The translations under genes were made by a program, and so were the position numbers. Shown in pieces: positions 1-52,183 of a stretch of DNA of 52,183 nucleotides. How positions within the stretch are numbered: position 1 is the stretch's first letter; each line of letters opens with the position of its first letter. Origin of the DNA: a virus. A model generated the notes under the pieces. The model had not been told where the DNA came from. It did not search any database and saw only the letters and a list, made by a program, of their open reading frames with translations. Location of the stretch: positions 1 to 52,183 of the IMG/VR virus record IMGVR_UViG_3300045988_175993. One strand, given 5' to 3'.

Positions 1-119
1 AACTGAAGGACGAACATCAGGAGATATCTCATCTTCCATACCCTCGATTGTATCTGTACTCTCATGACAAGTCAAGACAACTATGTGTTTTTTCGCAAGC
101 TTATACATATCCTTGATGA
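1..119. repeat. Terminal overlap, identical to 52065-52183 (circular closure of the contig)
   Basis: Compared directly: aactgaaggacgaacatcag...atatccttgatga occurs at both ends. Unit length is 52064 bp. The overlap lies inside a CDS. Confidence 0.95.
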
Positions 120-492
120 TTCCCTCTTGCTCGGTCTTAAGATCGCCCCAGAGCTGTTGGGTCATCTTCTTTCCTTTGGTAGTCACATTCTGTTGAGTCC
201 ATTCATTAACCACCATAGAGAACGTGTCAGCTACAATTGTCTTATACTTCTTGTCTTTCAAAAGCTCCTTTGCCAAAGCCTTGAAATCTTCAACAGTTTC
301 AACTGAAATAGCTGAAATACCTTCTACATGAGCTATTGTGTTAGATCCATCGTCTCCGATTTGTATATACAACATCGGTTTGGGGAAAGTTGATGCTACA
401 TAAGTCTTGCCGCTGTTGGATTTCCCATAAAGAACCCAAAGATTCCGTTGTCCCAAATCCTTAATGTCAACAACTGAATCCAAGAGACTCAT
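1..492 (-). CDS. Sak4-like AAA_24/RecA-fold ATPase, N-terminal 164 codons; the gene continues at 52064..51822 across the circular junction
   Basis: ATG at 492 overlaps the stop of the upstream ORF. Translation MSLLDSVVDIKDLGQRNLWVLYGKSNSGKTYVAS carries Walker A GKSNSGKT, and KTIVADTFS is Walker-B-like. The frame is continuous with ORF 51822..52172 (735 nt in total). Confidence 0.8.
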   Translation of the reverse strand, partial: MSLLDSVVDIKDLGQRNLWVLYGKSNSGKTYVASTFPKPMLYIQIGDDGSNTIAHVEGISAISVETVEDFKALAKELLKDKKYKTIVADTFSMVVNEWTQQNVTTKGKKMTQQLWGDLKTEQEGIIKDMYKLAKKHIVVLTCHESTDTIEGMEDEISPDVRPSV

Positions 493-683
493 CTTGAGCT
501 CCTTTCCTTGCTGTTATGCTTCATCATGAAGTGTACTTTTCTCTTTTGAAGAGACATAGGATCTTGAGGCTTTTTATGTTTCCCCTCAAAGGGAGGATTC
601 ACTACCGCATATTCTGAAGACATACGATTAGTGTAGGTAACATCTCCATCATGCCTGGATCCATTTACCATTTGCTGAGCCAT
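489..683 (-). CDS. Hypothetical protein (64 aa)
   Basis: ORF-track ORF. It bridges the nuclease and Sak4-like genes with overlapping start and stop (coupled). No motif recognised. Confidence 0.45.
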   Translation of the reverse strand: MAQQMVNGSRHDGDVTYTNRMSSEYAVVNPPFEGKHKKPQDPMSLQKRKVHFMMKHNSKERSSR

Positions 684-1642
684 TCTGTTACTCCTTTTTC
701 TTTGAAATCTCTTGCGATAATGTATTCAACATCGCCACCAGTCATTTCTGCATGGCAGATATCGTGGAACTGACACCAGGAGCAATCCCTTGTCACATTA
801 TGCACTTTGTTGGTTTCTCCAAACCGGATCATCTGCTTGCTTGTATACAAGAATCCTTCCCAAATAGTCTCAACCATCGCTGGATCAATATCGAGCTCAA
901 CTTGAAAGAAGAAATTTGGGATATTGCCCTTATAGCGTTCTCCACGAGCAAGCACTTCAGGATCAAGAATTTTATGGGATTTACAAGCTCTTTTCCAGCT
1001 CATGGGTGTAATCTGTGTAGAAGCTGCTTCACTGAATCTACCAGACTTTTCAAGCCAAATAGGCTCTGAAGCTGGTGTAGATTTGATATAATCCCATTTT
1101 ACCCGATCAGGTAAAATGCCCCGAAGAAATTGAACAGCCTTAGCATATAAGCACTTTTGGGTGTTCATAACAAGAATATCCATATTTGGTTTTATATTGA
1201 AGGTTTTATGCTCTCCAATTATTATGCTCTTTACACCTTGGTGTTTCAAAAGATAGAGTTCATCAATCTTGCCTACAAAGATAATAGGCTCTCCTCGATA
1301 AGAACCAACCTCAAGCTCAAATTCTTCTTCGGTCTTTTGAGGCTGTCTCACATCTTTGTACAAATACCGATAATCTTTGAAGATTGAGAACAAGTCTTCA
1401 ACATAGTTCTCTCCAAGATCTCCTTGCCAAGAAGCAGGCATAGAATAGAATGTATCTTTGATATCAGCTTTTGCTTCTTTAAGAGCAACTGGATCATTCC
1501 TCAGCTCAAGAAGCTTATGAAAATCTGTACCAAAGTACAAGGGTCGTTCAGGCTTCTTTTTCTCAAGCCTTCTTACATAGGATAGCCAATGCTGATAGGG
1601 ACAATGCAAATAACAACTCTGCCTTGAATAGCTGATGTGCAT
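665..1642 (-). CDS. Cas4/RecB-like PD-(D/E)XK exonuclease with Fe-S-type Cys cluster
   Basis: Start moved to ATG 1642, which has a GGAAGGGGGTG RBS; the track start 1666 has none. Motifs: GKIDELY...IIGEHKT (D-E-x-K), N-terminal Cys (YLHCPYQHW) and C-terminal CSWCQFHDIC. Confidence 0.75.
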   Translation of the reverse strand: MHISYSRQSCYLHCPYQHWLSYVRRLEKKKPERPLYFGTDFHKLLELRNDPVALKEAKADIKDTFYSMPASWQGDLGENYVEDLFSIFKDYRYLYKDVRQPQKTEEEFELEVGSYRGEPIIFVGKIDELYLLKHQGVKSIIIGEHKTFNIKPNMDILVMNTQKCLYAKAVQFLRGILPDRVKWDYIKSTPASEPIWLEKSGRFSEAASTQITPMSWKRACKSHKILDPEVLARGERYKGNIPNFFFQVELDIDPAMVETIWEGFLYTSKQMIRFGETNKVHNVTRDCSWCQFHDICHAEMTGGDVEYIIARDFKEKGVTEWLSKW

Positions 1643-2117
1643 CCATTTCACCCCCTTCCTATTCATTCTGTAGGCTCCAGCGACCCTCTCTAGTTATTTG
1701 AGGTATGAACAACCAGACTTTTGAGCCCAACACTGGATTTGATGTTCATCAAGGCTCGCTTCAATCAGACCTCAAACTGATTGACATTTGTGGCGGAAGT
1801 CATTTCCGGGACACCCCAATCCCTTCGTTTCTGAGTCCAGTCCCACGGTTTACAAAGTCTTTAAGGTCTAACGAGAAATAATTTTACCACCCTGATACAT
1901 GACTTTACCACTACACCATGTTCTTTGGGCGCTTTGACAGGTTTTTCATAAAGTCAAAAATAAAAGCTGTTGCTGGACTAGGCTACATAACTTTGGACAG
2001 CTCAACTCAAAGCTCGGGTTTACCTATAACGTCGCTCCCCTATAAACCACGGAATGTTTTTCGTTCACAATCAACGTCTTCTTTCGCTGTCCAAGCAAGG
2101 CAGATATTTCTTTCCTT

Positions 2118-2191
2118 TGGCTGGGATGGCGGGATTCGAACCCACTATATCGGAGTCAAAGTCCGGTGTGTTACCGTTACACTACATCCCA
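2118..2191 (-). tRNA. tRNA-Gln(UUG): tRNA-Gln (anticodon UUG), CCA encoded
   Basis: Hand-folded cloverleaf. Acceptor TGGGATG/CATCCCA; D arm GTGT-AACGGTA-ACAC; anticodon arm CCGGA-CTTTGAC-TCCGA (one C-A mismatch); variable loop TATA; T arm GTGGG-TTCGAAT-CCCGC; discriminator G followed by CCA. Confidence 0.85.
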
Positions 2192-2199
2192 ATATAAAA

Positions 2200-2231
2200 T
2201 CAGGAAACTGCTGCCAGCCGTAGTTTCCTGA
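2200..2231 (-). terminator. Hairpin plus T-tract abutting the 5' end of the tRNA
   Basis: 10-bp stem tcaggaaact/agtttcctga with a 12-nt loop. On the minus strand it is followed by TTTTATATT, which runs straight into tRNA position 1. Confidence 0.4.
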
Positions 2232-2436
2232 TGAGTACAGACCTGGTAATTTTACTGGAGGAGGTCACTACCTAACTCCATCCAGAATTTATGTTGTCTT
2301 TCCAATATGTCACTGTACCCTTTGACTCTGCATTTACACAGGCTTGTCACTGTTCAAGCAAGGCATAGTTTTGTAGTTCTATGCACCGAGTTACTCATCA
2401 GCGAAGGACTTTCCCACCAGTCTTGAGCTGCATTAA

Positions 2437-2453
2437 AGGGGGAACATCCCCCT
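2437..2453 (-). terminator. Short GC hairpin after the 148-aa gene
   Basis: aggggga-aca-tccccct lies 6 nt downstream of the stop at 2460. The trailing TTTAAT is only a weak U-tract. Confidence 0.4.
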
Positions 2454-2459
2454 CAAAGG

Positions 2460-2906
2460 TTAATCGTCGACTTCCTCGAAATCATCTTCGTCATCTTCGT
2501 CTTCGACAACCTTCTTTGCCTTCTTGGTCTTCTTTGCCTTCTTTGCCGGCTTTACAGGCTTTTCCTCTTCCTCATCATCGTCAGCCTCATCTTCACCGTC
2601 ATCGTCTTCCGGCTCCTCGACAGGCGCAGACTTCTTTGCAGATGCCTTTTTGGTCTTCTTCTTTGAACCAGCAGTGGAAGGAGCGACAAAACTGCCGTCA
2701 TCATCCATAGCAGAGTTGGCATACTTTTCCTTGCCTTCCTCTACGTTCATCTGCTTGCCGGTCTTGATATCAAAGATCATCTCATCACCATTTCTCTTCA
2801 GAACAGTGATAGTCTTCTTGGTCGTACTGATGACCTCAAATACACCAAGCTTGATACCAGTGAAACCCTTGACAATAACCTTGTCACCCTTTTTTGCTTC
2901 GATCAT
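2460..2906 (-). CDS. Hypothetical protein: small N-terminal beta-rich domain plus long alternating acidic/lysine-rich tail
   Basis: 148 aa with an RBS aaaggaga upstream. The N-domain KGFTGIKLGVFEVISTTKKTITVLKRNGDEMIFDIKTGKQMN is paralogous to ORF 14366..14734. The tail EEEEKPVKPAKKAKKTKKAKKVVEDEDDEDDFEEVDD resembles the tail of the DUF669 protein. Confidence 0.8.
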   Translation of the reverse strand: MIEAKKGDKVIVKGFTGIKLGVFEVISTTKKTITVLKRNGDEMIFDIKTGKQMNVEEGKEKYANSAMDDDGSFVAPSTAGSKKKTKKASAKKSAPVEEPEDDDGEDEADDDEEEEKPVKPAKKAKKTKKAKKVVEDEDDEDDFEEVDD

Positions 2907-2957
2907 ATGTGTTTTCTCCTTTAATTTATTGTGAGGAATCTCCTCTTTACAGTTGCA

Positions 2958-2986
2958 ATTCTACTATATACTTTTGAGAAAGTAAA
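2958..2986 (-). promoter_or_regulatory. Sigma-A-like promoter (-35 TTTACT, 17-bp spacer, -10 TAGAAT)
   Basis: Minus strand reads CTTTACTTTCTCAAAAGTATATAGTAGAAT. It belongs to a repeated promoter family, with other members at 13312, 14933, 17870 and 44702. Confidence 0.65.
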
Positions 2987-3075
2987 GTTCCATTTTCCTG
3001 GAAAATCTATGTGAATTCGTTGATAAGCTTTGCAGAATACAATCTAGCTTTGAATATCTCAAATTTACTTAATTT

Positions 3076-4782
3076 TTAATGCGTACCCCAAGGTCCCCAA
3101 CCGATATCTACATCAAGAGGGACTCTGAGTTCTACACCAAAATCATCAAGAACTTTCGGATGAAGCATTATTCTACGTATAGTTTCATCAACATAATCCT
3201 TATCCTCTATATGGCATTCCCCAATGATAGAGTCATGAACAGTAGCTCCAATCCAAGCAATTCCTTTGAGTTCTTTGTTGATTTGAGTTACAGCTGAAAT
3301 AAGCAGATCAGAGCCTGAGCCTTGAACCGGAGTATTGATGGCTCTGCGAGCAGCACTTGCTCTTTCCCACTTATTATCCGAATAGATCAGAGGAAGTTTC
3401 CTAAATCTGCCAAACATATTGGATACTCCACCCTGCATCTCGCAAAGAAGTTCTTGCTCTGTATGCCAAGGAAGAAGACGATTATACTTGGCGAAGAACA
3501 GATTTCTGACGTGTTCTGCTTCTGTAGGTGTAAATGTTTGGCCATAACTGTTCATAGCGTATTCAACAAACTTTTTAGCTTGCATCCCATATAGAAAACC
3601 GAAATTAACAGCCTTTGCTTTGCCACGCTCCTCTTTTGTGGGTTCACGTCCACCAGTAAACAGCTTTGCTGTTTCGGTATGGATATCTCCTCCCTCTCGG
3701 TAGATTCGCAGCATAGTTTTATCCTGAGCATAATGAGCTGCTATTCGCAACTCGAGCTGTGAATAGTCTGCTTCAAATAGGATCATACCAGGAGCACCAG
3801 AGAACAATCCTCTTATGTCTTTAGTTCTTGGAACTTGCTGAAGATTCGGATTATTGCAGCTTGTACGTCCTGAAACAACATTGGTCAGATTAAAACTAGG
3901 ATGGATTCTACTTTCATAACAATCGTCCTTCCATCGGTTCAAGAACATCTTGTTTCGAGTGGCAACATCCTTGTACTGCATAAGCAATTTGGGAAGTTCA
4001 TATCCCTGCATAGCAAGCTTTTTCAGTACATCCGCAGAAGTAGAAGGAACACCCTTGGGAGTCTTTTTCAAAACCGGGAAATGTTCAATATCAAAGAATA
4101 CATGTGCCACTTGCGTTGAGCTATTCCAGTTGATATCATGATGTGCTTTAAGTTGTTTGAGGAGCTGCTTCTCTTCGGTGTTGTACCGTTTTTTGACTCC
4201 TTCAAGAGCATCAAGATCAAGGTACAGTCCATTCCTTTCAATATCTCTGTAAGCTCTGTATGCAGGACGAAGAAGGTCTTGATAGATCTTCAGCTGCTTA
4301 TTTGTCATTTGATCTGAGAAGTACTGAAACAGCTGCCATGTATACTTCACGTCACATCTGAGATAGGGAACAATGGTATCCTTATCGCCACTCAGCTTCT
4401 CTTTCTTTTTTATATCCCAGTCAGGAACACCCAAATAAGTTTGAGCCATCTTCTTCAGACCATGCTCTGCAACCAAATCAAACGCCGTACCCATCAGCAT
4501 AACATCCTCTGAGATGGGTATCTTCACCCCAAGATGATGCTCAAGAAACAAAGTATCAAATTTGCCATTCTGGAATACAACTTTTGCTTTTGCTTCCTTG
4601 ATGTGCTTCAAAACATTCAAGAACTTTTTCAAGTCCTTATTGGAAGTGTAGTCATAAGTCAGTATCTTGGGATTATCATCCTCAATAGTCTTTGCTAAAC
4701 CGACTCCGATCCAGGTGATTTTGTCAGTATATCGATTCAATCCCGTTGTTTCGATATCAATGGTTGCATACTTATATGCCAT
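3076..4782 (-). CDS. polA: Family-A DNA polymerase with 3'-5' exonuclease domain (no 5'-3' exonuclease domain)
   Basis: Exo motifs: ATIDIETTGL, VFQNGKFDTLF, YLRCDVKYTWQL. Pol motif A DYSQLELRIAAH; motif B RGKAKAVNFGFLYGM; motif C TVHDSII. Confidence 0.92.
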   Translation of the reverse strand: MAYKYATIDIETTGLNRYTDKITWIGVGLAKTIEDDNPKILTYDYTSNKDLKKFLNVLKHIKEAKAKVVFQNGKFDTLFLEHHLGVKIPISEDVMLMGTAFDLVAEHGLKKMAQTYLGVPDWDIKKKEKLSGDKDTIVPYLRCDVKYTWQLFQYFSDQMTNKQLKIYQDLLRPAYRAYRDIERNGLYLDLDALEGVKKRYNTEEKQLLKQLKAHHDINWNSSTQVAHVFFDIEHFPVLKKTPKGVPSTSADVLKKLAMQGYELPKLLMQYKDVATRNKMFLNRWKDDCYESRIHPSFNLTNVVSGRTSCNNPNLQQVPRTKDIRGLFSGAPGMILFEADYSQLELRIAAHYAQDKTMLRIYREGGDIHTETAKLFTGGREPTKEERGKAKAVNFGFLYGMQAKKFVEYAMNSYGQTFTPTEAEHVRNLFFAKYNRLLPWHTEQELLCEMQGGVSNMFGRFRKLPLIYSDNKWERASAARRAINTPVQGSGSDLLISAVTQINKELKGIAWIGATVHDSIIGECHIEDKDYVDETIRRIMLHPKVLDDFGVELRVPLDVDIGWGPWGTH

Positions 4783-5128
4783 CTGACTTTTCCCACTCCT
4801 TCACTTCAAATCCTGCTTTCTCAAGCCAATCTGCAACGATATATCGGTGACAGAATGAGCCTGACTTCTCCCAGCAGAGTAGCACTTTGCCTTGTAAACG
4901 TTTGCCCCATATTATGGGATCATACCCACGAAGAACGATGTTTTTATAGTAGTGTATATATTCTTTCTCAGTGATTGATCCATCCTTATATCCAGATAAA
5001 AGCCATGTAGGAGGTCTGAAATTTATTAACTCCTTGTAGTATGGTTTTCCATCCTTACAGGGCTGAGTTCTGGCAATGGATATGCCATTTTCTCCATGGT
5101 ATTTTGAAAAATAACTTGTGTATATCAT
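4772..5128 (-). CDS. DUF488-family protein (N3-subclade-like)
   Basis: MIYTSYFSKY...LLCWEKSGSFCHRYIVADWLEKAGFEVKEW matches my memory of the DUF488 hallmarks (LLC.E....FCHR..vA.WL). The stop overlaps the polA start. Confidence 0.6.
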   Translation of the reverse strand: MIYTSYFSKYHGENGISIARTQPCKDGKPYYKELINFRPPTWLLSGYKDGSITEKEYIHYYKNIVLRGYDPIIWGKRLQGKVLLCWEKSGSFCHRYIVADWLEKAGFEVKEWEKSDGI

Positions 5129-5185
5129 CTGATCCTATCCTTATACTGATTTAGACCTGTAGTCTCAGTATCAATTGTGGCAAAT

Positions 5186-5446
5186 TCATATCCCATATCT
5201 TTCCCTCAGCTTTGTTTGAGCTCTTTTGACTTCATCAATTGGTCTGTGCTGCTTAATCAGATCATCTATCTCAGAGCTGAATATTCCAATGTAATACTCA
5301 TGATTACAGTGAGAACACCGAAAATACTTGTAGTATGTGTGCTTATCCACGTGCTTTTGCTTTATCTTTATGTGGAACTTCTTTCCACAAAAGTTGCATA
5401 CAGGATCGCATACTGGCTTGGGTTTATTCTTCTGAGACAGGAGCAT
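5186..5446 (-). CDS. Small zinc-ribbon protein
   Basis: 86 aa with two Cys pairs (CDPVCNFCGKKFH ... CSHCNHEY). Overlaps the end of glyA. Confidence 0.6.
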   Translation of the reverse strand: MLLSQKNKPKPVCDPVCNFCGKKFHIKIKQKHVDKHTYYKYFRCSHCNHEYYIGIFSSEIDDLIKQHRPIDEVKRAQTKLRERYGI

Positions 5447-6620
5447 AATTTTTCACCATCCCTTGTATAATCTCATCGATCTTATGTGCAACAAAGACAA
5501 AGTCTTCTTCGACATATCCTCTAGTGGTCATAGCAGCTGTCCCTATTCTGAGACCGCTTGCTTGCATAGGACTACGAGTCTCATTGGGTACACAATTCTT
5601 GTTCAAAGTTATCTTGTGTTTATCTAGCTCATCTTGAACCATCTTTCCAGACAGCTGAGGATGGGTATGAGAAAGATCAATCAAGAAAAGATGATTGTCT
5701 GTTCCTCCGGTGATCACTTCATATCCCATGGATACAAATTCTTCTGCCATTGCTTTGCTATTCTTCACAACCTGGTGGATATAACGCCAATAGTCAAGAT
5801 TAAGAGCTTCTTCAGCACAAATAGCCTTTGCTGCAATTATATTCTCAAGTGGACCACCCTGAGTCCCGGGGAATACAGCTGAATCTACTTGTTTCTCATA
5901 CTGAGGCTTACAAAAGATCAATCCACCACGAGGACCACGCAGAGTCTTATGTGTAGTTGTTGTAACTACATCTGCTAAACCAAAAGGAGAAGGATGATCA
6001 TTAGCAACAACAAGACCAGCTATGTGAGCCATGTCAACCATGAATATGGGATTGTATCCTGGATTCCGATCTCGAACATTTTGAATGAGGGAATACATCT
6101 TTTCAAAATCTATTATGCGAGGATAAGCAGAAGCTCCTGCAAGGATCAAATTGGGACGGAACAGGGAAATTTTTCTCAGAAACTCATCATAGTTGATATA
6201 ACCCTTGGCATCTACACCATAGTGAATTACTTCAAACAGTTTGCCAGATATATTCACAGGAGATCCATGAGACAAGTGTCCTCCGCAGTTGAGGCTCATA
6301 GAAAGAACTTTATCACCAGGCTTGAGAAAAGCCATCATTGCAGCCAAATTTGCATTTGCTCCAGAATGAGGCTGGACATTAACATGATAGTTAGTCTTAA
6401 AGACCATTTTCCAGAGTTCTTGGCAATAGGATTCAAGCTCGTCAACAACCTCGCAACCACCATAATATCTATGGTATGGTTTACCCTCAGCATACTTATT
6501 TGTAAAGCAAGATCCCATTGCTTTTAAGACATTGCCACTGACAAAATTCTCACTTGCAATAAGCTCAATTGTATCTATCTGTCTTTTCTGTTCTTTTTCA
6601 ATAAAATCACGAGCCCTCAT
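5424..6620 (-). CDS. glyA: Serine hydroxymethyltransferase
   Basis: ELIASENFVS, NKYAEGKPYHRYYGGCE, and the PLP-lysine motif VVTTTTHKTLRGPRGG. At 398 aa it is full length. Confidence 0.93.
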   Translation of the reverse strand: MRARDFIEKEQKRQIDTIELIASENFVSGNVLKAMGSCFTNKYAEGKPYHRYYGGCEVVDELESYCQELWKMVFKTNYHVNVQPHSGANANLAAMMAFLKPGDKVLSMSLNCGGHLSHGSPVNISGKLFEVIHYGVDAKGYINYDEFLRKISLFRPNLILAGASAYPRIIDFEKMYSLIQNVRDRNPGYNPIFMVDMAHIAGLVVANDHPSPFGLADVVTTTTHKTLRGPRGGLIFCKPQYEKQVDSAVFPGTQGGPLENIIAAKAICAEEALNLDYWRYIHQVVKNSKAMAEEFVSMGYEVITGGTDNHLFLIDLSHTHPQLSGKMVQDELDKHKITLNKNCVPNETRSPMQASGLRIGTAAMTTRGYVEEDFVFVAHKIDEIIQGMVKNYAPVSEE

Positions 6621-6982
6621 ATTATTCTCCCTTCAAATTTCTTACATGTGCTAAACTTATGAACAGGACGTTTTGCTTTAAGGGTACATTCTCCTAACCA
6701 AGGACTTGCGTCTGATACTGATTTCCAGTAAATACACGTATCACATATATTCCCATCAGTTTGAAGTTTCCGGCAAGCAAAATAATCTTCAAGAGCATGA
6801 GCCATTTCCAGCACTTGCTTCCATCTGACCTTTCGCTGATTCGGATTCCCCTTCGAAACAATAATCCCCTTGTTTGGTTCAGTTTCAAGCTTTTCATAGA
6901 TGAGATTGTACATAGCAGTAAACACTACATCTACATCTGAAATAGGCTCTTCCACTTTTAAGCAACCAATCTTTTGCTTCAT
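6617..6982 (-). CDS. Hypothetical Cys-rich (zinc-ribbon-like) protein
   Basis: 121 aa with a C-terminal motif CDTCIYW...C...C. Possibly a paralogue of the next ORF. Confidence 0.65.
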   Translation of the reverse strand: MKQKIGCLKVEEPISDVDVVFTAMYNLIYEKLETEPNKGIIVSKGNPNQRKVRWKQVLEMAHALEDYFACRKLQTDGNICDTCIYWKSVSDASPWLGECTLKAKRPVHKFSTCKKFEGRII

Positions 6983-7287
6983 TTCTCAGTCCCATCCTTA
7001 CAAAAGAATTCTGGGTCTTTATGAATCTTGTCTTTATCGCAGGCATAGTATTTTTGAGATTTAATGCCTTCACCCAAAGTATATTTCTTGTAGTGTTTAC
7101 AGTTCTTGCAACGAACTACTATGCAAATATCAGAGGAATCAAGTTTTGGGTACAGCCAAGAAATTATTCGCTTGAATTCCTCTTGGACATCAGAAAGAAA
7201 AATCTTTTCTCCAGAAGAACTCACAAAACACTTTTGAGGATTCTGCTCAAGTTCTTTCTTCACCATCCGAAGCAAGATTTTGTACAT
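6979..7287 (-). CDS. Hypothetical Cys-rich protein (start uncertain)
   Basis: C-terminal CKNCKHY...C...FFC. The track start 7368 would overlap the upstream ORF by 120 nt, so the internal ATG 7287 (MYKILL) was chosen. The RBS is weak. Confidence 0.5.
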   Translation of the reverse strand: MYKILLRMVKKELEQNPQKCFVSSSGEKIFLSDVQEEFKRIISWLYPKLDSSDICIVVRCKNCKHYKKYTLGEGIKSQKYYACDKDKIHKDPEFFCKDGTEK

Positions 7288-7561
7288 TGTTTTGACTTGC
7301 AACGTTTTCCTCCTGTCTTTTGACTTGCTTAAGGATATCTGACACATACAACCGTTCCCGCTGACCATATCGTCTCAGCTCAACCATATCCCCAAAGAAT
7401 GTTCTAGTTGGCTTGATCATATGCCCTCGGGAATTGTACACATTCCCCTCAAGAGATATCTTGTAATTCTCATAACCAGGGATTGGAACTATTGTGTTCA
7501 ATGTATCACCGTCCTTTCCGGAGCCCAATTCCAGACCAAAGATAATCCCTTGTTTTCCCAT
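7247..7561 (-). CDS. NUMOD4-motif protein, apparently a truncated homing-endonuclease-like DNA-binding module
   Basis: IPGYENYKISLEGNVYNSRGHMIKP is the NUMOD4 pattern (IPGYE.Y.IS..G.V.S). No HNH or GIY-YIG catalytic motifs follow. The start is uncertain (ATG 7561 or TTG 7501). Confidence 0.55.
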   Translation of the reverse strand: MGKQGIIFGLELGSGKDGDTLNTIVPIPGYENYKISLEGNVYNSRGHMIKPTRTFFGDMVELRRYGQRERLYVSDILKQVKRQEENVASQNNVQNLASDGEERT

Positions 7562-9437
7562 CTCGGACTTCTTTGAACCCTTGAGCACGAATATTTCTCA
7601 TAAAAGCATGTTTTTTATGGCTTTCTCTGCCAGTATCAATACAGTATCTACAATAGGCTTCATATAGAGCGGTCTTTTCTGTAGATAGATTGTTCTCTAG
7701 CTTGCAGCATTTTGATAGAAATGCATGTATACTATCAGAATCCCTTCTCAAAGTCTCAACATACCTATCACTGGTACTAGTCCTCGGAATATCCTTAACA
7801 GGCAACAAGTGAAGAAGATATGGTATGATCTCTGTAACACTCTCTTCGCTGCATAAGTCATTGACATAGTCGTTGTTCAAGAAAAGCTCGGTGTTCATGA
7901 ACAAAATACGCATTCTTTTGTAGAAAGCATTTGATTTTTCTTCAAGCTGAAGCGGGAGCTGGTTGAAAGAAAATATCAGCTTACAGAACGGAGTGAAGAA
8001 GAATGGTTCCTTGCCTTTCCTCTCGTGCATGATTTGGTCACCACCAGTGATCTTCTTGAGATTCTCAATACTACTCAACGGAAGAGAGCTGTTATCTGCA
8101 CAAGAATTCAAAAGCCGATTATATAGCTGTGCCGGATAAAATCTCATATTCAGCTCATGCATGCTTAAAGAAGCCACATTTTGTTTTCCAACAAGAGTTT
8201 CAAAAAACCTTATCAAGACTGATTTACCTGTATTGGACTGGCCACACAAAATCATGAAAGTTTTCAAACCATAATCCAAGGTCAAACAATAAGCCATATA
8301 CTTGAGAAGCATCTTGACATCTTCATTAGGGAGACAAGTCTTCTTGAAAAACCCATAAAGCCTAGTCTCCTTAAAGGGCTTGTATTCCCCAACCTCATGG
8401 GGAATTTGAATTGTTTGAAGATACTTGCTATCATGAGGAATCAGTTCTCCTCTCTCAATATCCCAAACACCGTTCTGGAAATTGATAAGATTCTTGTCCC
8501 TATTCAACTCTGTAGGAGCTTTTCTCAACCGAGTATCATCACAAATCAGCCTGAAGCATTCCATGATGCGGTTTTGCGTTATGAGACCATCAACAACAAT
8601 CAAATCCTTGATAGTGTTTCTTACAGGACTACTAGCCTCAACATATACTCCATCCTTATACTGATAGCACTCTCCATCGAGAACAAAGATATCACCACGG
8701 TTGACAAAATATTCACAGATGGCTTTGTGATTTATATTAGTTGGTACACCCTTGCTATTGTAGATCAAATAGGGATTATCGAATTGCTGAGAAGCCTCAT
8801 ATTTCTTGGTGTTTTCAACAATCTTATCCAGCTCTCCTTGATCCATAGGCTGAGCAAAGATTATGTTATTGATTACATCAGCCATCTCTTCTATCTGCTC
8901 ATCAGAAGCTCCTCTGTTCTTATAAGCCATAAGATGAGCAAACAAAGTTGAATTTCTTCCATCCCCGTCTTTGAGACCAAGCAAACTCTCTTTGCGGTTG
9001 ACCATGGGAGTAAATTCAAAAGGCAGTTCAGCAATCTCTTTGCATCTATTGAATTTTCTTCCTTCAGATCCAAAGGGCAGAATTACATACCCTTTATTGG
9101 CACAACGAAAATCGCACTTAAGACCGCAAGGAAGAACCATGCCAACCTTCTGTGGGTACTCCTTATTGCATTTGAAATACAGATGAAGACCTTTTGGAGT
9201 CTGAGCTATCAAGGTTTTCAGCTTGAGTTTCTTAACAACCTCAATAGCTTCTTCTTTTCCCTCATCTATATCAACTACAATGTACCCTGATCTAACCCAC
9301 CAGCCGATTTGACCCCCGGAGAATACATGGGCATCAGCAGCCTGTTCTGAAACAATAGCTGTATCAAGCCGTTTTTTCCCCATGCATCTTACATAAGAGT
9401 CCTGTCCAACCAATGAGTTGAACTCGCTCAAATTCAT
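7506..9437 (-). CDS. Primase-helicase: N-terminal prim-pol domain plus D5_N/P4-family P-loop NTPase
   Basis: Prim-pol motifs: YIVVDIDEGKEE, TPKGLHLYFK, GYVILP. Walker A CGQSNTGKS. 643 aa. Confidence 0.88.
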   Translation of the reverse strand: MNLSEFNSLVGQDSYVRCMGKKRLDTAIVSEQAADAHVFSGGQIGWWVRSGYIVVDIDEGKEEAIEVVKKLKLKTLIAQTPKGLHLYFKCNKEYPQKVGMVLPCGLKCDFRCANKGYVILPFGSEGRKFNRCKEIAELPFEFTPMVNRKESLLGLKDGDGRNSTLFAHLMAYKNRGASDEQIEEMADVINNIIFAQPMDQGELDKIVENTKKYEASQQFDNPYLIYNSKGVPTNINHKAICEYFVNRGDIFVLDGECYQYKDGVYVEASSPVRNTIKDLIVVDGLITQNRIMECFRLICDDTRLRKAPTELNRDKNLINFQNGVWDIERGELIPHDSKYLQTIQIPHEVGEYKPFKETRLYGFFKKTCLPNEDVKMLLKYMAYCLTLDYGLKTFMILCGQSNTGKSVLIRFFETLVGKQNVASLSMHELNMRFYPAQLYNRLLNSCADNSSLPLSSIENLKKITGGDQIMHERKGKEPFFFTPFCKLIFSFNQLPLQLEEKSNAFYKRMRILFMNTELFLNNDYVNDLCSEESVTEIIPYLLHLLPVKDIPRTSTSDRYVETLRRDSDSIHAFLSKCCKLENNLSTEKTALYEAYCRYCIDTGRESHKKHAFMRNIRAQGFKEVRDGKTRDYLWSGIGLRKGR

Positions 9438-9440
9438 AGA

Positions 9441-9926
9441 TTATTCTCCTTGGGTTGAAGATTTACGATTGCTCCCGTCTGTACAAGATATGCAGGCTCC
9501 TCCAGCTCGCAAAGACTTAAAATCACCATAGTGATCGCATCCAACACAAGAACAGTGTTCCGTATCAGTAAAGGTAACTTTTCTATCCTCAAGGGTGATA
9601 TCTTGGCTTTCTGTTTTCTGAAGCCACCTATCCAAGCGCTCAACTTTGCTAGCTATCCTTGACTTGATATCAGAATCTGTAAGACCCATGATATGAACGA
9701 TATGGTCCAATACAATGAATACATCTGCAACCTCATCGAGAGCTTTGTTGTACAAACCTTTTACTGCTCGTTCTGAATCGGTATACCTTGGGTATTTGGC
9801 ACAAACAGCAGCAAGCTCACAAAGTTCTTCATTCGAAACAAGGATTTGAGCAGTATCGCCATACACATGGCGAGCTCTAGCTGTGACTTTGGCTTCTTCT
9901 TCGGTCAGGAATTTGGTGTAATTCAT
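9441..9926 (-). CDS. MazG-like all-alpha NTP pyrophosphohydrolase with Cys-rich C-terminal extension
   Basis: Metal-binding pattern SNEELCELAAVCAKY ... ALDEVADVFIVLDH (E..E / E..D). The tail is CSCVGCDHYGD...CISC. Confidence 0.7.
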   Translation of the reverse strand: MNYTKFLTEEEAKVTARARHVYGDTAQILVSNEELCELAAVCAKYPRYTDSERAVKGLYNKALDEVADVFIVLDHIVHIMGLTDSDIKSRIASKVERLDRWLQKTESQDITLEDRKVTFTDTEHCSCVGCDHYGDFKSLRAGGACISCTDGSNRKSSTQGE

Positions 9927-10405
9927 CTGTCTGTATTATCCTCCATCCAATTAGGTTCATACATCACATCAATGTTGTACAAATCAAATATCTCTTCAGT
10001 TGGACCGCTTATGCGAGCAGATCCTCCATATACAACCTTTGTGATTCCAGCAGATACAATTGCTCTAGCACAAGACTCACAAGGATATCTTGTTACATAA
10101 ATAGTAGCTCCATCCGTGGATATCCCTCTTTGAGCAGCTCCTGTAATAGCATCTATCTCACTGTGAATAGCTCTACAGTCCTCAGGATTTCTATGGGATT
10201 TACTGTCATTGCCATACTTCTCTATCCTCAAGCATTCCCTGTGCTTGCACAAGTCAGGCATAGCGCGGTTTGCTCCCAAACCAATCACAGTCCCGTCTTT
10301 AATGATTGCAGATCCTACAGAGACCTTCTTACAGCCACTGTGTTTCATTGCAAAATCATATGCGAGATCGAGAACTGTGAACCTGTTTTCTGTCCGTCCA
10401 GTCAT
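9923..10405 (-). CDS. dCMP/CMP deaminase (zinc-dependent)
   Basis: HSEIDAI (H-x-E) and YPCESCARAI (PC..C). Start moved to ATG 10405 (RBS GGAGGGG), giving an ATGA overlap with the upstream stop. Confidence 0.88.
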   Translation of the reverse strand: MTGRTENRFTVLDLAYDFAMKHSGCKKVSVGSAIIKDGTVIGLGANRAMPDLCKHRECLRIEKYGNDSKSHRNPEDCRAIHSEIDAITGAAQRGISTDGATIYVTRYPCESCARAIVSAGITKVVYGGSARISGPTEEIFDLYNIDVMYEPNWMEDNTDR

Positions 10406-11220
10406 TTTAACCCCTCCATGAATTCTTGAATTTCTTTCCAATCAAACTTGATACTCTCAACCCCTGAGCGGGTCATAGCAACCTTGATCAATCCAAGGTG
10501 AGTACAAGCACGTTGGAACTTTCGTACTCTGCGATGCTGTTTCTCTTGTATTGTTCCTCTTTCTGAGGCATTACAGCCCCCTTTACCAACCCCCATAGCT
10601 GTACAATCATACTGTATCTCAGTGGTCTTTACACACTCAAGACCGTATGTATAGCATTCAAGTTGAAGAAACAAGTCTTCATTCCCCACAAGCCTGCTAG
10701 TCTTATAATTCAACCCAGCTTCTACAATGGCTTTTACATTTATGCCCACAGCTTGTTGAAGCTGCGCTCGAGGACAAGAACCAAGGTCTGACTCTTTCAT
10801 AGACCAACTGAAAGGACGATATGAAGCTCCGAACATTGCCTCATCACCCCAAAGCATCTCCCAATACAGAAGAACATCGGTCCAATTCTGAGGCTCACCC
10901 ATGATTGTTCCAGAAGCTCTGACGAATTGCTTCTCCTCATCCCAAACAGAAAAGTCCAACCGACCGACATCATCATCTATCATGAATATCCGATCAATTC
11001 CTTTTGAATAAGCATAATTGACCATCTTCTGCCGAGTTTCTCCAATGTTGCGGACTTTTTTCAACTTCACTATATGTGTATCAGGTCTCTTCTTCAACCA
11101 AGCATAATCGCTTGCTTCTTCCTCTCTGACAAATACATATAGGGGAAACTCATACAAAACACTTCGCTTGAGGAAAGTTGCATTGGGTCTTTGATACGAA
11201 GGTACAAATACAGGTATCAT
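10402..11220 (-). CDS. GT-A-fold glycosyltransferase-like protein (candidate DNA-base glycosyltransferase)
   Basis: N-terminal IPVFVPSYQRP and a DxD motif in IFMIDDDVGR. It sits between a Pplase-like gene and the deaminase. The family assignment is tentative. Confidence 0.55.
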   Translation of the reverse strand: MIPVFVPSYQRPNATFLKRSVLYEFPLYVFVREEEASDYAWLKKRPDTHIVKLKKVRNIGETRQKMVNYAYSKGIDRIFMIDDDVGRLDFSVWDEEKQFVRASGTIMGEPQNWTDVLLYWEMLWGDEAMFGASYRPFSWSMKESDLGSCPRAQLQQAVGINVKAIVEAGLNYKTSRLVGNEDLFLQLECYTYGLECVKTTEIQYDCTAMGVGKGGCNASERGTIQEKQHRRVRKFQRACTHLGLIKVAMTRSGVESIKFDWKEIQEFMEGLK

Positions 11221-11307
11221 TCAATCTCCTCCATCTAAGAATTTTCCAAGCCAGTACAACAGCCACAAAAAAGCTACTATTATAATGAGATACCCTGCCA
11301 AAATCAA
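11221..11307 (-). CDS. Possible 28-aa transmembrane micro-protein (TTG start)
   Basis: GAGGAGG RBS lies 6 nt upstream of TTG. Translation (M)ILAGYLIIIVAFLWLLYWLGKFLDGGD. Its TGA abuts the ATG of the glycosyltransferase. Not in the ORF track because it is under 60 aa. Confidence 0.3.
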   Translation of the reverse strand: MILAGYLIIIVAFLWLLYWLGKFLDGGD

Positions 11308-11319
11308 CCTTGTACCTCC

Positions 11320-11682
11320 TCAGAACACAAACTTCTCTGTGACTTCCTCTACTCTGGCTTCGTATCTCCTTTGGAGGTACTCTACAGCTTGTATGTATCC
11401 TTCTTCGGAGAATTCAAACCTCTCACAACGAGTTCCGTTTATAGAAACTACTAGAGCTGGATTTGAAGAACAGTTGTATGTATATCCACGGTATACTGTG
11501 CCATCTGGATTGACCTTCTCCAATCGGTATGAACCTATTTGAAAGACGTTGAACTTTGTTACAGCATCATGGTCTTGGTATGCACGACCAGTGTATCGAT
11601 CGTATTTGGTAATAACATCCCATTCAATCGTGATGGGGATTTGGTTGTATTGCTCCCAAGGAGGGAATTTCGATTTTAACAT
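11320..11682 (-). CDS. Hypothetical protein (120 aa)
   Basis: Start set at ATG 11682 (RBS GGAAAGGG; 5 nt after the upstream stop) instead of track start 11775. No motif recognised. Confidence 0.7.
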   Translation of the reverse strand: MLKSKFPPWEQYNQIPITIEWDVITKYDRYTGRAYQDHDAVTKFNVFQIGSYRLEKVNPDGTVYRGYTYNCSSNPALVVSINGTRCERFEFSEEGYIQAVEYLQRRYEARVEEVTEKFVF

Positions 11683-11686
11683 GCAT

Positions 11687-12694
11687 TCAGCCCTTTCCAT
11701 TGTATTTCTTTCTTGGTCTACCTGTACCATCTTTAGCTCTGATGTATTTGGACAACTCACAGAAACAATTCTCAAGGCTCATTACATTGAAGCACTGATC
11801 GTACTCGGGAAGATCCCAGAATATCTCAGAACAATCCCAATCTTTGCCAAGGACTTCTTTGAAGAGCCTTTCTAGGTTATCTCTAACCCAAAAGATACAT
11901 TCCTCATAGCTCATCCCGTCTCTATCCTTGAACAGGTAATTCAACCCCATCTGACATCCAGGACCAGCAATAGTGAATTCATTCTCAGAGAACGGGAACT
12001 GCTTGATATAAGTCATATCGACAAATATTTGATAAGCCAAGAAATTCCCAAGTCCCATATAGCTTCGGAGTGAATCATATACGTCAGATTGCTTTCTAGC
12101 TGCCTTAATCTGACTCACGATATCCTCATCAAGAAGATGCCGTATAAAGTAGAGGATTCTCATCTCCATACTATTATCAGGAGTATCGTTGGGCAGATAC
12201 CACTTTAGTGCGCGTTTCAGACCTCCAGTGTTAAATGCACCAGTGAAGAAAATGCGATGAGGATCGTCTTTTAGAGCAGCTTCGAACAAAGATCTATACC
12301 ACTCAGGATTCCATCTCTCTTCAGACTCATAGAATGCAATAGGCATACCAATCAACTCTGAAGTCTCATGCTTATTATAGAGCCTGAATAGGATACAATT
12401 CATCAATTTGTCTTCATAGCAAAGAGCGGGATTGGTTGCTATGTTCTTAATAAGCCACTTGCTTTCTCGGTCATGCTCTCTACGGATATTGGTGAATCTG
12501 AAATTCAGCAATACATCGTCTTTAGTCCAGGGAGGATCTTTCTTGAGCACATCTTTCTTGATGTGAATACCATATCTTCGCTTGATGAATTGATACAAGT
12601 ATTTGAGATTTCTTTCATCAATTACTGGATGAGCTTTCTCAATCTTCTTTTGATTCACACCACAGAATTTGGTATCAGCCTTTTTAGTCTTCAT
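11687..12694 (-). CDS. aGPT-Pplase (alpha-glutamyl/putrescinyl thymine pyrophosphorylase) clade-3-like protein; the CDS is certain, the function tentative
   Basis: PPWTKDDVLLNFRFTNIRREHDRESKW and YMGLGNFLAYQIFVDMTY...AGPGCQMGL match what I recall of this HhH-glycosylase-fold family. No HMM was run. Confidence 0.5.
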   Translation of the reverse strand: MKTKKADTKFCGVNQKKIEKAHPVIDERNLKYLYQFIKRRYGIHIKKDVLKKDPPWTKDDVLLNFRFTNIRREHDRESKWLIKNIATNPALCYEDKLMNCILFRLYNKHETSELIGMPIAFYESEERWNPEWYRSLFEAALKDDPHRIFFTGAFNTGGLKRALKWYLPNDTPDNSMEMRILYFIRHLLDEDIVSQIKAARKQSDVYDSLRSYMGLGNFLAYQIFVDMTYIKQFPFSENEFTIAGPGCQMGLNYLFKDRDGMSYEECIFWVRDNLERLFKEVLGKDWDCSEIFWDLPEYDQCFNVMSLENCFCELSKYIRAKDGTGRPRKKYNGKG

Positions 12695-13278
12695 CTGGCA
12701 TTCTCCATAAGCTTTGATGCAATCATGTCCGCCTGATGAGTCCAGAGCACATTGGGAAAAGCTCGAATTGCTTCATCATACTCACCCCAAGCATCCGTTT
12801 CATAAGCCCCCATATGGAATCTGATACAAAGCCTTTCTTCTGTGGTAAGATACATGTAGTCTTCAATTTTCAAAACTGAATCCATTCCATGAATTTCTGA
12901 AAACTTGATCTGATCAACCTTATGGGTGTAACCATACTCAAGTTCTCCTGTCAAAGGATTCTTTTCTTGAAATGTCTGATAAGCCCCGATTTTGGTAACA
13001 TCATGAAGCATACCGATAATCAGAGGACTCGAGCTTCTGGTCCAAGTGCAGAATCCTGCCTGAGTAAACCATTCCAGTTGCTGGAACACGTTCCTCGAGT
13101 GATCATACAGTCCTCCATAGTAGTTGCAGTGATGCTTTGCCGCAGCCGGAGCTCTGAAGAAGTCCGTGGTACAAAGCCACTTAAAGGGGAATTCATCTTT
13201 TGAGATATTGTTGAGCCTCAGAAGTCTTTCCAGGTCTTCCTGCCTCGCTTCCTCAGAATCAAATAAGGTTTTCAGCAT
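12691..13278 (-). CDS. HD-domain phosphohydrolase
   Basis: GGLYDHS, MLHDVTK and HQADMIAS give the H...HD...D metal ligands. It is the first gene behind the promoter at 13312-13340. Confidence 0.8.
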   Translation of the reverse strand: MLKTLFDSEEARQEDLERLLRLNNISKDEFPFKWLCTTDFFRAPAAAKHHCNYYGGLYDHSRNVFQQLEWFTQAGFCTWTRSSSPLIIGMLHDVTKIGAYQTFQEKNPLTGELEYGYTHKVDQIKFSEIHGMDSVLKIEDYMYLTTEERLCIRFHMGAYETDAWGEYDEAIRAFPNVLWTHQADMIASKLMENAR

Positions 13279-13311
13279 AGTTTTTCTCCTTTCAGATTTA
13301 GAATCTACCTT

Positions 13312-13340
13312 ATTATATATGAATTTTGCTCAGAAATAAA
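13312..13340 (-). promoter_or_regulatory. Sigma-A-like promoter (-35 TTTATT, 17 bp, -10 TATAAT)
   Basis: Minus strand reads CTTTATTTCTGAGCAAAATTCATATATAAT. Its architecture matches the TTTACT-N17-TAGAAT family. Confidence 0.55.
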
Positions 13341-13349
13341 GACGAAAAT

Positions 13350-13411
13350 AGGATGAGAAAATCTTCAAATCTGACGATATTTACATCAAACAGTTGGGAT
13401 TTTCTCACCCT
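13350..13411 (-). terminator. Rho-independent terminator candidate
   Basis: 14-bp stem aggatgagaaaatc/gattttctcaccct with 1 mismatch. On the minus strand it is followed by ATTTTCGTCTTTATTT. It lies between the stop at 13431 and the next promoter. Confidence 0.55.
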
Positions 13412-13430
13412 ATCATACCCTCTCATATTT

Positions 13431-14075
13431 TTACGAAATGCTTCGTCTATTCATAACGGATTTCCCATCTGTCTTTCCAGCAAAGAACGCATCAACTTGA
13501 TTGACATCCATCTTCATGGTCGCTTTTGATTCTTTCAGCACAGGGAACTTCTCTGCAAATGCAGTCTTAACATCCTCAGGAACAACTACAGCAAGAGCAA
13601 CGGTCTGAGCATCAAGAGCTTCTTTCAGACCATGCAGGAAACCTGAAGCATATGCATTGTATATGAGAGAAGCTCCAGCCTGAGCCGAAGACAGACCGTG
13701 TTCACGGCAGACCTTTCTCATCCCCTGTTCCATCACCTTGTATGCAAACTCGAGGGCAGATTTAGCTGAGATAGCATTAACACTGTGACCAAAGAAGTGG
13801 ATTCTTCCATAGGTGATGATTGCCTTGCATCCAAACGAATCTGCAATGATAGAAGACATCCGTTTTGAGCGGGGATCCACTTTCACCTTGCACATCTCAA
13901 GATCATAGGTGATCTTTTCACCAGAAGGAAGAGCTCCCTGTTCGATATTGTACTTGGCCATCAACCTCTGAGCCAAAAGAAGAGCTTGTTTCGCTTCCGC
14001 TTCAGAAGCTCCGTTTGTTGTAGTCTTATCCAGCAGATGCTGAATCTTTTCGATGATCTTATCCGTATCAGCCAT
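13431..14075 (-). CDS. DUF2786-like protein
   Basis: Start set at ATG 14075 (MADTDKIIEKIQHLLDKTTTNGASEAEAKQALLLAQRLMAKY), which gives the typical DUF2786 N-terminus. RBS gagggg. Confidence 0.65.
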   Translation of the reverse strand: MADTDKIIEKIQHLLDKTTTNGASEAEAKQALLLAQRLMAKYNIEQGALPSGEKITYDLEMCKVKVDPRSKRMSSIIADSFGCKAIITYGRIHFFGHSVNAISAKSALEFAYKVMEQGMRKVCREHGLSSAQAGASLIYNAYASGFLHGLKEALDAQTVALAVVVPEDVKTAFAEKFPVLKESKATMKMDVNQVDAFFAGKTDGKSVMNRRSIS

Positions 14076-14088
14076 TGTGTTGTACCCC

Positions 14089-14355
14089 TCAAATTTCAGA
14101 TAGTGTATCAGCCCATTGGGCAGCGTCATAACCTATGCTCTCGATCTCGCTGAGCACATCGTTCAGGGTATCAAGGTACTCCTGCATCTGTTCGCCGTGC
14201 TCACTGTCCCGGATCGACTCTGGAAGGTTGTCGTAGGATTCCTGCTCGTCATCTATAACTTGCTGCAGATCCCCAAGGATCTCGTCCTTGAGTTCTTCCA
14301 GATTCTGTAACTTTTTAGTGATCTCCTTGAGCATTCTTCTCTTGATCTTGTTCAT
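14089..14355 (-). CDS. Hypothetical acidic coiled-coil protein
   Basis: Start set at ATG 14355 (RBS aaggagga). Contains LPESIRDSEHGEQMQEYL. Confidence 0.7.
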   Translation of the reverse strand: MNKIKRRMLKEITKKLQNLEELKDEILGDLQQVIDDEQESYDNLPESIRDSEHGEQMQEYLDTLNDVLSEIESIGYDAAQWADTLSEI

Positions 14356-14365
14356 ATGGTCCTCC

Positions 14366-14734
14366 TTAGAATATGGTGGGATAGCCAAGAGTCATCCCGA
14401 TTTTGTTGGCGAACTTGGGGTTCTTTGCATTGATCTGAACATCAGTGTTCTTATCAAAATCAAGGAACTTGCCCTGCTTGGTCATAACAGTATAGGCTTC
14501 TTTGCTTTCCGCGAGCACCTTGAACCAACCAATGACCATTCCGGTGAAAGCTTTGATCTCAACAACCTGCTGGGCTTCGTCCCATTTGCTGTACCAGCGC
14601 TTGAGGGTACTGAGAGAAACAAACTTCTCTTCTTTACCACCCATCTGTACCAGATTGACTTTATCACCCATGGTGATGTACTCGTTCAGTGCATACAACT
14701 TATTGGTGCGTTTGTCCTTGTATATTGTAACCAT
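14366..14734 (-). CDS. Hypothetical protein, paralogue of the N-domain of ORF 2460..2906
   Basis: KAFTGMVIGWFKVLAESKEAYTVMTKQGKFLDFDKNTDVQIN aligns with KGFTGIKLGVFEVISTTKKTITVLKRNGDEMIFDIKTGKQMN. Confidence 0.75.
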   Translation of the reverse strand: MVTIYKDKRTNKLYALNEYITMGDKVNLVQMGGKEEKFVSLSTLKRWYSKWDEAQQVVEIKAFTGMVIGWFKVLAESKEAYTVMTKQGKFLDFDKNTDVQINAKNPKFANKIGMTLGYPTIF

Positions 14735-14751
14735 TGTGTAATCCCCCTTAT

Positions 14752-14883
14752 TCAGCGTTTACTCAGTTCTTCAACAACTTTGATGATCATGTCAGAGTAG
14801 AACTGATCTCCTGTTTCAGAAGCCAACTTTTTCAGAGCTTCTAAGCTGTTCTTCAGTTCCTCGGTGGTATACTTCTCAAACAT
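14752..14883 (-). CDS. Small hypothetical protein (43 aa)
   Basis: ATG 14883 is preceded by the conserved leader ATCTGAAAGGAGA. Translation MFEKYTTEELKNSLEALKKLASETGDQFYSDMIIKVVEELSKR. It is the first ORF after the promoter. Confidence 0.5.
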   Translation of the reverse strand: MFEKYTTEELKNSLEALKKLASETGDQFYSDMIIKVVEELSKR

Positions 14884-14932
14884 TTTGTAATTCTCCTTTC
14901 AGATTCAAGGGGCTTCTTCATCTTACAGGTAT

Positions 14933-14961
14933 ATTCTACTATAGATTTTTGTAAAAGTAAA
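14933..14961 (-). promoter_or_regulatory. Sigma-A-like promoter (-35 TTTACT, 17 bp, -10 TAGAAT)
   Basis: Minus strand reads CTTTACTTTTACAAAAATCTATAGTAGAAT, immediately downstream of the terminator hairpin. Confidence 0.65.
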
Positions 14962-15018
14962 GCCCTGTAAACTTGTAAAGAAGTTACCAAGAATCAACAA
15001 AATACAAGTTTACAGGGC
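14962..15018 (-). terminator. Rho-independent terminator candidate
   Basis: Perfect 16-bp stem gccctgtaaacttgta/tacaagtttacagggc with a 25-nt loop. The minus-strand 3' flank is TTTACTTTT. Confidence 0.6.
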
Positions 15019-15073
15019 TTATCAAGAAGCAAAGGTTATCAAAACCACAAAATCTTGAGAAAAATCAAGAAAT

Positions 15074-15628
15074 TTAAGAATTTTCTACAAATTTTACCAA
15101 GATGGTATCAGTTCCATCCCAAGTTGATCTATATTCTATCCCTTGAGGAGTCAAACAAAAATAGACACAGTTTCCAGGAATAGTAGCTACATAGCATTCT
15201 CCTTGCAGCTCCAAGAGTTCTTTAGCAAGACGAACAGTGTGATACTCCGGCTGTACATCCTCTGAATATCCCTGCCATTGATGTTTTTGACAACAGACCT
15301 CAACTATAGTATCGGGGAAACCTGGAGTATTCACTCTGTTGATAACACATTGCATTATAGAAGTCAAACAACTGTCATCAAGAGAGATTCCATAGTCAGC
15401 TTCAACAACCGAGTTGATAGATTCAGCCACCATAGCTAGATTACGTGCATCACTCGCTGTACTGAGAGGACTTTCCTCGGGATATTGCTGCCAATAGGTC
15501 AAGCGATCTATGACCTCAACAGTTGACTCCGGAAGGACTTCCACTTGAGGCTGTTCAACAGGAGAAAGCATAGTCACACCAAACATAAGCACCAGGCATG
15601 CGATAGTCAACGACAAGAATACTCTCAT
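15074..15628 (-). CDS. Secreted SleB/CwlJ-type cell-wall hydrolase (Hydrolase_2-like)
   Basis: N-terminal signal/TM segment MRVFLSLTIACLVLMFGVTML. CVINRVNTPGFPDTIVEVCCQKHQWQGY resembles the Hydrolase_2 core. Confidence 0.65.
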   Translation of the reverse strand: MRVFLSLTIACLVLMFGVTMLSPVEQPQVEVLPESTVEVIDRLTYWQQYPEESPLSTASDARNLAMVAESINSVVEADYGISLDDSCLTSIMQCVINRVNTPGFPDTIVEVCCQKHQWQGYSEDVQPEYHTVRLAKELLELQGECYVATIPGNCVYFCLTPQGIEYRSTWDGTDTILVKFVENS

Positions 15629-15631
15629 AGT

Positions 15632-15901
15632 TTACTCCTTTGTTCTACCTTTCTTTTGATTGCGGTCAATTATTGTCGCAGGCTGTATAGATGACAGCAA
15701 TACCTGTCCTGTTACCATTACCAGAACCGCTCGAGTTCTTCGACCATAAGTGGCATCTACAGCTTTCCCATTGTCTTTAGCTTCCTGGATAATCCGTTTG
15801 ATCGGTGCAGATTCAGGATTAACAATAGCAGCCACTTGGTCAGAGTTTACAAAGTTTCCAAGACCGATGTCAAGAATATTCAACACACTCACCTCATCCA
15901 A
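15632..15901 (-). CDS. remA: RemA (DUF370) family DNA-binding regulator
   Basis: NILDIGLGNFVNSDQVAAIVNPESAPIKRIIQEAKDNGKAVDATYGRRTRAVLVM closely matches the Bacillus RemA pattern (INIGFGN...SPESAPIKR...IDATYGRRTRAV). Confidence 0.85.
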   Translation of the reverse strand: MDEVSVLNILDIGLGNFVNSDQVAAIVNPESAPIKRIIQEAKDNGKAVDATYGRRTRAVLVMVTGQVLLSSIQPATIIDRNQKKGRTKE

Positions 15902-16188
15902 AAGAGATTGATGTCTTTAACTCCACAGTCCTTCTTTATCAGCTCAACCAGCTCGGGATAGAGCTCAGAGAACATTCCCTCAAGGTTCAGCACATTGCCA
16001 GCAAGATCAAATCTTGTGATATAAGCCACCACAGATCCGTCCTCGAACTTGTATATCGTCTGGCGAATGGGGATCTGCCTGATGAGCTTGTTGTTCTTGA
16101 TCTCGTCCGTGATAGAGAACCATCTCTCCACAGTGATAGTGAATCCTCCAGCGCTTATGAGGTGAATGTCTTCATGTATGGGTAACAT
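15889..16188 (-). CDS. Hypothetical protein (99 aa)
   Basis: ORF packed tightly between neighbouring genes. No motif recognised. Confidence 0.7.
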   Translation of the reverse strand: MLPIHEDIHLISAGGFTITVERWFSITDEIKNNKLIRQIPIRQTIYKFEDGSVVAYITRFDLAGNVLNLEGMFSELYPELVELIKKDCGVKDINLFWMR

Positions 16189-16190
16189 TG

Positions 16191-16610
16191 TTAATTTTCC
16201 TCCTTGTGGTCAAATATATGCCAAAGATTATAACCTTTCCGCTCAAGAATCTCCAAACAATCATCCAAATAGAAGATATCTTGTTCAGGATAGACAGTGC
16301 CTGAAAGCTTCTGATTCAGCTCTGTAAGATTTGGAGCATTGGTTTCATCATAGACGATCTTGGGAAGATCCTTGCCTCGATAACCTATATCGAACCACTG
16401 AAGATCAACTTTGTATTTCCGGAACATCATCTCCCGCATCACTTTAAGATGATAGCAGAACAGCCACTCTCTAGGGTGATCAAATACATAGCCAACTACG
16501 GGATCAGGGGTGTTCCAGTTTCCTTTTCTGAGGGCGCAGCACTCACGGTGTGCGCCCAGCAGGTAACGTTTGGGAAGATATGGAATCAAGGCTTCATGCC
16601 AGAGCTTCAT
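16191..16610 (-). CDS. TIGR02328-like protein (pyrimidine-dimer DNA glycosylase/DenV-related fold)
   Basis: The N-terminus MKLWHEALIPYLPKRYLLGAHRECCALRKGNW is the hallmark I recall for this family (MRLWH..LIP.LP...LL.q.RECCa.R). Confidence 0.6.
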   Translation of the reverse strand: MKLWHEALIPYLPKRYLLGAHRECCALRKGNWNTPDPVVGYVFDHPREWLFCYHLKVMREMMFRKYKVDLQWFDIGYRGKDLPKIVYDETNAPNLTELNQKLSGTVYPEQDIFYLDDCLEILERKGYNLWHIFDHKEEN

Positions 16611-16918
16611 GTGTCTATCTCCCTCCAGTATTTACGATCATCGCATTCTGAACAAAGAGAATTCCCTCTGTTCGCACAGACGTCGCAGCTGATAGGTCTT
16701 GCCTGTACTCTGTCTGTGCGTATGAGATACAGACGCTTATTGATCACGCGGACAGCGATGGGAAGGTTTTCAAGCTTTATTCTCTGACGAAAAGAATTTG
16801 CTGCAGAATTGAGAGATTTGTACTCTCCAGGCGTGGGGATATAACGAATTGTATCGAGCCATCTATTGTTCTCGAATTCGTGAAGAACGCCTTTAACAGA
16901 TGTGTACTTTTTTGACAT
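16607..16918 (-). CDS. Hypothetical protein with C-terminal Cys cluster
   Basis: Start set at ATG 16918 (RBS ggagga). C-terminal motif CDVCANRGNSLCSEC. Confidence 0.65.
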   Translation of the reverse strand: MSKKYTSVKGVLHEFENNRWLDTIRYIPTPGEYKSLNSAANSFRQRIKLENLPIAVRVINKRLYLIRTDRVQARPISCDVCANRGNSLCSECDDRKYWREIDT

Positions 16919-17018
16919 GATGATTCCTCCTGATGTATTCAATTGTGGATGGTTTTCCACGACTCCCTTCTACTATTATAATAGGAGGGAGTTTCGGTCA
17001 GTAACCAGCTGGCCATCA

Positions 17019-17228
17019 TCAGGTGGAATGCTCTCTATTGTACAGAGCAAGGGCTTCATCCCAGCTCAGTCTCTTGGGATTCTGATCTTCAGGATTCTTA
17101 AAGAGCAGGGGCTGCCAACCACCAGAGGTTGTTCCTATGCACTTCCCGCTCGGAAGGTCTATCCCACAGCCGCCATAAGTAGGATCATTCTCGATCAGTT
17201 CCATCAGTTCGTTGATTGTGTTCAGCAT
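17019..17228 (-). CDS. Hypothetical protein (69 aa)
   Basis: Preceded by the conserved leader ATCTGAAAGGAGA. Confidence 0.65.
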   Translation of the reverse strand: MLNTINELMELIENDPTYGGCGIDLPSGKCIGTTSGGWQPLLFKNPEDQNPKRLSWDEALALYNREHST

Positions 17229-17262
17229 TTCTTTGATCTCCTTTCAGATTCAATAAACTCTC

Positions 17263-17547
17263 TCAGTCAACTTCTATCTCAATGATCTCAACTTGTTTGT
17301 TCCAGTATCGATCCGAATTGCAGCTATGGTAAACATAAGAGCGGGCTGCATCGCATTTGCGCTTGTAGCCATAGGCTTTTATCATGTAGGGGGTGACTTT
17401 GCTGATATTCTTCAGATAGTCGTGCATAGTTCCTTCCCTTCCTAGGAGCTTCTGATCCTTCCCATAATAGGCTATTGAAGTCATACCAGCAAAGTTGGGA
17501 TTATCCTGGGTAGCCTTTGATGTTGCTTTTACGATGTAATACGTCAT
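17263..17547 (-). CDS. Hypothetical protein (94 aa)
   Basis: Preceded by the conserved leader ATCTGAAAGGAGA. Confidence 0.7.
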   Translation of the reverse strand: MTYYIVKATSKATQDNPNFAGMTSIAYYGKDQKLLGREGTMHDYLKNISKVTPYMIKAYGYKRKCDAARSYVYHSCNSDRYWNKQVEIIEIEVD

Positions 17548-17572
17548 TTGTTATTTCTCCTTTCAGATCCAA

Positions 17573-17824
17573 TTAAAGGCTCAAAGCCTTGGATACAAAA
17601 GATCTCCGGCGGTCAGGGAGAAAGACATAGATGACTACATCGTTTTCCCTGTCTTCCATATTGTTAGAACATACTTCGCATCTAACAACTGCCCAATCGG
17701 GATCAGTCAAAGTATCGGTGTAGGAGAAGCCAGTCACTCTGCATTCCTTATTGTCTCTGAGAGAAGCAAAACGCTCAACTCTCTTGATCTCGCTCGGGAG
17801 AAGGTTTTCAAACTTTTTCATCAT
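17573..17824 (-). CDS. Hypothetical protein (83 aa), first gene of the leftward arm
   Basis: RBS aaggagga. Lies downstream of the promoter at 17870-17898. Confidence 0.7.
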   Translation of the reverse strand: MMKKFENLLPSEIKRVERFASLRDNKECRVTGFSYTDTLTDPDWAVVRCEVCSNNMEDRENDVVIYVFLPDRRRSFVSKALSL

Positions 17825-17844
17825 CGTGTCCTCCTTAAGATTTT

Positions 17845-17901
17845 GGGGTTTCTTTTAACTTACAAGCATATTCTACTACGAATTTCTACAAAAGTAAAGT
17901 C
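17845..17901. repeat. 57-bp exact repeat (promoter plus 5' leader), copy 1
   Basis: ggggtttcttttaacttacaagcatattctactacgaatttctacaaaagtaaagtc is identical to 44677-44733. Confidence 0.95.
17870..17898 (-). promoter_or_regulatory. Sigma-A-like promoter (-35 TTTACT, 17 bp, -10 TAGAAT)
   Basis: Minus strand reads CTTTACTTTTGTAGAAATTCGTAGTAGAAT. Confidence 0.7.
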
Positions 17902-18044
17902 AGTGAAAATGCTATAAAAGTTATTGATAAAAGTAATTTCACAACTTTTTGTAGATAATTCTTTTGTAAAAGTTACAACTGTTGTAAAAATTCACAAAAA
18001 TTCACGAATTTTAGAAAATTTGAAAAATTTTTACAATAAAAATG

Positions 18045-18803
18045 AAAAATAGTCGCAAGATGTCCTTGTAAAATCCTTGAGCTCTCAAAAATCTAAAAAT
18101 AGGTTAAAAATAGGCGGAAGCACGAAAAAATTCCCTTGAGCTCTCAAGGATTTTTCTCCATCGGGAAAACTAAAAATAGTCTCATAATTTACAATAAATC
18201 TACAACAAATTTCGCGCCTATTTTTTGCTTTCTTATTTTAGGCAGGAGGAAAAAGAAGAAGTGGAAAAGTCGTGAAAATAAAAATAGGCGGAATCCTTGT
18301 AGATCTGAATTCGAAAAATAGTCTCAAGAAGTGCTTGTAAATTTATTGTCTCCTCAAGAAAGTGAAAAATAGGCTAAAAATAGGCGGAGACGGAATTTTT
18401 TCCTTTGTAAAATACAACATTTTTCCTCATCAGGAAAACTAAAAATAGTCTCATAATCCTTGTAGATTTTACAAGATTTTCTATACCTATTTTTATACTT
18501 TTATTTTAACGTATAGAAAAATAGTATAGAATAGAAAGTAAAAATATAGAATAATTTATATATATAAAATAGAGCACACGAAAAAAAGTCTCATAATTCT
18601 TGAGACATTGGGTTCACTCCGAGTTTTTACAACAAGATCTCACGTTTTCTTCACTTCTCGTGATCGATTGAATACTCGATTTACAAGACTTTTTTACCTA
18701 TTTTTATTTTTCTCCACGGAGAAAAGTGTTGTAAATTACAAGCGAAAAAATTTCGCTTATACCTATTTTTAACCTATTTTTTACAAGACGTCCGCCTATT
18801 TTT
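18045..18803. repeat. Iteron-like array: 16 exact AAAAATAG/CTATTTTT octamers with dyad organisation around an AT-rich core; candidate origin or packaging/regulatory region
   Basis: Forward copies at 18045, 18095, 18106, 18172, 18280, 18314, 18365, 18376, 18441, 18517. Reverse copies at 18218, 18487, 18698, 18763, 18774, 18796. Two diverged ~270-bp tandem units. No credible ORF. Confidence 0.8.
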
Positions 18804-18965
18804 CGAATTTTCGTAAAATTTTACAAGATTCGACGCGATCTTGGGAAGTTCATTTTCCACATTCCGGTCTTCGCCGAAAATTAGGGCGTGCCCCCTGGGC
18901 TCGAAAAAGATCGAAAAAATTTCGGAAGTCCTTGGGATACTTAAAGATTTTTAAGTAAATAGGGG

Positions 18966-18994
18966 TTTACTTTCCGAAAGAAAGAGAGTATAAT
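18966..18994 (+). promoter_or_regulatory. Sigma-A-like promoter of the rightward (late) arm (-35 TTTACT, 17 bp, -10 TATAAT)
   Basis: GTTTACTTTCCGAAAGAAAGAGAGTATAAT lies 32 nt upstream of the terS ATG. Confidence 0.65.
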
Positions 18995-19025
18995 AGAGGG
19001 TGAATAATAGAAGGAGCGTTGATCA

Positions 19026-19712
19026 ATGGCAAAGAAACAAATCATTATTGATGCGCCCTCTCATCCGGTTATTCGGTATCGAAAGATAGACGATCGCCAT
19101 GTAGTTGTGGACTTGAGAGGGATACGGAATCCCCATAGTCCATTCAATGGCCATATCAATCCAACAAAAGGTTTTCAACGAAAGTTTGTATCTCCACAAC
19201 ATCTTGAAAGTCTTTGTAATGAATACTTTGAATCCTGTTACGGTCCAGTACTCGATAAACATGGATATCCTGTGTATGATCGCCAAGGAAAACTTGTAAA
19301 AACACAAGTGAAGCCGTTTACAGTGTCAGGATTGGCTTTGTATCTCAAGATTTCAACGGAGTGTTTGAAGAAATACAAGCTCGGAAGAGTGGATACAATC
19401 TTGGATGAGATGAGAGCTGAGACTGACGACTCTGCTACTTTTGCTCAAGTGATTGCAAGAGCTAGACAAAGAATTGAGAGTTATGCCGAGGAACGGAACT
19501 ACGATGCTCAAGGACAACGAGGAGGACAATATATCCTTGATTGTTGTTTCGGTTGGAAAGATAGTAGAACATCTGCAGAAATTGAACGTCACAAGCGAGA
19601 GATGGATTTGAAAGAGAAGGAATTTGATCTCAAGCAAAAGCTTCTTGATGAAGACTCCGAGGACAATGATTTCACAATAAATATAATTCGTGCCAAACGA
19701 AAGGATGAGTAA
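19026..19712 (+). CDS. terS: Terminase small subunit (gp3-packaging-like)
   Basis: LESLCNEYFESC...KPFTVSGLALYLKISTECLKKY matches the HTH pattern seen in gp3-type small terminases. It is the first gene of the late arm. Confidence 0.6.
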   Translation: MAKKQIIIDAPSHPVIRYRKIDDRHVVVDLRGIRNPHSPFNGHINPTKGFQRKFVSPQHLESLCNEYFESCYGPVLDKHGYPVYDRQGKLVKTQVKPFTVSGLALYLKISTECLKKYKLGRVDTILDEMRAETDDSATFAQVIARARQRIESYAEERNYDAQGQRGGQYILDCCFGWKDSRTSAEIERHKREMDLKEKEFDLKQKLLDEDSEDNDFTINIIRAKRKDE

Positions 19713-19713
19713 A

Positions 19714-19932
19714 ATGGAAATTTGTTATCCCAAGGCTGATATGCTGAATTTTGAAGATCTAAATGTCACAGATGTTTTCTCAGTAGATTATGAAACTTGG
19801 ATAAAGATTCACCCTGTGGTGTATCAGCGTTGCACAGTAAACTCGTTGAATCCTCGCACAGGAGAATATCGTTACACTGATAATGATACTCTTGTAAGAC
19901 GATTTGAAGCAGAACTGACTATTGTAAAGTGA
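19714..19932 (+). CDS. Hypothetical protein (72 aa)
   Basis: Start set at ATG 19714, just after the terS stop (RBS aaggatgag). Confidence 0.6.
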   Translation: MEICYPKADMLNFEDLNVTDVFSVDYETWIKIHPVVYQRCTVNSLNPRTGEYRYTDNDTLVRRFEAELTIVK

Positions 19933-19940
19933 GGAAAGCG

Positions 19941-20285
19941 ATGAGATACACTGTAGTCTTTGATTTCGATGGAGTTATCCATTCATACAAGTCCGGATGG
20001 AAAGGCGTCACAGAAATTCCTGATCCTCCTGTCTCCGGTATTAAAGAAGCGATAGACAAGATTCGTGAGAAATTCGATGTTGTTGTAGTATCTACTCGTT
20101 GTATTTCTCCGAAAGGTACAGAAGCAATAAAGAGTTGGCTCAACAAGTACAATATTGTTGTAGACGGTATTGCTGCTGAGAAACCTCCAGCTATTTGTTA
20201 CGTAGACGATCGTGCAATTTGTTTTGACGGTAATGCAGCAACGCTTCCTGATCTCGTCGAGAACTTTAAGGCATGGTGGGAATGA
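19941..20285 (+). CDS. HAD-superfamily phosphatase-like protein
   Basis: Motif I VVFDFDGVIH; a late Asp motif YVDDRA. RBS gaggaaag. Confidence 0.65.
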   Translation: MRYTVVFDFDGVIHSYKSGWKGVTEIPDPPVSGIKEAIDKIREKFDVVVVSTRCISPKGTEAIKSWLNKYNIVVDGIAAEKPPAICYVDDRAICFDGNAATLPDLVENFKAWWE

Positions 20286-20443
20286 TGACATACAAAGAAG
20301 CTTGGTGCAAGATCCTCAGTGAGATCAGCAATACCTATGATGACGAAGTCAAGGATGCCCTATTCATACTAGCCGAAGCCGCTAGCAAACAGCAGGAGCT
20401 TGAGGACATAAGGAAACAAGCCCTAGATCAAATGATGGAGTAA
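20282..20443 (+). CDS. Small hypothetical protein (53 aa)
   Basis: ATG overlaps the upstream TGA (ATGA). Translation MMTYKEAWCKILSEISNTYDDEVKDALFILAEAASKQQELEDIRKQALDQMME. Below the ORF-track cut-off. Confidence 0.45.
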   Translation: MMTYKEAWCKILSEISNTYDDEVKDALFILAEAASKQQELEDIRKQALDQMME

Positions 20444-20449
20444 ATTGAT

Positions 20450-21118
20450 ATGACAACCAATGAAACTGATTTTCTGCATTTCTTGAAAACAAGGGATATG
20501 GACTTTGAATTTGCTGGCAAGATGGATATGCCTGTGCTGCAGCCAGTTGAGATTGATGATCTCAGCAAAGTTGATCTTCTTGGTTTCAACTACGCAACAA
20601 ATCCTCAAAACATGATCGACAAAGAAGACAGGTTTATCCACTTCTTCCTGGCAGATGGATGCTTTGCAAAGATTTGGGATAATCTTGAATACTATGAAGG
20701 GATTCTGAATCAGTATCGTGGCATAGTCATGCCCAACTTCTCAATGTACACTACAATGCCTCGTGCTATGCAGATTTGGAATTGCTACAGGAATATGTGG
20801 CTTGCTTCGTATTATCAACAACACGGGATCACAGTGATTCCTTCAATCCAGTGGAGCGACGAAGAATCCTTTGAATACACCTTTGATGGCATGCCAAGGC
20901 ACAGTTGCCTCTGTGTTTCTTCGGTCGGATGTGTTCAAAATCCTCGAGTTAGACAGCTGTTTAATCAAGGCTTTAGAAGAGCACTCACAGAGCTTGAGCC
21001 CACACAGCTCATTGTATATGGCAAGCTTACAGATGATATGCGAAGCAGAATCAAAGTTCCTTATATCAATATAGAATCTGAGATGAAGCAACGCATTGAT
21101 AAATGGAAAGACAAGTAA
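20450..21118 (+). CDS. DUF4417-domain protein
   Basis: FIHFFLADGCFAKIWDN...VMPNFSMYTTMPRAMQIWNCYRNMWLASYYQQHGITVIPSIQW fits the DUF4417 pattern as I recall it. Confidence 0.65.
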   Translation: MTTNETDFLHFLKTRDMDFEFAGKMDMPVLQPVEIDDLSKVDLLGFNYATNPQNMIDKEDRFIHFFLADGCFAKIWDNLEYYEGILNQYRGIVMPNFSMYTTMPRAMQIWNCYRNMWLASYYQQHGITVIPSIQWSDEESFEYTFDGMPRHSCLCVSSVGCVQNPRVRQLFNQGFRRALTELEPTQLIVYGKLTDDMRSRIKVPYINIESEMKQRIDKWKDK

Positions 21119-21126
21119 AATTTCCC

Positions 21127-21155
21127 TTTACTTTTTCTAAACATAGGAGTATGAT
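21127..21155 (+). promoter_or_regulatory. Sigma-A-like promoter (-35 TTTACT, 17 bp, -10 TATGAT)
   Basis: CTTTACTTTTTCTAAACATAGGAGTATGAT lies upstream of 21189. Confidence 0.55.
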
Positions 21156-21188
21156 AAGGTTACACTACAAACATGGAGGTATTTATAA

Positions 21189-21491
21189 ATGGGCGGAAAT
21201 GGTTCTGGCGGAGGCAAGAGATCCGGTGGAGGAGGAGTAGCACAGTCTGCTGTTAATCGTGCCGCACAAGAGTATATACAGCATCATCTGTATAATGGGG
21301 AAACTTTTGGAACTGTTGAGTCCGCTCAAGTCGTTTCCCCTGTAGATAAGAATGGATATGCTGATGTGAAGATTGAAGCTCGCAAGGATGTTCAGATTCC
21401 TGTTGGGAGGGATTTCGAAACAGGACAGATGGAGTATGATTATGATGTGGAGTACCAGACTATCACAACTCATCTGAAGGTGAGGCGGTGA
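21189..21491 (+). CDS. Hypothetical protein with Gly-rich N-terminus
   Basis: RBS ggaggt. N-terminus MGGNGSGGGKRSGGGG. Confidence 0.7.
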   Translation: MGGNGSGGGKRSGGGGVAQSAVNRAAQEYIQHHLYNGETFGTVESAQVVSPVDKNGYADVKIEARKDVQIPVGRDFETGQMEYDYDVEYQTITTHLKVRR

Positions 21492-21499
21492 TATAGTCA

Positions 21500-22813
21500 A
21501 TGGTCATTGACAAGGAGATCAATCCACGGTTTGAGGAATTCATATGGGATTGGGATTACAAAACCTATCTACTTGTCGGTGGATATGGCTCAAGCAAAAG
21601 TTACAATACAGCATTCAAGATCATTCTCAAATGCTTACAAGAAAAGCGCAAGGTGCTTATTGTACGTGAAGTCTTTGATACAATTCGTGAGTCTTGTTTT
21701 GATCTCCTTGTTGAAATTCTTGAAGACCTTAATCTTGTTGGAACAAGCAGAAATAAGGTTCGCTGCACAAGCAGTCCAATGGTTATTCGGTTCCCAAACG
21801 GGAGTAAAATTATATTCAAGGGTATGGACAAGCCTGCAAAGCTCAAGTCAATCAACGGTGTATCAATAGTTTGGTTGGAAGAGTGCAGTGAGATCAAATA
21901 TGCAGGCTATAAAGAGCTCAGAGGACGTCTTCGTGTTCCCAATCAGCCTTTGTACTTCTTCTTAAGTACCAATCCTGTTGGCACAGAAAACTGGGTTTAT
22001 CAGCATTTCTTTAAGCGAGTTGATGAAAATGGTGAGACTCATGTGATTCTTGACGACGAGAAGCTGTACAAGTACCACACTCTTGTAAAGGGAACAACAT
22101 ATTACCACCACAGTGTGGCTGATGACAATTATTTCCTTCCTCCAGATTACATAGAAGAGCTTGATCAGATGAAGGAATACGATCCTGACCTGTATAGGGT
22201 TGCTCGTCTGGGTCGATTCGGTCAGAATGGTAGACCTGTACTGCCTCAATTTGAAATAGCAAAAACACATCATGAGGTCATCAAGGCTGTACAAGGTATT
22301 CCTGAGAAATTCCGGTTTTGTGGTATGGACTTCGGTTTTGAAGAATCCTACAACGCTGTAGTCAAAGTAGCAGTAGATGACAAGGAGAAGATTCTCTACA
22401 TCTATTATGAATACTACAAGAACAAGATGACAGATGACAAGACCGAGAAAGAGCTTAAGAAAGATGGGCTGGACAAGGTACAGATTATTGCGGACTGTGA
22501 AGATCCCAAGGCTATCGCGTTCTATCGTCAATCAGGCTTTAGAATGAGAGGATGTCATAAATATCCCGGAAGCCGTCTTGCAAATACAAGAAAATGTAAA
22601 CGATTCCGCAAGATAATCTGCAGCCCCAATTGCCCCAATACGATAAGAGAGCTCAGCACTCTTGTCTATAAGACAGATCCCAAAGGCAATCTCGTATATG
22701 ATGAGTTTAACATAGACCCGCATACATTTTCAGCAATTTGGTACTCGCTTGACACCTATGAAGTTGCTGATATCAAGTATATACCGAAGAATAGTACACG
22801 AGGAGATGCATGA
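21500..22813 (+). CDS. terL: Terminase large subunit (PBSX-type)
   Basis: Walker [10 protein letters not shown], Walker B IVWLEE, and a C-terminal nuclease-like acidic motif IIADCEDPK. 437 aa. Confidence 0.88.
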
Positions 22814-22814
22814 C

Positions 22815-23024
22815 ATGGGAAAAGGTTGTTTTGAGTGCCCCAAGAGATCTATTGGATGCCATGGAAGATGTGCTGACTACAAAAAGCGTAGAGCCCAAAG
22901 GGATAAGGAGCTTGAGGAAGCACATAAGGATGTCGAGACAGAAGCCTATTTTTCTGACAAGTCAAAGAAGGCTCAAAGAGATGCCATTATGCGTTATGAA
23001 AAGACAGGAAGAAAGCAATATTGA
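22815..23024 (+). CDS. Small Cys-rich protein
   Basis: Start set at ATG 22815 (GAGGAG RBS, just after the terL stop). Motif CFECPKRSIGCHGRCADY. Confidence 0.6.
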   Translation: MGKGCFECPKRSIGCHGRCADYKKRRAQRDKELEEAHKDVETEAYFSDKSKKAQRDAIMRYEKTGRKQY

Positions 23025-23032
23025 GGTGACAT

Positions 23033-24580
23033 ATGTTTGGATTAGATAGACCCGAATACGAGAACTTGGTTCCCAGTTCTATAATCAAAACAGAGCTTGA
23101 TGGCTTGTATGGTCAACGAGTTCTTCAAGATATGAAGGAAGCCATAGAGTGTTATAGCATATATGAGAACGGCGCTGACTACACTCCTCCGCACACGGAT
23201 AATGACAGCCCTCCTTCAGATCTTCGGTATAAGATTGCTAAAGCTCTCCTGGACAAGGAAGCAAGATTCCTCTTCTCCAAGAGTCCAGACTTTTGGGTAG
23301 ATATCAATCTTGGAGATTCCAAGGAGGAGCGAGCAAAAGCCAAAGAAGCAGCTTCAGTCTATCAAAGCTTGATAGATACAGTGCTTGAGAAGAACAATTT
23401 CAAGAGTGCTTTGCTCAAAGCTTGTAAAGACTGCTTTATCAGTAAACGAATTGCCATCATGTTCAATATTGACGTGGAGAAGGGCATTCAAATCAGTTTC
23501 CTCCCCAGTATGGAATTCCTGTACGATGTTGATCCCAACGATGCAAATCAAATTACCAAGATTGTGGTGTTCTACGGTCTTAATGATGAAAAAGCCAAAG
23601 TGGATCAACGTATTTACAAGAAGAAATATTGGCTCGAGAACGGCTTTTGCCATTACCTTGAGGAAATCTATGACGGCACTGGAAAGCTTGTTGAAACCAT
23701 TCATTCAGATACAATAACACTGTTCACATTCATTCCTGCTTGGGTAGTAGTCAACGATGGTTTGACTGGAGATCTCATTGGTAAATCTGAAATTGAGATG
23801 CTGGCAGAATATGAGAGCTGGTACAGCAAGCTTGCTGCAGGTGATATTGATGCTGAGCGCAAGGGAATGAATCCTATTCGCTATACAGTAGATGCTTCAC
23901 CCGAGAGTACAAAGGATTTAAGCATTGCTGCTGGCGCTTTCTGGGATCTTTCTTCTGATCAAAATCAGGCTCAGGATAGAACAGCTCAAGTTGGAGTTCT
24001 TGATAGTCCTATGTCCTATTCTTCGGCTCTCAGCACTACGCTGGATAGAGTCAAGAATACCATGTATGAACAGTGTTCTGTGCCTAATGTCAGTCCTGAG
24101 GCTCTCAAAGGGGTTGTTTCCTCTGGCAAGACCCTTAAAGCCATATACTGGGATCTCATCGTTAGATGTGACGAGAAGATGCTCGAATGGCGTCCCGCTC
24201 TTCAGTTTATAGGTAAATGCATCATAGAGGGTGCACGTCTGTATCCGGCTGTTCTGCCTCTGTATATAGAGGATAAACTTCCTGATCAAGCCTATTCAAT
24301 CAGAGTTGACAACCAATATCCTCTGCCTGAAGATGAAGCTGATGAAAAGCAGACTGACCTTTCTGAAGTGAATGCTCAAACCATGTCAAGAAAAGCTTAC
24401 ATGAAGAAATGGCGCAATCTCACTGACGATGAGGCTGATGAAGAACTCAGACAGATTGCTCTAGAAAGAGAGCTGCTTGAGAACAGCTATTTTGATATGT
24501 CAAATCCACAACAGCAAGAAACTGATAAAACACAGGAAGCGCAGAAAGCACAAGAAGCAGAAGAGCTCAAGAATGAGTAA
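23033..24580 (+). CDS. Portal protein (SPP1 gp6-like)
   Basis: 515 aa, between terL and the MuF-like gene, with an acidic C-terminal tail. The call rests on size and position. Confidence 0.8.
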   Translation: MFGLDRPEYENLVPSSIIKTELDGLYGQRVLQDMKEAIECYSIYENGADYTPPHTDNDSPPSDLRYKIAKALLDKEARFLFSKSPDFWVDINLGDSKEERAKAKEAASVYQSLIDTVLEKNNFKSALLKACKDCFISKRIAIMFNIDVEKGIQISFLPSMEFLYDVDPNDANQITKIVVFYGLNDEKAKVDQRIYKKKYWLENGFCHYLEEIYDGTGKLVETIHSDTITLFTFIPAWVVVNDGLTGDLIGKSEIEMLAEYESWYSKLAAGDIDAERKGMNPIRYTVDASPESTKDLSIAAGAFWDLSSDQNQAQDRTAQVGVLDSPMSYSSALSTTLDRVKNTMYEQCSVPNVSPEALKGVVSSGKTLKAIYWDLIVRCDEKMLEWRPALQFIGKCIIEGARLYPAVLPLYIEDKLPDQAYSIRVDNQYPLPEDEADEKQTDLSEVNAQTMSRKAYMKKWRNLTDDEADEELRQIALERELLENSYFDMSNPQQQETDKTQEAQKAQEAEELKNE

Positions 24581-24582
24581 TC

Positions 24583-25500
24583 ATGGCAAAACTCAAGTTT
24601 GATCTATCTGAATCAGTGAGAGTACAGCTGACTGTTGAGCAGCAAAAGCAAATAGAGCAACTGTACTCTCAAGCAGCAAAAGAAATTGAAGAAGCATCAA
24701 AAAAGCTTCCTGTAACAGTTTCAGATGTGTATAGACAACAGTATCTTGCTAATCTTCAAAAACAGCTTGTTGAGCGATTCAATCAGATACAAGAGGAACT
24801 CAATTCTGGTATACAGACAAACATGAAAAAGGTTTGTGAGGCTGCTGTAAAGGACAATACTGAATTTCTCAGCAAAGCTGGTTTATCGATCAAAGGGGCA
24901 TATTCACATGTACCAGATGAAATCATAAGAACGATCATCACAGGAAAGTTGTATGGAGGCAATTGGACACTCAGTAAAGCCCTTTGGGGTTCAAATTCAA
25001 AAACACAGCAAGATATCCAGACAATAATAGCAAAAGGAATTGCTGAGAACAAAAGTGCCTATGATATAGCAAAAGATCTTGAGAAGTATGTAGATCCAAA
25101 GGCAAGAAAGGACTGGGATTGGTCAAAGGTTTATCCCGGTACATCTCGCAAAGTTGACTATAACGCACAGCGACTTGCCCGAACAATGGTATCTCATGCA
25201 TACCAACAGAGCTTCATAAGAATGACGCAGAAGAATCCTTTTGTTGAAGCCTATCAATGGATCTCAGGTCATACTGAACGAACATGCGAGATATGTATTG
25301 CTCGTGAGACCAATGATTCCTTCGGTTTGGGGCGAGGGATATACCCCAAAGATGCTCTTCCTCTTGATCATCCAAATGGGTTGTGTACCTTTATAGGAGT
25401 GATTCCTCCTATGATGGATGTTTCAGATAGATTAGCAGATTGGGCAAAAGGCAAGTCAGATCCAGCAATAGATGCTTGGATGACTGATATGTTTGCTTAA
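24583..25500 (+). CDS. Head morphogenesis protein (SPP1 gp7 / Mu F family)
   Basis: AQRLARTMVSHAYQQS and the C-terminal CEICIA...LPLDHPNGLC are typical of Phage_Mu_F. Confidence 0.75.
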   Translation: MAKLKFDLSESVRVQLTVEQQKQIEQLYSQAAKEIEEASKKLPVTVSDVYRQQYLANLQKQLVERFNQIQEELNSGIQTNMKKVCEAAVKDNTEFLSKAGLSIKGAYSHVPDEIIRTIITGKLYGGNWTLSKALWGSNSKTQQDIQTIIAKGIAENKSAYDIAKDLEKYVDPKARKDWDWSKVYPGTSRKVDYNAQRLARTMVSHAYQQSFIRMTQKNPFVEAYQWISGHTERTCEICIARETNDSFGLGRGIYPKDALPLDHPNGLCTFIGVIPPMMDVSDRLADWAKGKSDPAIDAWMTDMFA

Positions 25501-25622
25501 TAGTCAATCACCATTAAGGTGTTGATATAGATGTCTTTTACCAAGCAAGACATTAAAGAAGCTGGATAACGTTGCTACCATGTGCAATGAACATGGGTAT
25601 CTATAATAAGGAGGATTTTCCA

Positions 25623-26276
25623 ATGGCAGAAGAAGTCAATACCAATCAGCAAGGAGCTGGCGAAGGACAGCAAAATACAGATCCTAATGCTGGCAACGCG
25701 GGACAACAACAAGGTGCAGCTGGGCAAGGTCAAGGCTCTGAAGAAACCAAATCCTATACTCAAGCTCAGATCAATTCCATGATGGCTAACGAAAAGCGCA
25801 CCGCTCGTCAAGCCATCCTGAAGGAGCTGGGATATGAGTACAAAGACGACAAGGGCTTTAAGGATCTCATGAAGGGTATCAAGGAATCCCTGGACGCCGG
25901 AAAGACTCAGGCGCAAAAAGATTCTGAAGCTAAAACAGCTGCCGAAAGGGAGCGGGATGAGGCAAACAGCAAAGCAAGCTTTCTTGAGCTCAAGATTGCA
26001 GCTCTCTCTGCAGAAGCGGATCCCAAGTATCTTGAAGATCTCATAACTCTTGCAAAGCCCAAACTTGTAGAGGGTGTGACTGCTGAGAGTGTCTTTGAGA
26101 GCCTGAAGAAGCAGTATCCTGTGTTCTTCAAAGGTGCTGATAGTACTGGATCTTCTGGCACTGGTAGTCCAAATAATCCCCCTCGCAAGGGAACGTCAAA
26201 CGTTGGTGAGTACGGACAACGACTGGCGAAAGGAACAGCAAAAGGTGCTGTAAAGAGCTCGTACTTCAAGAAATAA
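25623..26276 (+). CDS. Scaffolding protein (DUF4355-like)
   Basis: Start set at ATG 25623 (RBS aaggagga). Q/G-rich N-terminus, then coiled coil YTQAQINSMMANEKRTARQAILKELG. Confidence 0.7.
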   Translation: MAEEVNTNQQGAGEGQQNTDPNAGNAGQQQGAAGQGQGSEETKSYTQAQINSMMANEKRTARQAILKELGYEYKDDKGFKDLMKGIKESLDAGKTQAQKDSEAKTAAERERDEANSKASFLELKIAALSAEADPKYLEDLITLAKPKLVEGVTAESVFESLKKQYPVFFKGADSTGSSGTGSPNNPPRKGTSNVGEYGQRLAKGTAKGAVKSSYFKK

Positions 26277-26291
26277 AACAAGGAGGTTACT

Positions 26292-26693
26292 ATGTTTAAC
26301 AACACTGGAATCAAGAAAACCACTGGCGCTGCGCCTGTGCAGATTCTCTTCAATGTCGAGCATCAAATGTCCGTTGGCATTGTTGTAGATAGCGCATACT
26401 CGGTGACCCGAGATGGGCGCAAAATTGTCCCTGCAGGCACTCCTCTGAGCGGTGATCTGACTGCTCGCACTACCAAGTTCGTCAAGGCAAAAGATGAATC
26501 TGGATCAGGCAAAGGCGACGGCAAAGCTGCAGTCGGTATTCTGCTTCATGACGTGGATGTCACTGATGGTGATAACAACGGTACTCTGCTGATTTGGGGT
26601 TTTGTTGATCTTGCAAAGATTGACACTACCACTGCAGCTCTGATTACCGCCACGCGCAAGGCGGAAATGCCTCACATCACGTTCCTGAAGTAA
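26292..26693 (+). CDS. Head decoration-like protein
   Basis: 133 aa, directly upstream of the capsid gene. AVGILLHDVDVT...GTLLIWGFVDLAKI resembles gpD/DUF2190-type proteins. Confidence 0.5.
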   Translation: MFNNTGIKKTTGAAPVQILFNVEHQMSVGIVVDSAYSVTRDGRKIVPAGTPLSGDLTARTTKFVKAKDESGSGKGDGKAAVGILLHDVDVTDGDNNGTLLIWGFVDLAKIDTTTAALITATRKAEMPHITFLK

Positions 26694-26715
26694 TCAAAGA
26701 AAGGAGAAACACAAT

Positions 26716-27759
26716 ATGGCCACTATATTTGACCTCGTAAGAGCCCAAGAGCTGACCGCTTATTGGGAAGAGAATACCAAAGACAGACCGCCTTATCTCG
26801 GCGAAGAGCTGTTCCCTGCTGATAAGAAGCTCGGTCTGAAGCTTGAATGGATCAAGGGTGCAAATGGTCTCCCGGTCGTTCTGAAGCCCTCGGCATTCGA
26901 TGTGGGTGCAATTCCCCGTGCTCGTATCGGTTTTGACAAGCTGACTACGAATATGCCGTTCTTCAAGGAAGCTCTGTACATCGATGAAGAGCTTCGCCAG
27001 GAACTGAACATGGTTCTCGAAACTGGCAATCAGGCGTACATTGACGCCGTTGTGAACAGAGTCTTTGACGATGAGACTCACCTGCTTGAAGGTGCTGCTG
27101 CTCGTCGTGAGCAGATGCGTATGATGGCGCTCACCACGGGTGCTATATCCATCACTGCCAATGGTCAGGCATACAGCTATGACTATGGTGTTCCTTCCGC
27201 GCACAAGTCCGAAGTCACTACGTCTTGGTCCAATACTGCTTCGGATCCTATTGAGGATCTGCGCAAGGCTATGGACAAGGTTGAGGATGACACTGGTGTA
27301 CGTCCCACTCGTGGCATTTGCTCTCGCAAGACTTGGGGCTATCTCAGAATCAACCAGAAGATCATCAAGTCCATCTTCGTTCTTTCCAACGGTGAAGTCA
27401 GCGCTCTGTCTGATGCTCGCCTGTCTCAGTACCTTATGGATGAGCTGGGTCTTGAACTGATCGTCTACAGCAAGAGATACAAGAATGACAACGGTGATGC
27501 AGCTCAATTCGTTCCCGATGAGACTGTAGTCCTGTTCCCTGAAGGTCCTCTTGGTACCACTTGGTTCGGTACTACTCCTGAGGAATCTGATCTCATGGGC
27601 GGCAAGGTTGCAAATGTGTCCCTGACCGATGTCGGCGTGGCAGTGACCACCATTGAGAAGGCTGATCCTGTCAATGTTGAGACCAAAGTTACCATGATCT
27701 CTCTCCCCTCTTTCGAGACTGCTGATCAAATATACATCCTTGATGTTCAAGCATCCTGA
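26716..27759 (+). CDS. Major capsid protein (lambda gpE-type, Phage_cap_E-like)
   Basis: The N-terminus MATIFDLVRAQELTAYWEENTKDRPPYLGEELFP fits this family. 347 aa, with a strong RBS aaaggaga. Confidence 0.8.
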   Translation: MATIFDLVRAQELTAYWEENTKDRPPYLGEELFPADKKLGLKLEWIKGANGLPVVLKPSAFDVGAIPRARIGFDKLTTNMPFFKEALYIDEELRQELNMVLETGNQAYIDAVVNRVFDDETHLLEGAAARREQMRMMALTTGAISITANGQAYSYDYGVPSAHKSEVTTSWSNTASDPIEDLRKAMDKVEDDTGVRPTRGICSRKTWGYLRINQKIIKSIFVLSNGEVSALSDARLSQYLMDELGLELIVYSKRYKNDNGDAAQFVPDETVVLFPEGPLGTTWFGTTPEESDLMGGKVANVSLTDVGVAVTTIEKADPVNVETKVTMISLPSFETADQIYILDVQAS

Positions 27760-27773
27760 TAGGGGGTGATCCA

Positions 27774-28127
27774 ATGGTTCGCATAACTAATGGATCCATG
27801 GAGCTCACAGTTACCAGAGGGGCATTTAAGACCTTCTATGAGCCGGAAGGATTCATCATTCTCGAGCACGAGGAGGACACTCCTCGTCTCGGGGGTATAA
27901 ATACCCAGCCGGAATCGGAGGATGCTTTCGAGGATGAGGAGAACACGGAGAACGAGGACTCTGAGGCTGAAGACGAGGAAGAGGATATAGATTATTCTGA
28001 AATTCCTCTCAGCGAACTGAGCTTTGAACAGCTCTGTGACTACGCTGATCAACTTGAGATAGATCATGACGGCGTGAGATCCAAGAAAGAGCTCCGCATA
28101 CTGATTAGGAATCATTTGAGTGACTGA
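27774..28127 (+). CDS. Acidic hypothetical protein with Rho_N/SAP-like C-terminus
   Basis: Acidic stretch EDAFEDEENTENEDSEAEDEEEDIDY, then LSFEQLCDYADQLEIDHDGVRSKKELRILI. Confidence 0.65.
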   Translation: MVRITNGSMELTVTRGAFKTFYEPEGFIILEHEEDTPRLGGINTQPESEDAFEDEENTENEDSEAEDEEEDIDYSEIPLSELSFEQLCDYADQLEIDHDGVRSKKELRILIRNHLSD

Positions 28128-28137
28128 GGAGGTTTAT

Positions 28138-28392
28138 ATGAGCAGCCTGGAAGATCTGAAGATTGTATTGCGAGAGGACGCCATCCCGTTCTTTTCTGAT
28201 GAAGAGCTCAACTTCTACTTGAGAGAGAACAAAGGCAACTATGATTTGACAGCTTATCAGTGTCTGCTCATAAAAGCCGAAAACACAACTCTCTCCATTT
28301 CCGGTTTGAGCGCAGCAGATAGTTCCAAATATTTCCGCAGACTTGCAGCAAAATACCGACCACATAATTCTGGCTTATTGGTAGGAGATTGA
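28138..28392 (+). CDS. Head-tail connector candidate
   Basis: Start set at ATG 28138 (RBS gaggagg). The call is by position only. Confidence 0.5.
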   Translation: MSSLEDLKIVLREDAIPFFSDEELNFYLRENKGNYDLTAYQCLLIKAENTTLSISGLSAADSSKYFRRLAAKYRPHNSGLLVGD

Positions 28393-28395
28393 GAT

Positions 28396-28764
28396 ATGGA
28401 AGCTTTGAGATTCCAACTCAACAAAGTCAAAAGACTTCTCAAAGTCCAGGGACAGGAGTTTGTCTTTGATCGGTATAAAGTTAATGGTTTCAATGAGCCT
28501 ACAGATGAGACTGATTCTCAAATTAAGCTGATTGGGGTGTATCATGAAACCGTTAGCTATCAGCAGAAAACAGCTGCAGATGGATCTATCACACAATCAA
28601 AGGCTTCTCCAATGATTCTCTGTCAGTGGGAAGATGCAGAAAAGCTTCGCACCACAGACAAGTTGGAGTTCAATGGTTCCGTTTATATCATTGGAGGAAT
28701 CAAGAATATTGGAGAAGCCAACATCATAGCAGACATATCTCTTGAGGAACTGATTCATGGCTAA
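28396..28764 (+). CDS. Head-closure/head-tail joining candidate
   Basis: 122 aa, in the conserved position after the connector gene. Confidence 0.45.
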   Translation: MEALRFQLNKVKRLLKVQGQEFVFDRYKVNGFNEPTDETDSQIKLIGVYHETVSYQQKTAADGSITQSKASPMILCQWEDAEKLRTTDKLEFNGSVYIIGGIKNIGEANIIADISLEELIHG

Positions 28765-29119
28765 TTCATTCACATTAGATCCATCGAAGATGCTTGAGCG
28801 TATGGCAGATTTTGAAATACGAACTCAAAATGCTATGTATGCCTATGCTAAAACAAGTGTAGGAAAACTTGTAAGCAACGCAAAATTGAACAGACCTTGG
28901 ACAGACCGTACAGGACATGCAAAGCAACGTCTTCACGGTGATTTCCAAGAACTCCCTGGGGAAGGATTCAAACTATCCCTTGCACACGGTGTTGATTATG
29001 GTATTTGGCTTGAGCTTGCTCATGAGAAGCGATTTGCTATAATTGACAAGACCATAGAATATGTGGGTACGTTTGAAATCATGCCTGGCTGGGAGAACCT
29101 TATAGATCGATTGAGGTAA
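28757..29119 (+). CDS. HK97 gp10-like tail-completion candidate
   Basis: NRPWTDRTGHAKQRLHG resembles the gp10-family RTG..r.s motif. Confidence 0.5.
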   Translation: MANSFTLDPSKMLERMADFEIRTQNAMYAYAKTSVGKLVSNAKLNRPWTDRTGHAKQRLHGDFQELPGEGFKLSLAHGVDYGIWLELAHEKRFAIIDKTIEYVGTFEIMPGWENLIDRLR

Positions 29120-29122
29120 CAT

Positions 29123-29479
29123 ATGGGAGCATCAAGAAGACAAGATATCTATGAGCATCTCAAGAAAGCAGGATTCAATGTATTTTTCTCCGGTCAACAT
29201 GAAGGAGATTGTATTTCTGAGTATGTTGTTGTAAAAGAAGATGAAACTCTTCAATTCAACACATACTCAAGTACAACAACGTATTATGATATTCTTTGCT
29301 ATGTACCCATAGATAGAGTGACTCGAGTAGACAGCTTTTTTGAAGAGGTCAAAGAAGCCATGAGAGGTCTTGTACCAATGATCAAGCCTGTACACAGCGA
29401 AACAGCAGAGTACATTGATGACGATATCAAAGCTCGAATGAAGAGCGCTCGTTATCTCAACTATCGTAGATTTCAATGA
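29123..29479 (+). CDS. Tail terminator candidate
   Basis: 118 aa, immediately upstream of the major tail gene. Confidence 0.4.
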   Translation: MGASRRQDIYEHLKKAGFNVFFSGQHEGDCISEYVVVKEDETLQFNTYSSTTTYYDILCYVPIDRVTRVDSFFEEVKEAMRGLVPMIKPVHSETAEYIDDDIKARMKSARYLNYRRFQ

Positions 29480-29492
29480 TTGGAGGTAAACT

Positions 29493-30116
29493 ATGCCGAG
29501 TAACACTGTAAAGAAGGGTAATGAGATACCCACCATAGATGTTTCTCTTGTAACAATAGAAGAGAAAGTTGCAAGCGGGCAAAGCACTACAGTTTACATT
29601 TTTGATACGGCTAACAAACTTGGTGTTAACGTTCAAAGTGAAACTCAAGATGCTACCAAACTGGTTGTCAAAGGCAGACTGATAGCTCAAAAGCCTGAGA
29701 CTGTTACAATCACTGGTCACACCCTTGTTCTGACCGATAACGTGTTCATTCCTGAAGTTGTTAAACTTCTTCAGGGTGGTACAATTAAGTGGTGGACTTC
29801 TGCCGAGAAGACAGCGATGTCTGATTCGGAGACTACTTTTGGCATTGCTCAGTACACTCCGCCTGTGGCTGGTTCTACTGAGAAGGGAAAAATATGCATT
29901 GTAAAGGCGTACAGCGCCATCTACAATGCTGCTGGTATCATCACTGGCTATGAAAGAATCACCTATCCTAACTGCCAGGGCACTCCGGTTGCTCTCAGTT
30001 CGGAAGACAATGTATTCAGAGCTCCTGAATATACAATCTACTCTGCGCCTAACACGGGAGAAGCTCCTTATACGATTGACTACATCGATCCGGATGAGCT
30101 TCCTGTGGTGTCTTAA
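29493..30116 (+). CDS. Major tail protein
   Basis: 207 aa with a strong RBS, followed by the chaperone pair and the tape measure. Confidence 0.7.
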   Translation: MPSNTVKKGNEIPTIDVSLVTIEEKVASGQSTTVYIFDTANKLGVNVQSETQDATKLVVKGRLIAQKPETVTITGHTLVLTDNVFIPEVVKLLQGGTIKWWTSAEKTAMSDSETTFGIAQYTPPVAGSTEKGKICIVKAYSAIYNAAGIITGYERITYPNCQGTPVALSSEDNVFRAPEYTIYSAPNTGEAPYTIDYIDPDELPVVS

Positions 30117-30128
30117 GGAGGTTGACCA

Positions 30129-30584
30129 ATGGATCAGATCAACTTGAGACCCACAACTCTGGCTCAGCTGAGTGAGTATACTCGCGGTCAGATTGTGGAA
30201 CTGCCTCCTTTTGCAGAGGGGCAACCTTTTGTAGCAAGGCTTTGCCGTCCTTCTATGCTCAGCCTTGTAAGAGCTGGAAAGATTCCTAATGAGCTGCTGA
30301 AGACGGCAAATGAACTTTTTCTTGAGGGAAAACCGGATTCTGAGGAAAATCCCAAAGTCCTTGGTGATGTATTCTCGGTATTTGATGCAATTTGTGAAGC
30401 TTGTTTTCTCGAGCCGACTTATGCAGAGATACAAGAATCTGGAATCACCCTAACTGATGATCAGTACATGTTCATCTTTGAATACTCACAGGCAGGAGTG
30501 CAAGCTCTCAAACCCTTTCGTGAACAGCCCAAGAATAGTGGAGCTGTGCGCGATGTCAAAAATATACACAGAAAGACCAAGTAA
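30129..30584 (+). CDS. Tail assembly chaperone (gpG-like)
   Basis: 151 aa, acidic, directly upstream of an overlapping ORF and the tape measure. Confidence 0.65.
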   Translation: MDQINLRPTTLAQLSEYTRGQIVELPPFAEGQPFVARLCRPSMLSLVRAGKIPNELLKTANELFLEGKPDSEENPKVLGDVFSVFDAICEACFLEPTYAEIQESGITLTDDQYMFIFEYSQAGVQALKPFREQPKNSGAVRDVKNIHRKTK

Positions 30585-30729
30585 TTTACTTGGAGTAACA
30601 GATCCGTATACAGCATTCTGTTTGGATGAGGCTTGTGCATTTATTATTCGCAAACTCGATAACAAGGAAGAACCAAAGTTTGTTGTTCGGTATTCAAAGC
30701 CATCAGATCTGTATGCAAAGTATCAGTGA
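30553..30729 (+). CDS. Second tail-chaperone ORF (gpT-like part, or an independent 58-aa protein)
   Basis: Open frame runs from 30457, with the first ATG at 30553. It overlaps the end of 30129..30584 in the +1 frame. Translation GVTDPYTAFCLDEACAFIIRKL. Confidence 0.45.
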   Translation: MSKIYTERPSNLLGVTDPYTAFCLDEACAFIIRKLDNKEEPKFVVRYSKPSDLYAKYQ

Positions 30730-30743
30730 GAGGAGGGTAACAT

Positions 30744-32885
30744 ATGAGTTTTAATTTGGGTACAGCAGTTGGTTATCTTATGCTTGACACTTCTGGTTTT
30801 GAATCAGGATTTAAGAGAGCAGAAACACAGCTGCAAACATTCACAAATAAGTCCAAATCTTGGGATAAAAGATTTGCAGGTCTTTCATCAGGATTGATTA
30901 CTCTGGGAAGCAATCTTACCAAAAGCGTTACTCTTCCTCTTGTTGGTTTAGGAACAGCAGCAGCCAAGTCTGCTATTGATTTTGAATCTGCTTTCGCAGG
31001 TGTCCGTAAAACAGTTGATGCAACTGAAGAAGAATACTCTGAGCTTGAAAAGAGTATTATAGAGATGAGTAACAGAATGCCGCAATCCGCTGCAGACATA
31101 GCAAGTGTTATGGAAATTGCAGGACAACTCGGTATTCGAGGACGTGACAATCTTCTGAGTTTCACTGAAACAATGATTCGTTTGGGTGATAGCACGAACT
31201 TGAGCTCTGAAGAAGCTGCTACTGCTATTGCACGAATCATGAATATCATGGGCACTTCTACCGAGGATGTTGGAAGATTTGGCTCCACTATTGTTGACCT
31301 AGGCAACAATTTTGCAACAACCGAATCCGAAATTACTGAAATGGCAAATAGACTTGCCGCTGGTGGTAAGCTAGCTGGACTGACTGAGCCACAAATTCTT
31401 GCACTTGCTACTGCAATGTCTTCTGTTGGTATAAATGCTGAAGCTGGTGGCACAGCTATGACTCAAACATTCAATGCTATTGAGAAAGCTGTAGCAAATG
31501 GTGGAGAAAAACTTCAAGGGTTTGCTGATGTGGCTGGAATGACCTCAGAAGAGTTTGCTGCAGCATGGGAAAATGATCCTATTACAGCAATCCAAGCCTT
31601 TATACAAGGTTTGGGAAAGCTGGAAGAGCAAGGTGGATCCGCTGTGCTAGCTCTTGATGATCTTGGTCTTTCTGGTATTCGTCAATCAGATATGCTTAAG
31701 AGTTTGTCTCAATCAGGCGATTTGCTTACAGATGCTTTGGAGACAGCAAATGGAGCTTGGGAGGAGAATGATGCTTTAACACAAGAATCAGAAACTCGAT
31801 ATGAGACACTTGCATCTAAGATACAAATCCTCTGGAATAATGTGAAGAATCTTGCCAAATCTTTTGGCGATCTATTGTTGCCTGTTATTGAAGATACTAT
31901 TGACTTTATAAAGCGTTTAATAGAATGGCTAGATAACATGCCGGATAGCTTAAAAAATACAATAGTCAAAATAGCAGAATTTGTTGCCATATTTGGTCCC
32001 GTTCTAGTTGTCATTGGAAAAGTTGCTGGTGCTATAAAGAAGCTCATTGGTATCTTTACTGGAGTCACAAGTCCTATTGGTTTGATCATAACTATCATAG
32101 CTCTTCTGGTGGCGGCTTTCATATACCTTTGGAATACATCTGAAGACTTCAGGAATTTCTGGATAAACCTTTGGGAAGCAATCAAAAATGCCGCTAAAGC
32201 AGCAGCTGATTGGGTTGTACAAGCAGTCAAAGATGTGGTACAATTCTTCAAAAATTTACCACAAACAATAGCTGATATTTGGAACAATATAAAGACAACA
32301 GTCTCAGAAAAGATTCAAGAGATCATAACTGCAATTGCTGAATGGGCTGTTAATCTTTACAATAGCGCTGTCAATGCTTGGAATCAGTTTTGGGATGGTG
32401 CAAAATCCATCTGGGAACAAATTGTTACATGGATATCCGAATCCTGGAATTCTGTTGTGGACACAGTAACGAATTTCGGTCAAAACCTCTATGATGCAGG
32501 AGCTTCAATATTCTCTTCTTTTTGGGATGGGTTGGTATCTGTTTGGGAAAGCATAGCCAGCTGGGTCTCTGAAAAAGTATCCTGGATTGCTAACGCTTTA
32601 AGTGGTGCTTTGGGAAGTGTGAGTTCGCATACCCATTCTTCTGGTTCTTATGCTACAGGCATAGATTACATACCCTCAGATCGGTATGTAAAAGTCCATG
32701 AGGGCGAGGCAATTTTGTCGAAGGAACAAAACAAAAACAGGAATAGTTCTCCCAGTGGTTCTTTCACAGTGCCAATAGTGCTGGATGTAACCAATAAGAT
32801 AGATGGAATGACTCTGGCACGTAATCAGTATAAGTACAATTTGATTGTCGATAATAATCATGGTCCTAAACTGATCAAGACATAA
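30744..32885 (+). CDS. Tape measure protein (TP901-type core)
   Basis: 713 aa. AFAGVRKTVDATEEEYSELEKSIIEMS...AADIASVMEIAGQLG, a central hydrophobic segment, and W-rich C-terminal repeats. Confidence 0.88.
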   Translation: MSFNLGTAVGYLMLDTSGFESGFKRAETQLQTFTNKSKSWDKRFAGLSSGLITLGSNLTKSVTLPLVGLGTAAAKSAIDFESAFAGVRKTVDATEEEYSELEKSIIEMSNRMPQSAADIASVMEIAGQLGIRGRDNLLSFTETMIRLGDSTNLSSEEAATAIARIMNIMGTSTEDVGRFGSTIVDLGNNFATTESEITEMANRLAAGGKLAGLTEPQILALATAMSSVGINAEAGGTAMTQTFNAIEKAVANGGEKLQGFADVAGMTSEEFAAAWENDPITAIQAFIQGLGKLEEQGGSAVLALDDLGLSGIRQSDMLKSLSQSGDLLTDALETANGAWEENDALTQESETRYETLASKIQILWNNVKNLAKSFGDLLLPVIEDTIDFIKRLIEWLDNMPDSLKNTIVKIAEFVAIFGPVLVVIGKVAGAIKKLIGIFTGVTSPIGLIITIIALLVAAFIYLWNTSEDFRNFWINLWEAIKNAAKAAADWVVQAVKDVVQFFKNLPQTIADIWNNIKTTVSEKIQEIITAIAEWAVNLYNSAVNAWNQFWDGAKSIWEQIVTWISESWNSVVDTVTNFGQNLYDAGASIFSSFWDGLVSVWESIASWVSEKVSWIANALSGALGSVSSHTHSSGSYATGIDYIPSDRYVKVHEGEAILSKEQNKNRNSSPSGSFTVPIVLDVTNKIDGMTLARNQYKYNLIVDNNHGPKLIKT

Positions 32886-32895
32886 GGAGTGTATT

Positions 32896-33279
32896 ATGGG
32901 AAAGATCATCAAAATCAATGACATTGATTTTTCAGACATCTTTGAAGAAAAGAGTTACAGTGTTACTGAAACTAAAGTGCTTGGTTCCAATGGCGGTACT
33001 GCTCTTTCTGGAAAGACCTGGGAAGATTTGATTGCCTACAAAGACAAAGTTGATTTTCCTCTTGATCCACTGTCTGAAGAAGAACTTTCTGCTCTTATGA
33101 AATGTTTGAGAACTTCAAAATATGCTCCTTATGTCAAACTGTACTACTTTTCACCGAACTATGGGGAGTACCGAACGGCAGAATTCATTCGGGATGAGAT
33201 AACTCATACTCAAATGTTTATTTCCAACTCTGGGGTGGCATACTATAACGAGAATACCCTATCCATGACGGAGGTCTGA
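32896..33279 (+). CDS. Distal tail protein candidate (short)
   Basis: Called from its position after the tape measure. 127 aa. Confidence 0.4.
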   Translation: MGKIIKINDIDFSDIFEEKSYSVTETKVLGSNGGTALSGKTWEDLIAYKDKVDFPLDPLSEEELSALMKCLRTSKYAPYVKLYYFSPNYGEYRTAEFIRDEITHTQMFISNSGVAYYNENTLSMTEV

Positions 33280-33281
33280 TT

Positions 33282-35462
33282 ATGTTTGCTATTCCTAACA
33301 AGGTTGTGATTGGAGATCCTGATTCTCCTCTGCTCACATTCACCAATGAGGAAATCTTGAATGTAACCGAAGAAACTGGTACATCTGCTGTAGGCGAGGA
33401 ACTCTTCATAGATCAGTTTGTTTCAATTGTCAAGTATGCTTTGTGGATTCAATATATAATTCTTCCCAAAGATACAGACAAGTACAAGGGGATATTGACG
33501 AAAGAGGGGAAAATACTCTGTAGCAAGTACAACTATGACATTCGCAATATCCCTTATGGTACACCAGTGAGATTCTACACCAATGATAAGCTGTCAGGGC
33601 TTTACTATTGTGATTCTGTAAGCAGAGAGAGCAAGTTTGGATTCAAGATAGATTGCGTGAGTGCAATTGGCATGATGGGCAAACAGCGACATCAAGGTGG
33701 CGTTTATGTTGGAAAACATTTTGATGCTGTTTTAGAAGAAATCATTGGAAATGGTTATGAGTATGCGGTCGATCCTGACGTTGCTGAAATTCCAGTATAT
33801 GGATGGTTGCCTTACAGTACAAAAAGAAGTAATCTTCATCAACTGCTGATGGCTTATGGAGTCACGATTACAAAATCTGATTCAAAAGCAATGCTATTCA
33901 CGTTTGTAAATGCCCTTGATTTTGCAGATATTCCTGAAGAAAGGATACTTACAGATGGCACTGTTGAATATGGTGAACCTGCTTCAAGAATAGAGATCAT
34001 TGAGCATAGTTATCACTATCTTTCAAGCGTCGAATATGAGGTACTGTTTGATACACAAGGTGAGGATGTTAATTCAACTATTGTTGTATTTGATCATCCA
34101 ATCTATGCTGATTCTCTCACCACGGAAACTGGTAACACCTTGGTAATAACTTCAAAAGGAACCAATTATGCAGTTGTGAATGGTGCAGGAATACTTAAAG
34201 GAAAACCGTATGTTCATAATAAAAAGCTTATAACAAAAGACAATCCTGATGCCACCACTGAAAAGATTGTGGTTGTGGACAATGCCACTCTCATCACCAT
34301 GGCTAACAGTGACAACTGTCTCTTGAGATTGAGTGAGTATTATTTTAATGCCACGGTTGTTTCTGAATCCATAATACAAGAGGAAGAGGTTGTTGGCAAA
34401 CGTTATCGAATTGAGAATCCTTTCAGAGAGCCTGTTTCAGGATTTTTAACTCATATGCTAACAACAGTTTCCTCTTTCAAGCAGTCACAATGCGAGTTTA
34501 TTGCCGGTTATATGCCTTCGGCTTCTGGTACATCTTTCTCTGCTATGACAATTTTAAGTCTAAAAGATACCGAGCAGCAGTGGACTATTCCAAGCAGTGT
34601 TTTTAAGAGAGATAATCCACGCATTCGTTGCGTATTAATCGGTACAGGCTCAAATGGTGCTGCAGGAAATGATGGCGAAGACGGAGGTTACGGTGATGAT
34701 AACAACGGTGGAGCAGGTGGCAAAGGCGGAGCAGGTGGCAAAGGCGGAGCAGGTGGCAAAGTCTTTTCTGTAACTATTGACTGTTCCAATCTTGCTTTTA
34801 TTCGGTATAAGAATATTGGCGGCAATGCTGTGCTCTATGCAGGCGATAGCATATATTCTTCTAACGATGGCAGCACATCCAAGACAGGTTGGACCGAGAT
34901 ATTTTCAGGTGCTGTTTATGCATTGCCTGGAAATGACGGTGTGAGTGGTGCAGATGGTGGCAATGGCGGATGTAATCCTGCTGTTGGTGCTACACCGCAA
35001 AAAGCTACAAATGGTGGCGATCTTGAGTATAATGGCGCTACATATAAAGGTGGCAAATGCGGAAAAATGCAAGCTGTTAGAGCGCATAACTATTCTACCA
35101 AGTATCACGAAAATATGACATGGCGTTTTGGCGGAAATGGCGGTGGTGGCGCTGCAGCTGGAGCAAATGGCTACGATGCAACAGACCTCACAGGCGGAAA
35201 CGAGGACTTTGAATGGCCTACAGGCGGCGCGGGTGCAGACGCTACAGAGACGCAGCCAACTGTCGAACTTTATGGCTCAGGCGGAAATGGTGGTTCCGGC
35301 GGCGGTGGTGGCGGTGGTGCGTCTAACCACTATTGGTGGAACGATGTCTACACTGTGTTGATCTCTACATGGTCACATGAAGAGTCCAATATTCCTGGAA
35401 AAGGTGGAAAAGGAAGTGCAGGAACTGACGGTTATGAAGGTTGTCTTATAATCTATTATTGA
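33282..35462 (+). CDS. Tail-tip/baseplate protein with C-terminal glycine-rich domain
   Basis: 726 aa. The C-terminal 270 aa are full of GGxGG/GNGG tracts (GGAGGKGGAGGKGGAGGK, GGNGGSGGGGGGGA). Confidence 0.7.
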   Translation: MFAIPNKVVIGDPDSPLLTFTNEEILNVTEETGTSAVGEELFIDQFVSIVKYALWIQYIILPKDTDKYKGILTKEGKILCSKYNYDIRNIPYGTPVRFYTNDKLSGLYYCDSVSRESKFGFKIDCVSAIGMMGKQRHQGGVYVGKHFDAVLEEIIGNGYEYAVDPDVAEIPVYGWLPYSTKRSNLHQLLMAYGVTITKSDSKAMLFTFVNALDFADIPEERILTDGTVEYGEPASRIEIIEHSYHYLSSVEYEVLFDTQGEDVNSTIVVFDHPIYADSLTTETGNTLVITSKGTNYAVVNGAGILKGKPYVHNKKLITKDNPDATTEKIVVVDNATLITMANSDNCLLRLSEYYFNATVVSESIIQEEEVVGKRYRIENPFREPVSGFLTHMLTTVSSFKQSQCEFIAGYMPSASGTSFSAMTILSLKDTEQQWTIPSSVFKRDNPRIRCVLIGTGSNGAAGNDGEDGGYGDDNNGGAGGKGGAGGKGGAGGKVFSVTIDCSNLAFIRYKNIGGNAVLYAGDSIYSSNDGSTSKTGWTEIFSGAVYALPGNDGVSGADGGNGGCNPAVGATPQKATNGGDLEYNGATYKGGKCGKMQAVRAHNYSTKYHENMTWRFGGNGGGGAAAGANGYDATDLTGGNEDFEWPTGGAGADATETQPTVELYGSGGNGGSGGGGGGGASNHYWWNDVYTVLISTWSHEESNIPGKGGKGSAGTDGYEGCLIIYY
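34710..34763 (+). repeat. 3 x 18-bp tandem repeat (GGAGCAGGTGGCAAAGGC) encoding GAGGKG units
   Basis: Units at 34710-34727, 34728-34745 and 34746-34763. The last unit ends gtc instead of ggc. Confidence 0.9.
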
Positions 35463-35478
35463 GAAAGGAGGATTATAG

Positions 35479-36453
35479 ATGGCAACAGAATATTTTCAAA
35501 GCACACTTTTCGCTAATGAGATGGATGCTGCTTGGTTGAACAATATTCGATATGATAAAGAGCAAGATTTGTCTGAAACACAAAAAGCTCAAGCACGTAA
35601 TAATATAGGTGCAGTTGCTTTTGGTTCATTACTCAAGATTCTCGGTCATTATGACACTATTGAAGCTCTGCAAGCGAATGGAGAACAAAAAGCAGGTAAT
35701 GCTTATAGTGTAGGTACAGTTGTTCCTTACAAGTTGTATGTATTTGATGGCTTAAGTGAAAGCTGGGTGGATTATGGATATATTCGTTCACAAGACATTT
35801 CTTCTCGAAGCATCCAAAATGTAACTGTCCCCACATCTGCTTGGGTACAAGATACAGCTGTGCTTGCTGGATACAGTTATAAAGCTCAAATTGCTTTAGC
35901 AGATTCTACAGCTGAATGTTTTCCTATAGTTGTTTTTGAGTCTGAGCAAGCATTTGGTGGAAATTTTGCTCCTGTTTCTTTTGCTGTAGCAGGCTTTGTG
36001 GAAGTTTTTGCGAAAGAAATTCCTACAAAAGGCATTAACATATTGTCTGTGACAGTTATTGTTAATGGTGGTGTTGGTAAAGGTATTACCAATGCAAGTG
36101 CTGGTGTTACAGCAGGGAGTATAGGAACAGAAAACCTTGTCGATGGATCTGTCACAGCACGAAAAATCGCAGACGGCGCAGTGTCACAGACTTTTACCGC
36201 AACGATAACCGCCGCGGGATGGACGGGCGACGCAGCGCCATACACAAACGAGGTCACTGTAACCGGCCTGACCGCTGATGACAATCCTTTCGTTGATATG
36301 ATCGCGTCAAGCACCTTCGAGACCGCAGAAACCGAAATTGAAGCATTTGCGAACATTTACCGGATGGCCACGGCTGAAAATAAACTCACGGTCTACGCGG
36401 CAGAAAAGCCGACTGTTGATATCGCCATTCAAATTAAGGTGGTGAGAAAGTAG
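35479..36453 (+). CDS. Tail fibre protein
   Basis: The N-terminal LSETQKAQARNNIGAV motif is common in phage fibres. Base composition switches to GC-rich in the C-terminal third. Confidence 0.65.
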   Translation: MATEYFQSTLFANEMDAAWLNNIRYDKEQDLSETQKAQARNNIGAVAFGSLLKILGHYDTIEALQANGEQKAGNAYSVGTVVPYKLYVFDGLSESWVDYGYIRSQDISSRSIQNVTVPTSAWVQDTAVLAGYSYKAQIALADSTAECFPIVVFESEQAFGGNFAPVSFAVAGFVEVFAKEIPTKGINILSVTVIVNGGVGKGITNASAGVTAGSIGTENLVDGSVTARKIADGAVSQTFTATITAAGWTGDAAPYTNEVTVTGLTADDNPFVDMIASSTFETAETEIEAFANIYRMATAENKLTVYAAEKPTVDIAIQIKVVRK

Positions 36454-37178
36454 TGGGTGAAGCTTTTATAACGCGCAGGGGTGGTAGCGGTAACAAGGTC
36501 TTTGCCGTCATAGGCGTTACATATCCAGCTGGTTCAATTTGCACATGTTCTAACGGTAGCAAGACGCTGACGACCAGGGACACGAGTGGCAAGGCGATGT
36601 TTATTATCCCCTCTGCCGGAACGTGGACGGTAAAGGCAGTCAGTGGCAACAAGAGCAAGAGCAAGGCTGTGAGCATCACCGCTGAGGGACAGGTCGAAGT
36701 TGTGACGCTGATTTTCGAAACGATACTTTGGGAAGCAGGTTCTGATCAGAACACATCTTTAACAGGCGGTTTTGGAACGAATAACACTTCTTATGCCTCC
36801 TATGTCACAGTGGGGGACAGCACTGTTACCATAACTGGCAACAGGACATATTTCGGTGAGGGCAGTGACAATTGGTCATACGGTGGCAATTTTTACACCA
36901 AGAAGAAAGTGACAAAGGGTGAGTTCGAGTATTTCTGCGCAAATATCATAACAAATACTGGTAAGCAAACAGGCAATAAAGCGTGGCTTTATGCGGCAGA
37001 TCAGTATGATTTCACTGAGGACAATACGATTACACGACTTGAAATTCCGGTCACTACTGGCGAAACAGGTGTATTCAGGATGCCACTGACTGGGATCACA
37101 TCCGCCGTTCTCGGTATCCGTGTATACGGCCAGAACGACCTTCAAACTATCGTCACGGATAAGATTTGGCTTGAATAA
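36453..37178 (+). CDS. Hypothetical tail-fibre-associated protein
   Basis: The GTG start overlaps the upstream TAG. 241 aa. GC-rich module. Confidence 0.6.
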   Translation: MGEAFITRRGGSGNKVFAVIGVTYPAGSICTCSNGSKTLTTRDTSGKAMFIIPSAGTWTVKAVSGNKSKSKAVSITAEGQVEVVTLIFETILWEAGSDQNTSLTGGFGTNNTSYASYVTVGDSTVTITGNRTYFGEGSDNWSYGGNFYTKKKVTKGEFEYFCANIITNTGKQTGNKAWLYAADQYDFTEDNTITRLEIPVTTGETGVFRMPLTGITSAVLGIRVYGQNDLQTIVTDKIWLE

Positions 37179-37189
37179 GGAGGGGTAAC

Positions 37190-37483
37190 ATGAAAATCTA
37201 CATCGATACAAATGACGGATTCAAGTGTTATCCTACAAACTCTGGTGATCTGCTCGAATATGAAGAGCCGTTCTTTGACGGCAAATGCCCTGAGTTTATA
37301 AAAGGCTATCGGCTTATTCCGGCAGGAGAGAAATGGATTTTGCCCAACGGTATATTTCTTAAAGGTTTGATTGTAGTTCCTTGGAAAGATCATAACTATC
37401 TTCAAACTATACAAGGAGCTTATGAACAAGGTCAAGATGAGATACTGACAATGGTTGAATCTGCTTTGGAGGTGGGTATGTGA
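37190..37483 (+). CDS. Hypothetical protein (97 aa)
   Basis: RBS aaggagggg. Lies between the fibre and lysis genes. Confidence 0.65.
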   Translation: MKIYIDTNDGFKCYPTNSGDLLEYEEPFFDGKCPEFIKGYRLIPAGEKWILPNGIFLKGLIVVPWKDHNYLQTIQGAYEQGQDEILTMVESALEVGM

Positions 37484-37617
37484 CTATTGAAGAACGCAAA
37501 CAGCGCGTGCTCGATAAGATTGAGGAAATTAAAAAAGGCGGAACCGATCTTGAAAAAGAGGATATGAAAGCCGCACTTGATTTGTTGGGCGTGACGAATG
37601 AGGAGGCGACGGAATGA
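37480..37617 (+). CDS. Small hypothetical protein (45 aa, GTG start)
   Basis: RBS GGAGGTGGG. Translation (M)TIEERKQRVLDKIEEIKKGGTDLEKEDMKAALDLLGVTNEEATE. Both ends overlap the neighbouring genes. Confidence 0.4.
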   Translation: MTIEERKQRVLDKIEEIKKGGTDLEKEDMKAALDLLGVTNEEATE

Positions 37618-38018
37618 GCTATCTCAAAAACGCGCAGAAGCTCCGCAACGACATCGATAGTGCCGGTGCAATGCTGACAGATGAACAGGCCGTAACCGTA
37701 CCGGCGATATACTGGCCGTGGGACGGAGACGGTGTGAAATACGCTGCCGGGGACAGGCGCACGGATGACGGCGTACTGTACCGCTGCATCACGGCGCATA
37801 CGTCGCAGCCGACGTGGAAACCCGCCGATTCTCCGAGTCTTTGGGCAAAGGTATTGATACCCACACCAGGAGTGATACCCGATTGGGAGCAGCCGAGCAG
37901 CACAAATCCCTATGCCAAGGGAGACAAGGTTAAACACAACGGAAAAATATGGATATCTGACATTGATGGCAACGTATGGGAGCCAGGTGTATACGGATGG
38001 ACGGAGGTAACTGAATGA
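37614..38018 (+). CDS. Protein with two CBM5/12-type carbohydrate-binding repeats
   Basis: YAAGDRRTDDGVLYRCITAHTSQPTWKPADSPSLWAKV and YAKGDKVKHNGKIWISDIDGNVWEPGVYGWTEV. Confidence 0.65.
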   Translation: MSYLKNAQKLRNDIDSAGAMLTDEQAVTVPAIYWPWDGDGVKYAAGDRRTDDGVLYRCITAHTSQPTWKPADSPSLWAKVLIPTPGVIPDWEQPSSTNPYAKGDKVKHNGKIWISDIDGNVWEPGVYGWTEVTE

Positions 38019-38725
38019 GCATAATTGACAATGCAGTGACCCGCGCGCTGGAGATAGCGGCGGACGACAGCCACGGCTACGATCAGTCGCAACGCTGGGG
38101 ACCTGATTATGATTGCAGCAGCCTTGTAATAGATTGCTTCAAGAGAGCGGGAGTGCCCCTCAGCTGCACGTATACAGGAAATATGCGTGGGGATATGTTG
38201 AGGTGCGGCTTCAAGGACGTGACCGGCAGCGTTGACCTTGCGACAGGCGCGGGGCTTGAGCGCGGGGATGTGCTGCTGAATCATGTCCACCACACCGCCC
38301 TGTATATCGGTGGCGGGCAGATAGTGCAGGCGAGCATTAACGAATATGGCACTACGACCGGAGGGCAGACTGGTGACCAGACCGGACGTGAGATATACGA
38401 GCGCACATACTACAACTATCCATGGGATTGCGCGCTGCGGTACGTCGGTGATGGCACGGCGAATGAAGACGACAGCAGCGAGTATGTGCCGTCATACTGG
38501 TACAATATCGCCCTGCCACTGCTCAAGCCAGGCATGACGGACGATACCGTCATCACCGTGCAGAGATTGCTCTACGCCTATGGCTATCAAGCCAGCGTTA
38601 GCGGCATGATGGACGAGGCAACCGTCGCGGCGGTCAAGGCATATCAGACCGCTCACGACCTTGACGCGGACGGTGAAGTCGGCGGCATGACGTGGGCTGA
38701 TCTGCTGCTTGCGCGAAGGGGGTGA
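38015..38725 (+). CDS. Endolysin: NlpC/P60 (Amidase_5-like) peptidase plus PG_binding_1 domain
   Basis: GYDQSQRWGPDYDCSSLV (catalytic Cys), HHTALYIG, GGQTGDQTGREI. C-terminal QRLLYAYGY...VKAYQTAHDLDADGEVG. Confidence 0.85.
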   Translation: MSIIDNAVTRALEIAADDSHGYDQSQRWGPDYDCSSLVIDCFKRAGVPLSCTYTGNMRGDMLRCGFKDVTGSVDLATGAGLERGDVLLNHVHHTALYIGGGQIVQASINEYGTTTGGQTGDQTGREIYERTYYNYPWDCALRYVGDGTANEDDSSEYVPSYWYNIALPLLKPGMTDDTVITVQRLLYAYGYQASVSGMMDEATVAAVKAYQTAHDLDADGEVGGMTWADLLLARRG

Positions 38726-38796
38726 TTCCCATGAACAAATAATCAGTAATTTACAAAGCAAAAATCTACACACAAAATTAAGGAGGGTATATCAGA

Positions 38797-39051
38797 ATGA
38801 ACATTAACTGGAAAGTCCGCTTTAAGAACAAGGCTTGGGTGACTGCATTTTGTGCTTTTATCCTGTCCACTGTGTATCAGTTTCTCAATATGTTTGGGGT
38901 CACTGTTCCCGTTCCTCAGGAAACTGTTGCTGATCTGATTGCAGCAATTCTTCAGATCCTTGGTTTCCTCGGTCTGATTCAGGATCCCACTACAGCTGGA
39001 CTGAGCGACAGCGATAGAGCAATGAAGTATACTGAACCCAACAAACAGTGA
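38797..39051 (+). CDS. Holin (Phage_holin_1 / phiLC3 type)
   Basis: MNINWKVRFKNKAW, two TM segments, and IQDPTTAGLSDSDRAMKYTEP. Confidence 0.85.
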   Translation: MNINWKVRFKNKAWVTAFCAFILSTVYQFLNMFGVTVPVPQETVADLIAAILQILGFLGLIQDPTTAGLSDSDRAMKYTEPNKQ

Positions 39052-39407
39052 CTATGGACCAGCCGACTGTAGTTTATATTGTAAGCTTGATTGGCTGCGC
39101 CATTGGTATAGCTGGATTCATTGTGGGAATTAAGTCAAGAGCTAAAAATGATGGGGTGCTCCAGCAAAAGCTGGAGCAAGCCCTTAAAGGAATTGAAGAC
39201 ATTAAAACAGACATCAAGAACAGCAATGCAACCCAGAATTCCATGGCTCTTCTAGTTAGATCCCATGGTGAAAAAATCACTATACTGAAAGAAGAGATGG
39301 AGGATTTCAAGATTCAGTTAAACAATACAGAAGCGCGGTTGACTAATTTTGAAAACATCAGTTCTCTGCTCAAGCAAATATTGCAAAACCTAAATGACAG
39401 GAGATAA
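39048..39407 (+). CDS. Membrane-anchored coiled-coil protein
   Basis: N-terminal TM segment VVYIVSLIGCAIGIAGFIVGI, followed by coiled coil. Confidence 0.65.
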   Translation: MTMDQPTVVYIVSLIGCAIGIAGFIVGIKSRAKNDGVLQQKLEQALKGIEDIKTDIKNSNATQNSMALLVRSHGEKITILKEEMEDFKIQLNNTEARLTNFENISSLLKQILQNLNDRR

Positions 39408-39783
39408 TACAGCAGTGGTTGATAAAGATCTGAACGATATAAAGCAAGAAGTTGGAGCTCTGGATCAAAGCATTGCACTCAATAGAGTTACCATGAAACT
39501 TCTTCAAGATCGAGCAAAAGAAAACAGAAGACTGTGGATCGCTCTCATTGTGAGTCTCTTCATCAATCTCGCAATTGTTGGAGGTTTTCTATGGTATGAA
39601 TCCCAATGGGACTATGAAGTGACTGAAGACACATACACTACTTCTGTTCATCAAAGTGCAAATGAACCAGGCAGCAATAATGTTTATCAATCAGGAGAGA
39701 ATGCAACGTACAATCAAGACACTCCGGAGGTAGATGATTATGGCAACGCAAACAATAACAGTAACGAGGAGAACAGTCACTAA
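39394..39783 (+). CDS. Membrane protein with central TM segment
   Basis: LWIALIVSLFINLAIVGGFLWY, with an N-rich C-terminus. Confidence 0.65.
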   Translation: MTGDNTAVVDKDLNDIKQEVGALDQSIALNRVTMKLLQDRAKENRRLWIALIVSLFINLAIVGGFLWYESQWDYEVTEDTYTTSVHQSANEPGSNNVYQSGENATYNQDTPEVDDYGNANNNSNEENSH

Positions 39784-39819
39784 ACGAAGAACAAGACGGA
39801 CGGGAAAGGGCACTAAACG

Positions 39820-40089
39820 ATGCCCAACATGCGGGAAGTATATGAAGAAGTGAATAGACATGAGAAGCATATACAGACGAGAAAGCAACTCCAACAAATC
39901 CCTGATATCTTGACTTTCAATGATCTCCTGAATCGTTCAACCCTATCCAATGAAGACAAGCAAATCCTTTCCCTGCATTATCTTGATGACAAAGACTTTC
40001 AGTATGTGGCTGATCTCCTTGGCTATTCTGAAAGTACAATCAAGAAACGACATGCAAAAGCCCTTGAAAAGCTCAATCATATGTTCTAA
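39820..40089 (+). CDS. Sigma-70 region-4-like HTH regulator
   Basis: LSNEDKQILSLHYLDDKDFQYVADLLGYSESTIKKRHAKALEKL. Confidence 0.65.
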   Translation: MPNMREVYEEVNRHEKHIQTRKQLQQIPDILTFNDLLNRSTLSNEDKQILSLHYLDDKDFQYVADLLGYSESTIKKRHAKALEKLNHMF

Positions 40090-40092
40090 TTC

Positions 40093-40125
40093 AGTACCTG
40101 CATCAATTGATGCAGGTACTTTTTC
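40093..40125 (+). terminator. Strong rho-independent terminator
   Basis: 12-bp stem agtacctgcatc/gatgcaggtact, loop aatt, then TTTTT. Confidence 0.85.
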
Positions 40126-40216
40126 TATACTTTCTGGCTCCTTTCTCGATACTTATAGGTGCTCTTTTAATAGTATGATATCATCATAGGAAGAATTCTA
40201 TAGAGGAGGAACACCT

Positions 40217-40681
40217 ATGTATCAACAACCATATTACAACCCTTCAATGCAGAATGCTCAGCAACGCCTTCAGATGATGGAAGCTCAATATCCGCCCTAC
40301 AATCCAAATCTCGGAATGCAGTTCAACCAGCCAAATTTCAACTCTCAAAACATGTCCACACCTATGATCAAGGGTAGACCAGTTGCTAACGAACAGGAAG
40401 CCAATGCTGCTATGATAGACTTTGATGGGTCTATAAACGTATTTGTTGACAAGACTCACAAGAAGATCTATACAAAACAGCTTGGGCTGGACGGGAATAT
40501 CATATTCAACCGTTATGTTCAAGAAGATCCTACATCATCTACTCCAGAAGTTGTTCCAAGTCCAGCCATTGATCTTTCAGGCTATGTAAAACAAGAAACT
40601 TTGGAAGAAGCTCTTTCAAGTATGTCTGACAGAATAGCAAGACTTGAACAAAAGAATACTGCGAAAGGAGCTGCAAAATAA
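40217..40681 (+). CDS. Hypothetical protein with Q/N/P/M-rich N-terminus
   Basis: MYQQPYYNPSMQNAQQRLQMMEAQYPPYNPNLGMQFNQPNFNSQN, followed by a small domain IKGRPVANEQEANAAMIDFDGSINVFVDKTHKKIYTKQLGLDG. RBS gaggagga. Confidence 0.75.
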   Translation: MYQQPYYNPSMQNAQQRLQMMEAQYPPYNPNLGMQFNQPNFNSQNMSTPMIKGRPVANEQEANAAMIDFDGSINVFVDKTHKKIYTKQLGLDGNIIFNRYVQEDPTSSTPEVVPSPAIDLSGYVKQETLEEALSSMSDRIARLEQKNTAKGAAK

Positions 40682-40896
40682 TGAATCCATTTCAGATGAT
40701 GGGTGCAATGATGAATCCTATGCAGTTTATGATGAAACAGTTTGGAGCAAATCCTTTGTTTCGTCAAGCTCAACAAATGAGTCAAGGCAAGTCTGTACCG
40801 GAAATTCAACAAGCTTGTCAAAACATTTGTAGACAGAAAGGCTTGGATATGAACCAAGCTTGGTCTCAGTTTCAATCCCAGTTTCCACTGGGTTGA
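40681..40896 (+). CDS. Small Met/Gln-rich protein
   Basis: MNPFQMMGAMMNPMQFMMKQFGANPLFRQAQQM. TAATG overlap with the upstream gene. Confidence 0.6.
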   Translation: MNPFQMMGAMMNPMQFMMKQFGANPLFRQAQQMSQGKSVPEIQQACQNICRQKGLDMNQAWSQFQSQFPLG

Positions 40897-40925
40897 GATA
40901 AATCTTATATAAGGAGGAAATAATC

Positions 40926-41585
40926 ATGGGAATGGAATCCGGAAGTGGTCTGTCTGTGGCTGATGCTCTTGCTCTTCAGGACAGAGGAAATGATGGCATG
41001 TTTGGGGGCGCGAATGGCACCTGGATTTGGGTGTTCTTCCTGTTCTTCCTGCTTGCTTGGGGCGGTGGCGGCTTTGGCTTCGGCAATGGTGCTGCTACTC
41101 AAGGTGCTCTGACTCGGTCTGATATGTGCCAGGAGTTCAACTTCAACAACCTGCAGAGATCTGTTCTTGGCATCCAGAATGGTCTGTGCGACGGCTTCTA
41201 TGCACAGAACGCCACTATGCTTCAGGGCTTTAATGGTGTGGGCAATCAGATCCAAGAGAGCAGGTTCGCCTCTCAGCAGTGCTGCTGCGAGACCAACCGC
41301 AACATTGACTCGGTCAAAGCGGAGAACTACAAGAACACCTGCGACATTGTCAATGCTATTAAAGCTGATGGTGATGCAACCAGAGCTATGCTGACCCAGA
41401 ACACCATTCAGGAACTGCGCGATAAACTTCAAGATGCAAAGTTTGAAAACAGCCAGTTTCTGCAGAATCAGTATCTGGTAAATCAGCTCCAGCCTGTCGC
41501 TCGTCCCGCCTATATCACTTGCAGCCCCTATGTTGCAAATGGTTGCGGAAATGGCTATGGCTGCGGCTGTGGTAATTGCGGCTGA
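40926..41585 (+). CDS. Membrane protein with Gly-rich flanks and Cys/Gly-rich C-terminus
   Basis: The TM segment WIWVFFLFFLLAW is flanked by GGANG / GGGGFGFGNG. There is a CCC triplet, and the protein ends CGNGYGCGCGNCG. RBS aaggagga. Confidence 0.75.
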   Translation: MGMESGSGLSVADALALQDRGNDGMFGGANGTWIWVFFLFFLLAWGGGGFGFGNGAATQGALTRSDMCQEFNFNNLQRSVLGIQNGLCDGFYAQNATMLQGFNGVGNQIQESRFASQQCCCETNRNIDSVKAENYKNTCDIVNAIKADGDATRAMLTQNTIQELRDKLQDAKFENSQFLQNQYLVNQLQPVARPAYITCSPYVANGCGNGYGCGCGNCG

Positions 41586-41633
41586 TTAGGTCAGAACATT
41601 TTGGCATATAGTTATGCCCAATAACTCAAGTGG

Positions 41634-41656
41634 GGGAGGGCAATTGCCCTCCCTTT
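41634..41656 (+). terminator. Hairpin terminator candidate
   Basis: gggagggca-at-tgccctccc followed by TTTG. The U-tract is short. Confidence 0.5.
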
Positions 41657-41676
41657 GTAATGAAAGGAGAATTCAG

Positions 41677-42099
41677 ATGTCTAACCAATATTCCAAGTCT
41701 TGCATTCGCAGTTATAACAACAATGCTCAAGCATTCACTGCAGCAGTCACTCCTCTGGTGATAGAGGGTACTCCTGTTGTTGAAAGTGGTTGCTCTCTCA
41801 GACTCAACTCAGCAAGTGTTCGAGTCCTTAAATCCGGTCTGTATCATATTTCTGCAGATGTGACATTCATTCCTTCGGCAGCTGGGATAGCAGTTCTGCA
41901 ATTCTATAAAGATGGGGTTGCTCTTCCTTGTGCTATTGCTTCTGAGACAGTGGTCGCAGGGGATACCTATACCAGACACATAGAAACAGATCTCGAGATA
42001 ACTGCCTGCTGTGTGAATCGTCCTCTTATAACACTGGCAATCAGCGGTGTAGCTGGCAGTGTGACCCATAGCTGTGTTGGTGTACTCAAGTTGGCATGA
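41677..42099 (+). CDS. C1q/TNF-like (BclA C-terminal-domain-like) jelly-roll protein; function tentative
   Basis: Start set at ATG 41677 (RBS aaaggaga). Translation VLKSGLYHISADVTFIPSAAGIAVLQFYKDG...LAISGVAGSVTHSCVGVLKL. The pattern resembles C1q-type domains. Confidence 0.45.
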   Translation: MSNQYSKSCIRSYNNNAQAFTAAVTPLVIEGTPVVESGCSLRLNSASVRVLKSGLYHISADVTFIPSAAGIAVLQFYKDGVALPCAIASETVVAGDTYTRHIETDLEITACCVNRPLITLAISGVAGSVTHSCVGVLKLA

Positions 42100-42302
42100 A
42101 TGATTCAGAACAACAGTTCTCTCTTCTTGACATCCTAACAGTTATATCTTTCATAATCGGAGTGGCAAACTATTCTGAGAATGTAGATCAAAATCAAATT
42201 CAGGATATTGTTAAGTCAGCTGTACTTGATGTGCATAATCACTTAAAGGATCAAGATGAGAAACTTTCTAAAATCATTGCTATGCTGGAGGGAAAGAAAT
42301 GA
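42096..42302 (+). CDS. Small membrane protein
   Basis: TM segment LLDILTVISFIIGVANY. Coupled at both ends (ATGA overlaps). Confidence 0.6.
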   Translation: MNDSEQQFSLLDILTVISFIIGVANYSENVDQNQIQDIVKSAVLDVHNHLKDQDEKLSKIIAMLEGKK

Positions 42303-42901
42303 TCACGACAAAACTTGCTGAACAAACCCCTAAAAACTGCAAAGAAGTGTACTCCATGATCAATGCAAGACAAGTCACTGCTTTGATGTTTCATGATCAA
42401 ATGGCAGATTACTTTGACTTTCTTGGGCTGAGGGGCTTCAAATGTCTTCATGAATACCAGTATCTTGCGGAGTCCATGGAACACCGAGCAATAAAGAGTT
42501 ATTATCTTAACCATCACAATGCTCTTCTTCCTGAGGATGAGATAGAATCCATTGATACAATACCAGATGATTGGTATCGGTATACCAGAATGGATGTTAC
42601 TCCTGCAGTTCGTAAACAGTTCATACAATCAGCTATGACTGATTACAGACAATGGGAAACTGAAACAAAGGCTCTTTATGAGAGATTTGCAGGGTATCTC
42701 ATTAGCTGGGGTATGATTGCAGATTTCAACAAAGTCAATGATCTCATAAAGGATGTAGACACAGAACTCAAATATCTTGAGAGACTCTGCATAGATCTCA
42801 AAGCTGTAGATTATGATCCATCTTTCGTTGAAACGCTTCAGGACAAATACTGTGAGAAATACAGGGAAAAATCCAAAGAACTTGGAGTTGATATCTGTTG
42901 A
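42299..42901 (+). CDS. Hypothetical helical protein (200 aa)
   Basis: Last gene of the plus arm. No motif recognised. Confidence 0.7.
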   Translation: MITTKLAEQTPKNCKEVYSMINARQVTALMFHDQMADYFDFLGLRGFKCLHEYQYLAESMEHRAIKSYYLNHHNALLPEDEIESIDTIPDDWYRYTRMDVTPAVRKQFIQSAMTDYRQWETETKALYERFAGYLISWGMIADFNKVNDLIKDVDTELKYLERLCIDLKAVDYDPSFVETLQDKYCEKYREKSKELGVDIC

Positions 42902-43060
42902 AACAGGCACAACTCTTTGTTCAAGTCAGCCCAAATCGATTTGTTCCTGTAGATAATCCCGTTCCTGAAGTGCCGATGTATGTCTGGGATGATGAGAAGA
43001 AAGAGATAGTCCCAGAATCTGATTCTGTGTCGTAGAATCCTCTCTAAGGAATTCTATTTT

Positions 43061-43084
43061 AAGGGGTGTAATTATACACCCCTT
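43061..43084. terminator. Hairpin in the convergent intergenic region
   Basis: Perfect 10-bp stem aaggggtgta/tacacccctt, loop atta. There is no clean U-tract on either strand. Confidence 0.4.
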
Positions 43085-43138
43085 AATGCTTTCGTCAATT
43101 TTACGATGAGGAGAACGCACGAGAAGAGATTCTATGAT

Positions 43139-44026
43139 CTATATCCTCTTACACCGAGTGAGCTCAGTCTGTTTAAGACCTTGATACTCAGAGTGAGCTT
43201 TTATTGTGCCCTTGAGTCTAAGAGAATCTCCTGTATTAATTCCTCCGAGAGAGGAGCTGGTTTTCCAAACAAACTGGTGAGAATCAGAATCAGCAAAGGT
43301 ATAAACCGTAGTGAATCCATACATAGTCTCATATCCACCAATGTGAACAACTTCAAGATTCAGCTCAACTTTATCACTTACATTGCCAAAGTATTCAGTT
43401 CTAGGAGCATGGTCGACTTTCCACTTATGCTTGAGAGAATCAACCCATCTACTGATATCTCCTTGAGGAGCCATATACAGAGTTCCATCATCAGCATACA
43501 ATCCCAAAGTGCTTTCAGAGTCATCTCCATTCTCATCAATGCAATGAATCTTGTCACTAATGGAAACCTCAACACAAGGGAACTCATCTACATGATGATC
43601 AAAATGCCAACCAAAATAAGGATCCCAACGACAATGAGCAGCTTTCAATTGATCCTTGATTTCGTATGTGTTACCCATGACAAGCCAAGCTCTTCCATCC
43701 TCTGAGAAACCCATCGTGTGCAGGTATTCAGTATTCCGTTTCCCTGCGGTCTTGCGAGCTCTCTCAAGTCTCTGGGCATTAAGCTTCTCTTGATACTCCA
43801 CTGTACGAACAGTTACCTTGGTTCCATATCTTCCAGAGCCGCCACAGAGGAAACACACACCACCATCGACATGGTTGTAATAGGAGATGTAACCTGTACC
43901 ACCGCATTTGGGGCATCTGCAGTCCGTATAATAGTGGGTGTTGTTGCGATCAATCCTTTCCAAGATCAGATTTGACTTTGAGTCAAATTCAGAAAAATCA
44001 TTGTCCTTGACGGTGTACTCTCTCAC
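43139..44026 (-). CDS. Protein with two DnaJ-type CxxCxGxG zinc fingers and a C-terminal OB-fold-like domain
   Basis: GTG start with RBS aaaggaggt. Motifs CPKCGGTG and CFLCGGSG. C-terminal VELNLEVVHIGGYETMYGFTTVYTFADSDSHQFVWKTS...LRLKGTIKAHSEYQGLKQTEL. Confidence 0.7.
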   Translation of the reverse strand: MREYTVKDNDFSEFDSKSNLILERIDRNNTHYYTDCRCPKCGGTGYISYYNHVDGGVCFLCGGSGRYGTKVTVRTVEYQEKLNAQRLERARKTAGKRNTEYLHTMGFSEDGRAWLVMGNTYEIKDQLKAAHCRWDPYFGWHFDHHVDEFPCVEVSISDKIHCIDENGDDSESTLGLYADDGTLYMAPQGDISRWVDSLKHKWKVDHAPRTEYFGNVSDKVELNLEVVHIGGYETMYGFTTVYTFADSDSHQFVWKTSSSLGGINTGDSLRLKGTIKAHSEYQGLKQTELTRCKRI

Positions 44027-44046
44027 GGTGTTACCTCCTTTGGTAT

Positions 44047-44214
44047 TTACACATACAATGCTCTGTAGTGACCCGGTTCATCCATTGGTTCCACTTCTAC
44101 AGTAGAAACCAGTGCCCACCACAGTGCTTCAGGGTACAGATTACGGTCAGTTCTCAGGATAGTTCTGTTGTCAAAGTGAACGGCTTTCCAGTTCCTGATC
44201 TCAGCTAACTTCAT
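44047..44214 (-). CDS. Small hypothetical protein (55 aa)
   Basis: RBS ggagga 6 nt upstream of ATG 44214. Translation MKLAEIRNWKAVHFDNRTILRTDRNLYPEALWWALVSTVEVEPMDEPGHYRALYV. Fills the gap between genes. Confidence 0.5.
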   Translation of the reverse strand: MKLAEIRNWKAVHFDNRTILRTDRNLYPEALWWALVSTVEVEPMDEPGHYRALYV

Positions 44215-44262
44215 TTCAGTTCCTCCTTATAGGGTGGGGGCGATTGCTCGCCCCCGATATGT

Positions 44263-44649
44263 TTAGCAACCGAACTCTTCAATATAGTTCTGCTTGCGCT
44301 CTTCCTCGGTGTAGACATCGCTGTCCCAGTAAGTCCCGGCAACGTAGTGGTCAAAGTTGTAGTGATTCTTGATACAGCAACCGGCACTGACGGAGAACTT
44401 GCCGTATTCATAAGTCACCGTGCAGCGGGGATATGCACGAAGAACGGATTTTACCTGAGCCTGAATCAACTCAGGCAGCTCTTCAAAAGGCATCTCGCCG
44501 GACTTGAAGACCTTGTAGGACAGCTTTCTTTCAGGATGCTGCTTAATAGCCTCATCAATCAGCTCAGTCATCTTTTCAGTAGTGTAATCCAGGGAAGTCA
44601 GGAAGTTAATGCCATCGATGCAGGTCATTTTAATCATATCATTTTTCAT
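44263..44649 (-). CDS. Hypothetical protein (128 aa)
   Basis: Preceded by the conserved leader ATCTGAAAGGAGA and by the promoter at 44702. Confidence 0.75.
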   Translation of the reverse strand: MKNDMIKMTCIDGINFLTSLDYTTEKMTELIDEAIKQHPERKLSYKVFKSGEMPFEELPELIQAQVKSVLRAYPRCTVTYEYGKFSVSAGCCIKNHYNFDHYVAGTYWDSDVYTEEERKQNYIEEFGC

Positions 44650-44676
44650 TGTAGTATTCTCCTTTCAGATTTAAGA

Positions 44677-44733
44677 GGGGTTTCTTTTAACTTACAAGCA
44701 TATTCTACTACGAATTTCTACAAAAGTAAAGTC
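44677..44733. repeat. 57-bp exact repeat (promoter plus 5' leader), copy 2
   Basis: Identical to 17845-17901. Confidence 0.95.
44702..44730 (-). promoter_or_regulatory. Sigma-A-like promoter (-35 TTTACT, 17 bp, -10 TAGAAT)
   Basis: Minus strand reads CTTTACTTTTGTAGAAATTCGTAGTAGAAT. Confidence 0.7.
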
Positions 44734-44758
44734 TTGTAAACTTGTAAAGAAGTTATAA

Positions 44759-44802
44759 AAACTGAAGCATTACAAGATTTATTGTCAAGAATGCTTCAGT
44801 TT
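44759..44802 (-). terminator. Rho-independent terminator after the SNF2 helicase gene
   Basis: 13-bp perfect stem aaactgaagcatt/aatgcttcagttt. The minus-strand 3' flank is TTTTTATAAC. Confidence 0.7.
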
Positions 44803-44862
44803 AATTATCAAATCCAAGGATTTTCATGAAAAATCAAGAAATTCAAGAATTTTTACAAAATT

Positions 44863-46260
44863 TTAGATTGTTTCTGAACCTTTCATAACAAGGTTGATGT
44901 AATCTTTCTTTTCTTTCAAACATCGAAGAATCTTTTGATCCACAGTCTCTCCTGAATCCATTGTAGCAACAAAGTGGTAGTATAAACAAGGTTGTTCTTG
45001 CCCTGGTCTATGTATTCGTTTGAGAGCCTGTTCATATTTCCCCAAAGAGTGATCCAAAGTATAGAAGATACAAATATGTGCTCTAGTCAAATTTATACCC
45101 TCAGAACCTGATGTATACTGTACACCTAAGATCTGTGTTTTTCCTTGCTGCCACTCTGATAATGTATTGTTGCTTCCTGAAACTTCAGAATAGGGGAATC
45201 CCAATCGTTCAGCAACCTTTTGTATAGAATACAGATCTTTCCTGAACCGAGCAAATACTACAATCGGCTCCCCTTCAGGCATCTCTTGAAGGAATTTGTA
45301 CAGGAATGTTCTTCTATAGGTACTGATTCTTTTCAGCTCTTTAGTTCCATCATCATACTCAAGGGGCAAATATCCACTAGTCACTTGCTGTTTACGGATA
45401 ACCATAGCAAGAGCATTATTCACTGTCATGAAACCATCTCCATCTATGACGGATCCTTCCTTTGACAGTTCTTTGTAAACTTGTTGGGTCTTCTGATCCA
45501 TAGGAATTTGGATTACCATCCGAGTTGTTTTTGGCAATTTCACCGTGGATTCCATATAGAAAGCACAACTGAACATCTTTTCTTTAAGCTCATCCAAATT
45601 CACATAGGGCTGTTTTTTGTTGAGAACAGGAAAACCAACTTTTGTAGACAGCTGAACATCAAGATTCTGGTACCTTGCACAAAAATTAGCATAATTTGTG
45701 CCGAATATAGTTGGATCTAAAAACCTATATTGTGCATATACATCCATAGGATTCTCAGCAAGAGGAGTCCCTGTCATCAGATATCTGTGAGAAACCTGTT
45801 TACCAAGCTTTGTTAAGAACCAAGAACATTTGCTTCCAGGGGATTTTATTCGATGACTCTCGTCGCATATAACACAATCAAGACCAAGCTTCTTATAGAA
45901 CCAGACTCGGTCTAAAGGCTTCCTCCAAACTGAGTCATAGTTGCAGATGAACACCAAAGGATCTTCTGTTTTCATATTCATTGCTGCTGTAAGTTCATCT
46001 ATCTTTTGCTCTGTACTCAATTCTGATAGAAAGAAGATATTGTTCTTCGGTATACTTGAATGGAGTTGAATTTCTCCTGGCCATACTGAGCTAGGCTTCT
46101 TGGGAGCAACAACCAAAATTCGTTTGAATCCTCGGTTGACTATTAAATCAACCATGATCTTTGTCTTTCCAGATCCAGGCTTTGTGTATAAAGCTCCTGC
46201 ATCTCTATTATACAGATATTGCAAAGCCTTGAGCTGATGTGCCCAAGGCTTTGTTTTCAT
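44863..46260 (-). CDS. SNF2-family DEAD/H helicase
   Basis: Walker A KPGSGKT, DESH box VICDESHRIK, and helicase-C motifs. Start set at ATG 46260 (MKTKPW), giving an ATGA overlap with the upstream small ORF. Confidence 0.88.
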   Translation of the reverse strand: MKTKPWAHQLKALQYLYNRDAGALYTKPGSGKTKIMVDLIVNRGFKRILVVAPKKPSSVWPGEIQLHSSIPKNNIFFLSELSTEQKIDELTAAMNMKTEDPLVFICNYDSVWRKPLDRVWFYKKLGLDCVICDESHRIKSPGSKCSWFLTKLGKQVSHRYLMTGTPLAENPMDVYAQYRFLDPTIFGTNYANFCARYQNLDVQLSTKVGFPVLNKKQPYVNLDELKEKMFSCAFYMESTVKLPKTTRMVIQIPMDQKTQQVYKELSKEGSVIDGDGFMTVNNALAMVIRKQQVTSGYLPLEYDDGTKELKRISTYRRTFLYKFLQEMPEGEPIVVFARFRKDLYSIQKVAERLGFPYSEVSGSNNTLSEWQQGKTQILGVQYTSGSEGINLTRAHICIFYTLDHSLGKYEQALKRIHRPGQEQPCLYYHFVATMDSGETVDQKILRCLKEKKDYINLVMKGSETI

Positions 46261-46409
46261 TTCGAATCCCTTGTACTGCATTCTATCTCCTCTACAAAAG
46301 AGATTACCTCGGCAAAAGTACAGTTCTGCTTTTTGAGAATCCCTTGAACAAATACATCATAGAGGTCTGAATCCATTTCTTTACTGATTTCAATAGAAAT
46401 ATCTTTCAT
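46257..46409 (-). CDS. Small hypothetical protein (50 aa)
   Basis: ATG 46409. Translation MKDISIEISKEMDSDLYDVFVQGILKKQNCTFAEVISFVEEIECSTRDSK. The stop overlaps the helicase ATG. Confidence 0.45.
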   Translation of the reverse strand: MKDISIEISKEMDSDLYDVFVQGILKKQNCTFAEVISFVEEIECSTRDSK

Positions 46410-46412
46410 TTG

Positions 46413-46790
46413 TTAATATCCTACAACTGTGTATTCGGAAACACATCCATTTAATTCAGGATTTGTCACGTGTATAGCACCATTTGAAACAAGTCCAGGA
46501 GCTCTCTTCAAGGTGTTCATAAACTCTTTCAAAGTTGCCATACTGTAGATTATCCCTGTACTGCAACCAACAGAACCCCATTTTCTGAGCTCGAGTCGTT
46601 GCTTTTGGCTAGCCTCATATTTGTTATCAGGAGACTTCAGCTCAATCTTGAACATACGTCCTTCATAGCATCCAGTTATATCAGGTCTTCCTGACTGATG
46701 GGAATTTCCTGATACATTCTCTGCCTTGCACCCTGGAATACTGTTTAGGTATTCCAGGGCATTAGATTGGAAATTTGATTCAAGACCCAT
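46413..46790 (-). CDS. VRR-NUC domain nuclease
   Basis: GRPDITGCYEGRMFKIELKSP is the D...E-x-K motif. Start set at ATG 46790 (MGLESNF). Confidence 0.75.
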   Translation of the reverse strand: MGLESNFQSNALEYLNSIPGCKAENVSGNSHQSGRPDITGCYEGRMFKIELKSPDNKYEASQKQRLELRKWGSVGCSTGIIYSMATLKEFMNTLKRAPGLVSNGAIHVTNPELNGCVSEYTVVGY

Positions 46791-47199
46791 AAGCAAACCC
46801 TGTAGGACGTAGCCAAGACAACCCCAACTTCTGTGCCCAAAATACAGGAGACTGGGAACAAGGTATGGATTTGTCATCTATGTAGACATCTGCATACACT
46901 TTGCGAGTATCGTTATGGAACATGGCAATAGTCTCTGGTATGTTCTGATTTACTGCATCAAATTCCAAACCCATGGATTTACAGAATTCTACAGCAGCAT
47001 CAAGATTCCGAGCAGGTGTATCATTATCTCGACTTGTCCAGAGAATCAATTTAATCCCACATTTCTGCAAGGTTATGCAGATATTAAACATTTCCTGAAA
47101 CGGTTTTCCTATCTCGGGAAATTTATCCTCTACAAGAGTTCCATCAAAATCTATTGCTACAATCTTGGGAAGCTCTTCCATGTTTGCTTTAGTTATCAT
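46780..47199 (-). CDS. HAD-superfamily phosphatase-like protein
   Basis: Motif I IVAIDFDGTLV, motif II ILWTSR, motif IV YIDDKS. Start set at ATG 47199 (ATGA overlap). Confidence 0.7.
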   Translation of the reverse strand: MITKANMEELPKIVAIDFDGTLVEDKFPEIGKPFQEMFNICITLQKCGIKLILWTSRDNDTPARNLDAAVEFCKSMGLEFDAVNQNIPETIAMFHNDTRKVYADVYIDDKSIPCSQSPVFWAQKLGLSWLRPTGFAYGS

Positions 47200-47561
47200 T
47201 TTCGTAGATCCCTTTCCATATGTGTTGTTACCCAAACGCGATTCCAGCCTTGCCGGTCTATTGTTGCTTCACGCATAAGATGGGGATATGCATTAGAGTA
47301 CTTGTCTTTGATCAAACTCCTCAAAATGATGATATCTTTCAAAGTTGTCATGGGCAGATCTATATTGAAATCTTCTTTTGCCCAAGCAGAAACGCATTCA
47401 CCGATATCTCGACGCTCTATCCCTTTCTGTTCAAGGAATTTGACATACAAAGATTTTGGTGCATAGCAAAAGTGCTCCCAAGAGATCCTATCTCGGTTTT
47501 CATCAAGCACCTTCAAGGCAAACTTGACTAAACCATCTTTCATCAGTTCATCCCAACTCAT
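47196..47561 (-). CDS. Hypothetical protein (121 aa)
   Basis: Coupled between the hydroxymethylase and the HAD gene. No motif recognised. Confidence 0.7.
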   Translation of the reverse strand: MSWDELMKDGLVKFALKVLDENRDRISWEHFCYAPKSLYVKFLEQKGIERRDIGECVSAWAKEDFNIDLPMTTLKDIIILRSLIKDKYSNAYPHLMREATIDRQGWNRVWVTTHMERDLRK

Positions 47562-48259
47562 TAAGAACCAACTCCCGGAGATACAGCCAGAGTCTTCTCC
47601 CAGTCTCTTTTGTACAGATGCAAAGACCCAGCGACATGCGTATAAGTTCCTATGGATGTCCCAAGCTCCATAGCCATCTTCATCTGAAGAAAACAGAAGC
47701 TGAACATATCATAGGGTACACCCATCCAGATATCATTTGACCGCATATACACAGTCATATGAAGTGCATAATCGCGGATGAAAAACTGAAGAGCTATTGT
47801 ACAGGGTACATCTTTGGTGGGAGCGTTACTGGCATCCTTGATGTGTATCACTGCCTGACGGCTATTGGGATCTGCTTTGAGAAGATTCTTCACATATTCC
47901 CATTGATCAAACCCAAACTTCTCAAAGATTCTCCAACCATAAGCAGAATTATTGGTCTTCCCATCATCAGAAATGTCTGCCCACTTTTGAGCAAACCGGG
48001 AGATATCTTTGACCTTGTTGGAGCCGGAAAGATACCAAGCCAGTTCTCCTACAGCATACCGCATAGGCATTTTGCGAATAGGACTGGTGACGATGTTTCG
48101 AGTAGGATCGTCTACAACGAAGATAGCATCCAGGAATTCTCCAACTACATCTCCATCTCTGGAAGAATCAGCAAACCCAGAGTTAGCTTGAGCATTAAGC
48201 TCGGTGAAAGCTTTTTCCCAAACTTCATTGACAGTTCGTCCTTCAAACATGATAGCCAT
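47561..48259 (-). CDS. Thymidylate-synthase-fold pyrimidine hydroxymethylase, T4 gp42 (dCMP hydroxymethylase)-like
   Basis: GELAWYLSG, NSAYGWRIF, ADPNSRQAVIHI, catalytic Cys DVPCTIALQFFIRD, YMRSNDIWMGVPYDMF (Asp where ThyA has Asn177), GSLHLYKRD. Start set at ATG 48259 (RBS aaggaggt). Confidence 0.8.
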   Translation of the reverse strand: MAIMFEGRTVNEVWEKAFTELNAQANSGFADSSRDGDVVGEFLDAIFVVDDPTRNIVTSPIRKMPMRYAVGELAWYLSGSNKVKDISRFAQKWADISDDGKTNNSAYGWRIFEKFGFDQWEYVKNLLKADPNSRQAVIHIKDASNAPTKDVPCTIALQFFIRDYALHMTVYMRSNDIWMGVPYDMFSFCFLQMKMAMELGTSIGTYTHVAGSLHLYKRDWEKTLAVSPGVGS

Positions 48260-48260
48260 A

Positions 48261-48395
48261 TTAAACCTCCTTGATATCAACCCGGATAATGTTCTTCACC
48301 CGGTATACAGTAATGTTTCCTTTCGTGAGCCTATCAGCCACACCTTTGGAAATAAGGGTCACAGCCTCAGTCAGCCAATCGATATCAATCTTCAT
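48261..48395 (-). CDS. Small hypothetical protein (44 aa)
   Basis: RBS ggagga upstream of ATG 48395. Translation MKIDIDWLTEAVTLISKGVADRLTKGNITVYRVKNIIRVDIKEV. The rest of track ORF 48261..48590 overlaps the kinase gene. Confidence 0.45.
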   Translation of the reverse strand: MKIDIDWLTEAVTLISKGVADRLTKGNITVYRVKNIIRVDIKEV

Positions 48396-48873
48396 TGAGT
48401 TTATCCTCCATAGATTCTCCAACTCTTGTATCAGCCATTTCCATTTCTTCAGTGTCATAGATGAGTACAGGGCAATAAGAGTTGTGTATGAGTTCGGCAT
48501 ATGCATTAACCAGATGCATATATGAACAAGAAAGCTGTTCCTCTCTAGCAGCAAGGCGTTTGCTAACTGTAGGCCAACTTGCTTGTACATAGATTATCTT
48601 TCCGCCATAATCTCGCATCATCTTCTCAAGCCGATGAAGTTGATCCTCAGTTATATTTCTCTCACTGGGAGACTGATAAGCAAACTGACCCCAAAAGAAT
48701 CTGTCTGCAATGATATTCTGGTTTATGCTATCCTGAAGAATATCACAGAACCAGTTCCAATTGTTGGGTGTTTCTCTGGTAGCATGGATTATCTTTGCAT
48801 CCAATATTGGAGCAAGAGTTTCAGCGAGTGTAGTTTTCCCGCAACCATCAATTCCTTCAAGAACAATAAGCAT
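48385..48873 (-). CDS. Thymidylate-kinase-family dNMP kinase
   Basis: P-loop LIVLEGIDGCGKTT and the DRF motif ADRFFWGQFAYQ. Confidence 0.82.
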   Translation of the reverse strand: MLIVLEGIDGCGKTTLAETLAPILDAKIIHATRETPNNWNWFCDILQDSINQNIIADRFFWGQFAYQSPSERNITEDQLHRLEKMMRDYGGKIIYVQASWPTVSKRLAAREEQLSCSYMHLVNAYAELIHNSYCPVLIYDTEEMEMADTRVGESMEDKLNED

Positions 48874-48876
48874 ATT

Positions 48877-49527
48877 TTACCTCCAACCAATAAATAGTGT
48901 TGTCCAGTTCTTTTCTGTCAATACAGGATCTTTCAAGACTTCTGGAAATTGCTTTTTGAGATTTTTAATCAATCGAGGAGCCATCTTTCTGTTATCCCCA
49001 TGAAGAAGATGAAGCTCAATTGCTATCGCTTCAACAGTGAGGGGAAGATCTTTGAAATTCAAATCATATTCTCCTCCCTCGATATCTATCTTGAGGATCT
49101 GAGGGGAATATCGATCTAAGGCATCCTTAAAGGAAACTGTTTTAACCTCATAGGATTCTCTTCCCTGTATCTCTTGGAGAGAATGCATGCCTTTATTCTT
49201 TCCTGAATTCACATAGAAGAGTGCAGTTCCTGTAGAATTTGATACAGCTCTCTTTATGAGCTTGACTCGGTCATCAAAGCCCTGCTTCTGGAACATTCCT
49301 ATGTTGTCTTTATCAGGCTCAAATGAAACAACCTGAATAGCTCCATGCGCTAATGCTTGGAATGTAAAAGCACCTATATTGGCTCCGATATCCATCACAG
49401 ATTTACCTTTGCAGAGCTCGAGCAATGGATTGTATGTTCGTTGTTCTTTAATAACATACTCATCCAAAGTATCCGGTCTACACCAAAGACCAGTGGTTTT
49501 TTCTTTGTACAATGTCTCACTCCTCAT
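48877..49527 (-). CDS. FkbM-family SAM-dependent methyltransferase
   Basis: VMDIGANIGAFTF, VVSFEPD, and the hallmark ILKIDIEGGE. Confidence 0.8.
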   Translation of the reverse strand: MRSETLYKEKTTGLWCRPDTLDEYVIKEQRTYNPLLELCKGKSVMDIGANIGAFTFQALAHGAIQVVSFEPDKDNIGMFQKQGFDDRVKLIKRAVSNSTGTALFYVNSGKNKGMHSLQEIQGRESYEVKTVSFKDALDRYSPQILKIDIEGGEYDLNFKDLPLTVEAIAIELHLLHGDNRKMAPRLIKNLKKQFPEVLKDPVLTEKNWTTLFIGWR

Positions 49528-50110
49528 ATTTTGATATAGTTTTTAAGAATGCAGGTAACATTCTTGACTTTGGTACTTTAGAAGAATCAACTCGTATACA
49601 GGTGAATCCTTCTCCCTTGAATTTTTCGTGACTTCTCTCAACAGAGATTCGTTTTCCTGCCACGAGATCCTCTTTGATGGGTTTACCCCCATTCCGCTTT
49701 TGGATACGGTCTAAGCAGACCTCGAGTGGCGGAAGCAGAGATATGATTAAGACCTGAATACCAAATTGCTTTTCAACTCTATGGAAGAGCTCTGCATAGC
49801 TGGAGAATACTGTGCTGCACAAGATACCCTCCATGATGATATTGAAATCCGGATACATGCTAATAGCCGCATATAGTGTTGCTATAGTGCATTCCATATT
49901 TCGAATACCATCGAGTCCCCCAGTTTTATTGAAATATGTACCCAAAGCAATCCAACCATAAGAAGGAAATGCTGTAAAGGCTCCCATTCGTTTTCCATCG
50001 CTGTATTTCAGTTCTTGAACAAACATCTCAGGGTCATCCATCATTGACATAGGAATGGTAGATTTTCCTGCACCGTTGCAACCTCTAATGTTCACAAGAA
50101 TTCTACTCAT
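49517..50110 (-). CDS. P-loop kinase (candidate 5-hydroxymethylpyrimidine DNA kinase, 5-HMUDK-like; function tentative)
   Basis: Walker A GCNGAGKST. About 200 aa. Translationally coupled to the Pplase-like gene upstream and the methyltransferase downstream. Confidence 0.5.
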   Translation of the reverse strand: MSRILVNIRGCNGAGKSTIPMSMMDDPEMFVQELKYSDGKRMGAFTAFPSYGWIALGTYFNKTGGLDGIRNMECTIATLYAAISMYPDFNIIMEGILCSTVFSSYAELFHRVEKQFGIQVLIISLLPPLEVCLDRIQKRNGGKPIKEDLVAGKRISVERSHEKFKGEGFTCIRVDSSKVPKSRMLPAFLKTISKYEE

Positions 50111-51042
50111 TCAAGTACTCCTGTAGTCAGGAAGAGTTTCCCTCGAGATTTACGAATACCCTGCCATCCATGGCATTCTCCTCGTAAACTATCTTGAACA
50201 GTCTTTTCTCGCAGATCCCAAATATCAATGCCATACTTTGCAAGGATCTTTTCTGTAGACAAGCATTCCTCCAATTGTCTATCAGCATAGTATCCAAGAT
50301 ATCTGGACCCTTTGAAGAGCTTGCGAAAAAAGCAAAGATTAGACTCAATCACAATTTTAGGCTTGCTAAACCTGCTTGCTAAAGTATCAACCATCTTGTT
50401 ATATCTATCAAGATCATAATCTTTGTTCTCAATGGCTTCGTCATTACAAAGAAGATGTGCCATTCCTTCAACTACAGTTTGTCCGCAATTTTTCCAGTCA
50501 AGATGTGTAGGATCAGAATAGTATTCCGGCTGCATACCATACAAAGCATCAAAGAAGAGGTATGCTCCATGTGGACCAAAGAATCGCCAGTTCTTTGTAA
50601 TCTCTTTGTATGTTGTATCAAAACCCTGAGCAAGTAGAGGTTCAAGATACTCTGTCATGTTTCCATGAGATAGCTTGTAGATAGATCGTATAGCCGGAAT
50701 GACTTGATCATTATTCTTTAGATACTTCTTGTCTGGATTGAACCATAGTGTATCTTTTGAGGCTCTCCAAAAGGTTGAAATCGCTTTTGGTCTTACATCA
50801 CTAATAGCCGGAAATTCTTCAAGGAATCTCATAGTTGTAGTACAAGAATATGAAAGTCCATAAAGAACAGCTAACCACAAACAAGATTCAAGATCAAGGT
50901 CTCTTGCTTTTACATAAGGTCTCATGAGCTGATAGTCTTCCCCATCCATATATTTTGTAACCGGATCAGGAGTCATCAATTCAGAGAACACTTTTCTTCT
51001 CAGTTTTTTAGAATCCCCGGGGATTCCATAGTCATTTAGCAT
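50107..51042 (-). CDS. aGPT-Pplase-like (HhH-glycosylase-fold) protein, paralogue-like to 11687..12694; function tentative
   Basis: Start set at ATG 51042 (GGAGGAG RBS 6 nt upstream; the track start is a TTG inside the RBS). RFFGPHGAYLFFDALYGM aligns with YMGLGNFLAYQIFVDMTY of the other ORF. Confidence 0.4.
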   Translation of the reverse strand: MLNDYGIPGDSKKLRRKVFSELMTPDPVTKYMDGEDYQLMRPYVKARDLDLESCLWLAVLYGLSYSCTTTMRFLEEFPAISDVRPKAISTFWRASKDTLWFNPDKKYLKNNDQVIPAIRSIYKLSHGNMTEYLEPLLAQGFDTTYKEITKNWRFFGPHGAYLFFDALYGMQPEYYSDPTHLDWKNCGQTVVEGMAHLLCNDEAIENKDYDLDRYNKMVDTLASRFSKPKIVIESNLCFFRKLFKGSRYLGYYADRQLEECLSTEKILAKYGIDIWDLREKTVQDSLRGECHGWQGIRKSRGKLFLTTGVLE

Positions 51043-51058
51043 AGACATCTCCTCCAAA

Positions 51059-51079
51059 GGGGGAGAAAAGTTCTCCCCC
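51059..51079 (-). promoter_or_regulatory. GC hairpin abutting the RBS of the modification operon (attenuator/partial terminator candidate)
   Basis: gggggagaa-aag-ttctccccc. On the minus strand the hairpin is followed by TTTGGAGGAGATGTCTATG. Confidence 0.4.
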
Positions 51080-51128
51080 TCTATGCTTAAAATGGCAAAG
51101 GATTATTGCCAAATGGATAAGGATTTAT

Positions 51129-51806
51129 TCAATCATCATCCTCTTCCCAGTCATCTTCGTCGTCATCCTCGTCCTCATCTTTCTTGGACTTGGCTGACTT
51201 CTTATTGGTTGTCTTCTTCGAAGATTTGGGCTCAGGCTTCTTTGACTTCTTCACAGGGGGCTCATCCTCGTCTTCGTCTTCATCCTCATCATCGTCCTCG
51301 TCCTCATCGTCATCTTCAGGAGGTCTCTTTGACTTGGAAGAAGATGCCTTTGCAGGAGCCTTTGCAGTCTTCTTTACAGGCTTCTCTTCCTCATCGTCAT
51401 CTTCATCGTCTTCGTCGTCGTCTTCAGAATCATCAGGTGCTTTGATATAGGATGCGATCTTGGCACGCTTCTGACCATTGTATTCATCACGAATGACGTC
51501 AATGATGCAGATCTTTCCTTCCAGTTTGTTCAGATCAAGCTCGATCTTTCCGTTGGCTTTTACTCCAACAGCCTCAAGGAAGGACTTGAGCTTCCAAAGA
51601 GCCTTGTCATTGAGAGAGAAAGTCTCAAATACCTGACAGCCCTCACCATCTCCTTTGATGACCTCAAAGACAGCCTTGAAACAGTCGTCTCCACTTCCCT
51701 GAACAGTACCCAGCTCTATCTTCTTGAGCTTTGCAAGATGTTCTCCTTCAGGACATCTTCTGTAACTCTCCACACCAGTGAAGTCAACTTTGTACTTTTT
51801 TGCCAT
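51129..51806 (-). CDS. DUF669-type SSB-like protein with very long acidic/lysine-rich tail
   Basis: The N-domain of about 125 aa (MAKKYKVDFTGVESY...FEVIKGDGEG...ALWKLKSFLEAVG) fits DUF669, and the gene sits next to the Sak4-like ATPase. The tail ends DEDDWEEDDD, like an SSB tip. Confidence 0.65.
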   Translation of the reverse strand: MAKKYKVDFTGVESYRRCPEGEHLAKLKKIELGTVQGSGDDCFKAVFEVIKGDGEGCQVFETFSLNDKALWKLKSFLEAVGVKANGKIELDLNKLEGKICIIDVIRDEYNGQKRAKIASYIKAPDDSEDDDEDDEDDDEEEKPVKKTAKAPAKASSSKSKRPPEDDDEDEDDDEDEDEDEDEPPVKKSKKPEPKSSKKTTNKKSAKSKKDEDEDDDEDDWEEDDD

Positions 51807-51821
51807 TGTTTTGTATCCTCC

Positions 51822-52183
51822 TTAATTTGTTTCAACACTTATGATTTCCATGAATTTTTCATAAGTGGGGTTGATAATGCGAGCAGGGACTTTGATGCTT
51901 GGATCAATCTGAAGCTTTGTCCAATAGTAGGGATTAGGACCAATGTCAGCAGCATACTTCACGACTTCTTTAGTCGAATTGCCTTTTACAACTTCCTTTA
52001 CAATCTTTGTTGTATGGATACCATAATTTGCCATGCCTTCCAAATAAGTGCGAGCACCTTTTGAAACTGAAGGACGAACATCAGGAGATATCTCATCTTC
52101 CATACCCTCGATTGTATCTGTACTCTCATGACAAGTCAAGACAACTATGTGTTTTTTCGCAAGCTTATACATATCCTTGATGA
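51822..52183 (-). CDS. Sak4-like AAA_24 ATPase, C-terminal part (same gene as 1..492)
   Basis: Stop at 51822. The frame is open to the right edge, and bases 52065-52183 duplicate 1-119. Confidence 0.8.
   Translation of the reverse strand, partial: IKDMYKLAKKHIVVLTCHESTDTIEGMEDEISPDVRPSVSKGARTYLEGMANYGIHTTKIVKEVVKGNSTKEVVKYAADIGPNPYYWTKLQIDPSIKVPARIINPTYEKFMEIISVETN
52065..52183. repeat. Terminal overlap, identical to 1-119
   Basis: See the feature at 1-119. Confidence 0.95.

Follow-up and report, generated by a model that had tools for sequence, protein, structure and literature searches.

A probable upstream half of a split locus for decorated hydroxymethyl-pyrimidines in a circular phage genome

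Organization of the locus

The window, i.e., the whole stretch of DNA analysed here (52,183 nt; IMG/VR record IMGVR_UViG_3300045988_175993), is a complete circular genome of ~52 kb whose first 119 nt are identical to its last 119 nt, and is that of a gut-type phage of the Bacillota-infecting type. Because the window is circular, both of its modification loci lie on one leftward gene array; all features described below are on the minus strand. The region at positions 9441–13278 contains seven tightly coupled ORFs, all located as first reported, in the order HD-domain phosphohydrolase, 335-aa aGPT-Pplase protein (Pplase1), 120-aa ORF, 28-aa ORF, TAGT-family glycosyltransferase (TAGT), dCMP deaminase and MazG-like protein. 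As the preliminary description had proposed, these genes have overlapping or abutting ends, with junctions of −4 nt (HD/Pplase1), +4 nt (Pplase1/120-aa ORF), +12 nt (120-aa/28-aa ORFs), 0 nt (28-aa ORF/TAGT), −4 nt (TAGT/deaminase, an ATGA overlap that assumes a deaminase start at ATG 10405 and not at TTG 10441) and −4 nt (deaminase/MazG). They do not form the self-contained operon that had been envisaged: a primase-helicase gene begins 3 nt past the MazG-like gene and the gene run extends beyond 9441, so this position is not the operon end.

Upstream of the HD gene lies a 152-nt gap containing a hairpin, then a U-tract, plus a TATAAT sequence. The hairpin and U-rich tract (13341–13414) resemble a terminator, which ends the upstream DUF2786/DUF7168 gene; the RNAfold energy for 13340–13415 is −30.3 kcal/mol, with UUUUCGUCUUUAUUU 3′ of the stem. 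The long loop and AT-rich stem explain why the consensus scan missed this hairpin. A candidate sigma-70-type promoter (13312–13340), read from the sequence, consists of a weak −35 element (TTTATT, 3/6 matched), a 17-nt spacer and a perfect −10 element (TATAAT, 13312–13317), and was likewise uncalled by the consensus scanner. The terminator and promoter previously placed before the HD gene correspond to these terminator-like and candidate promoter sequences, neither of which is called by the scanner.

Three of the seven genes encode putative nucleotide-pool enzymes. The HD-domain metal-dependent phosphohydrolase (195 aa; 12691–13278) matches the PHROG phosphohydrolase families phrog_28876 (1.8e-21) and phrog_5889 (1.4e-27), carries the HH..HD..H..D motif (H49-H50, H91-D92, H155, D162) and is conserved among relatives with 42–80% identity; it has no match in Pfam (E≤0.01), NCBIfam or PDB sequences. 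It is predicted to hydrolyse a canonical pyrimidine dNMP or dNTP. The dCMP deaminase (9923–10405; 160 aa from ATG 10405, the ORF reaching to TTG 10441) matches PF00383 (2.8e-18, 66 bits) and phrog_174 (1.1e-33), has the motifs HSE93 and PCESC120, and was found in each of the 42 syntenic relatives surveyed. The MazG-like all-alpha NTP pyrophosphohydrolase (161 aa; 9441–9926) matches phrog_2245 (NTP-pyrophosphohydrolase; 5.9e-11) and has the EExxE/ExxD motifs (EELCE33, EVAD65) and a C-terminal CxxC..CxxC tail kept in relatives. The window protein has no Pfam match at E≤0.01; its orthologue in the related locus L004 gives a weak MazG-like match. Such a pool-editing triad is ordinary among hydroxymethyl-pyrimidine phages.

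Pplase1, the glycosyltransferase and the small ORFs

Pplase1 (11687–12694) was previously assigned to the aGPT-Pplase superfamily, which is borne out by its match to Pfam PF18723 HMUDK_hel (E 6.1e-65, 219.8 bits); the motif originally quoted corresponds to residues 54–80. The clade was misjudged: the protein belongs to clade 1 (phage ViI gp160 type) and not to clade 3, according to the GenBank naming of the ViI orthologue (38.5% identity). Its identity to orthologues from hmU phages is 38–40%. Pplase1 is all-helical (AF2 pLDDT 88), and no PDB structure matches its AF2 model, solved clade 2 enzymes included. Residues C312-E313, inside the motif E308-N-x-x-C-E, are superfamily-invariant, and this pair and several Arg, Asp and Asn residues are invariant across homologues just 25–40% identical. 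Clade 2 enzymes have a catalytic Cys with a nearby Glu (PMC8989533, PMC13458397), a parallel that counts in favour of the pathway proposed below. Pplase1 is probably an enzyme of the Cys/Glu kind whose targets are 5-substituted pyrimidines in DNA.

The 272-aa TAGT (10402–11220) matches PF20691 as its sole Pfam family (43 bits; cut-off 27.5), with no GT2 match in the Pfam search, and phrog_842, a beta-glucosyl-HMC-alpha-glucosyltransferase family. Its AF2 model (pLDDT 93) is nearest to TAGT proteins in BFVD (TM 0.7–0.97), one of which is a beta-glucosyl-HMC-alpha-glucosyltransferase, whereas the nearest PDB GT-A structures reach a TM of only ~0.5. The model has no evident signal peptide or membrane segment. 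The invariant residues R11, D82–84 (DDD) and E181-D182 correspond to the R...DDD...ED motif of phage GT-A DNA glycosyltransferases (bioRxiv 10.1101/2023.12.21.572611), and the TAGT-family members that have been characterised use hmC or glucosyl-hmC as substrate (PMC13216743). The earlier call of a GT-A-type enzyme is therefore upheld by Pfam and BFVD, which group it with phage DNA glycosyltransferases and not with cell-wall GT2 enzymes. The designation of a DNA-modification locus is likewise supported.

The 120-aa ORF (11320–11682; ATG at 11682) has no match in Pfam, PHROG or NCBIfam, and its only homologues are in L003, the closest relative (71%), and one protein among 1.84 billion representatives; by sequence comparison, it is a lineage-restricted orphan. 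The 28-aa hydrophobic ORF (11221–11307; TTG start, GAGGAGG Shine-Dalgarno) is doubtful as a real gene: it has no homologue in any related locus fetched, and the 93-nt region 11222–11314 is absent or unaligned in L003.

Across relatives, the HD, Pplase1, deaminase and MazG genes belong to the core set. TAGT occupies the slot adjacent to Pplase1 in 13 of 42 related loci and is absent there from the other 29, and the Pplase1–TAGT adjacency is confined to one syntenic family; some relatives have instead a distant, paralogous TAGT-like gene directly after the DNA kinase. TAGT is a tailoring module that can be swapped or left out, and not an obligate Pplase partner.

The partner locus and comparison with known systems

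The partner locus includes a divergent ADDT-like protein (aGPT-Pplase clade 2, amino acid:DNA transferase; 50107–51057) with a weak PF18724 match (4.5e-7; 30.3 bits, cut-off 26.2) and an invariant C242 within E238-S-N-L-C. The idea that it and Pplase1 are paralogues fits the published superfamily classification and the common E-x-x-x-C motif, but a profile comparison of the two found no sequence relation. Next to it are a P-loop kinase of the 5-hmdU-DNA-kinase family (49517–50110; PF18748 HMUDK_HMUD1, 1e-21), kept in relatives with 58–64% identity; an FkbM-type methyltransferase (48877–49527; PF05050, 4.5e-10) in a variable slot, occupied in L018 and L019 by a distant TAGT-like glycosyltransferase; and a dNMP kinase (48385–48873; Thymidylate_kin and dNK matches). 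A thymidylate-synthase (TS) homologue (47561–48280; PF00303) has MilA CMP hydroxymethylase as its top PDB match (4e-36). Its residues D143, C146, T147, M165, D169 and D177 (E. coli ThyA numbering; diagnostic positions from PMC13326640) are the same as in T4-like dCMP hydroxymethylase, whereas ViI-like and PaMx11-like enzymes, of the dUMP-hydroxymethylase signature, have N147/N165/N177; by these signature residues alone, the protein is of the dCMP-hydroxymethylase type. Serine hydroxymethyltransferase (SHMT; 5424–6620; PF00464, 4.2e-137) would recharge methylene-THF for the hydroxymethylase. The presence of SHMT without a DHFR-family match among the ORFs scanned would fit a hydroxymethylase, which returns THF. 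The hydroxymethylase signature, HMUDK-type kinase and ADDT-like gene bear out the co-occurrence of hmC-type and ViI/phiW-14-type elements noted in the preliminary description. Region 9441–13278 is probably the upstream half of a split two-locus system for decorated hydroxymethyl-pyrimidines.

The T-even hmC pathway consists of dCTPase gp56, dCMP hydroxymethylase gp42, dNMP kinase gp1, deaminase cd and DNA glucosyltransferases, and the TAGT founder is the T2/T6 beta-glucosyl-HMC-alpha-glucosyltransferase. Like T-even phages, 170-kb myoviruses, the 52-kb window phage of Bacillota-phage type has the hydroxymethylase signature residues, an NTPase, a dNMP kinase, a dCMP deaminase and a TAGT-family enzyme. 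Unlike them, it has no alpha- or beta-GT (GT-B) among the ORFs scanned, TAGT being apparently solitary, and adds an HD hydrolase, SHMT, an HMUDK-type kinase, an ADDT-like protein and a clade 1 Pplase, the last three of which T-even phages lack.

In thymidine-hypermodification phages (ViI, M6/YuA, PaMx11, phiW-14, SP10 and Acinetobacter phage 15599), a dUMP hydroxymethylase, dTTPase/dUTPase and dCMP deaminase occur with 5-HMUDK, AADT/Pplase2 and often a clade 1 Pplase. The window shares with them the HMUDK-family kinase, ADDT-like protein, clade 1 Pplase, dCMP deaminase and MazG-type NTPase, and its genes are split over two loci as in ViI. Unlike in those phages, the hydroxymethylase is of the cytosine type (D177/T147/M165 versus N177/N147), the ADDT-like protein is barely at the Pfam cut-off, Pplase1 is not beside the kinase, and TAGT and the FkbM methyltransferase stand in place of PLP, radical-SAM or flavin tailoring enzymes, none of which was found among the ORFs scanned.

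The GT-A fold, the R...DDD...ED motif and the association with a ThyS homologue and dCMP deaminase are shared with the TET/5mYOX- and ThyS-associated pathways of a metavirome survey; unlike the TET/5mYOX pathways, the window has no 5mYOX or C5-methyltransferase among the ORFs scanned, and the survey mentions no kinase or aGPT-Pplase partner, whereas the window has both (Pyle et al., bioRxiv 10.1101/2023.12.21.572611). Microbacterium phages Luna18 (Neferthenavirus) and Guetzie (Kojivirus), for which no paper on DNA modification was found in the literature searched, also have a D177-type TS, HMUDK_hel and MazG, all in one early-gene module. Their hosts are high-GC actinobacteria and identity to the window proteins is only 25–33%. 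Guetzie, unlike the window, pairs HMUDK_hel with a Ploopntkinase3 kinase. Luna18, an independent lineage, has a TAGT-family enzyme too, and no detectable dCMP deaminase, HMUDK or ADDT-like gene; HMUDK_hel and TAGT proteins therefore do occur where only hmC is predicted.

Proposed pathway and alternatives

The best reading, to which we give a probability of about 0.5, is that pool editing would be followed by post-replicative sugar transfer to hydroxymethyl-pyrimidines, 5hmC being likelier than 5hmU. Going by family membership, before replication the MazG-like NTPase and HD protein would destroy the competing canonical pyrimidine nucleotide and the deaminase would re-balance the pyrimidine pool; the TS homologue, fed by the phage SHMT, would make 5-hm-dCMP, which the dNMP kinase would pass on and the phage PolA incorporate. 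After replication, TAGT would move sugar from a nucleotide-sugar to DNA hydroxymethyl groups, most likely 5hmC, and Pplase1, the HMUDK-type kinase and the ADDT-like protein might work on a further fraction of hydroxymethyl bases. The outcome may be two different adducts or a single one built in several steps, as the preliminary description suggested. In favour of this reading stand the family assignments, the circular genome that puts both loci on one gene array, the dCMP-hydroxymethylase signature, SHMT without a DHFR-family match among the ORFs scanned, the Pfam and structural placement of TAGT, the core and accessory gene pattern and the parallel gene set of Luna18. Several observations run against this reading: the ADDT-like match is weak, Pplase1 lacks a PDB match and shows no profile similarity to the ADDT-like protein, Pplase1–TAGT adjacency is limited to one syntenic family, 29 of 42 relatives lack an adjacent TAGT, and MazG, HD and deaminase equal the classical hmU-phage triad of dTTPase, dTMPase and dCMP deaminase (PMC8989533). 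Against 5hmC in particular, all HMUDK/AADT systems studied experimentally act on 5hmU (PMC8989533, PMC13458397), and the universal deaminase would suit hm-dCMP to hm-dUMP conversion.

It is possible, if only tentatively so, that such deamination is the main route: 5hm-dCMP would become 5hm-dUMP and 5hmU would replace T in DNA, with MazG and HD as dTTPase/dUTPase and dTMPase, the kinase, ADDT-like protein and Pplase1 carrying out standard thymidine hypermodification, and TAGT glucosylating leftover 5hmU to a base-J-like nucleotide. The clear HMUDK_HMUD1 assignment of the kinase, the similarity of Pplase1 to hmU-phage orthologues, the deaminase in every relative, a triad like the hmU-phage pool enzymes (PMC8989533, PMC13458397) and the structural resemblance of phage GT-A enzymes to the 5hmU-acting trypanosome base-J glucosyltransferase (bioRxiv 10.1101/2023.12.21.572611) all point this way. 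The route requires a deaminase that accepts 5hm-dCMP efficiently, and a D177-type enzyme occurs in no known hmU phage, those checked having N177; in addition, Luna18 combines a D177 enzyme, HMUDK_hel and TAGT without a deaminase, and characterised TAGT members use hmC or glucosyl-hmC (PMC13216743).

That Pplase1 is no enzyme and instead assists the P-loop kinase by binding DNA or flipping bases, its adjacency to TAGT being a gene-order accident, seems rather unlikely. Its invariant Cys-Glu pair and Arg/Asp/Asn residues look like an active site, the kinase gene of the window neighbours the ADDT-like gene at a distance of 11.5 kb from Pplase1, and HMUDK_hel of Luna18 occurs without a detectable HMUDK-type kinase. 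Nevertheless, the Pfam name is 'helical domain of the 5-hmdU DNA kinase', SP10 gp186 joins a Pplase1-type domain and the kinase in one protein (PMC5889632), in Guetzie and Lucjan HMUDK_hel adjoins a P-loop kinase, phage M6 has a second aGPT-Pplase paralogue, gp55, that in-vitro glycinylation did not require (PMC8989533), and Pplase1 mostly occurs without an adjacent TAGT. A non-DNA target of the glycosyltransferase (wall teichoic acid, surface glycan or protein), in a locus merely of nucleotide metabolism, is very improbable. The top solved structures are GT-A enzymes for teichoic acid (RmlT) and collagen, and ~65% of the GT contigs in a metavirome survey have no base-modification gene next to the GT (bioRxiv 10.1101/2023.12.21.572611), but the Pfam match above cut-off to TAGT and not GT2, the far closer BFVD TAGT models, the translational coupling to the deaminase gene and position after Pplase1, the paralogue directly after the DNA kinase in relatives, and the apparent lack of a signal peptide or membrane segment all argue for DNA.

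Under the preferred reading of sugar transfer to hydroxymethyl-pyrimidines, most likely 5hmC, a TS of the dCMP-hydroxymethylase type would operate alongside HMUDK-kinase and Pplase genes. The literature searched yielded no published description of this pairing or of the gene combination of the two loci.

Gene organization of the locus and its predicted pool enzymes

Seven ORFs on the minus strand fill positions 9441–13278, and their junctions overlap or nearly abut. In order of transcription, they encode a predicted HD phosphohydrolase (HD; 12691–13278), a 335-residue protein (Pplase1; 11687–12694), a 120-residue orphan (11320–11682), a 28-residue ORF (11221–11307), a 272-residue glycosyltransferase (GT; 10402–11220), a deaminase (9923–10405) and a MazG-like protein (9441–9926). 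The HD/Pplase1 junction is an overlap of 4 nt (−4), followed by intervals of +4 nt (Pplase1/120-residue ORF), +12 nt (120-residue/28-residue ORFs) and 0 (28-residue ORF/GT), and by two further −4 junctions, of which GT/deaminase is an ATGA overlap provided that the deaminase starts at ATG 10405 and the other joins the deaminase to MazG. The MazG end at 9441 had been taken as the end of this run, but the primase-helicase gene starts 3 nt past the MazG stop codon, and the array continues through primase-helicase and then SHMT (serine hydroxymethyltransferase) and PolA. Because the 119 nt at positions 1–119 recur unchanged at 52065–52183, the window represents an entire circular assembly of ~52,064 bp, in which the two modification loci that the preliminary description called first (47561–51057, minus strand; hereafter the partner locus) and second lie ~11.5 kb apart in one continuous leftward gene array.

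The 152-nt gap upstream of HD contains a hairpin of −30 kcal/mol with a U-tract and then TTTATT-17-TATAAT. A terminator and a promoter had been proposed here; the hairpin is upheld by folding, whereas a consensus promoter/terminator scanner called neither the hairpin nor TTTATT-17-TATAAT, so both the putative terminator and the putative promoter are plausible only. Just upstream of HD lies a gene for a DUF2786+DUF7168 protein (13431–14129, minus strand), which occurs also in relatives (L016 and L017, 6894–7628; L018, 61–711) and in the unrelated phage Guetzie (L015, 3056–3784), two genes downstream of HMUDK_hel; this recurrence may be coincidence or may mark an unrecognised component of the system. 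The early region also encodes a T4 endonuclease V-type pyrimidine-dimer DNA glycosylase (Pyr_excise, E 3e-16; 16191–16610, minus strand), and a single tRNA-Gln(UUG) gene (2118–2191, minus strand) is located between the PolA and PD-(D/E)XK nuclease genes.

The deaminase matches PF00383 at 66.1 bits, and its zinc motifs (H93-S-E and P120-C-E-S-C) are those of a standard dCMP deaminase. The predicted identities of HD and MazG are carried by PHROG profiles (1e-21 to 1e-27 for HD; phrog_2245 at 5.9e-11 for MazG) and by metal-binding motifs, namely H49/H50, H91-D92, H155 and D162 in HD, and E33-E-L-C-E and E65-V-A-D in MazG. HD had no sequence match in Pfam, NCBIfam or the PDB, and the MazG-like protein gave no Pfam match at E ≤ 0.01, with a weak PF12643 match (0.0029) for its orthologue in one relative (L004). 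No meaningful PDB sequence match was obtained for HD, MazG, Pplase1 or the ADDT-like protein of the partner locus, and NCBIfam added nothing for HD, Pplase1, GT, MazG, the kinase or the ADDT-like protein. The Cys-rich C-terminus of the MazG-like protein (residues ~116–161; 9441–9580, minus strand; C..C125, CVGC127-130 and CISC145-148) looks like a zinc ribbon, and its conservation in many relatives indicates that it is a family feature rather than an artefact.

The 120-residue orphan could be placed in no Pfam, PHROG or NCBIfam family, and its homologues are confined to the closest relative and one protein cluster (a single real match among 1.84 billion representatives). Despite a strong Shine-Dalgarno sequence, the 28-residue ORF is doubtful as a gene, being without homologues and lying in a 93-nt region that the closest relative lacks.

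The glycosyltransferase and the clade 1 Pplase

The only Pfam family matched by GT is TAGT, the TET-associated/beta-glucosyl-HMC-alpha-glucosyltransferase family (PF20691; 43.0 bits, cut-off 27.5; E 6.6e-11; residues 2–214), and the PHROG that it matches (phrog_842; 1.6e-11) is named for the T2/T6 beta-glucosyl-HMC-alpha-glucosyltransferase. An AF2 model (pLDDT 93) has the alternating beta/alpha architecture of the GT-A fold. The motif R...DDD...ED(Y/F) is shared by the GT-A DNA glycosyltransferases of phages, enzymes similar to the base-J glucosyltransferase (bioRxiv 10.1101/2023.12.21.572611). R11, D82-D83-D84 and E181-D182-L183 are invariant among 24 GT homologues, so that the window GT fits the R...DDD...ED motif with Leu, not Tyr or Phe, at the third position of the last element. 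When the model was compared with BFVD, it matched TAGT-domain proteins (E 1e-10 to 1e-43; TM 0.64–0.97), including the beta-glucosyl-HMC-alpha-glucosyltransferase of Klebsiella phage PKO111, whereas its best PDB matches were cellular GT-A enzymes of loose similarity (E ~1e-6; TM 0.45–0.56). Judged by its model, GT thus has its nearest structural kin among the DNA glycosyltransferases of phages, with cellular GT2 and cell-wall enzymes more distant. The assignments in Pfam, PHROGs and BFVD, together with the motifs, set GT apart from the cell-wall GT2 enzymes, in agreement with the earlier proposal of a DNA-type enzyme; GT is a TAGT-family enzyme, and is predicted to transfer sugar to a hydroxymethyl-pyrimidine in DNA or to the sugar that it carries.

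Pplase1 matches PF18723 HMUDK_hel at 219.8 bits (E 6.1e-65) over residues 30–321 of 335, and is 38.5% identical over its full length to the phage ViI (Vi01) orthologue, which GenBank records MT499896 and OP610151 label alpha-glutamyl/putrescinyl thymine pyrophosphorylase clade 1. Its earlier description as Pplase-like is therefore well founded in the PF18723 match and the ViI orthology; its placement in clade 3 is to be replaced by clade 1, as PF18723 is the sole profile match and the orthologues are named clade 1 in GenBank. The Pfam name HMUDK_hel derives from SP10 gp186, a kinase–Pplase fusion (PMC5889632, Table 3). In the window, Pplase1 is neither fused nor adjacent to a P-loop kinase: its neighbours are HD and the orphan ORF followed by GT, and on the circular map ~11.5 kb separates Pplase1 from the HMUDK gene. 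Elsewhere the usual neighbour is a P-loop kinase (Guetzie, Lucjan) or, in ~25 Ackermannviridae loci, a MazG-like gene. In these ViI-like genomes, the gene for the MazG-like pyrophosphatase directly precedes, on its upstream side, that for the clade 1 Pplase (IMG/VR contigs L070–L099, ~8970–11140; L014, 3061–5206). Two phage families that are unrelated to each other thus have the clade 1 Pplase gene beside those of nucleotide-pool enzymes.

Residues invariant in Pplase1 and its homologues (25–40% identical) include R72, D75, R104, N107, D226, N238, GPG244-246 and C312-E313. In the clade 2 enzyme 15599 Pplase2, the catalytic Cys lies in E222-T223-x-x-C226 (PMC13458397). Pplase1 C312 lies within E308-N-x-x-C, and C242 of the ADDT-like protein within E238-S-x-x-C, a likeness of motif alone, outside any alignment or superposition; this is suggestive of a thiol-based enzyme. 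A PDB sequence search with Pplase1 returned no match to the solved clade 2 enzymes, and a Foldseek comparison of its confident model with the PDB gave nothing below E 0.5, so that it confirmed neither the published HhH-glycosylase-like fold nor a likeness to those clade 2 enzymes. Pfam gave no PF18724 ADDT match to Pplase1, and hhalign detected no relation between its family and the ADDT-like protein of the window (probability 0.65%). The second aGPT-Pplase paralogue of phage M6, gp55, is dispensable for glycinylation in vitro (PMC8989533), and no function was found assigned to a clade 1 Pplase in the literature searched.

The hydroxymethylase type and the base that would be modified

The partner locus encodes the ADDT-like protein (PF18724; weak, 30.3 bits; cut-off 26.2), an HMUDK_HMUD1 kinase (1e-21), an FkbM methyltransferase (48877–49527, minus strand), a dNMP kinase and a thymidylate-synthase (TS) homologue (47561–48280). 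The best solved relative of the TS homologue is MilA, a CMP hydroxymethylase. Its residues D143, C146, T147, M165, D169 and D177 (E. coli ThyA numbering) are the same as in T4-like dCMP hydroxymethylase, whereas the ViI-like and PaMx11-like enzymes, groups experimentally shown to make hmU, have D143, N147, N165 and N177. Of these positions, Asp177 is diagnostic for cytosine specificity and Asp rather than Leu at 143 for a hydroxymethyl product, and retention of Asp169 speaks against a 5-hydroxy-dCMP synthase (PMC13326640, section 28). The TS homologue thus bears the T4-type dCMP hydroxymethylase signature, which predicts that activity. D177 was found in the window and in all family members checked, and N177 in large ViI/M6-like phages with Pplase1, kinase and ADDT; the N177 dUMP hydroxymethylase of the canonical 5-HMUDK thymidine pathway is not what the window carries. 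Among the window ORFs scanned, none matched a DHFR family, and SHMT without such a match fits a hydroxymethylase, which would release THF.

The SHMT gene is full-length and lies between primase and PolA (5424–6620, minus strand). At that position the gene is absent from relatives L016 and L017, which have a FolD-like gene (THF_DHG_CYH_C) at another site (3495–4367 and 3953–4624, respectively), suggesting that family members use different folate-recharging genes. The nearest phage-database homologue of the window TS gene (57% identity), in Agathobaculum phage AB434P2 (L009, OP172633; 3838–4500), is annotated as a deoxyuridylate hydroxymethyltransferase, yet reads D143/T147/M165/D177; the annotation is probably wrong on substrate. 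AB434P2 is also the nearest cultured match for this gene, and gut Clostridia are candidate hosts of the phage family.

These features can be combined in a pathway to modified cytosine, for which we estimate a probability of about one half as a whole. MazG and HD would deplete one canonical pyrimidine nucleotide, the deaminase would re-balance the pyrimidine pool, and the D177 enzyme, SHMT and dNMP kinase would supply 5hm-dCTP for the phage PolA. GT would then glycosylate 5hmC after replication, and the set of kinase, ADDT-like protein and Pplase1 would modify further sites. As HMUDK, ADDT and deaminase genes are present, an hmU phage was the first assumption, and was revised after inspection of the TS signature residues. 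The main rival, which we regard as less likely, is an hmU route in which the deaminase would turn 5hm-dCMP into 5hm-dUMP, followed by standard hmU chemistry, with GT making a base-J-like nucleotide. It is favoured by universal conservation of the deaminase, by the correspondence of MazG, HD and deaminase as a triad to the hmU phages and by a kinase that is clearly an HMUDK member; the TS signature and the precedents of the TAGT family favour hmC. So does the cultured Microbacterium phage Luna18 (L008, ON208831), where a D177-type TS, HMUDK_hel (E 4e-31), a TAGT-family GT and MazG form one module (30868–36388) in which dCMP deaminase, HMUDK and ADDT are not detectable. 5hmC and 5hmU could also both be present in the DNA.

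The gene association seen in the window thus recurs in Luna18, which belongs to an independent lineage. Guetzie (L015, OR253907; 1352–8764), also a cultured Microbacterium phage, carries a D177 TS, MazG and HMUDK_hel paired with a Ploopntkinase3 kinase. Nothing on DNA modification in Microbacterium phages was found in the literature searched. To our knowledge, the kinase/AADT-like/clade 1 Pplase machinery is so far known only from thymidine hypermodification, and no report of kinase/AADT chemistry on cytosine was found in the literature searched. That this machinery works on 5-hydroxymethylcytosine rather than 5hmU in the metagenomic family and in Luna18/Guetzie-type phages, with the clade 1 Pplase a real enzyme having its own group-transfer or reduction reaction, is a speculative and rather improbable extension of the hmC pathway. 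If true, it would define a new class of hypermodified cytosine, amino-acid- or amine-linked, which in TAGT carriers would also be glycosylated and perhaps O-methylated by FkbM.

Conserved core and exchangeable genes in the phage family

The locus had no megablast match among 50,697 phage records, so the phage has no annotated close relative, and none in culture; metagenomic contigs of 40–55 kb carry many homologues of its proteins, in >100 protein clusters. In relatives with Pplase1 of 42–96% identity, HD, Pplase1, deaminase and MazG are retained in order ahead of primase. The partner locus was accessible in three relatives (L018–L020), all of which keep the ADDT-like gene, kinase and D177 TS, and two of which retain the dNMP kinase. 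TAGT stands between Pplase1 and deaminase in 13 of the 42 IMG/VR loci with Pplase1-to-deaminase synteny; the other 29 have nothing there or small unrelated ORFs. A distant TAGT-like gene (26–33% identity; Pfam TAGT at 26.8 bits in L018) occurs in the other locus in L018, L019 and IMG/VR loci L040, L066, L068 and L081, directly after the kinase wherever a kinase was detected, which is the FkbM position of the window. The family therefore combines a fixed core with two tailoring slots of variable content, and TAGT is an accessory gene within it. The overlap of Pplase1 and TAGT in diverged relatives had been considered as the mark of an obligate pair, an idea that was dropped because many relatives have Pplase1 without adjacent TAGT. 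Whatever its insertion site, GT would be a functional partner of the kinase, transferase and Pplase machinery.

The slot between kinase and dNMP kinase holds FkbM in the window (48877–49527), a TAGT-like gene in L018 (14052–14888) and L019 (12989–13747), and DUF1599 in L020 (7905–8213). In L019, a Spo0A_C protein (sporulation regulator DNA-binding; 1712–2239) is encoded between Pplase1 and deaminase, in the place of TAGT. As speculation, the FkbM enzyme might O-methylate a DNA-linked sugar or adduct.

All the parts are individually of known kinds, and contigs with GT-A, ThyS and dCMP deaminase have been noted in a metavirome survey (bioRxiv 10.1101/2023.12.21.572611). Neither the combination of a cytosine-type hydroxymethylase with HMUDK kinase, AADT-like protein and clade 1 Pplase nor a swappable TAGT/methyltransferase tailoring slot in such a system was found in the literature searched. 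The co-occurrence of T4-like and ViI/phiW-14-like elements that the preliminary description had pointed out is borne out by the D177 TS and TAGT alongside HMUDK kinase, ADDT-like protein and Pplase1 in one small genome. Resting wholly on sequence inference, the case is that of a real, well-conserved system, which could reveal new base chemistry and the function of the clade 1 Pplase.

Hypermodification determines whether phage DNA can be cut by restriction enzymes, CRISPR and the engineering tools of phage therapy, and has been a source of useful enzymes. The locus and its partner unite two pathways that have been studied separately, T4-like hmC synthesis with sugar transfer and ViI/phiW-14-like kinase-plus-transferase chemistry, in a genome that is small and has many relatives in metagenome assemblies. 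With its fixed core and two slots in which glycosyltransferases, a methyltransferase and unknown genes replace one another, the family resembles a natural combinatorial library, and would offer a tractable route to the role of the clade 1 Pplase, to whether kinase/transferase chemistry reaches cytosine, and to sugar-bearing bases in gut phages.

Follow-up and report, generated by a model that had tools for sequence, protein, structure and literature searches.

An iteron array around an A+T-rich core: a candidate replication origin in a family of uncultured gut phages

Described systems and the genome under study

The octamer iterons bound by the P4 alpha protein occur in both orientations and at two loci, ori and crr, the latter consisting of two direct repeats of about 120 bp. 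Alpha follows the same domain logic as the Rep proteins of the SaPIs (PMC2777425), which are self-loading initiator-helicases (PMC9371898). SaPI origins contain 6-12 iterons and a central A+T region, with opposite iteron orientations on its two sides, and are bound by the winged-helix C-terminal domain of Rep (PMC9371898). The origin of Ceduovirus (Lactococcus phage c2) is found in a non-coding region between the divergent early and late modules (PMC7150918). In SPP1, the origins oriL and oriR combine direct repeats with an A+T-rich unwinding element, and pac comprises few boxes and overlaps the terS promoter, RBS and 5' coding sequence (PMC6316719). Repeats are also bound by the regulator RemA, whose footprints carry at least six poorly conserved 7-bp repeats with a strict 10-bp period, within about 160 bp of the start (PMC8481266).

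The window considered here, that is, the whole stretch of DNA that was analysed (52,183 nucleotides, IMG/VR record IMGVR_UViG_3300045988_175993), is the entire circular genome of a gut phage. Its first 119 bases are identical to its last 119, hence the judgement that it is complete and circular. No nucleotide-level similarity to deposited phages was found. The host of the phage family is probably a member of the Lachnospiraceae.

The genes are arranged in two divergent arms. The leftward arm (minus strand, positions 1-17824 together with 44-52 kb) is devoted to replication and DNA modification. It encodes PolA (3076-4782), a primase-helicase (7506-9437), a RemA-like protein (15632-15901, minus strand) and an SNF2 helicase, as well as two 5-hmdU DNA kinases, an amino-acid:DNA transferase, a thymidylate-synthase homologue, SHMT and dCMP deaminase. 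The thymidines of the family's DNA are predicted to be hypermodified. The rightward arm starts at 19026 with terS (19026-19712, plus strand), followed by genes for a DUF4417 nuclease, TerL (Terminase_3), portal and structural proteins. The cumulative GC skew reaches its minimum near 18 kb, a position confounded by the switch of coding strand that occurs there.

The 1.2-kb gap between the two arms is the biggest non-coding region of the genome and houses an array of short repeats (18045-18803). With the SaPI/P4 type of origin this array shares clustered identical iterons, a central A+T tract and at least two opposed iterons per side, and the phage carries a gene for a candidate SF3 initiator. 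It departs from that type in position: a SaPI origin lies directly downstream of rep, whereas the array separates the early operon from the late one and stands at the head of the operon that includes the primase-helicase gene, 8.6 kb from that gene on its upstream side, which counts against a SaPI-type origin. The primase-helicase gene itself has no non-coding DNA on either flank. Rfam searches of the region and of relative L001, at gathering and permissive thresholds, matched only a tRNA elsewhere.

Architecture of the array and its flanking promoters

The octamer AAAAATAG occurs 18 times in the genome, and 16 of these copies fall within 18045-18803 (binomial P = 6e-28 for 16 of 18 within 759 bp). 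Shuffled whole genomes contain 3.4 copies on average and 9 at most, and there is no enrichment of the word elsewhere in the phage genome; the genome-wide count called for by the first-pass annotation thus places the octamer where it had been noticed. Ten copies lie on the plus strand (18045, 18095, 18106, 18172, 18280, 18314, 18365, 18376, 18441 and 18517) and six on the minus strand (18218, 18487, 18698, 18763, 18774 and 18796), exactly as originally listed, and the extended forms AAAAATAGGCGGA and AAAAATAGTCTCA are present four and three times, respectively. The array can be sorted into the subtypes AAAAATAGGCG(G/C), AAAAATAGG(T/C)T and AAAAATAGTCTCA, of which AAAAATAGG(T/C)T opens an 11-bp doublet in every case. 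Fifteen sites fit the 10-mer AAAAATAGGC with at most one mismatch. The start-to-start spacings (50, 11, 66, 46, 62, 34, 51, 11, 65 bp and so on) exhibit 11-bp phasing in the doublets only.

The left part of the array consists of two tandem modules, at 18040-18313 and 18314-18585 (both plus strand). The initial description of two units of about 270 bp is borne out by three repeat families (D4, D8 and D19) that recur at a spacing of 269-270 bp. In both modules the iteron order is one forward, a forward doublet, one forward and one reverse copy, then a single forward copy. The last reverse iteron of each module abuts an A+T or purine-rich tract, which in module 2 is the A+T core at the module's end. 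A partial module on the right (18679-18830, minus strand) repeats part of module 2 in inverted orientation and has four reverse iterons and TTTACAAG boxes; over 106 nt, 18362-18467 and 18679-18784 are 74% complementary.

The core (18488-18575) is 86% A+T, in keeping with the nearly pure A+T stretch first noted there, and constitutes a candidate DNA-unwinding element. It is the least stable 80-bp duplex of the genome: its value of -76 kcal/mol is about 5 sd off the genome mean (-105, sd 5.7), and the next least stable stretch has -87. It holds a family-conserved TATATA(TA)AAA(G/T) word and a TAGAAT/TATAAT-like hexamer. The core is bracketed by an iteron pair, a reverse copy on its left (18486-18494, CCTATTTTT) and a forward one on its right (18581-18590), the latter being the degenerate AAAAAAAGTC, which is exact in most relatives. 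The four reverse iterons of the right-hand module begin about 115 bp rightward of the bracketed core. As to the dyad organisation originally proposed, forward copies do predominate on the left, and those on the right are reverse. The symmetry is lopsided, however, with 12 iterons left of the core (10 forward, 2 reverse) versus 4, all reverse, on the right, and the bracketing pair has a polarity opposite to that of the outer arrays.

An 18-nt palindrome precedes one iteron per module: TTTTCTCCATCGGGAAAA at 18152-18169 (plus strand), 2-3 nt 5' of its iteron, TTTTCCTCATCAGGAAAA at 18421-18438 (plus strand), likewise 5' of an iteron, and TTTTCTCCACGGAGAAAA at 18708-18725 (minus strand), adjoining a reverse iteron. 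Compensatory changes at positions 6/13 and 7/12 distinguish these copies, as seen when the one at 18421-18438 is compared with the others. As single-stranded DNA they would form weak hairpins of -2 to -4.5 kcal/mol. The 7-bp inverted repeat reported earlier, CCTTGAGCTCTCAAGG, is present at 18134-18149 and has a partial direct copy at 18075-18088. These palindromes were rejected as intrinsic terminators, there being no T-run after them on either strand, save for weak candidates.

Two promoters flank the array. The leftward early/replication-arm promoter (17870-17898, minus strand, TTTACT-17-TAGAAT) stands about 150 bp outside it and has an identical 57-bp copy at 44677-44733. The rightward terS promoter (18966-18994, plus strand, TTTACT-17-TATAAT) stands about 160 bp outside on the other side. 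Both belong to one strong sigma-A-type family, TTTACT-17-TA(G/T)AAT. A-tracts with a phasing of about 10 bp (17986-18052, plus strand) separate the early promoter from the first iteron. Within the array, sigma-70-type promoters number 9 against an expected 5.1±2.0, an excess that is not significant, and the TTTACA-to-TATTTT spacings of 11-15 bp exclude -35/-10 pairs, as the first reading had it.

A second box accompanies some iterons. The claim that every octamer is paired with it at 6-12 bp holds for only seven of the 16, in which (C)TTGTA(A/G) stands 8-12 bp from the TAG end. The box is nonetheless concentrated in the region: 10 of the 39 genomic copies of CTTGTA[AG] are in this intergenic gap (P = 1.5e-8), and TTGTAA is enriched 15-fold in the array (15 copies observed, 1.1 expected) and in most, not all, relatives. 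TTGTAA is also found directly downstream of the -10 box in all four leftward promoters and in relatives. That the word is common to the array and the early promoters makes a transcriptional role plausible, and a transcriptional input besides any replication role is likely.

These observations bear on the possibility that the array is chiefly a regulatory nucleoprotein assembly, in which a RemA-like ring or an early protein would coat or wrap the iterons and TTGTAA boxes and switch divergent early and terS transcription. We regard this as rather unlikely. It accords with the placement of the array between two strong, near-identical promoters, with the TTGTAA distribution, with the phased A-tracts upstream of the early promoter and with the fact that the proximal iterons read CTATTTTT along the direction of transcription from each promoter. 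Moreover, the phage has a RemA-like gene, and the DNA that RemA binds is repetitive, A+T-rich and located upstream of promoters, such as those of Bacillus subtilis eps and tapA (PMC8481266). On the other hand, the nearest iterons are 147-163 bp from the promoters, with a similar gap in relatives, and some sites are up to 600 bp away. They are exact and irregularly spaced, 11-108 bp apart, unlike the poorly conserved, strictly periodic repeats of RemA footprints, a geometry at odds with the suggestion of RemA operators. The extreme, conserved A+T core bracketed by inverted sites would also be left unexplained.

Lineage variants and candidate binding proteins

More than 12 distinct uncultured relatives (from IMG/VR and one MAG bin) carry the word in the corresponding gap, each of them 8-19 times. 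The parts follow one order throughout: from one to three modules come first, then the bracketed A+T core, and finally two to four reverse copies. Module number varies by lineage and the bracketed core is constant, the core arrangement with iterons on both sides being kept in 11 lineages. The surrounding non-coding sequence is not alignable. The encoded proteins range in identity to those of the studied phage from 38 to 64% (TerS), 42 to 64% (RemA-like, present in most relatives) and 71 to 98% (primase-helicase). In relative L007 the left array is inverted, so that copies are mostly reverse on both sides of the core; strict dyad symmetry is therefore not required. A scan of IMG/VR for the doublet pattern matched mostly chance A+T-rich DNA and was filtered by octamer density; L070, L102 and other contigs were discarded as low-complexity repeats.

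Four iteron types can be distinguished. Type I (AAAAATAGGCG) is that of most lineages, including the studied phage, type II (AAAAAAGTCG) is found in L161, type III (AAAAATCGGCG) in L144 and L149, and type IV (AAAATTAGGCG) in L146. They are one or two bases apart, and the change affects every copy of a lineage while the architecture stays the same. The iteron-adjacent palindrome likewise persists with different stems (TTACTCC/GGAGTAA, TTACTTC/GAAGTAA, TTTTACC/GGTAAAA and TCAGAA/TTCTGA). Concerted change of this kind is the pattern expected of sites for a sequence-specific protein. Together with the altered palindrome stems, it suggests that selection has acted on putative protein-binding sites set in a conserved scaffold, rather than drift.

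The protein most likely to read the iterons is the primase-helicase (7506-9437, minus strand), a candidate initiator acting in trans. Its early assignment to the P4 family holds, with a score of 134.6 bits against TIGR01613 'P4 family' (cut-off 108.7) and matches to D5_N, DUF5906 and PriCT. It combines AEP motifs, PriCT, D5_N, an SF3 helicase and a C-terminal winged-helix-like domain. Its only relative in the PDB is 7OLA, SaPI5 PriRep5 (E = 6.6e-13), with homology through residue 614. The winged-helix call for the last 60 amino acids comes from sub-threshold RFX and Pox_D5 matches only. The C-terminal domain alone returned no meaningful match in the PDB, and the confidence of its single-sequence AF2 model is too low for use (pLDDT 45).

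Variation among the relatives gives no clear co-variation with iteron type for TerS, for the C-terminal domain of the primase-helicase or for RemA. In the primase-helicase, the recognition helix KKHxFMRNxR is identical across types I, II and III. The type-II C-terminal domain differs from that of its nearest type-I relative at five conservative residues, including G620S, and the type-III domain has several unique residues (A611G, Y632A). The C-terminal domain of L007/L226, a phage of iteron type I, is only 42% identical to that of the studied phage, and L161 and L006 have primase-helicases that are 94% identical yet differ in their iterons. The domain is the likeliest candidate reader of the octamer, but the comparison did not implicate it, as the same recognition helix accompanies different iterons.

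Two observations on RemA speak, tentatively, against the regulatory assembly: the protein is 94% identical between phages with iterons of types I and II, and no gene for it turned up in 22-kb loci from L144 and L149, contigs that are partly covered and have full type-III arrays. As for the early protein that might serve in its stead, the small early proteins beside the array (83, 94, 69, 117, 99 and 122 aa) gave no match to a DNA-binding family in Pfam or NCBIfam, also at lenient settings.

TerS, the other candidate binder, leads to the proposal of a pac site, whereby the repeats would be recognised by TerS rings, which would direct TerL to a nearby cut for headful packaging. The array is directly upstream of terS throughout the family, as the first-pass annotation observed for this phage, and TerL is of the headful Terminase_3 type. 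TerS itself has a GP3_package core, a conserved HTH and a family-specific N-terminal extension of about 50 aa; distant homologues lack this extension, and those in IMG/VR have no arrays upstream. Phages with type-III iterons have a different TerS N-terminal extension and HTH; however, the TerS of L007 is equally divergent and iteron type I is kept there, and no HTH residue separates type-II from type-I phages. Three partial contigs end in the interior of the array, although contig breaks are expected anyway at tandem and inverted repeats. The layout is not that of an SPP1/P22-type pac: no iteron follows 18803, with the terS promoter placed at 18966 and the start codon at 19026, and the 16-20 sites extend over 760 bp, ending 220 bp before terS with none inside it. 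Neither the unwinding-prone core nor the variable module number would serve a role in pac.

Within the family proper the array always adjoins terS, so that ori and pac are inseparable by position. A more distant phage, bajarodcaudo virus 5, has a primase-helicase and a TerS that are 39% and 35% identical, respectively, to those of the studied phage. At the head of its replication arm are tandem 13- and 15-bp repeats, an A+T tract of about 140 bp and a thrice-repeated palindromic word. This element is 9 kb from terS, which is preceded by an ordinary promoter only. The pac proposal is thereby weakened, the array's adjacency to terS notwithstanding, and we consider it quite improbable.

Still less probable, in our estimation highly so, is that the phage recruits a host factor to the iterons (a nucleoid protein, a host initiator or a Chi-like recombination signal). 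Such a factor could account for an invariant word kept across phages with diverged proteins, since the octamer is identical where TerS, RemA and the primase C-terminal domains are only about 40% identical, and the forward-left, reverse-right polarity would fit Chi-like sites around a central break. However, close relatives that presumably share the same hosts (L161 and L006) have different iterons, the word is not enriched in the rest of the phage genome, and no cluster of DnaA boxes was found in the genome or in the relatives.

Proposed initiation and comparison with known systems

We consider it most likely, at a probability a little better than even, that the array is the phage's origin of bidirectional (theta) replication. 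An origin with iterons and an unwinding element, served by a P4-family helicase, was already suggested by the first reading. It is still the best explanation and has gained strength from the conservation of the array, the concerted variants, the stability minimum, the PriRep5 homology and the distant relative. Several considerations favour it. The array is conserved family-wide between the divergent arms while TerS and RemA diverge, and its core is the genome-wide minimum of duplex stability. The primase-helicase resembles SaPI5 PriRep5, whose type of origin shares this layout, and the element of bajarodcaudo virus 5 heads the replication arm, far from terS. In addition, all genes would be co-oriented with forks leaving the array, and the largest non-coding region is here and not beside the primase gene. 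Points on the other side, besides the distance from the primase-helicase gene, are the absence of a DnaA-box cluster, the weakness of the palindromes as hairpins, the inverted left array of L007 and the comparison of iteron types, which did not implicate the C-terminal domain of the primase-helicase.

The following scheme, built on sequence features and homology, describes how such an origin might work. The iterons, 10-11 bp long (AAAAATAG plus GCG, GT or TC), would be bound by a phage initiator, for which the likeliest candidate is the P4/SaPI-type primase-helicase, by way of its C-terminal winged-helix-like domain. Binding to the inverted pair would put protein on both sides of 18488-18575, which would then open. 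SF3 helicase hexamers could self-load at each side of the opened core; the AEP primase domain at the N-terminus of the protein would prime synthesis, and PolA would extend it. The resulting forks would be co-directional with both divergent gene arms. The left tandem 270-bp modules may act as auxiliary initiator-loading or enhancer sites, cf. P4 crr, and the short palindromes and TTGTAA boxes probably add structural or regulatory inputs.

A broader proposal makes the array a shared control hub on hypermodified DNA, read by the initiator-helicase, the TerS extension and the RemA-like ring, with occupancy depending on modification state. One iteron strand (CTATTTTT) is almost all thymine and the phage encodes a full 5-hmdU hypermodification pathway, so that occupancy could differ between freshly replicated and fully modified DNA. 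Were the hub to exist, origin firing, the early-to-late switch and packaging would be coupled to modification state; we think this a long shot.

The array amounts to a concrete prediction of where replication starts in an entire family of uncultured gut phages. If the prediction is right, the SaPI/P4 type, with its iterons, A+T core and self-loading primase-helicase, would also be represented among lytic siphoviruses of full size. Iteron types that differ naturally by single bases provide a ready series for mapping the reader protein and the evolution of its specificity.

Among the known systems, Ceduovirus provides a precedent for the position of the array, its origin lying between divergent arms. 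However, c2-type origins need no phage proteins to support the replication of a plasmid and involve transcripts from the early promoter, and c2 has neither a comparable array of exact iterons nor a P4-type helicase. SPP1 is a siphovirus of Bacillota with headful packaging, as the present phage probably is, but its gp38 initiator and DnaB-type helicase are unrelated to the proteins found here. With P4 the resemblance is between the direct repeats of crr and the tandem modules. The alpha protein differs in having a DnaG-type primase domain, whereas the phage protein has AEP motifs (DxD, GLHLYF) and PriCT; furthermore, ori and crr are separate loci, while the phage modules and core are contiguous. 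The SaPIs share iteron sets that flank an A+T core in opposite orientations and a fused primase/SF3 helicase. Their iterons are penta- or hexanucleotides within about 300 bp, in contrast with the 16-20 sites of 10-11 bp over 760 bp in the phage, which adds 270-bp modules, palindromes and a second box. The array is thus most likely of a kind already known, the P4/SaPI helicase-type origin with iterons and an unwinding element, in a phage family that is new. Its size, modular build, adjacent palindromes and lineage variants are useful details and introduce no new principle.

Elements flanking the iteron array

The four leftward promoters all share CTTTACTTT...TAGTAGAAT, with (C)TGTAA 5-6 nt downstream. 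One of them, the early promoter, occurs twice together with the start of its leader, as a 57-bp identical duplicate (17845-17901 and 44677-44733). In L001, an uncultured relative, the first early gene carries a GC-rich leader of about 180 nt that appears to be structured (positions 4590-4790 of that contig, minus strand); Rfam gave no match for this leader, and the window lacks it.

On the rightward side of the array, the terS promoter has its -35 element within a palindrome, AGTAAA-N3-6-TTTACT (18952-18971 in the window). The palindrome is kept at this promoter in relatives and could serve as an operator. About 60 bp upstream of the same promoter lies a GC-rich box, GGGCGTGCCCCCTGGGCTCGA (18884-18904), which is near-identical in seven lineages despite the differing sequence that surrounds it. 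It is not present in L006, L007, L116 and L161, four other uncultured relatives, the last of which represents the type-II iteron lineage. The box yields a weak hairpin only. It may mark the region of the pac cut or, alternatively, a regulatory site.

Two candidate DNA-binding partners are a RemA-like protein and TerS. The RemA-like protein, encoded at 15632-15901 (Pfam PF04025, E 9e-30; NCBIfam NF003315, 107 bits), is kept in most of them. TerS has an N-terminal extension of about 50 amino acids (residues 1-50; 19026-19175) with an RGIR motif inside. This extension is a feature of the window's phage family and is missing from more distant TerS homologues.

Genome form and probable DNA modification

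The first and last 119 bp of the window (1-119 and 52065-52183) match exactly, so the assembly is circular and complete, with a length of about 52,064 bp. A tRNA-Gln gene with anticodon TTG (2118-2191, minus strand) sits in a gene-poor stretch of 793 bp (1667-2459).

A full set of thymidine-hypermodification genes is distributed over 5424-6620, 9923-12694 and 47561-51057. It comprises two 5-hmdU DNA kinases (PF18723 and PF18748), an amino-acid:DNA transferase (PF18724), a TET-associated glycosyltransferase, a thymidylate-synthase homologue, SHMT, a dCMP deaminase, a dNMP kinase and an FkbM methyltransferase. Given this gene content, the phage DNA is probably hypermodified at T.

The array in relatives and hints of a host

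The MAGs in which L225 and L224, members of the family, were binned carry the names Candidatus Avilachnospira sp. and Eubacteriales bacterium, a hint of a host among the Lachnospiraceae or other clostridial gut bacteria.

Three partial IMG/VR contigs end within the array near its A+T core: L005 and L146 (the latter of the type-IV iteron lineage) at their starts, and L045 at its end. These breaks probably arose because the assembly failed at the repeats or because A+T-rich DNA was poorly covered; less probably, they are physical DNA ends.

In L007, which shares the type-I iterons of the window, the left edge of the array (positions 4320-4460 of that contig) holds four or five copies of (T/C)TATCCAAT, some in each orientation. 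The sequence is a second repeat, specific to the L007 lineage. Its likeness to the DnaA box is a loose one, extending to seven of nine positions.

Follow-up and report, generated by a model that had tools for sequence, protein, structure and literature searches.

The only thymidylate synthase (TS)-family gene in the stretch of viral DNA analysed here (52,183 nt; hereafter the window) very likely encodes a folate-dependent deoxycytidylate 5-hydroxymethylase, as judged from its residue signature. Taken alone, it would be one more predicted dCMP hydroxymethylase of the Asp177 type. The window, like a large family of ~50-kb phages whose hosts are most likely Bacillota, couples it to the kinase/transferase machinery that has hitherto defined thymidine hypermodification. 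This pairing with genes known so far only from thymine-decorating phages points to a route by which DNA may be hypermodified that has yet to be described. The genes concerned are collected in Table 1.

Table 1. Features of the window bearing on pyrimidine modification.
Feature	Coordinates	Strand	Evidence
TS-fold pyrimidine hydroxymethylase, predicted dCMP hydroxymethylase	47561..48259	-	232 aa, ATG start; PF00303 1e-26
Conserved 121-aa ORF	47196..47561	-	directly downstream of hydroxymethylase; present in 43/48 related loci
HAD-type phosphatase (BT0820 family), candidate nucleotide phosphatase	46780..47235	-	NF046079 3e-27 (below cut-off); phrog_1238
dNMP kinase (thymidylate-kinase-like)	48385..48873	-	PF02223 3.7e-10; dNK 1.8e-8; phrog_761 4e-18
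FkbM-family methyltransferase	48877..49527	-	PF05050 4.5e-10; phrog_8156 1.4e-19
P-loop DNA kinase, family of 5-hmdU DNA kinases (5-HMUDK)	49517..50110	-	PF18748 1e-21; 45% identity to SP-10 5-HMUDK kinase domain
Amino-acid:DNA transferase (ADDT) homologue	50107..51057	-	PF18724 4.5e-7, 30.3 bits vs cut-off 26.2; phrog_3271 1e-16
Serine hydroxymethyltransferase (SHMT)	5424..6620	-	PF00464 4e-137; would regenerate CH2-THF from THF
MazG-like NTP pyrophosphohydrolase, candidate dCTPase and/or dTTPase	9441..9926	-	phrog_2245 6e-11
dCMP-deaminase-family enzyme	9923..10441	-	PF14437 4e-20; PF00383 3e-18; PDB 2hvv, 1vq2, 4p9c, 7fh4
TET-associated-type DNA glycosyltransferase (TAGT)	10402..11220	-	PF20691 6.6e-11; phrog_842 1.6e-11
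Stand-alone helical-domain protein of 5-hmdU DNA kinase	11687..12694	-	PF18723 6e-65
Metal-dependent phosphohydrolase-like protein (PHROG annotation)	12691..13278	-	phrog_28876 1.8e-21; phrog_5889

The ends of the window share an exact overlap of 119 nt, as in a complete, circular genome of ~52 kb, which makes the absence of a gene meaningful. The preliminary description had named this enzyme as the only TS-family member, and tblastn with six diverse TS-family queries indeed matched no other locus in the window. It had also reported that ThyA, ThyX and DHFR are missing and that an SHMT is present; Pfam or PHROGs profile scans of ~70 ORFs bore out both statements, and searching the window with the DHFR of Xp12 returned noise only. 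The SHMT gene was found solely in the window and in its closest relative contig. Translation of the hydroxymethylase is assigned to an ATG with a strong Shine–Dalgarno site (AAGGAGG) 6–7 nt 5′ of it, the same start that gene callers pick in an ENA contig encoding an identical protein; an upstream in-frame TTG at 48280 is a less likely start. Megablast of a 7-kb region against GenBank phages gave no matches, hence the phage has no close cultured relative there. A homologue search with the hydroxymethylase yielded 2,312 proteins at E ≤ 1e-10, of which the best 120 are close relatives, all without a functional name.

The TS fold is well supported. The protein matches PF00303 with 94 bits (cut-off 24.3), PHROG TS families at up to 7e-53 and TS-fold proteins of the PDB at up to 4e-36, the best of the latter being MilA. 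An AlphaFold model of moderate confidence (pLDDT 76, falling to 55–70 in the 60–160 region), used for fold ranking alone, superimposed on MilA, TS and dCH structures with TM scores of 0.65–0.73. The motifs listed in the preliminary description (DVPCTIALQFFIRD, MRSND, VPYD and GSLHLYKR) are all found in the ORF, and the catalytic set Cys153, Glu72, Tyr107, Arg173, His214 and Tyr216 (ThyA Cys146, Glu58, Tyr94, Arg166, His207 and Tyr209) is aligned in every alignment. Pairwise HMMER and MAFFT alignments also upheld the by-eye placement: Asp184, the Asp of VPYD, shares its column with ThyA Asn177, T4 gp42 Asp179 and MilA Asp186. The T4 string quoted in the preliminary description, MRSNDVVFGFRND, is correct against the gp42 sequence.

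We compared the residues at E. coli positions 143/146/147/165/169/177, where the phage enzyme reads D C T M D D. T4 gp42 and MilA are identical to it, while ThyA reads L C H Q D N, the enzymes of SPO1 (gp29), SP-10, Ab18, M6 and ViI D C N N D N, Xp12 N C P L D D and RB69 gp48 E C T M N D. The rules by which such residues are read derive from a small number of tested enzymes: N177D confers dCMP preference, 177 and 147 are the two positions that best separate cytosine-modified from unmodified metavirome contigs, and Asp177-type TS homologues are known to be common in metaviromes (PMC8670742); hydroxymethylation correlates with the presence of an acidic residue at 143, and 5-hydroxy-dCMP synthases are marked out by D169N (PMC13326640). 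In the phage enzyme the acidic position is filled by Asp150 (in KDVPC), aligned with gp42 Asp145 and an Asp of MilA, and the ThyA Asp169 position is kept as Asp176 (in MRSND). The equivalents of ThyA Arg126 and Ser167 are Arg134 and Ser174. The signature is unchanged in 48 of 48 metagenomic relatives, down to 53% identity. Thus the 5-hydroxymethyl-dCMP synthesis predicted earlier from Asp177 is supported in addition by Thr147, Met165, the acidic 143, Asp169 and the Arg/Ser pair.

The preliminary description had called the enzyme T4-gp42-type, which holds for its diagnostic residues but not for its descent. In E. coli numbering, gp42 (PDB 1B5E, 6A9A) is identical to it at Asp143, Cys146, Thr147, Met165, Asp169, Gly173, Asp177, Arg126 and Ser167 and also at Glu58, Tyr94, His207 and Tyr209; the two share the TS fold and a short C-terminus, and in T4 too a dNMP kinase, a dCMP deaminase and a DNA glycosyltransferase accompany the hydroxymethylase. 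Identity to gp42 is however 29% (E = 1.5e-13) against 44% to MilA, and gp42 is not the nearest clade, falling outside the group of the phage enzyme, VPE25 and MilA in a neighbour-joining tree that has no bootstrap support. T4 is a myovirus of Enterobacteria that lacks any 5-HMUDK or ADDT module, unlike the present siphovirus-type phage, most likely of Bacillota. T4 has genes of its own for Td and DHFR as well (td and frd).

The closest solved relative is MilA of Streptomyces rimofaciens (MilA/BcmA; PDB 5JNH, 5B6D), to which the predicted fold aligns with a TM score of 0.73 at Foldseek rank 1, and which has the same cytosine-type and hydroxymethylase-type residues. On the strength of this kinship (E = 4e-36) the phage protein might, like MilA or BcmA, hydroxymethylate the ribonucleotide CMP. 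We consider this very improbable, since the positions of Lys133 and Ala176 in MilA and BcmA, the residues that favour ribo-CMP in MilA, are occupied here by Arg and Ser; Arg and Ser in their place bring a preference for the deoxyribonucleotide, and the A176S/K133R double mutant of MilA loses CMP activity (PMC5175136). Moreover, the phage gene sits in a DNA replication/nucleotide metabolism module and adjoins that of a dNMP kinase, whereas MilA, which has a C-terminal extension of ~100 aa, serves antibiotic biosynthesis and not DNA precursor synthesis.

The TS homologues of the Enterococcus phages VPE25, VFW and 9183 carry the same signature at 42–44% identity (43.5% for VPE25) and form a sister group in a rough tree. 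These phages are siphoviruses with Bacillota hosts, as is presumed for the phage studied here, for whose family Clostridia such as Agathobaculum or Clostridium_AP are candidate hosts; at 86 kb they are larger than its ~52 kb. In 9183 the gene ahead of the TS homologue is thymidylate-kinase-like; VPE25 has a 171-aa ‘hypothetical protein’ at that place, and both phages have glycosyltransferase genes nearby. Homologues of 5-HMUDK, ADDT, the deaminase and TAGT were absent from the regions examined. VPE25 DNA is protected from bisulfite, resistant to MspI and sensitive to PvuRts1I (PMC4999554), and so behaves as glucosyl-5hmC. The 5hmC foreseen in the preliminary description for a Firmicutes siphovirus is for this reason not new, 5hmC-type DNA being documented in VPE25 (PMC4999554).

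Other activities of the TS fold were weighed against the same residues. An ordinary thymidylate synthase, as the matching Pfam and PHROG families and most GenBank homologues are labelled, is the least probable of them: all eight NCBIfam ThyA equivalog models scored at most 87 bits against cut-offs of 108–576, a wide shortfall in every case (the best model reached 86.7 bits, cut-off 327), and the phage enzyme is without Leu143, His147, Gln165, Asn177 and the C-terminal segment, having 16 residues after the Tyr209 equivalent where ThyA has 55. We give very little credence to a flavin- and O2-dependent 5-hydroxy-dCMP synthase like RB69 gp48, DLP3 gp80 or HY126 AfhB. Asp177, the acidic 143, Thr147 and Met165 are common to the phage enzyme and RB69 gp48, glycosyltransferase genes are present in the genome and AfhB is among the Foldseek matches (ranks 21 and 42), but MilA is a far better match, the D169N mark is missing (Asp176 and Gly180 stand where RB69 has Asn and Val), and a phage SHMT is sensible only for a folate enzyme. 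Xp12-type dCMP methylation, which would yield 5-methyl-dCMP with DHF as by-product, is improbable as well. Like the Xp12-type mSCD module, the window holds an Asp177-type TS homologue and a dCMP-deaminase-family gene, such TS/deaminase pairs being common (bioRxiv 10.1101/2024.12.05.627091), with an HAD phosphatase, a PRA-PH/MazG-like pyrophosphatase and PolA nearby. Xp12, however, methylates rather than hydroxymethylates, differs at 143/147/165 (N/P/L against the hydroxymethylase-like D/T/M) and keeps a full C-terminus of 61 residues past Tyr209. In Xp12 a DHFR gene lies two genes from the TS homologue, on the far side of the dCMP deaminase gene, whereas the present genome has no DHFR gene. 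A kinase and a glycosyltransferase need, furthermore, a hydroxyl group on which to act.

The alternative that draws most on gene context is a dUMP hydroxymethylase as in SPO1, SP-10, M6 and ViI, with Asp tolerated at 177 or a dual specificity. By this route dCMP deaminase would supply dUMP for conversion to 5hmdUMP, and the resulting 5hmU in DNA would be the substrate of 5-HMUDK and ADDT. The context is indeed that of a textbook 5hmU set (PF18748, PF18723, PF18724, dCMP deaminase and dNMP kinase): the systems of SP-10, PhiW-14, M6/Ab18/PaMx11 and ViI have the P-loop 5-HMUDK, helical domain, ADDT and dCMP deaminase found here, and their kinase adjoins the TS homologue, as here. The deaminase belongs to the classical dUMP route too (PMC8989533), and the nearest isolate homologue is labelled, automatically, as a deoxyuridylate hydroxymethyltransferase. 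Nonetheless we consider this reading unlikely. The five dUMP enzymes examined have Asn at 147, 165 and 177 and comprise 346–383 aa with a long C-terminal extension, whereas their counterpart here is a cytosine-type protein of 232 aa whose Thr/Met/Asp signature is invariant in its family, a relative of which, VPE25, has cytosine-modified DNA. The present phage further differs from SP-10-type systems in that kinase and helical domain are separate genes ~14 kb apart and in having the TAGT glycosyltransferase.

From the observed fold, signature, conservation and gene context we infer a deoxycytidylate substrate, its hydroxymethylated product and the steps that would follow. Cys153 would attack C6 of dCMP, the methylene of CH2-THF would pass to C5, and water let in by the acidic residue that stands in place of ThyA Leu143 would hydrate the exocyclic methylene, giving 5-hydroxymethyl-dCMP and THF. 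Cytosine would be chosen by Asp184 and deoxyribose by Arg134 together with Ser174. Since a hydroxymethylase carries out no hydride transfer, no DHF would be formed, and THF could be recharged by the phage SHMT. The folate argument put forward earlier, from an SHMT without a DHFR, thus fits, and is echoed by the gene arrangement of Xp12, whose methylase does have a DHFR gene close by. The dNMP kinase, encoded directly upstream, is predicted to phosphorylate the hydroxymethyl-dNMP; with host NDP kinase it would provide the hydroxymethyl triphosphate that the phage PolA may incorporate into DNA. After replication, 5hmC is probably glycosylated by the TAGT-type glycosyltransferase; phrog_842, which matches this protein, is annotated as beta-glucosyl-HMC-alpha-glucosyltransferase.

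The hypermodification genes (kinase, ADDT, TAGT, deaminase and NTP pyrophosphatase) went unmentioned in the preliminary description, and the downstream chemistry is more complex than plain 5hmC. For the P-loop 5-HMUDK, the helical domain and the ADDT transferase the thymidine-hypermodification set is complete, but its 5hmU source is missing: the sole TS-family gene is of the cytosine type, and no dioxygenase (TET/JBP) was matched among the ~70 ORFs scanned with Pfam and PHROGs. The kinase, helical-domain and ADDT families have been characterized on 5hmU alone (PMC5889632; PMC8565368), and every characterized case accompanies an Asn177-type dUMP hydroxymethylase. The combination seen here is nevertheless recurrent, a 5-HMUDK-type kinase being encoded beside a cytosine-type hydroxymethylase in ~34 distinct contigs (38 loci), and these loci span hydroxymethylases down to 49% and kinases down to 29% identity to those of the window. 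SP-10 and distant kinases pair instead with uracil-type enzymes. We lean towards the view that the hydroxymethyl groups on which all of this phage family's hypermodification machinery works come from a single cytosine-type hydroxymethylase.

The module formed by the kinase and ADDT would depend on DNA that contains a hydroxymethyl-pyrimidine, for which there are two candidate sources. We slightly favour partial deamination of 5hm-dC nucleotides to 5hm-dU nucleotides by the phage dCMP-deaminase-family enzyme. Phage deaminases encoded next to Asp177-type TS homologues, with the same TS / PRA-PH / PolA surroundings, deaminate 5hm-dC and 5m-dC nucleotides (bioRxiv 10.1101/2024.12.05.627091); the deamination product, dTTP in Xp12-type systems, would here be 5hm-dUTP or 5hm-dUMP. 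The DNA would then contain glycosylated 5hmC together with 5hmU modified by the kinase and ADDT, with both pyrimidines hypermodified from a single TS homologue. Alternatively, the 5-HMUDK-type kinase and ADDT may act on 5hmC itself, leading to an amino-acid-modified cytosine via phospho-5hmC. Our search of the published literature found no report of a DNA kinase that targets 5hmC, or of phosphomethylcytosine, beyond a step speculated on for TET clusters (Burke et al. 2021, PMC8256090). The presence or absence of the deaminase fails to discriminate between the two routes, because nearly all family members carry it, with or without the kinase. PDB sequence searches with ADDT, TAGT, the kinase and the NTP pyrophosphatase returned nothing useful for base specificity, NCBIfam covers neither the kinase nor the helical-domain protein, ADDT or TAGT with a model, and a 2026 dapT paper with 5-HMUDK constructs offered no transferable base-recognition residues.

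The assignment would serve to correct the labels ‘thymidylate synthase’ and ‘dUMP hydroxymethyltransferase’ that databases attach to an abundant clade. If 5hm-dC nucleotides are deaminated to 5hm-dU, the phage family would represent a new order of steps towards 5hmU DNA, with hypermodification of both pyrimidines; should 5hmC be the substrate of the kinase, the outcome would be cytosine hypermodifications of a new class, along with new enzymes for labelling 5hmC. Either route bears on phage evasion of restriction and CRISPR, on the sequencing and amplification of such phage DNA in metagenomes and on genome-based prediction of modification pathways.

The 121-aa ORF downstream of the hydroxymethylase has no family match in Pfam or PHROGs, the phosphohydrolase-like protein none in Pfam, and the MazG-like NTP pyrophosphohydrolase none in Pfam or the PDB. 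The last adjoins the deaminase in relatives, and the HAD-type phosphatase adjoins the hydroxymethylase across the phage family, both arrangements being conserved. Divergent ADDT types take the place of the ADDT homologue in relatives. The FkbM-family methyltransferase, possibly a tailoring enzyme for the appended group, was seen among relatives only in the window and in L017. The helical-domain protein, which matches the C-terminal half of SP-10 5-HMUDK and Ab18 ORF13, is retained even in relatives without the P-loop kinase.

The preliminary description took one gene product of this phage (232 residues, the query) for a dCMP hydroxymethylase of the T4 gp42 type and for the only thymidylate synthase (TS)-family enzyme of the genome. 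The query motifs it quoted all occur in the open reading frame (ORF), which matches PF00303 (E = 1e-26), PHROG thymidylate-synthase families (E up to 7e-53) and 128 distinct TS-fold PDB sequences, and tblastn with six diverse TS-family proteins returned this locus only. The absence of ThyA, ThyX and DHFR was borne out by Pfam and PHROG scans of ∼70 ORFs, an Xp12 DHFR query returning noise only in the window, as was the presence of an SHMT. The latter is full-length and, among ∼70 related contigs, was seen only here and in the closest relative (91% identity). An ordinary ThyA was rejected: all NCBIfam ThyA equivalog models score far below cut-off (best 86.7 bits versus 327).

Features of the window (positions on the circular genome; cells are empty where no value is given)
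Feature	Position	Strand	Match or setting
TS-fold ORF, 232 aa	47561-48259	-	ATG start, AAGGAGG upstream
dNMP kinase			near hydroxymethylase
FkbM methyltransferase	48877-49527	-	between dNMP kinase and DNA kinase
P-loop kinase of the 5-HMUDK (5-hmdU DNA kinase) family	49517-50110	-	PF18748, 1e-21; 45% identical to SP-10 kinase
Amino-acid:DNA transferase (ADDT)			PF18724; near hydroxymethylase
HAD phosphatase	46780-47235	-	beside hydroxymethylase
HAD phosphatase, paralogue	19929-20285	+	by terminase genes
dCMP-deaminase-family enzyme			∼14 kb from hydroxymethylase region
MazG-like NTP pyrophosphatase			∼14 kb from hydroxymethylase region
TET-associated-type glycosyltransferase (TAGT)			PF20691; PHROG annotated hmC glucosyltransferase; ∼14 kb away
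5-HMUDK helical-domain protein, stand-alone	11687-12694	-	PF18723, 6e-65; ∼14 kb away
PHROG annotated 'metal-dependent phosphohydrolase'			∼14 kb from hydroxymethylase region
SHMT	5424-6620	-	PF00464, 4e-137
DenV-like pyrimidine-dimer DNA glycosylase	16191-16610	-	PF03013, 3e-16; early region
Small ORF	4772-5128	-	directly 5' of PolA, 11-nt overlap with its start
222-aa protein	20450-21118	+	between small and large terminase genes

We aligned the query with enzymes and homologues whose products are experimentally grounded: on the cytosine side T4 gp42 (5hmdCMP), MilA (5hmCMP), RB69 gp48 (5-hydroxy-dCMP) and the Xp12 TS homologue (5mdCMP), together with SPO1 gp29 (5hmdUMP), E. coli ThyA and the TS homologues of SP-10, Ab18, M6 and ViI, all four being phages with 5hmU-derived DNA. 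With gp42, SPO1 gp29 and ThyA as references, the Asp proposed earlier at the position of the uracil-specifying Asn177 of ThyA was confirmed. Position 177 switches the preference between dUMP and dCMP and, with 147, best discriminates cytosine-modified from unmodified metavirome contigs (PMC8670742), while hydroxymethylation correlates with an acidic residue at 143 and D169N marks flavin/O2-dependent 5-hydroxy-dCMP synthases (PMC13326640). The ribo preference of MilA is due to Lys133 and Ala176, which are Arg and Ser in deoxy-specific enzymes (PMC5175136); the query has Arg134 and Ser174 there. In the predicted structure (pLDDT 76) MilA ranked first (TM 0.73), with TS and T4 dCH structures at ∼0.65.

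Specificity residues (E. coli ThyA numbering)
Enzyme	143	146	147	165	169	177
Query	D	C	T	M	D	D
T4 gp42, MilA	D	C	T	M	D	D
Five dUMP hydroxymethylases	D	C	N	N	D	N
E. coli ThyA	L	C	H	Q	D	N
Xp12 dCMP methylase	N	C	P	L	D	D
RB69 gp48	E	C	T	M	N	D

The full signature is kept in all 48 IMG/VR relative loci (53–91% identity). A wider search gave 2312 homologues at E ≤ 1e-10, the best 120 of the 2312 all being unnamed metagenomic proteins. The nearest cultured homologues include those of Enterococcus phages 9183 and VPE25 (42–44% identity) and of Agathobaculum phages (57%), the latter auto-annotated 'deoxyuridylate hydroxymethyltransferase' yet cytosine-type in signature; since the protein of Agathobaculum phage AB434P2 (3838-4500) carries Thr/Met/Asp, its GenBank name is probably wrong. 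VPE25 DNA is bisulfite-protected, MspI-resistant and cut by PvuRts1I, the behaviour of glucosylated 5hmC (PMC4999554). Its TS homologue has the signature of the query, and VPE25 is an experimental anchor within the query's own clade.

Gene context by itself would suggest a dUMP hydroxymethylase, but three independent active-site positions and the VPE25 calibration contradict this. The residues at 143, 147 and 165, the short C terminus, the absence of DHFR from the window and the need of the downstream enzymes for a hydroxyl group all contradict a dCMP methylase. The C-terminal segment of ThyA closes the active site for hydride transfer; after the Tyr209 equivalent ThyA has 55 residues and the Xp12 methylase 61, but the query only 16. 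Xp12 (44377-46980) has consecutive genes for a HAD hydrolase, the dCMP-methylating TS homologue, a dCMP deaminase and DHFR, with DHFR as the methylase's second neighbour, beyond the deaminase; this arrangement supports the suggestion that DHFR accompanies methylating enzymes but not hydroxymethylating ones. Retention of Asp169 contradicts a 5-hydroxy-dCMP synthase, and both the Arg/Ser pair and the DNA-metabolism context contradict a CMP hydroxymethylase. The query is probably a dCMP hydroxymethylase.

The earlier classification therefore holds for predicted function, in that the enzyme should work like gp42, but not for descent: a tree, without bootstrap support, places it in a separate clade to which the VPE25-type phage enzymes belong, nearer MilA. 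The predicted synthesis of 5hm-dCMP in a Firmicutes siphovirus is supported as well, although 5hmC in such a phage is already known.

Characterised 5-HMUDK systems all use 5hmU (PMC5889632; PMC8989533), made by Asn177-type dUMP hydroxymethylases (our alignment; PMC5889632; PMC8989533), and the commercial kinase serves as a 5hmU-selective reagent (PMC8565368). Our scan for kinase homologues gave 48 loci, in 38 of which (∼34 distinct contigs) a cytosine-type TS homologue adjoins the kinase; among these, identity falls as low as 29% for the kinase and 49% for the hydroxymethylase. The SP-10 kinase and all distant ones have uracil-type enzymes beside them. Because the pairing is seen in 38 loci across divergent members, the association is conserved and not accidental. 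Two downstream routes can be proposed, and we put the chance that one of them operates at slightly better than even. In the first, the deaminase would convert 5hm-dC to 5hm-dU nucleotides, so that the DNA would contain 5hmU on which the kinase and ADDT could act, with 5hmC left for TAGT. Phage dCMP-deaminase-family enzymes beside Asp177-type TS homologues deaminate 5m-dC and 5hm-dC nucleotides, and the neighbourhood here (TS/MafB19-deam/PRA-PH/PolA) is as around those tested deaminases (bioRxiv 10.1101/2024.12.05.627091). In the second, the 5-HMUDK-type kinase would phosphorylate 5hmC itself; such a kinase has been speculated for TET clusters (PMC8256090), and our literature search found no demonstration of one. 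We lean slightly towards the deamination route. The distribution of the deaminase does not discriminate between the two, since almost every family member has it, whether or not a kinase is encoded. To our knowledge, and within the searchable literature, a cytosine-type hydroxymethylase paired with 5-HMUDK and ADDT, plus TAGT and deaminase, is undescribed; the gene set varies on known hypermodification systems, and the enzyme alone is of a known kind.

Core genes of the family are those for the hydroxymethylase, the deaminase, the pyrophosphatase, the helical-domain protein and HAD; the P-loop kinase with ADDT, TAGT and the dNMP kinase vary between members. The two 5-HMUDK parts, ∼14 kb apart here, form one 637-aa protein in SP-10 and adjacent genes in Ab18. 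Relatives without P-loop kinase and ADDT retain the helical-domain gene beside the deaminase, so this domain may have its own role. The FkbM methyltransferase, found only here and in one locus among the relatives, might act on the hydroxymethyl base or on the group appended to it. Both small HAD paralogues match phrog_1238 and a BT0820-family model; phrog_1238 is described as 'phosphoheptose isomerase', and one gene of the RB69 arabinosyl-5hoC cluster is annotated likewise, a likeness by description only.

An exact 119-nt repeat at the ends (1-119 and 52065-52183) is the overlap left by circular k=119 assembly; the genome is therefore complete, with a true length of ∼52,064 bp. A protein identical to the query is also encoded on a 52,165-bp contig from an ENA metagenome. 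The structural module (TerS, TerL, portal, scaffold, major capsid protein, tail tube, 713-aa tape measure) has no sheath gene, which makes the phage siphovirus-like. The closest isolates by capsid are Clostridium phages, then Enterococcus and Brevibacillus phages, so a Bacillota host is likely. The small ORF before PolA matches phrog_2450 (3e-20) and, more weakly, DUF488-N3a (E = 0.0013, below cut-off), and the 222-aa protein matches nuclease-annotated PHROGs (phrog_940, 6.5e-53; phrog_8680, 8e-61).

Follow-up and report, generated by a model that had tools for sequence, protein, structure and literature searches.

Does a phage with a cytosine-type hydroxymethylase also use the kinase-plus-transferase route known from thymidine hypermodification, and if so, which base enters that route? 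The question is raised by three overlapping minus-strand ORFs (50107-51057, 49517-50110, and 48877-49527) in the 52,183-nucleotide viral stretch analyzed here (the window). As a previous sequence-only reading had noted, they lie directly upstream of the genes for a dNMP kinase and a thymidylate synthase (TS)-fold protein. That reading proposed an undescribed hypermodification pathway. The genes under discussion are as follows:

50107..51057, minus strand: divergent amino-acid:DNA transferase (ADDT, formerly aGPT-Pplase2); PF18724, fold match to PaMx11 gp46, catalytic Glu-Ser-x-x-Cys
49517..50110, minus strand: P-loop DNA kinase of the 5-hmdU DNA kinase family (5-HMUDK), 197 aa; PF18748, identity to SP10 gp186
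48877..49527, minus strand: FkbM-family SAM-dependent methyltransferase, 216 aa; PF05050, TIGR01444
48385..48873, minus strand: dNMP kinase, thymidylate-kinase family; PF02223 (E 3.7e-10), TIGR00041 (47 bits), phrog_761
47561..48280, minus strand: TS-fold pyrimidine 5-hydroxymethylase with a dCMP signature, 239 aa; PF00303, MilA match, signature residues
12691..13278, minus strand: HD-type metal-dependent phosphohydrolase; phrog_5889 (E 1e-27), phrog_28876 (E 2e-21)
11687..12694, minus strand: stand-alone aGPT-Pplase1 (in Pfam, "5-hmdU DNA kinase, helical domain"); PF18723, phrog_2396
10402..11220, minus strand: TET-associated-type DNA glycosyltransferase (TAGT); PF20691 (43 bits, cut-off 27.5, E 6.6e-11), phrog_842
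9923..10441, minus strand: dCMP-deaminase-family zinc deaminase; PF00383 (E 3e-18), PF14437 (E 4e-20), phrog_174
9441..9926, minus strand: MazG-like nucleoside-triphosphate pyrophosphohydrolase; phrog_2245 (E 6e-11)
5424..6620, minus strand: phage-encoded serine hydroxymethyltransferase (SHMT); PF00464 (E 4e-137)

The three ORFs overlap by 4 nt (ATGA) and then by 11 nt; 3 nt separate the FkbM stop codon from the dNMP kinase gene, and the TS-fold gene comes next. In a pattern scan, no convincing minus-strand terminator turned up within the ADDT-to-hydroxymethylase block: the sole minus-strand match from the ADDT gene to the end of the hydroxymethylase gene, at 47996-47975, falls inside the hydroxymethylase ORF, and matches overall are about as numerous as in shuffled sequence. 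The order ADDT, kinase, variable slot, hydroxymethylase is kept in more than 10 related contigs, down to 50% protein identity, so the arrangement is not due to chance. The window is a circular assembly, with bases 1-119 repeated exactly at its end, and therefore every pathway gene falls in one minus-strand early module, which SHMT joins once the circle is closed. Within this module, about 14 kb of the circle lies between the kinase gene and the separate Pplase1 gene, and again about 14 kb between the deaminase and TS-fold genes. The module also encodes the deaminase, MazG-like pyrophosphatase, TAGT, HD phosphohydrolase, and SHMT, all five of which the sequence-only reading had overlooked.

The first protein is 316 aa long from a TTG codon and 311 aa long from the ATG at 51042. 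The latter, the length originally given, is the likely start and is the one picked by gene callers in 95%-identical homologues. The protein matches PF18724 with 30.3 bits (E 4.5e-7), a margin of only 4 bits over the cut-off of 26.2. A Foldseek search with its AF2 model (pLDDT 94.9) retrieves PaMx11 gp46/PUGT (8z2m) with a probability of 0.99, TM scores of 0.57/0.62, and an E-value of only 0.25, followed by AGOG HhH glycosylases. By sequence, it has no matches in PDB; hhalign gives negligible probability against M6-type profiles, and HMMER finds no link to M6-type sequences. The catalytic motif E238-S239-N-L-C242 (50332-50346) pairs with E243-T244-x-L-C247 of the M6-type ADDT in low-confidence alignments and in the fold match, and none of E238, S239, C242, and D38 varies among 36 homologues. 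In clade-2 enzymes, the Cys and the adjacent Glu are essential by experiment, and an exocyclic methylene is formed (PMC8989533); in the 15599 enzyme, D25, E222, T223, and C226 matter (PMC13458397).

Residues 158 to 172 of the 316-aa form read RFFGPHGAYLFFDAL, and an HhH-like hairpin, FFGPHGAYLFFD, lies at 50542-50586; residues 212 to 227 of the Pplase1 ORF read YMGLGNFLAYQIFVDM. The two motifs are paired by hhalign with a one-residue gap and weak significance (E 0.13). Their resemblance looks real, since the same hairpin-helix motif is found in the classical M6-type ADDT (GFGPWIGFKIADM) and M6-type Pplase1 (GWGPFMAYEVVTDL). Both strings cited for a shared pattern are present and the 335-aa Pplase1 fits the proposed regular expression, but the 311-aa protein does not, reading G-x-x-G-A-Y-L-F-F-D.

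The kinase carries the Walker A motif GCNGAGKST (residues 10 to 18; 50057-50083) and matches PF18748 with 77.8 bits (E 1e-21). Its closest cultured homologues come from Bacillus phage SP10, where gp186 is a kinase-Pplase1 fusion associated with alpha-glutamylthymidine, and from Lysinibacillus phage LysYB1 (gp48/gp49). Across 194 aa the window kinase is 45% identical to the gp186 kinase half (gp186N); identity to the LysYB1 kinase is 44%, and the Walker A context LVNIRGCNGAGKST is unchanged. SP10 joins kinase and Pplase1 in a single polypeptide, whereas the window has two genes: its Pplase1 (PF18723, 219.8 bits, E 6e-65; phrog_2396, E 2e-83) shares 26% identity with the C-terminal half of gp186, with conserved GxGxFxAYQ...D and ExxxCE motifs. 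The ADDT-like domain of LysYB1 shares 28% identity with the window ADDT and 42%, over the full length, with the ADDT subtype of a related Asp-type contig (L020). These profile and fold comparisons bear out the proposed pairing of a kinase with a glycosylase-fold Pplase-like protein and a relative at 11687-12694. The window phage very probably hypermodifies its DNA in two stages, with a functional system of the 5-HMUDK/ADDT type.

The TS-fold protein (PF00303, E 1e-26) has its catalytic Cys in KDVPCT (47798-47815). In PDB it matches the CMP hydroxymethylase MilA best (4e-36, versus about 1e-20 for thymidylate synthases). At ThyA positions it shows L143D, a retained D169, and N177D, the last within GVPYDMFSF (47696-47722), which is the dCMP signature by the diagnostic-residue criteria of PMC13326640. 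The enzyme is accordingly predicted to be cytosine-type, as had been suspected. Position 177 is Asn in every known thymidine-hypermodifying (hmU) phage checked; it is Asp in every kinase-carrying relative of this lineage. Among the 66 IMG/VR kinase loci in which this residue could be scored, 35 have Asp and 31 have Asn, and the Asp-type loci include an unrelated 106-kb contig (L156), so this pairing recurs beyond the window phage. The whole genome contains no second TS-fold gene and no ThyX motif.

From the observed gene order, family membership, catalytic residues, hydroxymethylase signature, and synteny, we infer the activities, base, donor nucleophile, and methyl acceptor of the following pathway. 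Before replication, the Asp-type hydroxymethylase would convert dCMP to 5-hydroxymethyl-dCMP with methylene-THF from the phage SHMT. The MazG-like pyrophosphatase, HD hydrolase, deaminase, and dNMP kinase would reshape the nucleotide pool, with the dNMP kinase phosphorylating the hydroxymethylated mononucleotide, and the phage family-A polymerase would incorporate the hydroxymethylated pyrimidine into phage DNA. After replication, the P-loop kinase, probably aided by the stand-alone Pplase1 helical protein, would phosphorylate the 5-CH2OH group in DNA. ADDT would then flip the base out, Cys242 would attack C6, and expulsion of the phosphate would yield an exocyclic methylene that captures a nucleophile. 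This nucleophile is probably not glycine bound in the M6/YuA manner, because both carboxylate-binding lysines of those enzymes (Lys159 and Lys248) are replaced, by Leu167 and Phe243 in a low-confidence residue mapping.

As to the base, the choice posed by the sequence-only reading, between hmC in DNA and hmU made indirectly, is indeed the central one. The leading reading, with a probability of roughly 0.45, is that the kinase and ADDT work on hmU, which would arise by deamination of hm-dC nucleotides. The dCMP-deaminase-family enzyme would turn part of the 5-hm-dC nucleotide pool into 5-hm-dU nucleotides; hmC and hmU would coexist in phage DNA, the kinase and ADDT would retain the known substrate of their families, and TAGT would work on the remaining hydroxymethyl groups. 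Enzymes of this family can deaminate 5hm-dCMP (PMC10305735). Selectivity for 5-modified dC nucleotides is common among phage deaminases encoded alongside cytosine-type TS homologues, and seven of these deaminases gave 5hmdU in DNA in vivo, but those seven came from phages with predicted dCMP methylases, not hydroxymethylases (bioRxiv 10.1101/2024.12.05.627091). In PaMx11 gp46, thymine O4 is bound by a metal that E243 and T244 hold (PMC11472151); the retained Glu/Ser pair suggests that this contact is kept in the window ADDT, which favors a uracil-type base. The assignment of the window dNMP kinase to the thymidylate-kinase family also agrees with hmU.

Against this, an Asp-type hydroxymethylase accompanied by T4-like pool enzymes is most simply read as a source of 5-hmC in the DNA, with no hmU. 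In the rival model of this kind, the kinase would produce 5-phosphomethyl-dC in DNA. ADDT would displace the phosphate on the cytosine ring, with Glu238 serving as an N3 proton donor, as in the C5-cytosine methyltransferases, and not as a metal ligand; TAGT and FkbM would tailor the remaining or resulting groups, and the deaminase would only make dUMP for the host thymidylate synthase, as in T4. This direct use of cytosine is somewhat less probable than the hmU route. It agrees with the full dCMP signature, with MilA as the best solved relative, and with the Asp residue throughout the lineage; it needs one step fewer, and such a role on 5hmC has been proposed for these kinases (Burke et al. 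2021, PMC8256090). An NTP pyrophosphatase, deaminase, and dNMP kinase trio is typical of cytosine-modifying phages (PMC8670742), and the window's pool enzymes resemble the domain set tied to cytosine-modified metavirome contigs. No dTTPase was identified in the window phage, and its HD protein appears unrelated to the M6-type one. The ADDT is, by sequence comparison, very divergent from characterized members; the base-stacking Trp of PaMx11/M6 is His (again by low-confidence mapping), so a change of base is possible. The loss of both glycine-binding Lys residues likewise sets this subfamily apart. Yet hmU is the substrate of every characterized 5-HMUDK and ADDT, the metal-holding Glu/Ser(Thr) pair is kept, and the kinase and ADDT subtypes are shared with the Asn-type hmU phages SP10 and LysYB1 at 42 to 45% identity. 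Sequence analysis, moreover, has reclassified kinase/AADT-linked phage dioxygenases as predicted hmU-forming thymine dioxygenases (PMC13229309), and the deaminase is tightly linked to Pplase1 or ADDT-HMUDK.

A rough neighbor-joining tree of the kinases, built without support values, interleaves those associated with Asp- and Asn-type hydroxymethylases, which implies at least two to three switches. This pattern speaks for the hmU reading, and also for a kinase and ADDT that do not discriminate, so that the pre-replicative enzymes alone would set the base and adducts of both hmC and hmU would form. What holds the base in PaMx11 gp46 is chiefly its stacking between Cys and Trp; base-specific hydrogen bonds are few (PMC11472151). 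FkbM and TAGT homologues co-occur with hydroxymethylases of either type. Such indifference is nonetheless improbable: metal-O4 coordination is base specific and cannot be replaced by an exocyclic amine, and a literature search found no report of an ADDT or HMUDK accepting hmC.

The hmU route gives the deaminase a central part, and this gene is present in 6 of 8 related ADDT contigs (contig names cross-matched) and, in almost every fetched locus, adjoins Pplase1 or ADDT-HMUDK. The MazG-like gene, whose product would remodel the dNTP pool, comes directly after it in nearly all of these loci. The HD phosphohydrolase, a candidate dNMP/dNTP-pool enzyme, has no match in Pfam and no detectable similarity to the M6-type HD protein; it is found immediately upstream of Pplase1 in 29 of 53 fetched loci, counting only upstream-placed matches. 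In several relatives, a DUF1599 protein takes the place of the dNMP kinase.

Thymidine hypermodification by 5-HMUDK and ADDT is known from Pseudomonas phages M6, YuA, and PaMx11, Salmonella phage ViI, Delftia phage PhiW-14, and Acinetobacter phage SH-Ab 15599. Like these phages, the window phage has a P-loop DNA kinase gene next to a clade-2 ADDT gene (Glu-Thr/Ser-x-x-Cys, HhH-like fold), separate genes for Pplase1, dCMP deaminase, HD hydrolase, and a TS-fold hydroxymethylase, and extra tailoring genes of the kind variously combined around this core. Its hydroxymethylase is of the Asp type (dCMP) and theirs of the Asn type (dUMP), its ADDT represents a distant subfamily, and it has FkbM and TAGT instead of PLP, radical-SAM, FAD, and acetyltransferase tailoring genes. 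The SP10 and LysYB1 hydroxymethylases are also Asn-type, with about 380 to 390 aa and a C-terminal extension that the window enzyme lacks.

The T-even hmC pathway comprises T4 gp42 dCMP hydroxymethylase, gp1 dNMP kinase, gp56 dCTPase, Cd deaminase, and glucosyltransferases. The window enzyme shares with gp42 and MilA an Asp at both ThyA-143 and ThyA-177 and is likewise accompanied by an NTP pyrophosphatase, dCMP deaminase, dNMP kinase, and DNA glycosyltransferase. T4, in contrast, has no DNA kinase or ADDT; the window dNMP kinase is thymidylate-kinase-like and not gp1-like, and its glycosyltransferase is of the TAGT type and not an alpha- or beta-GT. In the metavirome TET/5mYOX clusters (Burke 2021; T-dioxygenase paper 2026), a kinase and aGPT-Pplase also lie beside a potential 5hmC supplier, with TAGT-type glycosyltransferases and O-methyltransferases among the neighbors. 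There, the hydroxymethyl group is made after replication by oxidation, whereas the window phage would make it before replication with a folate-dependent enzyme, and the kinase/AADT-linked subclass is now predicted to be thymine specific. Xp12-type/mSCD phages, too, encode a cytosine-type TS homologue and a dCMP-deaminase-family enzyme, which converts a 5-modified dC nucleotide to the matching dU nucleotide and so offers a precedent for the hmU route; unlike the window phage, they make 5mC and dT and have the deaminase within 3 kb of the TS gene.

The literature search found no characterized system of this composition, in line with the earlier claim. Combinatorial kinase/ADDT clusters in metaviromes have, however, already been described (Lee et al. 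2021, PMC8989533), and phosphorylation of 5hmC by such kinases has already been suggested (PMC8256090). The locus is therefore a variant and not a new kind of pathway: known kinase-plus-transferase machinery wired to a cytosine-type hydroxymethylase and an optional methyltransferase. Because of this wiring and the optional methyltransferase, the phage probably makes a DNA base not yet described.

The FkbM protein (PF05050, E 4.5e-10; TIGR01444, 69.7 bits) contains KIDIEGGE (residues 146 to 153) and the SAM motif DIGANIG (residues 46 to 52), and its model (pLDDT 94.8) has a class I methyltransferase fold. The methylation step that the operon had seemed to imply does not follow: in the closest relative (L003; ADDT and kinase 93% and 91% identical), the gene is absent and the dNMP kinase comes immediately after the P-loop kinase. 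Other relatives carry different cargo in this slot. FkbM is, judging from this distribution, an accessory tailoring gene and not a fixed operon step. It would act late and optionally, O-methylating a sugar, the hydroxymethyl oxygen, or the ADDT adduct. Its homologues accompany hydroxymethylase/TAGT modules rather than ADDT, sometimes with no kinase or ADDT nearby, which makes the sugar or hydroxymethyl oxygen as likely an acceptor as the ADDT product. That it is an unrelated passenger in a recombination-prone slot (a moron, or a host-directed or RNA/protein methyltransferase) seems unlikely, even though the fold search yields generic class I methyltransferase matches only and homologues occur in a phage region that lacks a hydroxymethylase within 6 kb (L021) and in a bacterial metabolic context (L025). 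Homologues with 38 to 68% identity lie inside hydroxymethylase/TAGT/Pplase1/kinase clusters on at least four phage backbones (the window; L019/L020; L022/L024; L023 with MW202657), adjoining hydroxymethylase and/or TAGT genes, and the gene resembles its neighbors in GC content and is tightly packed between them. TAGT itself is variably present among the relatives: about 17 fetched loci have it between the Pplase1 and deaminase genes, and L013 and L019/L020 carry it after the kinase gene.

The first 119 bp of the window recur exactly at its end (positions 1-119 and 52065-52183), which indicates a circular assembly and a complete genome of 52,064 bp, with a GC content of 42%. With the circle closed, the modification genes from both ends of the window join into one contiguous minus-strand early module. 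In order, this module encodes an HD phosphohydrolase, Pplase1 (aGPT-Pplase1), a TET-associated-type DNA glycosyltransferase (TAGT), dCMP deaminase, a MazG-like NTP pyrophosphatase, primase/helicase, serine hydroxymethyltransferase (SHMT), family-A polymerase, a PD-(D/E)XK nuclease, a DUF669 protein, the amino-acid:DNA transferase (ADDT, formerly aGPT-Pplase2), the kinase, the FkbM protein, dNMP kinase, the hydroxymethylase, a HAD-like protein, a VRR-NUC nuclease, and an SNF2 helicase. Its central segment consists of the following genes:

50107-51057, minus strand: ADDT, 316 aa (311 aa if the ATG at 51042 is used)
49517-50110, minus strand: P-loop kinase, 197 aa
48877-49527, minus strand: FkbM-type methyltransferase, 216 aa
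48385-48873, minus strand: dNMP kinase, 162 aa, starting 3 nt past the FkbM ORF
47561-48280, minus strand: thymidylate synthase (TS)-fold hydroxymethylase, 239 aa

The ADDT and kinase ORFs overlap by 4 nt and the kinase and FkbM ORFs by 11 nt. The three overlapping ORFs described in the sequence-only reading are thus present upstream of the dNMP kinase and hydroxymethylase genes, with the quoted motifs at the expected residues. A megablast search with the locus among 50,697 phage records yielded no match and no close cultured relative, and a promoter and terminator scan gave a signal no higher than that in shuffled sequence. A gut Firmicute is the probable host, as the nearest hydroxymethylases come from Agathobaculum phages (57% identity) and the phage encodes a SleB-type cell wall hydrolase. 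The DUF669 protein (51129-51806, minus strand), taken to be SSB-like, carries a C-terminal low-complexity tail of ~100 Asp, Glu, and Lys residues. A pyrimidine-dimer DNA glycosylase similar to T4 endonuclease V is encoded at 16191-16610 on the minus strand (PF03013, E = 3e-16).

The hydroxymethylase has its catalytic Cys in a KDVPC motif, with Asp at Cys-3, the position of Leu143 in ThyA, and a second Asp, within GVPYDMFSF, at the position of ThyA Asn177. In this fold, Asp at the Asn177 position denotes a cytosine substrate and an acidic residue at the Leu143 position denotes a hydroxymethyl product (PMC13326640). The best match in PDB is the CMP hydroxymethylase MilA (E = 4e-36), followed by thymidylate synthases (~1e-20) and T4 gp42 (1.6e-13). 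The enzyme is therefore predicted to be a cytosine-type (dCMP/CMP) 5-hydroxymethylase of the T4 gp42/MilA type, as had been proposed. Asp at both diagnostic positions rules out an ordinary thymidylate synthase. A 5-hydroxy-dCMP synthase of the RB69 gp48 type, which is marked by Asn at the position of ThyA Asp169 (PMC13326640), is also rejected: Asp is retained there (R-S-N-D), and the phage SHMT likewise points to folate chemistry. Finally, the dUMP hydroxymethylases of thymidine-hypermodifying phages are about 350 to 390 aa long and have a C-terminal extension. Those of SP10, the Lysinibacillus phage LysYB1, Bordetella CN1, and the M6-like SN1 have Asn at the Asn177 position and, at 351 to 394 aa, are 110 to 150 residues longer than the 239-aa Asp-type enzyme of the window, which excludes this assignment as well. 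No second TS-fold gene or ThyX motif is found in the phage genome.

The SHMT (5424-6620, minus strand; PF00464, E = 4e-137) is encoded in the same module and is a predicted auxiliary gene of one-carbon supply. It is about 91% identical to its counterpart in the closest relative (IMGVR_UViG_3300029928_000024) and was not detected in most other related loci. In Agathobaculum phage AB434P2 (OP172633, positions 1314 to 5582), an Asp-type hydroxymethylase 57% identical to that of the window is accompanied by a weakly choline/ethanolamine kinase-like protein, a cytidylyltransferase-like protein (PF01467, E = 2e-11), and two unknown proteins of 330 to 360 aa. This region encodes neither the kinase nor ADDT; it is a candidate for a different way of tailoring hmC, in a gut phage that has been cultured.

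The 197-aa protein is clearly a predicted member of the 5-hmdU DNA kinase family: it scores 77.8 bits against PF18748 (cut-off 27), contains the Walker A motif GCNGAGKST, and shares 45% identity with the kinase half of the SP10 kinase-Pplase1 fusion gp186. To see which hydroxymethylases accompany this family, 80 IMG/VR loci were retrieved with the kinase profile and a TS homologue was sought within 10 kb. It was of the Asp type in 35 loci and of the Asn type in 31, absent from 11, and truncated at the diagnostic site in 3. The Asp pairing thus occurs in 35 of the 66 scorable loci, a sample biased toward relatives of the query. In a rough neighbor-joining kinase tree, which has no support values, the main Asp clade is a sister to the Asn clade from Bacillus and Lysinibacillus phages; a second Asp group (L118, L122, and L123) branches outside both clades, and a third, from a 106-kb contig, lies among the proteobacterial Asn types. 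A lineage of roughly 50-kb phages, probably from gut Firmicutes, appears to couple the kinase/ADDT machinery with a predicted dCMP-specific, Asp-type hydroxymethylase. To our knowledge, all characterized kinase/ADDT hypermodifications start from hmU, supplied by either an Asn-type dUMP hydroxymethylase or, according to a recent proposal, a thymine dioxygenase. The sequence-only reading had seen a possible undescribed pathway here; the system falls within known kinase/ADDT hypermodification and is a variant of it rather than a separate kind of pathway.

Pplase1 (11687-12694, minus strand) matches PF18723, the former aGPT-Pplase1 family, now named in Pfam as the helical domain of the kinase, with 219.8 bits (E = 6e-65) and keeps the motifs common to the SP10, M6-type, and Pam3-type members. 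Two Pam3-like contigs (L022 and L024, positions 4877 to 8475) combine Pplase1, cupin, FkbM, TAGT, and an Asn-type hydroxymethylase, and neither a P-loop kinase nor ADDT is encoded within 6 kb; this gene order suggests that Pplase1 may be able to work without the kinase.

The ADDT protein matches PF18724 by a small margin (30.3 bits against a gathering score of 26.2; E = 4.5e-7; model positions 12 to 228 of 232), and this Pfam family is also the precomputed assignment of many of its homologues. Together with the PF18748, PF05050/TIGR01444, and PF18723 matches of the kinase, the FkbM protein, and Pplase1, this bears out the family assignments made from the sequence. The AlphaFold2 model, built with 36 homologues (pLDDT 94.9), has an all-helical fold similar to HhH glycosylases and to PaMx11 gp46. 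In Foldseek searches, the best meaningful match is PaMx11 gp46/PUGT (8z2m; probability 0.99, TM scores 0.57/0.62 over 312 columns, with an E-value of only 0.25), followed by AGOG HhH glycosylases at weak E-values of about 0.2. The expected relationship to the Pplases and HhH glycosylases is thus seen both in the above-threshold PF18724 and PF18723 matches and in the fold of the ADDT model. PDB sequence searches with ADDT, its profile, the kinase, and Pplase1 returned no usable match.

In characterized ADDT enzymes, a Cys and a Glu are essential (PMC8989533), and Glu and Thr hold the metal bound to thymine O4 (PMC11472151). The signature E238-S239-N-L-C242 is invariant in the 36 homologues of the window protein and aligns with E243-T244-V-L-C247 of the M6 type; the third metal ligand (Asp24/25) probably corresponds to Asp38, in an uncertain alignment. 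Two local HMMER iterations from the window family reached the types found in LysYB1, L019/L020, and L054 to L059 but never the M6 type. Comparison of the family with the M6-type profile and with Pplase1 by hhalign gave negligible probabilities, yet brought both the catalytic motif and the FGP hairpin into register. The pattern G-x-G-x-[FA]-[LY]-[AL]-[YF]-[QF]-x3-D, said to be shared by the 311-aa protein and Pplase1, fits Pplase1 literally, but the 311-aa protein reads G-x-x-G-A-Y-L-F-F-D. The two motifs are aligned by hhalign with one gap and weak significance, and classical members of the two families contain this hairpin-helix motif as well.

The reaction expected of an ADDT is the attachment of a nucleophile to 5-phosphomethyl-dU in DNA. 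In the Pplase2 of YuA, K159 and K248 hold the glycine carboxylate, and the diamine-using enzyme of phage 15599 has Gly directly after the catalytic Cys (PMC13458397). Low-confidence alignments place Leu167 and Phe243 of the window protein at the positions of the two YuA lysines. With these donor-binding residues replaced, the donor is probably different, and the same low-confidence alignments suggest that this subfamily probably has a pocket and a donor of its own. More than 160 homologues were found, mainly on ~50-kb metagenomic contigs, and searching 1.84 billion representative proteins with a profile yielded 419 representative clusters (50% identity; E <= 0.001). Given this breadth and the remodelled pocket, the subfamily is likely to yield new DNA adducts and also enzymes useful for DNA labelling. 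A subtype with Gly-Lys replacing Glu-Thr before the catalytic Cys is found in gp48 (7902-9821) of LysYB1, a spounavirus with an Asn-type hydroxymethylase, where it is fused to a C-terminal domain of ~300 aa, and on the Asp-type gut phage contigs L019 and L020; the two versions share 42% identity.

These data bear on which base is modified. That the kinase and the divergent ADDT work directly on 5-hydroxymethylcytosine in DNA is a tentative reading. It is in line with the hydroxymethylase signature, unambiguous and universal in this phage lineage, and with the strong divergence of ADDT, which includes replacement of the base-stacking Trp by His. The pool enzymes match those of T4, as well as the set of domains found on metavirome contigs with modified cytosine (PMC8670742), and Burke et al. 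have already proposed that the kinase acts on 5hmC (PMC8256090). A literature search found no description of kinase or ADDT acting on hmC. If true, the thymidine hypermodifications would have their first counterpart on cytosine, a 5-(X-methyl)cytosine made via 5-phosphomethyl-dC, with further glycosylation and FkbM O-methylation in some strains. Enzymes that do not discriminate between hmC and hmU are unlikely. In a comparison of Pplase1 and ADDT sequences, no residue separated those from Asp and Asn contexts.

We favor, with a probability of about 45%, a route in which hmU is reached by deamination of hm-dC nucleotides and the kinase and ADDT act on hmU. Every characterized kinase and ADDT acts on this base, and the O4-metal ligands are kept in the window protein. 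The kinase is 44 to 45% identical to those of the Asn-type hmU phages SP10 and LysYB1. The ADDT domain of LysYB1 shares 42% identity with the ADDT subtype found on the related contig L020, and the dNMP kinase resembles thymidylate kinase. Kinase/AADT-linked phage dioxygenases are predicted by sequence analysis to be thymine dioxygenases (PMC13229309). Because the sole TS-fold enzyme is of the Asp type, the hmU supply would need the deaminase, which is present in 6 of the 8 related ADDT contigs and, in nearly all of the loci fetched, lies beside hypermodification genes. Enzymes of the dCMP deaminase family deaminate 5hm-dCMP (PMC10305735). In many cases, a phage deaminase encoded together with a cytosine-type TS homologue prefers 5-modified dC nucleotides and is able to put 5hmdU into DNA; however, the 5hmdU-making deaminases in that screen came from phages with a predicted methylase, not a hydroxymethylase (bioRxiv 10.1101/2024.12.05.627091).

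The deaminase or Pplase1 served to fetch 53 IMG/VR loci, most of which keep the order HD phosphohydrolase, Pplase1, (TAGT), deaminase, and NTP pyrophosphatase. In six loci, L054 to L059, an ADDT-kinase pair replaces Pplase1 directly upstream of the deaminase. The HD protein has no similarity to that of the M6 type, and tblastn of the MazG-like ORF against phage records gave no match. In a stronger variant, one Asp-type hydroxymethylase and a deaminase would feed two hypermodifications, of C and of T, in the same genome; in phages making hmU by deamination, two modified pyrimidines may be present together. Either outcome would be new, extending kinase/ADDT chemistry to cytosine or deriving hmU from hm-dC nucleotides. 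Such modifications also influence how well these phages can be sequenced and how effectively restriction, CRISPR, and type IV systems act on them. Just downstream of the hydroxymethylase gene, in the window as in all relatives, are genes for a HAD-like small phosphatase (46780-47235, minus strand; DxDxT; phrog_24386, phrog_1238), which could be the dNMP nucleotidase of the pathway, and a VRR-NUC-like nuclease (46413-46877, minus strand).

The FkbM protein (PF05050, 40.4 bits; TIGR01444, 69.7 bits) conserves DIGANIG and KIDIEGGE, and its model has the Rossmann fold of class I methyltransferases; a fold search with this model found only generic members of the class, with no clue to the substrate. 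The closest relative, 93% identical in ADDT and 91% in the kinase, cleanly lacks this gene, which is therefore accessory: the methyltransferase does lie in the operon, but the extra methylation step claimed for the pathway is not a fixed one. Its GC content is the same as that of neighboring genes. Homologues with 38 to 68% identity are located in other hydroxymethylpyrimidine modules, including the Pam3-like contigs, where the Asn-type hydroxymethylase is followed by PDDEXK, YfbR HD, and PolA, and L023 and MW202657, where FkbM lies beside an Asp-type enzyme and a PRA-PH pyrophosphatase. Judging from these neighborhoods, FkbM tracks the hydroxymethyl group and the glycosyltransferase, not ADDT, irrespective of the hydroxymethylase type, and the Pam3-like gene order suggests that it may belong with the glycosyltransferase. 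TAGT scores 43 bits against PF20691 (cut-off 27.5). A literature search found no paper tying FkbM to phage DNA modification.

The order from ADDT and the kinase through a variable slot to the hydroxymethylase and on to SNF2 is kept down to 50% identity. The slot contains:

closest relative (L003): dNMP kinase alone
window: FkbM and dNMP kinase
L004 to L007, L010, and L012: a DUF1599 protein (105 to 151 aa) in place of dNMP kinase
L019 and L020: TAGT, FkbM, and dNMP kinase
L013: TAGT, a radical SAM/SPASM protein, and dNMP kinase

This variation provides natural plus/minus comparisons for assigning the tailoring steps. Phages with DUF1599 may leave phosphorylation of the modified mononucleotide to a host kinase. 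The PLP, radical SAM, cupin, DUF1599, and PRA-PH genes seen in relatives have no homologues in the window. In L013 (ENA ERZ1767599 NODE_251, positions 9523 to 11437), TAGT and the radical SAM/SPASM protein stand where the window has FkbM, a gene content that implies yet another putative end product on the same ADDT/kinase core.
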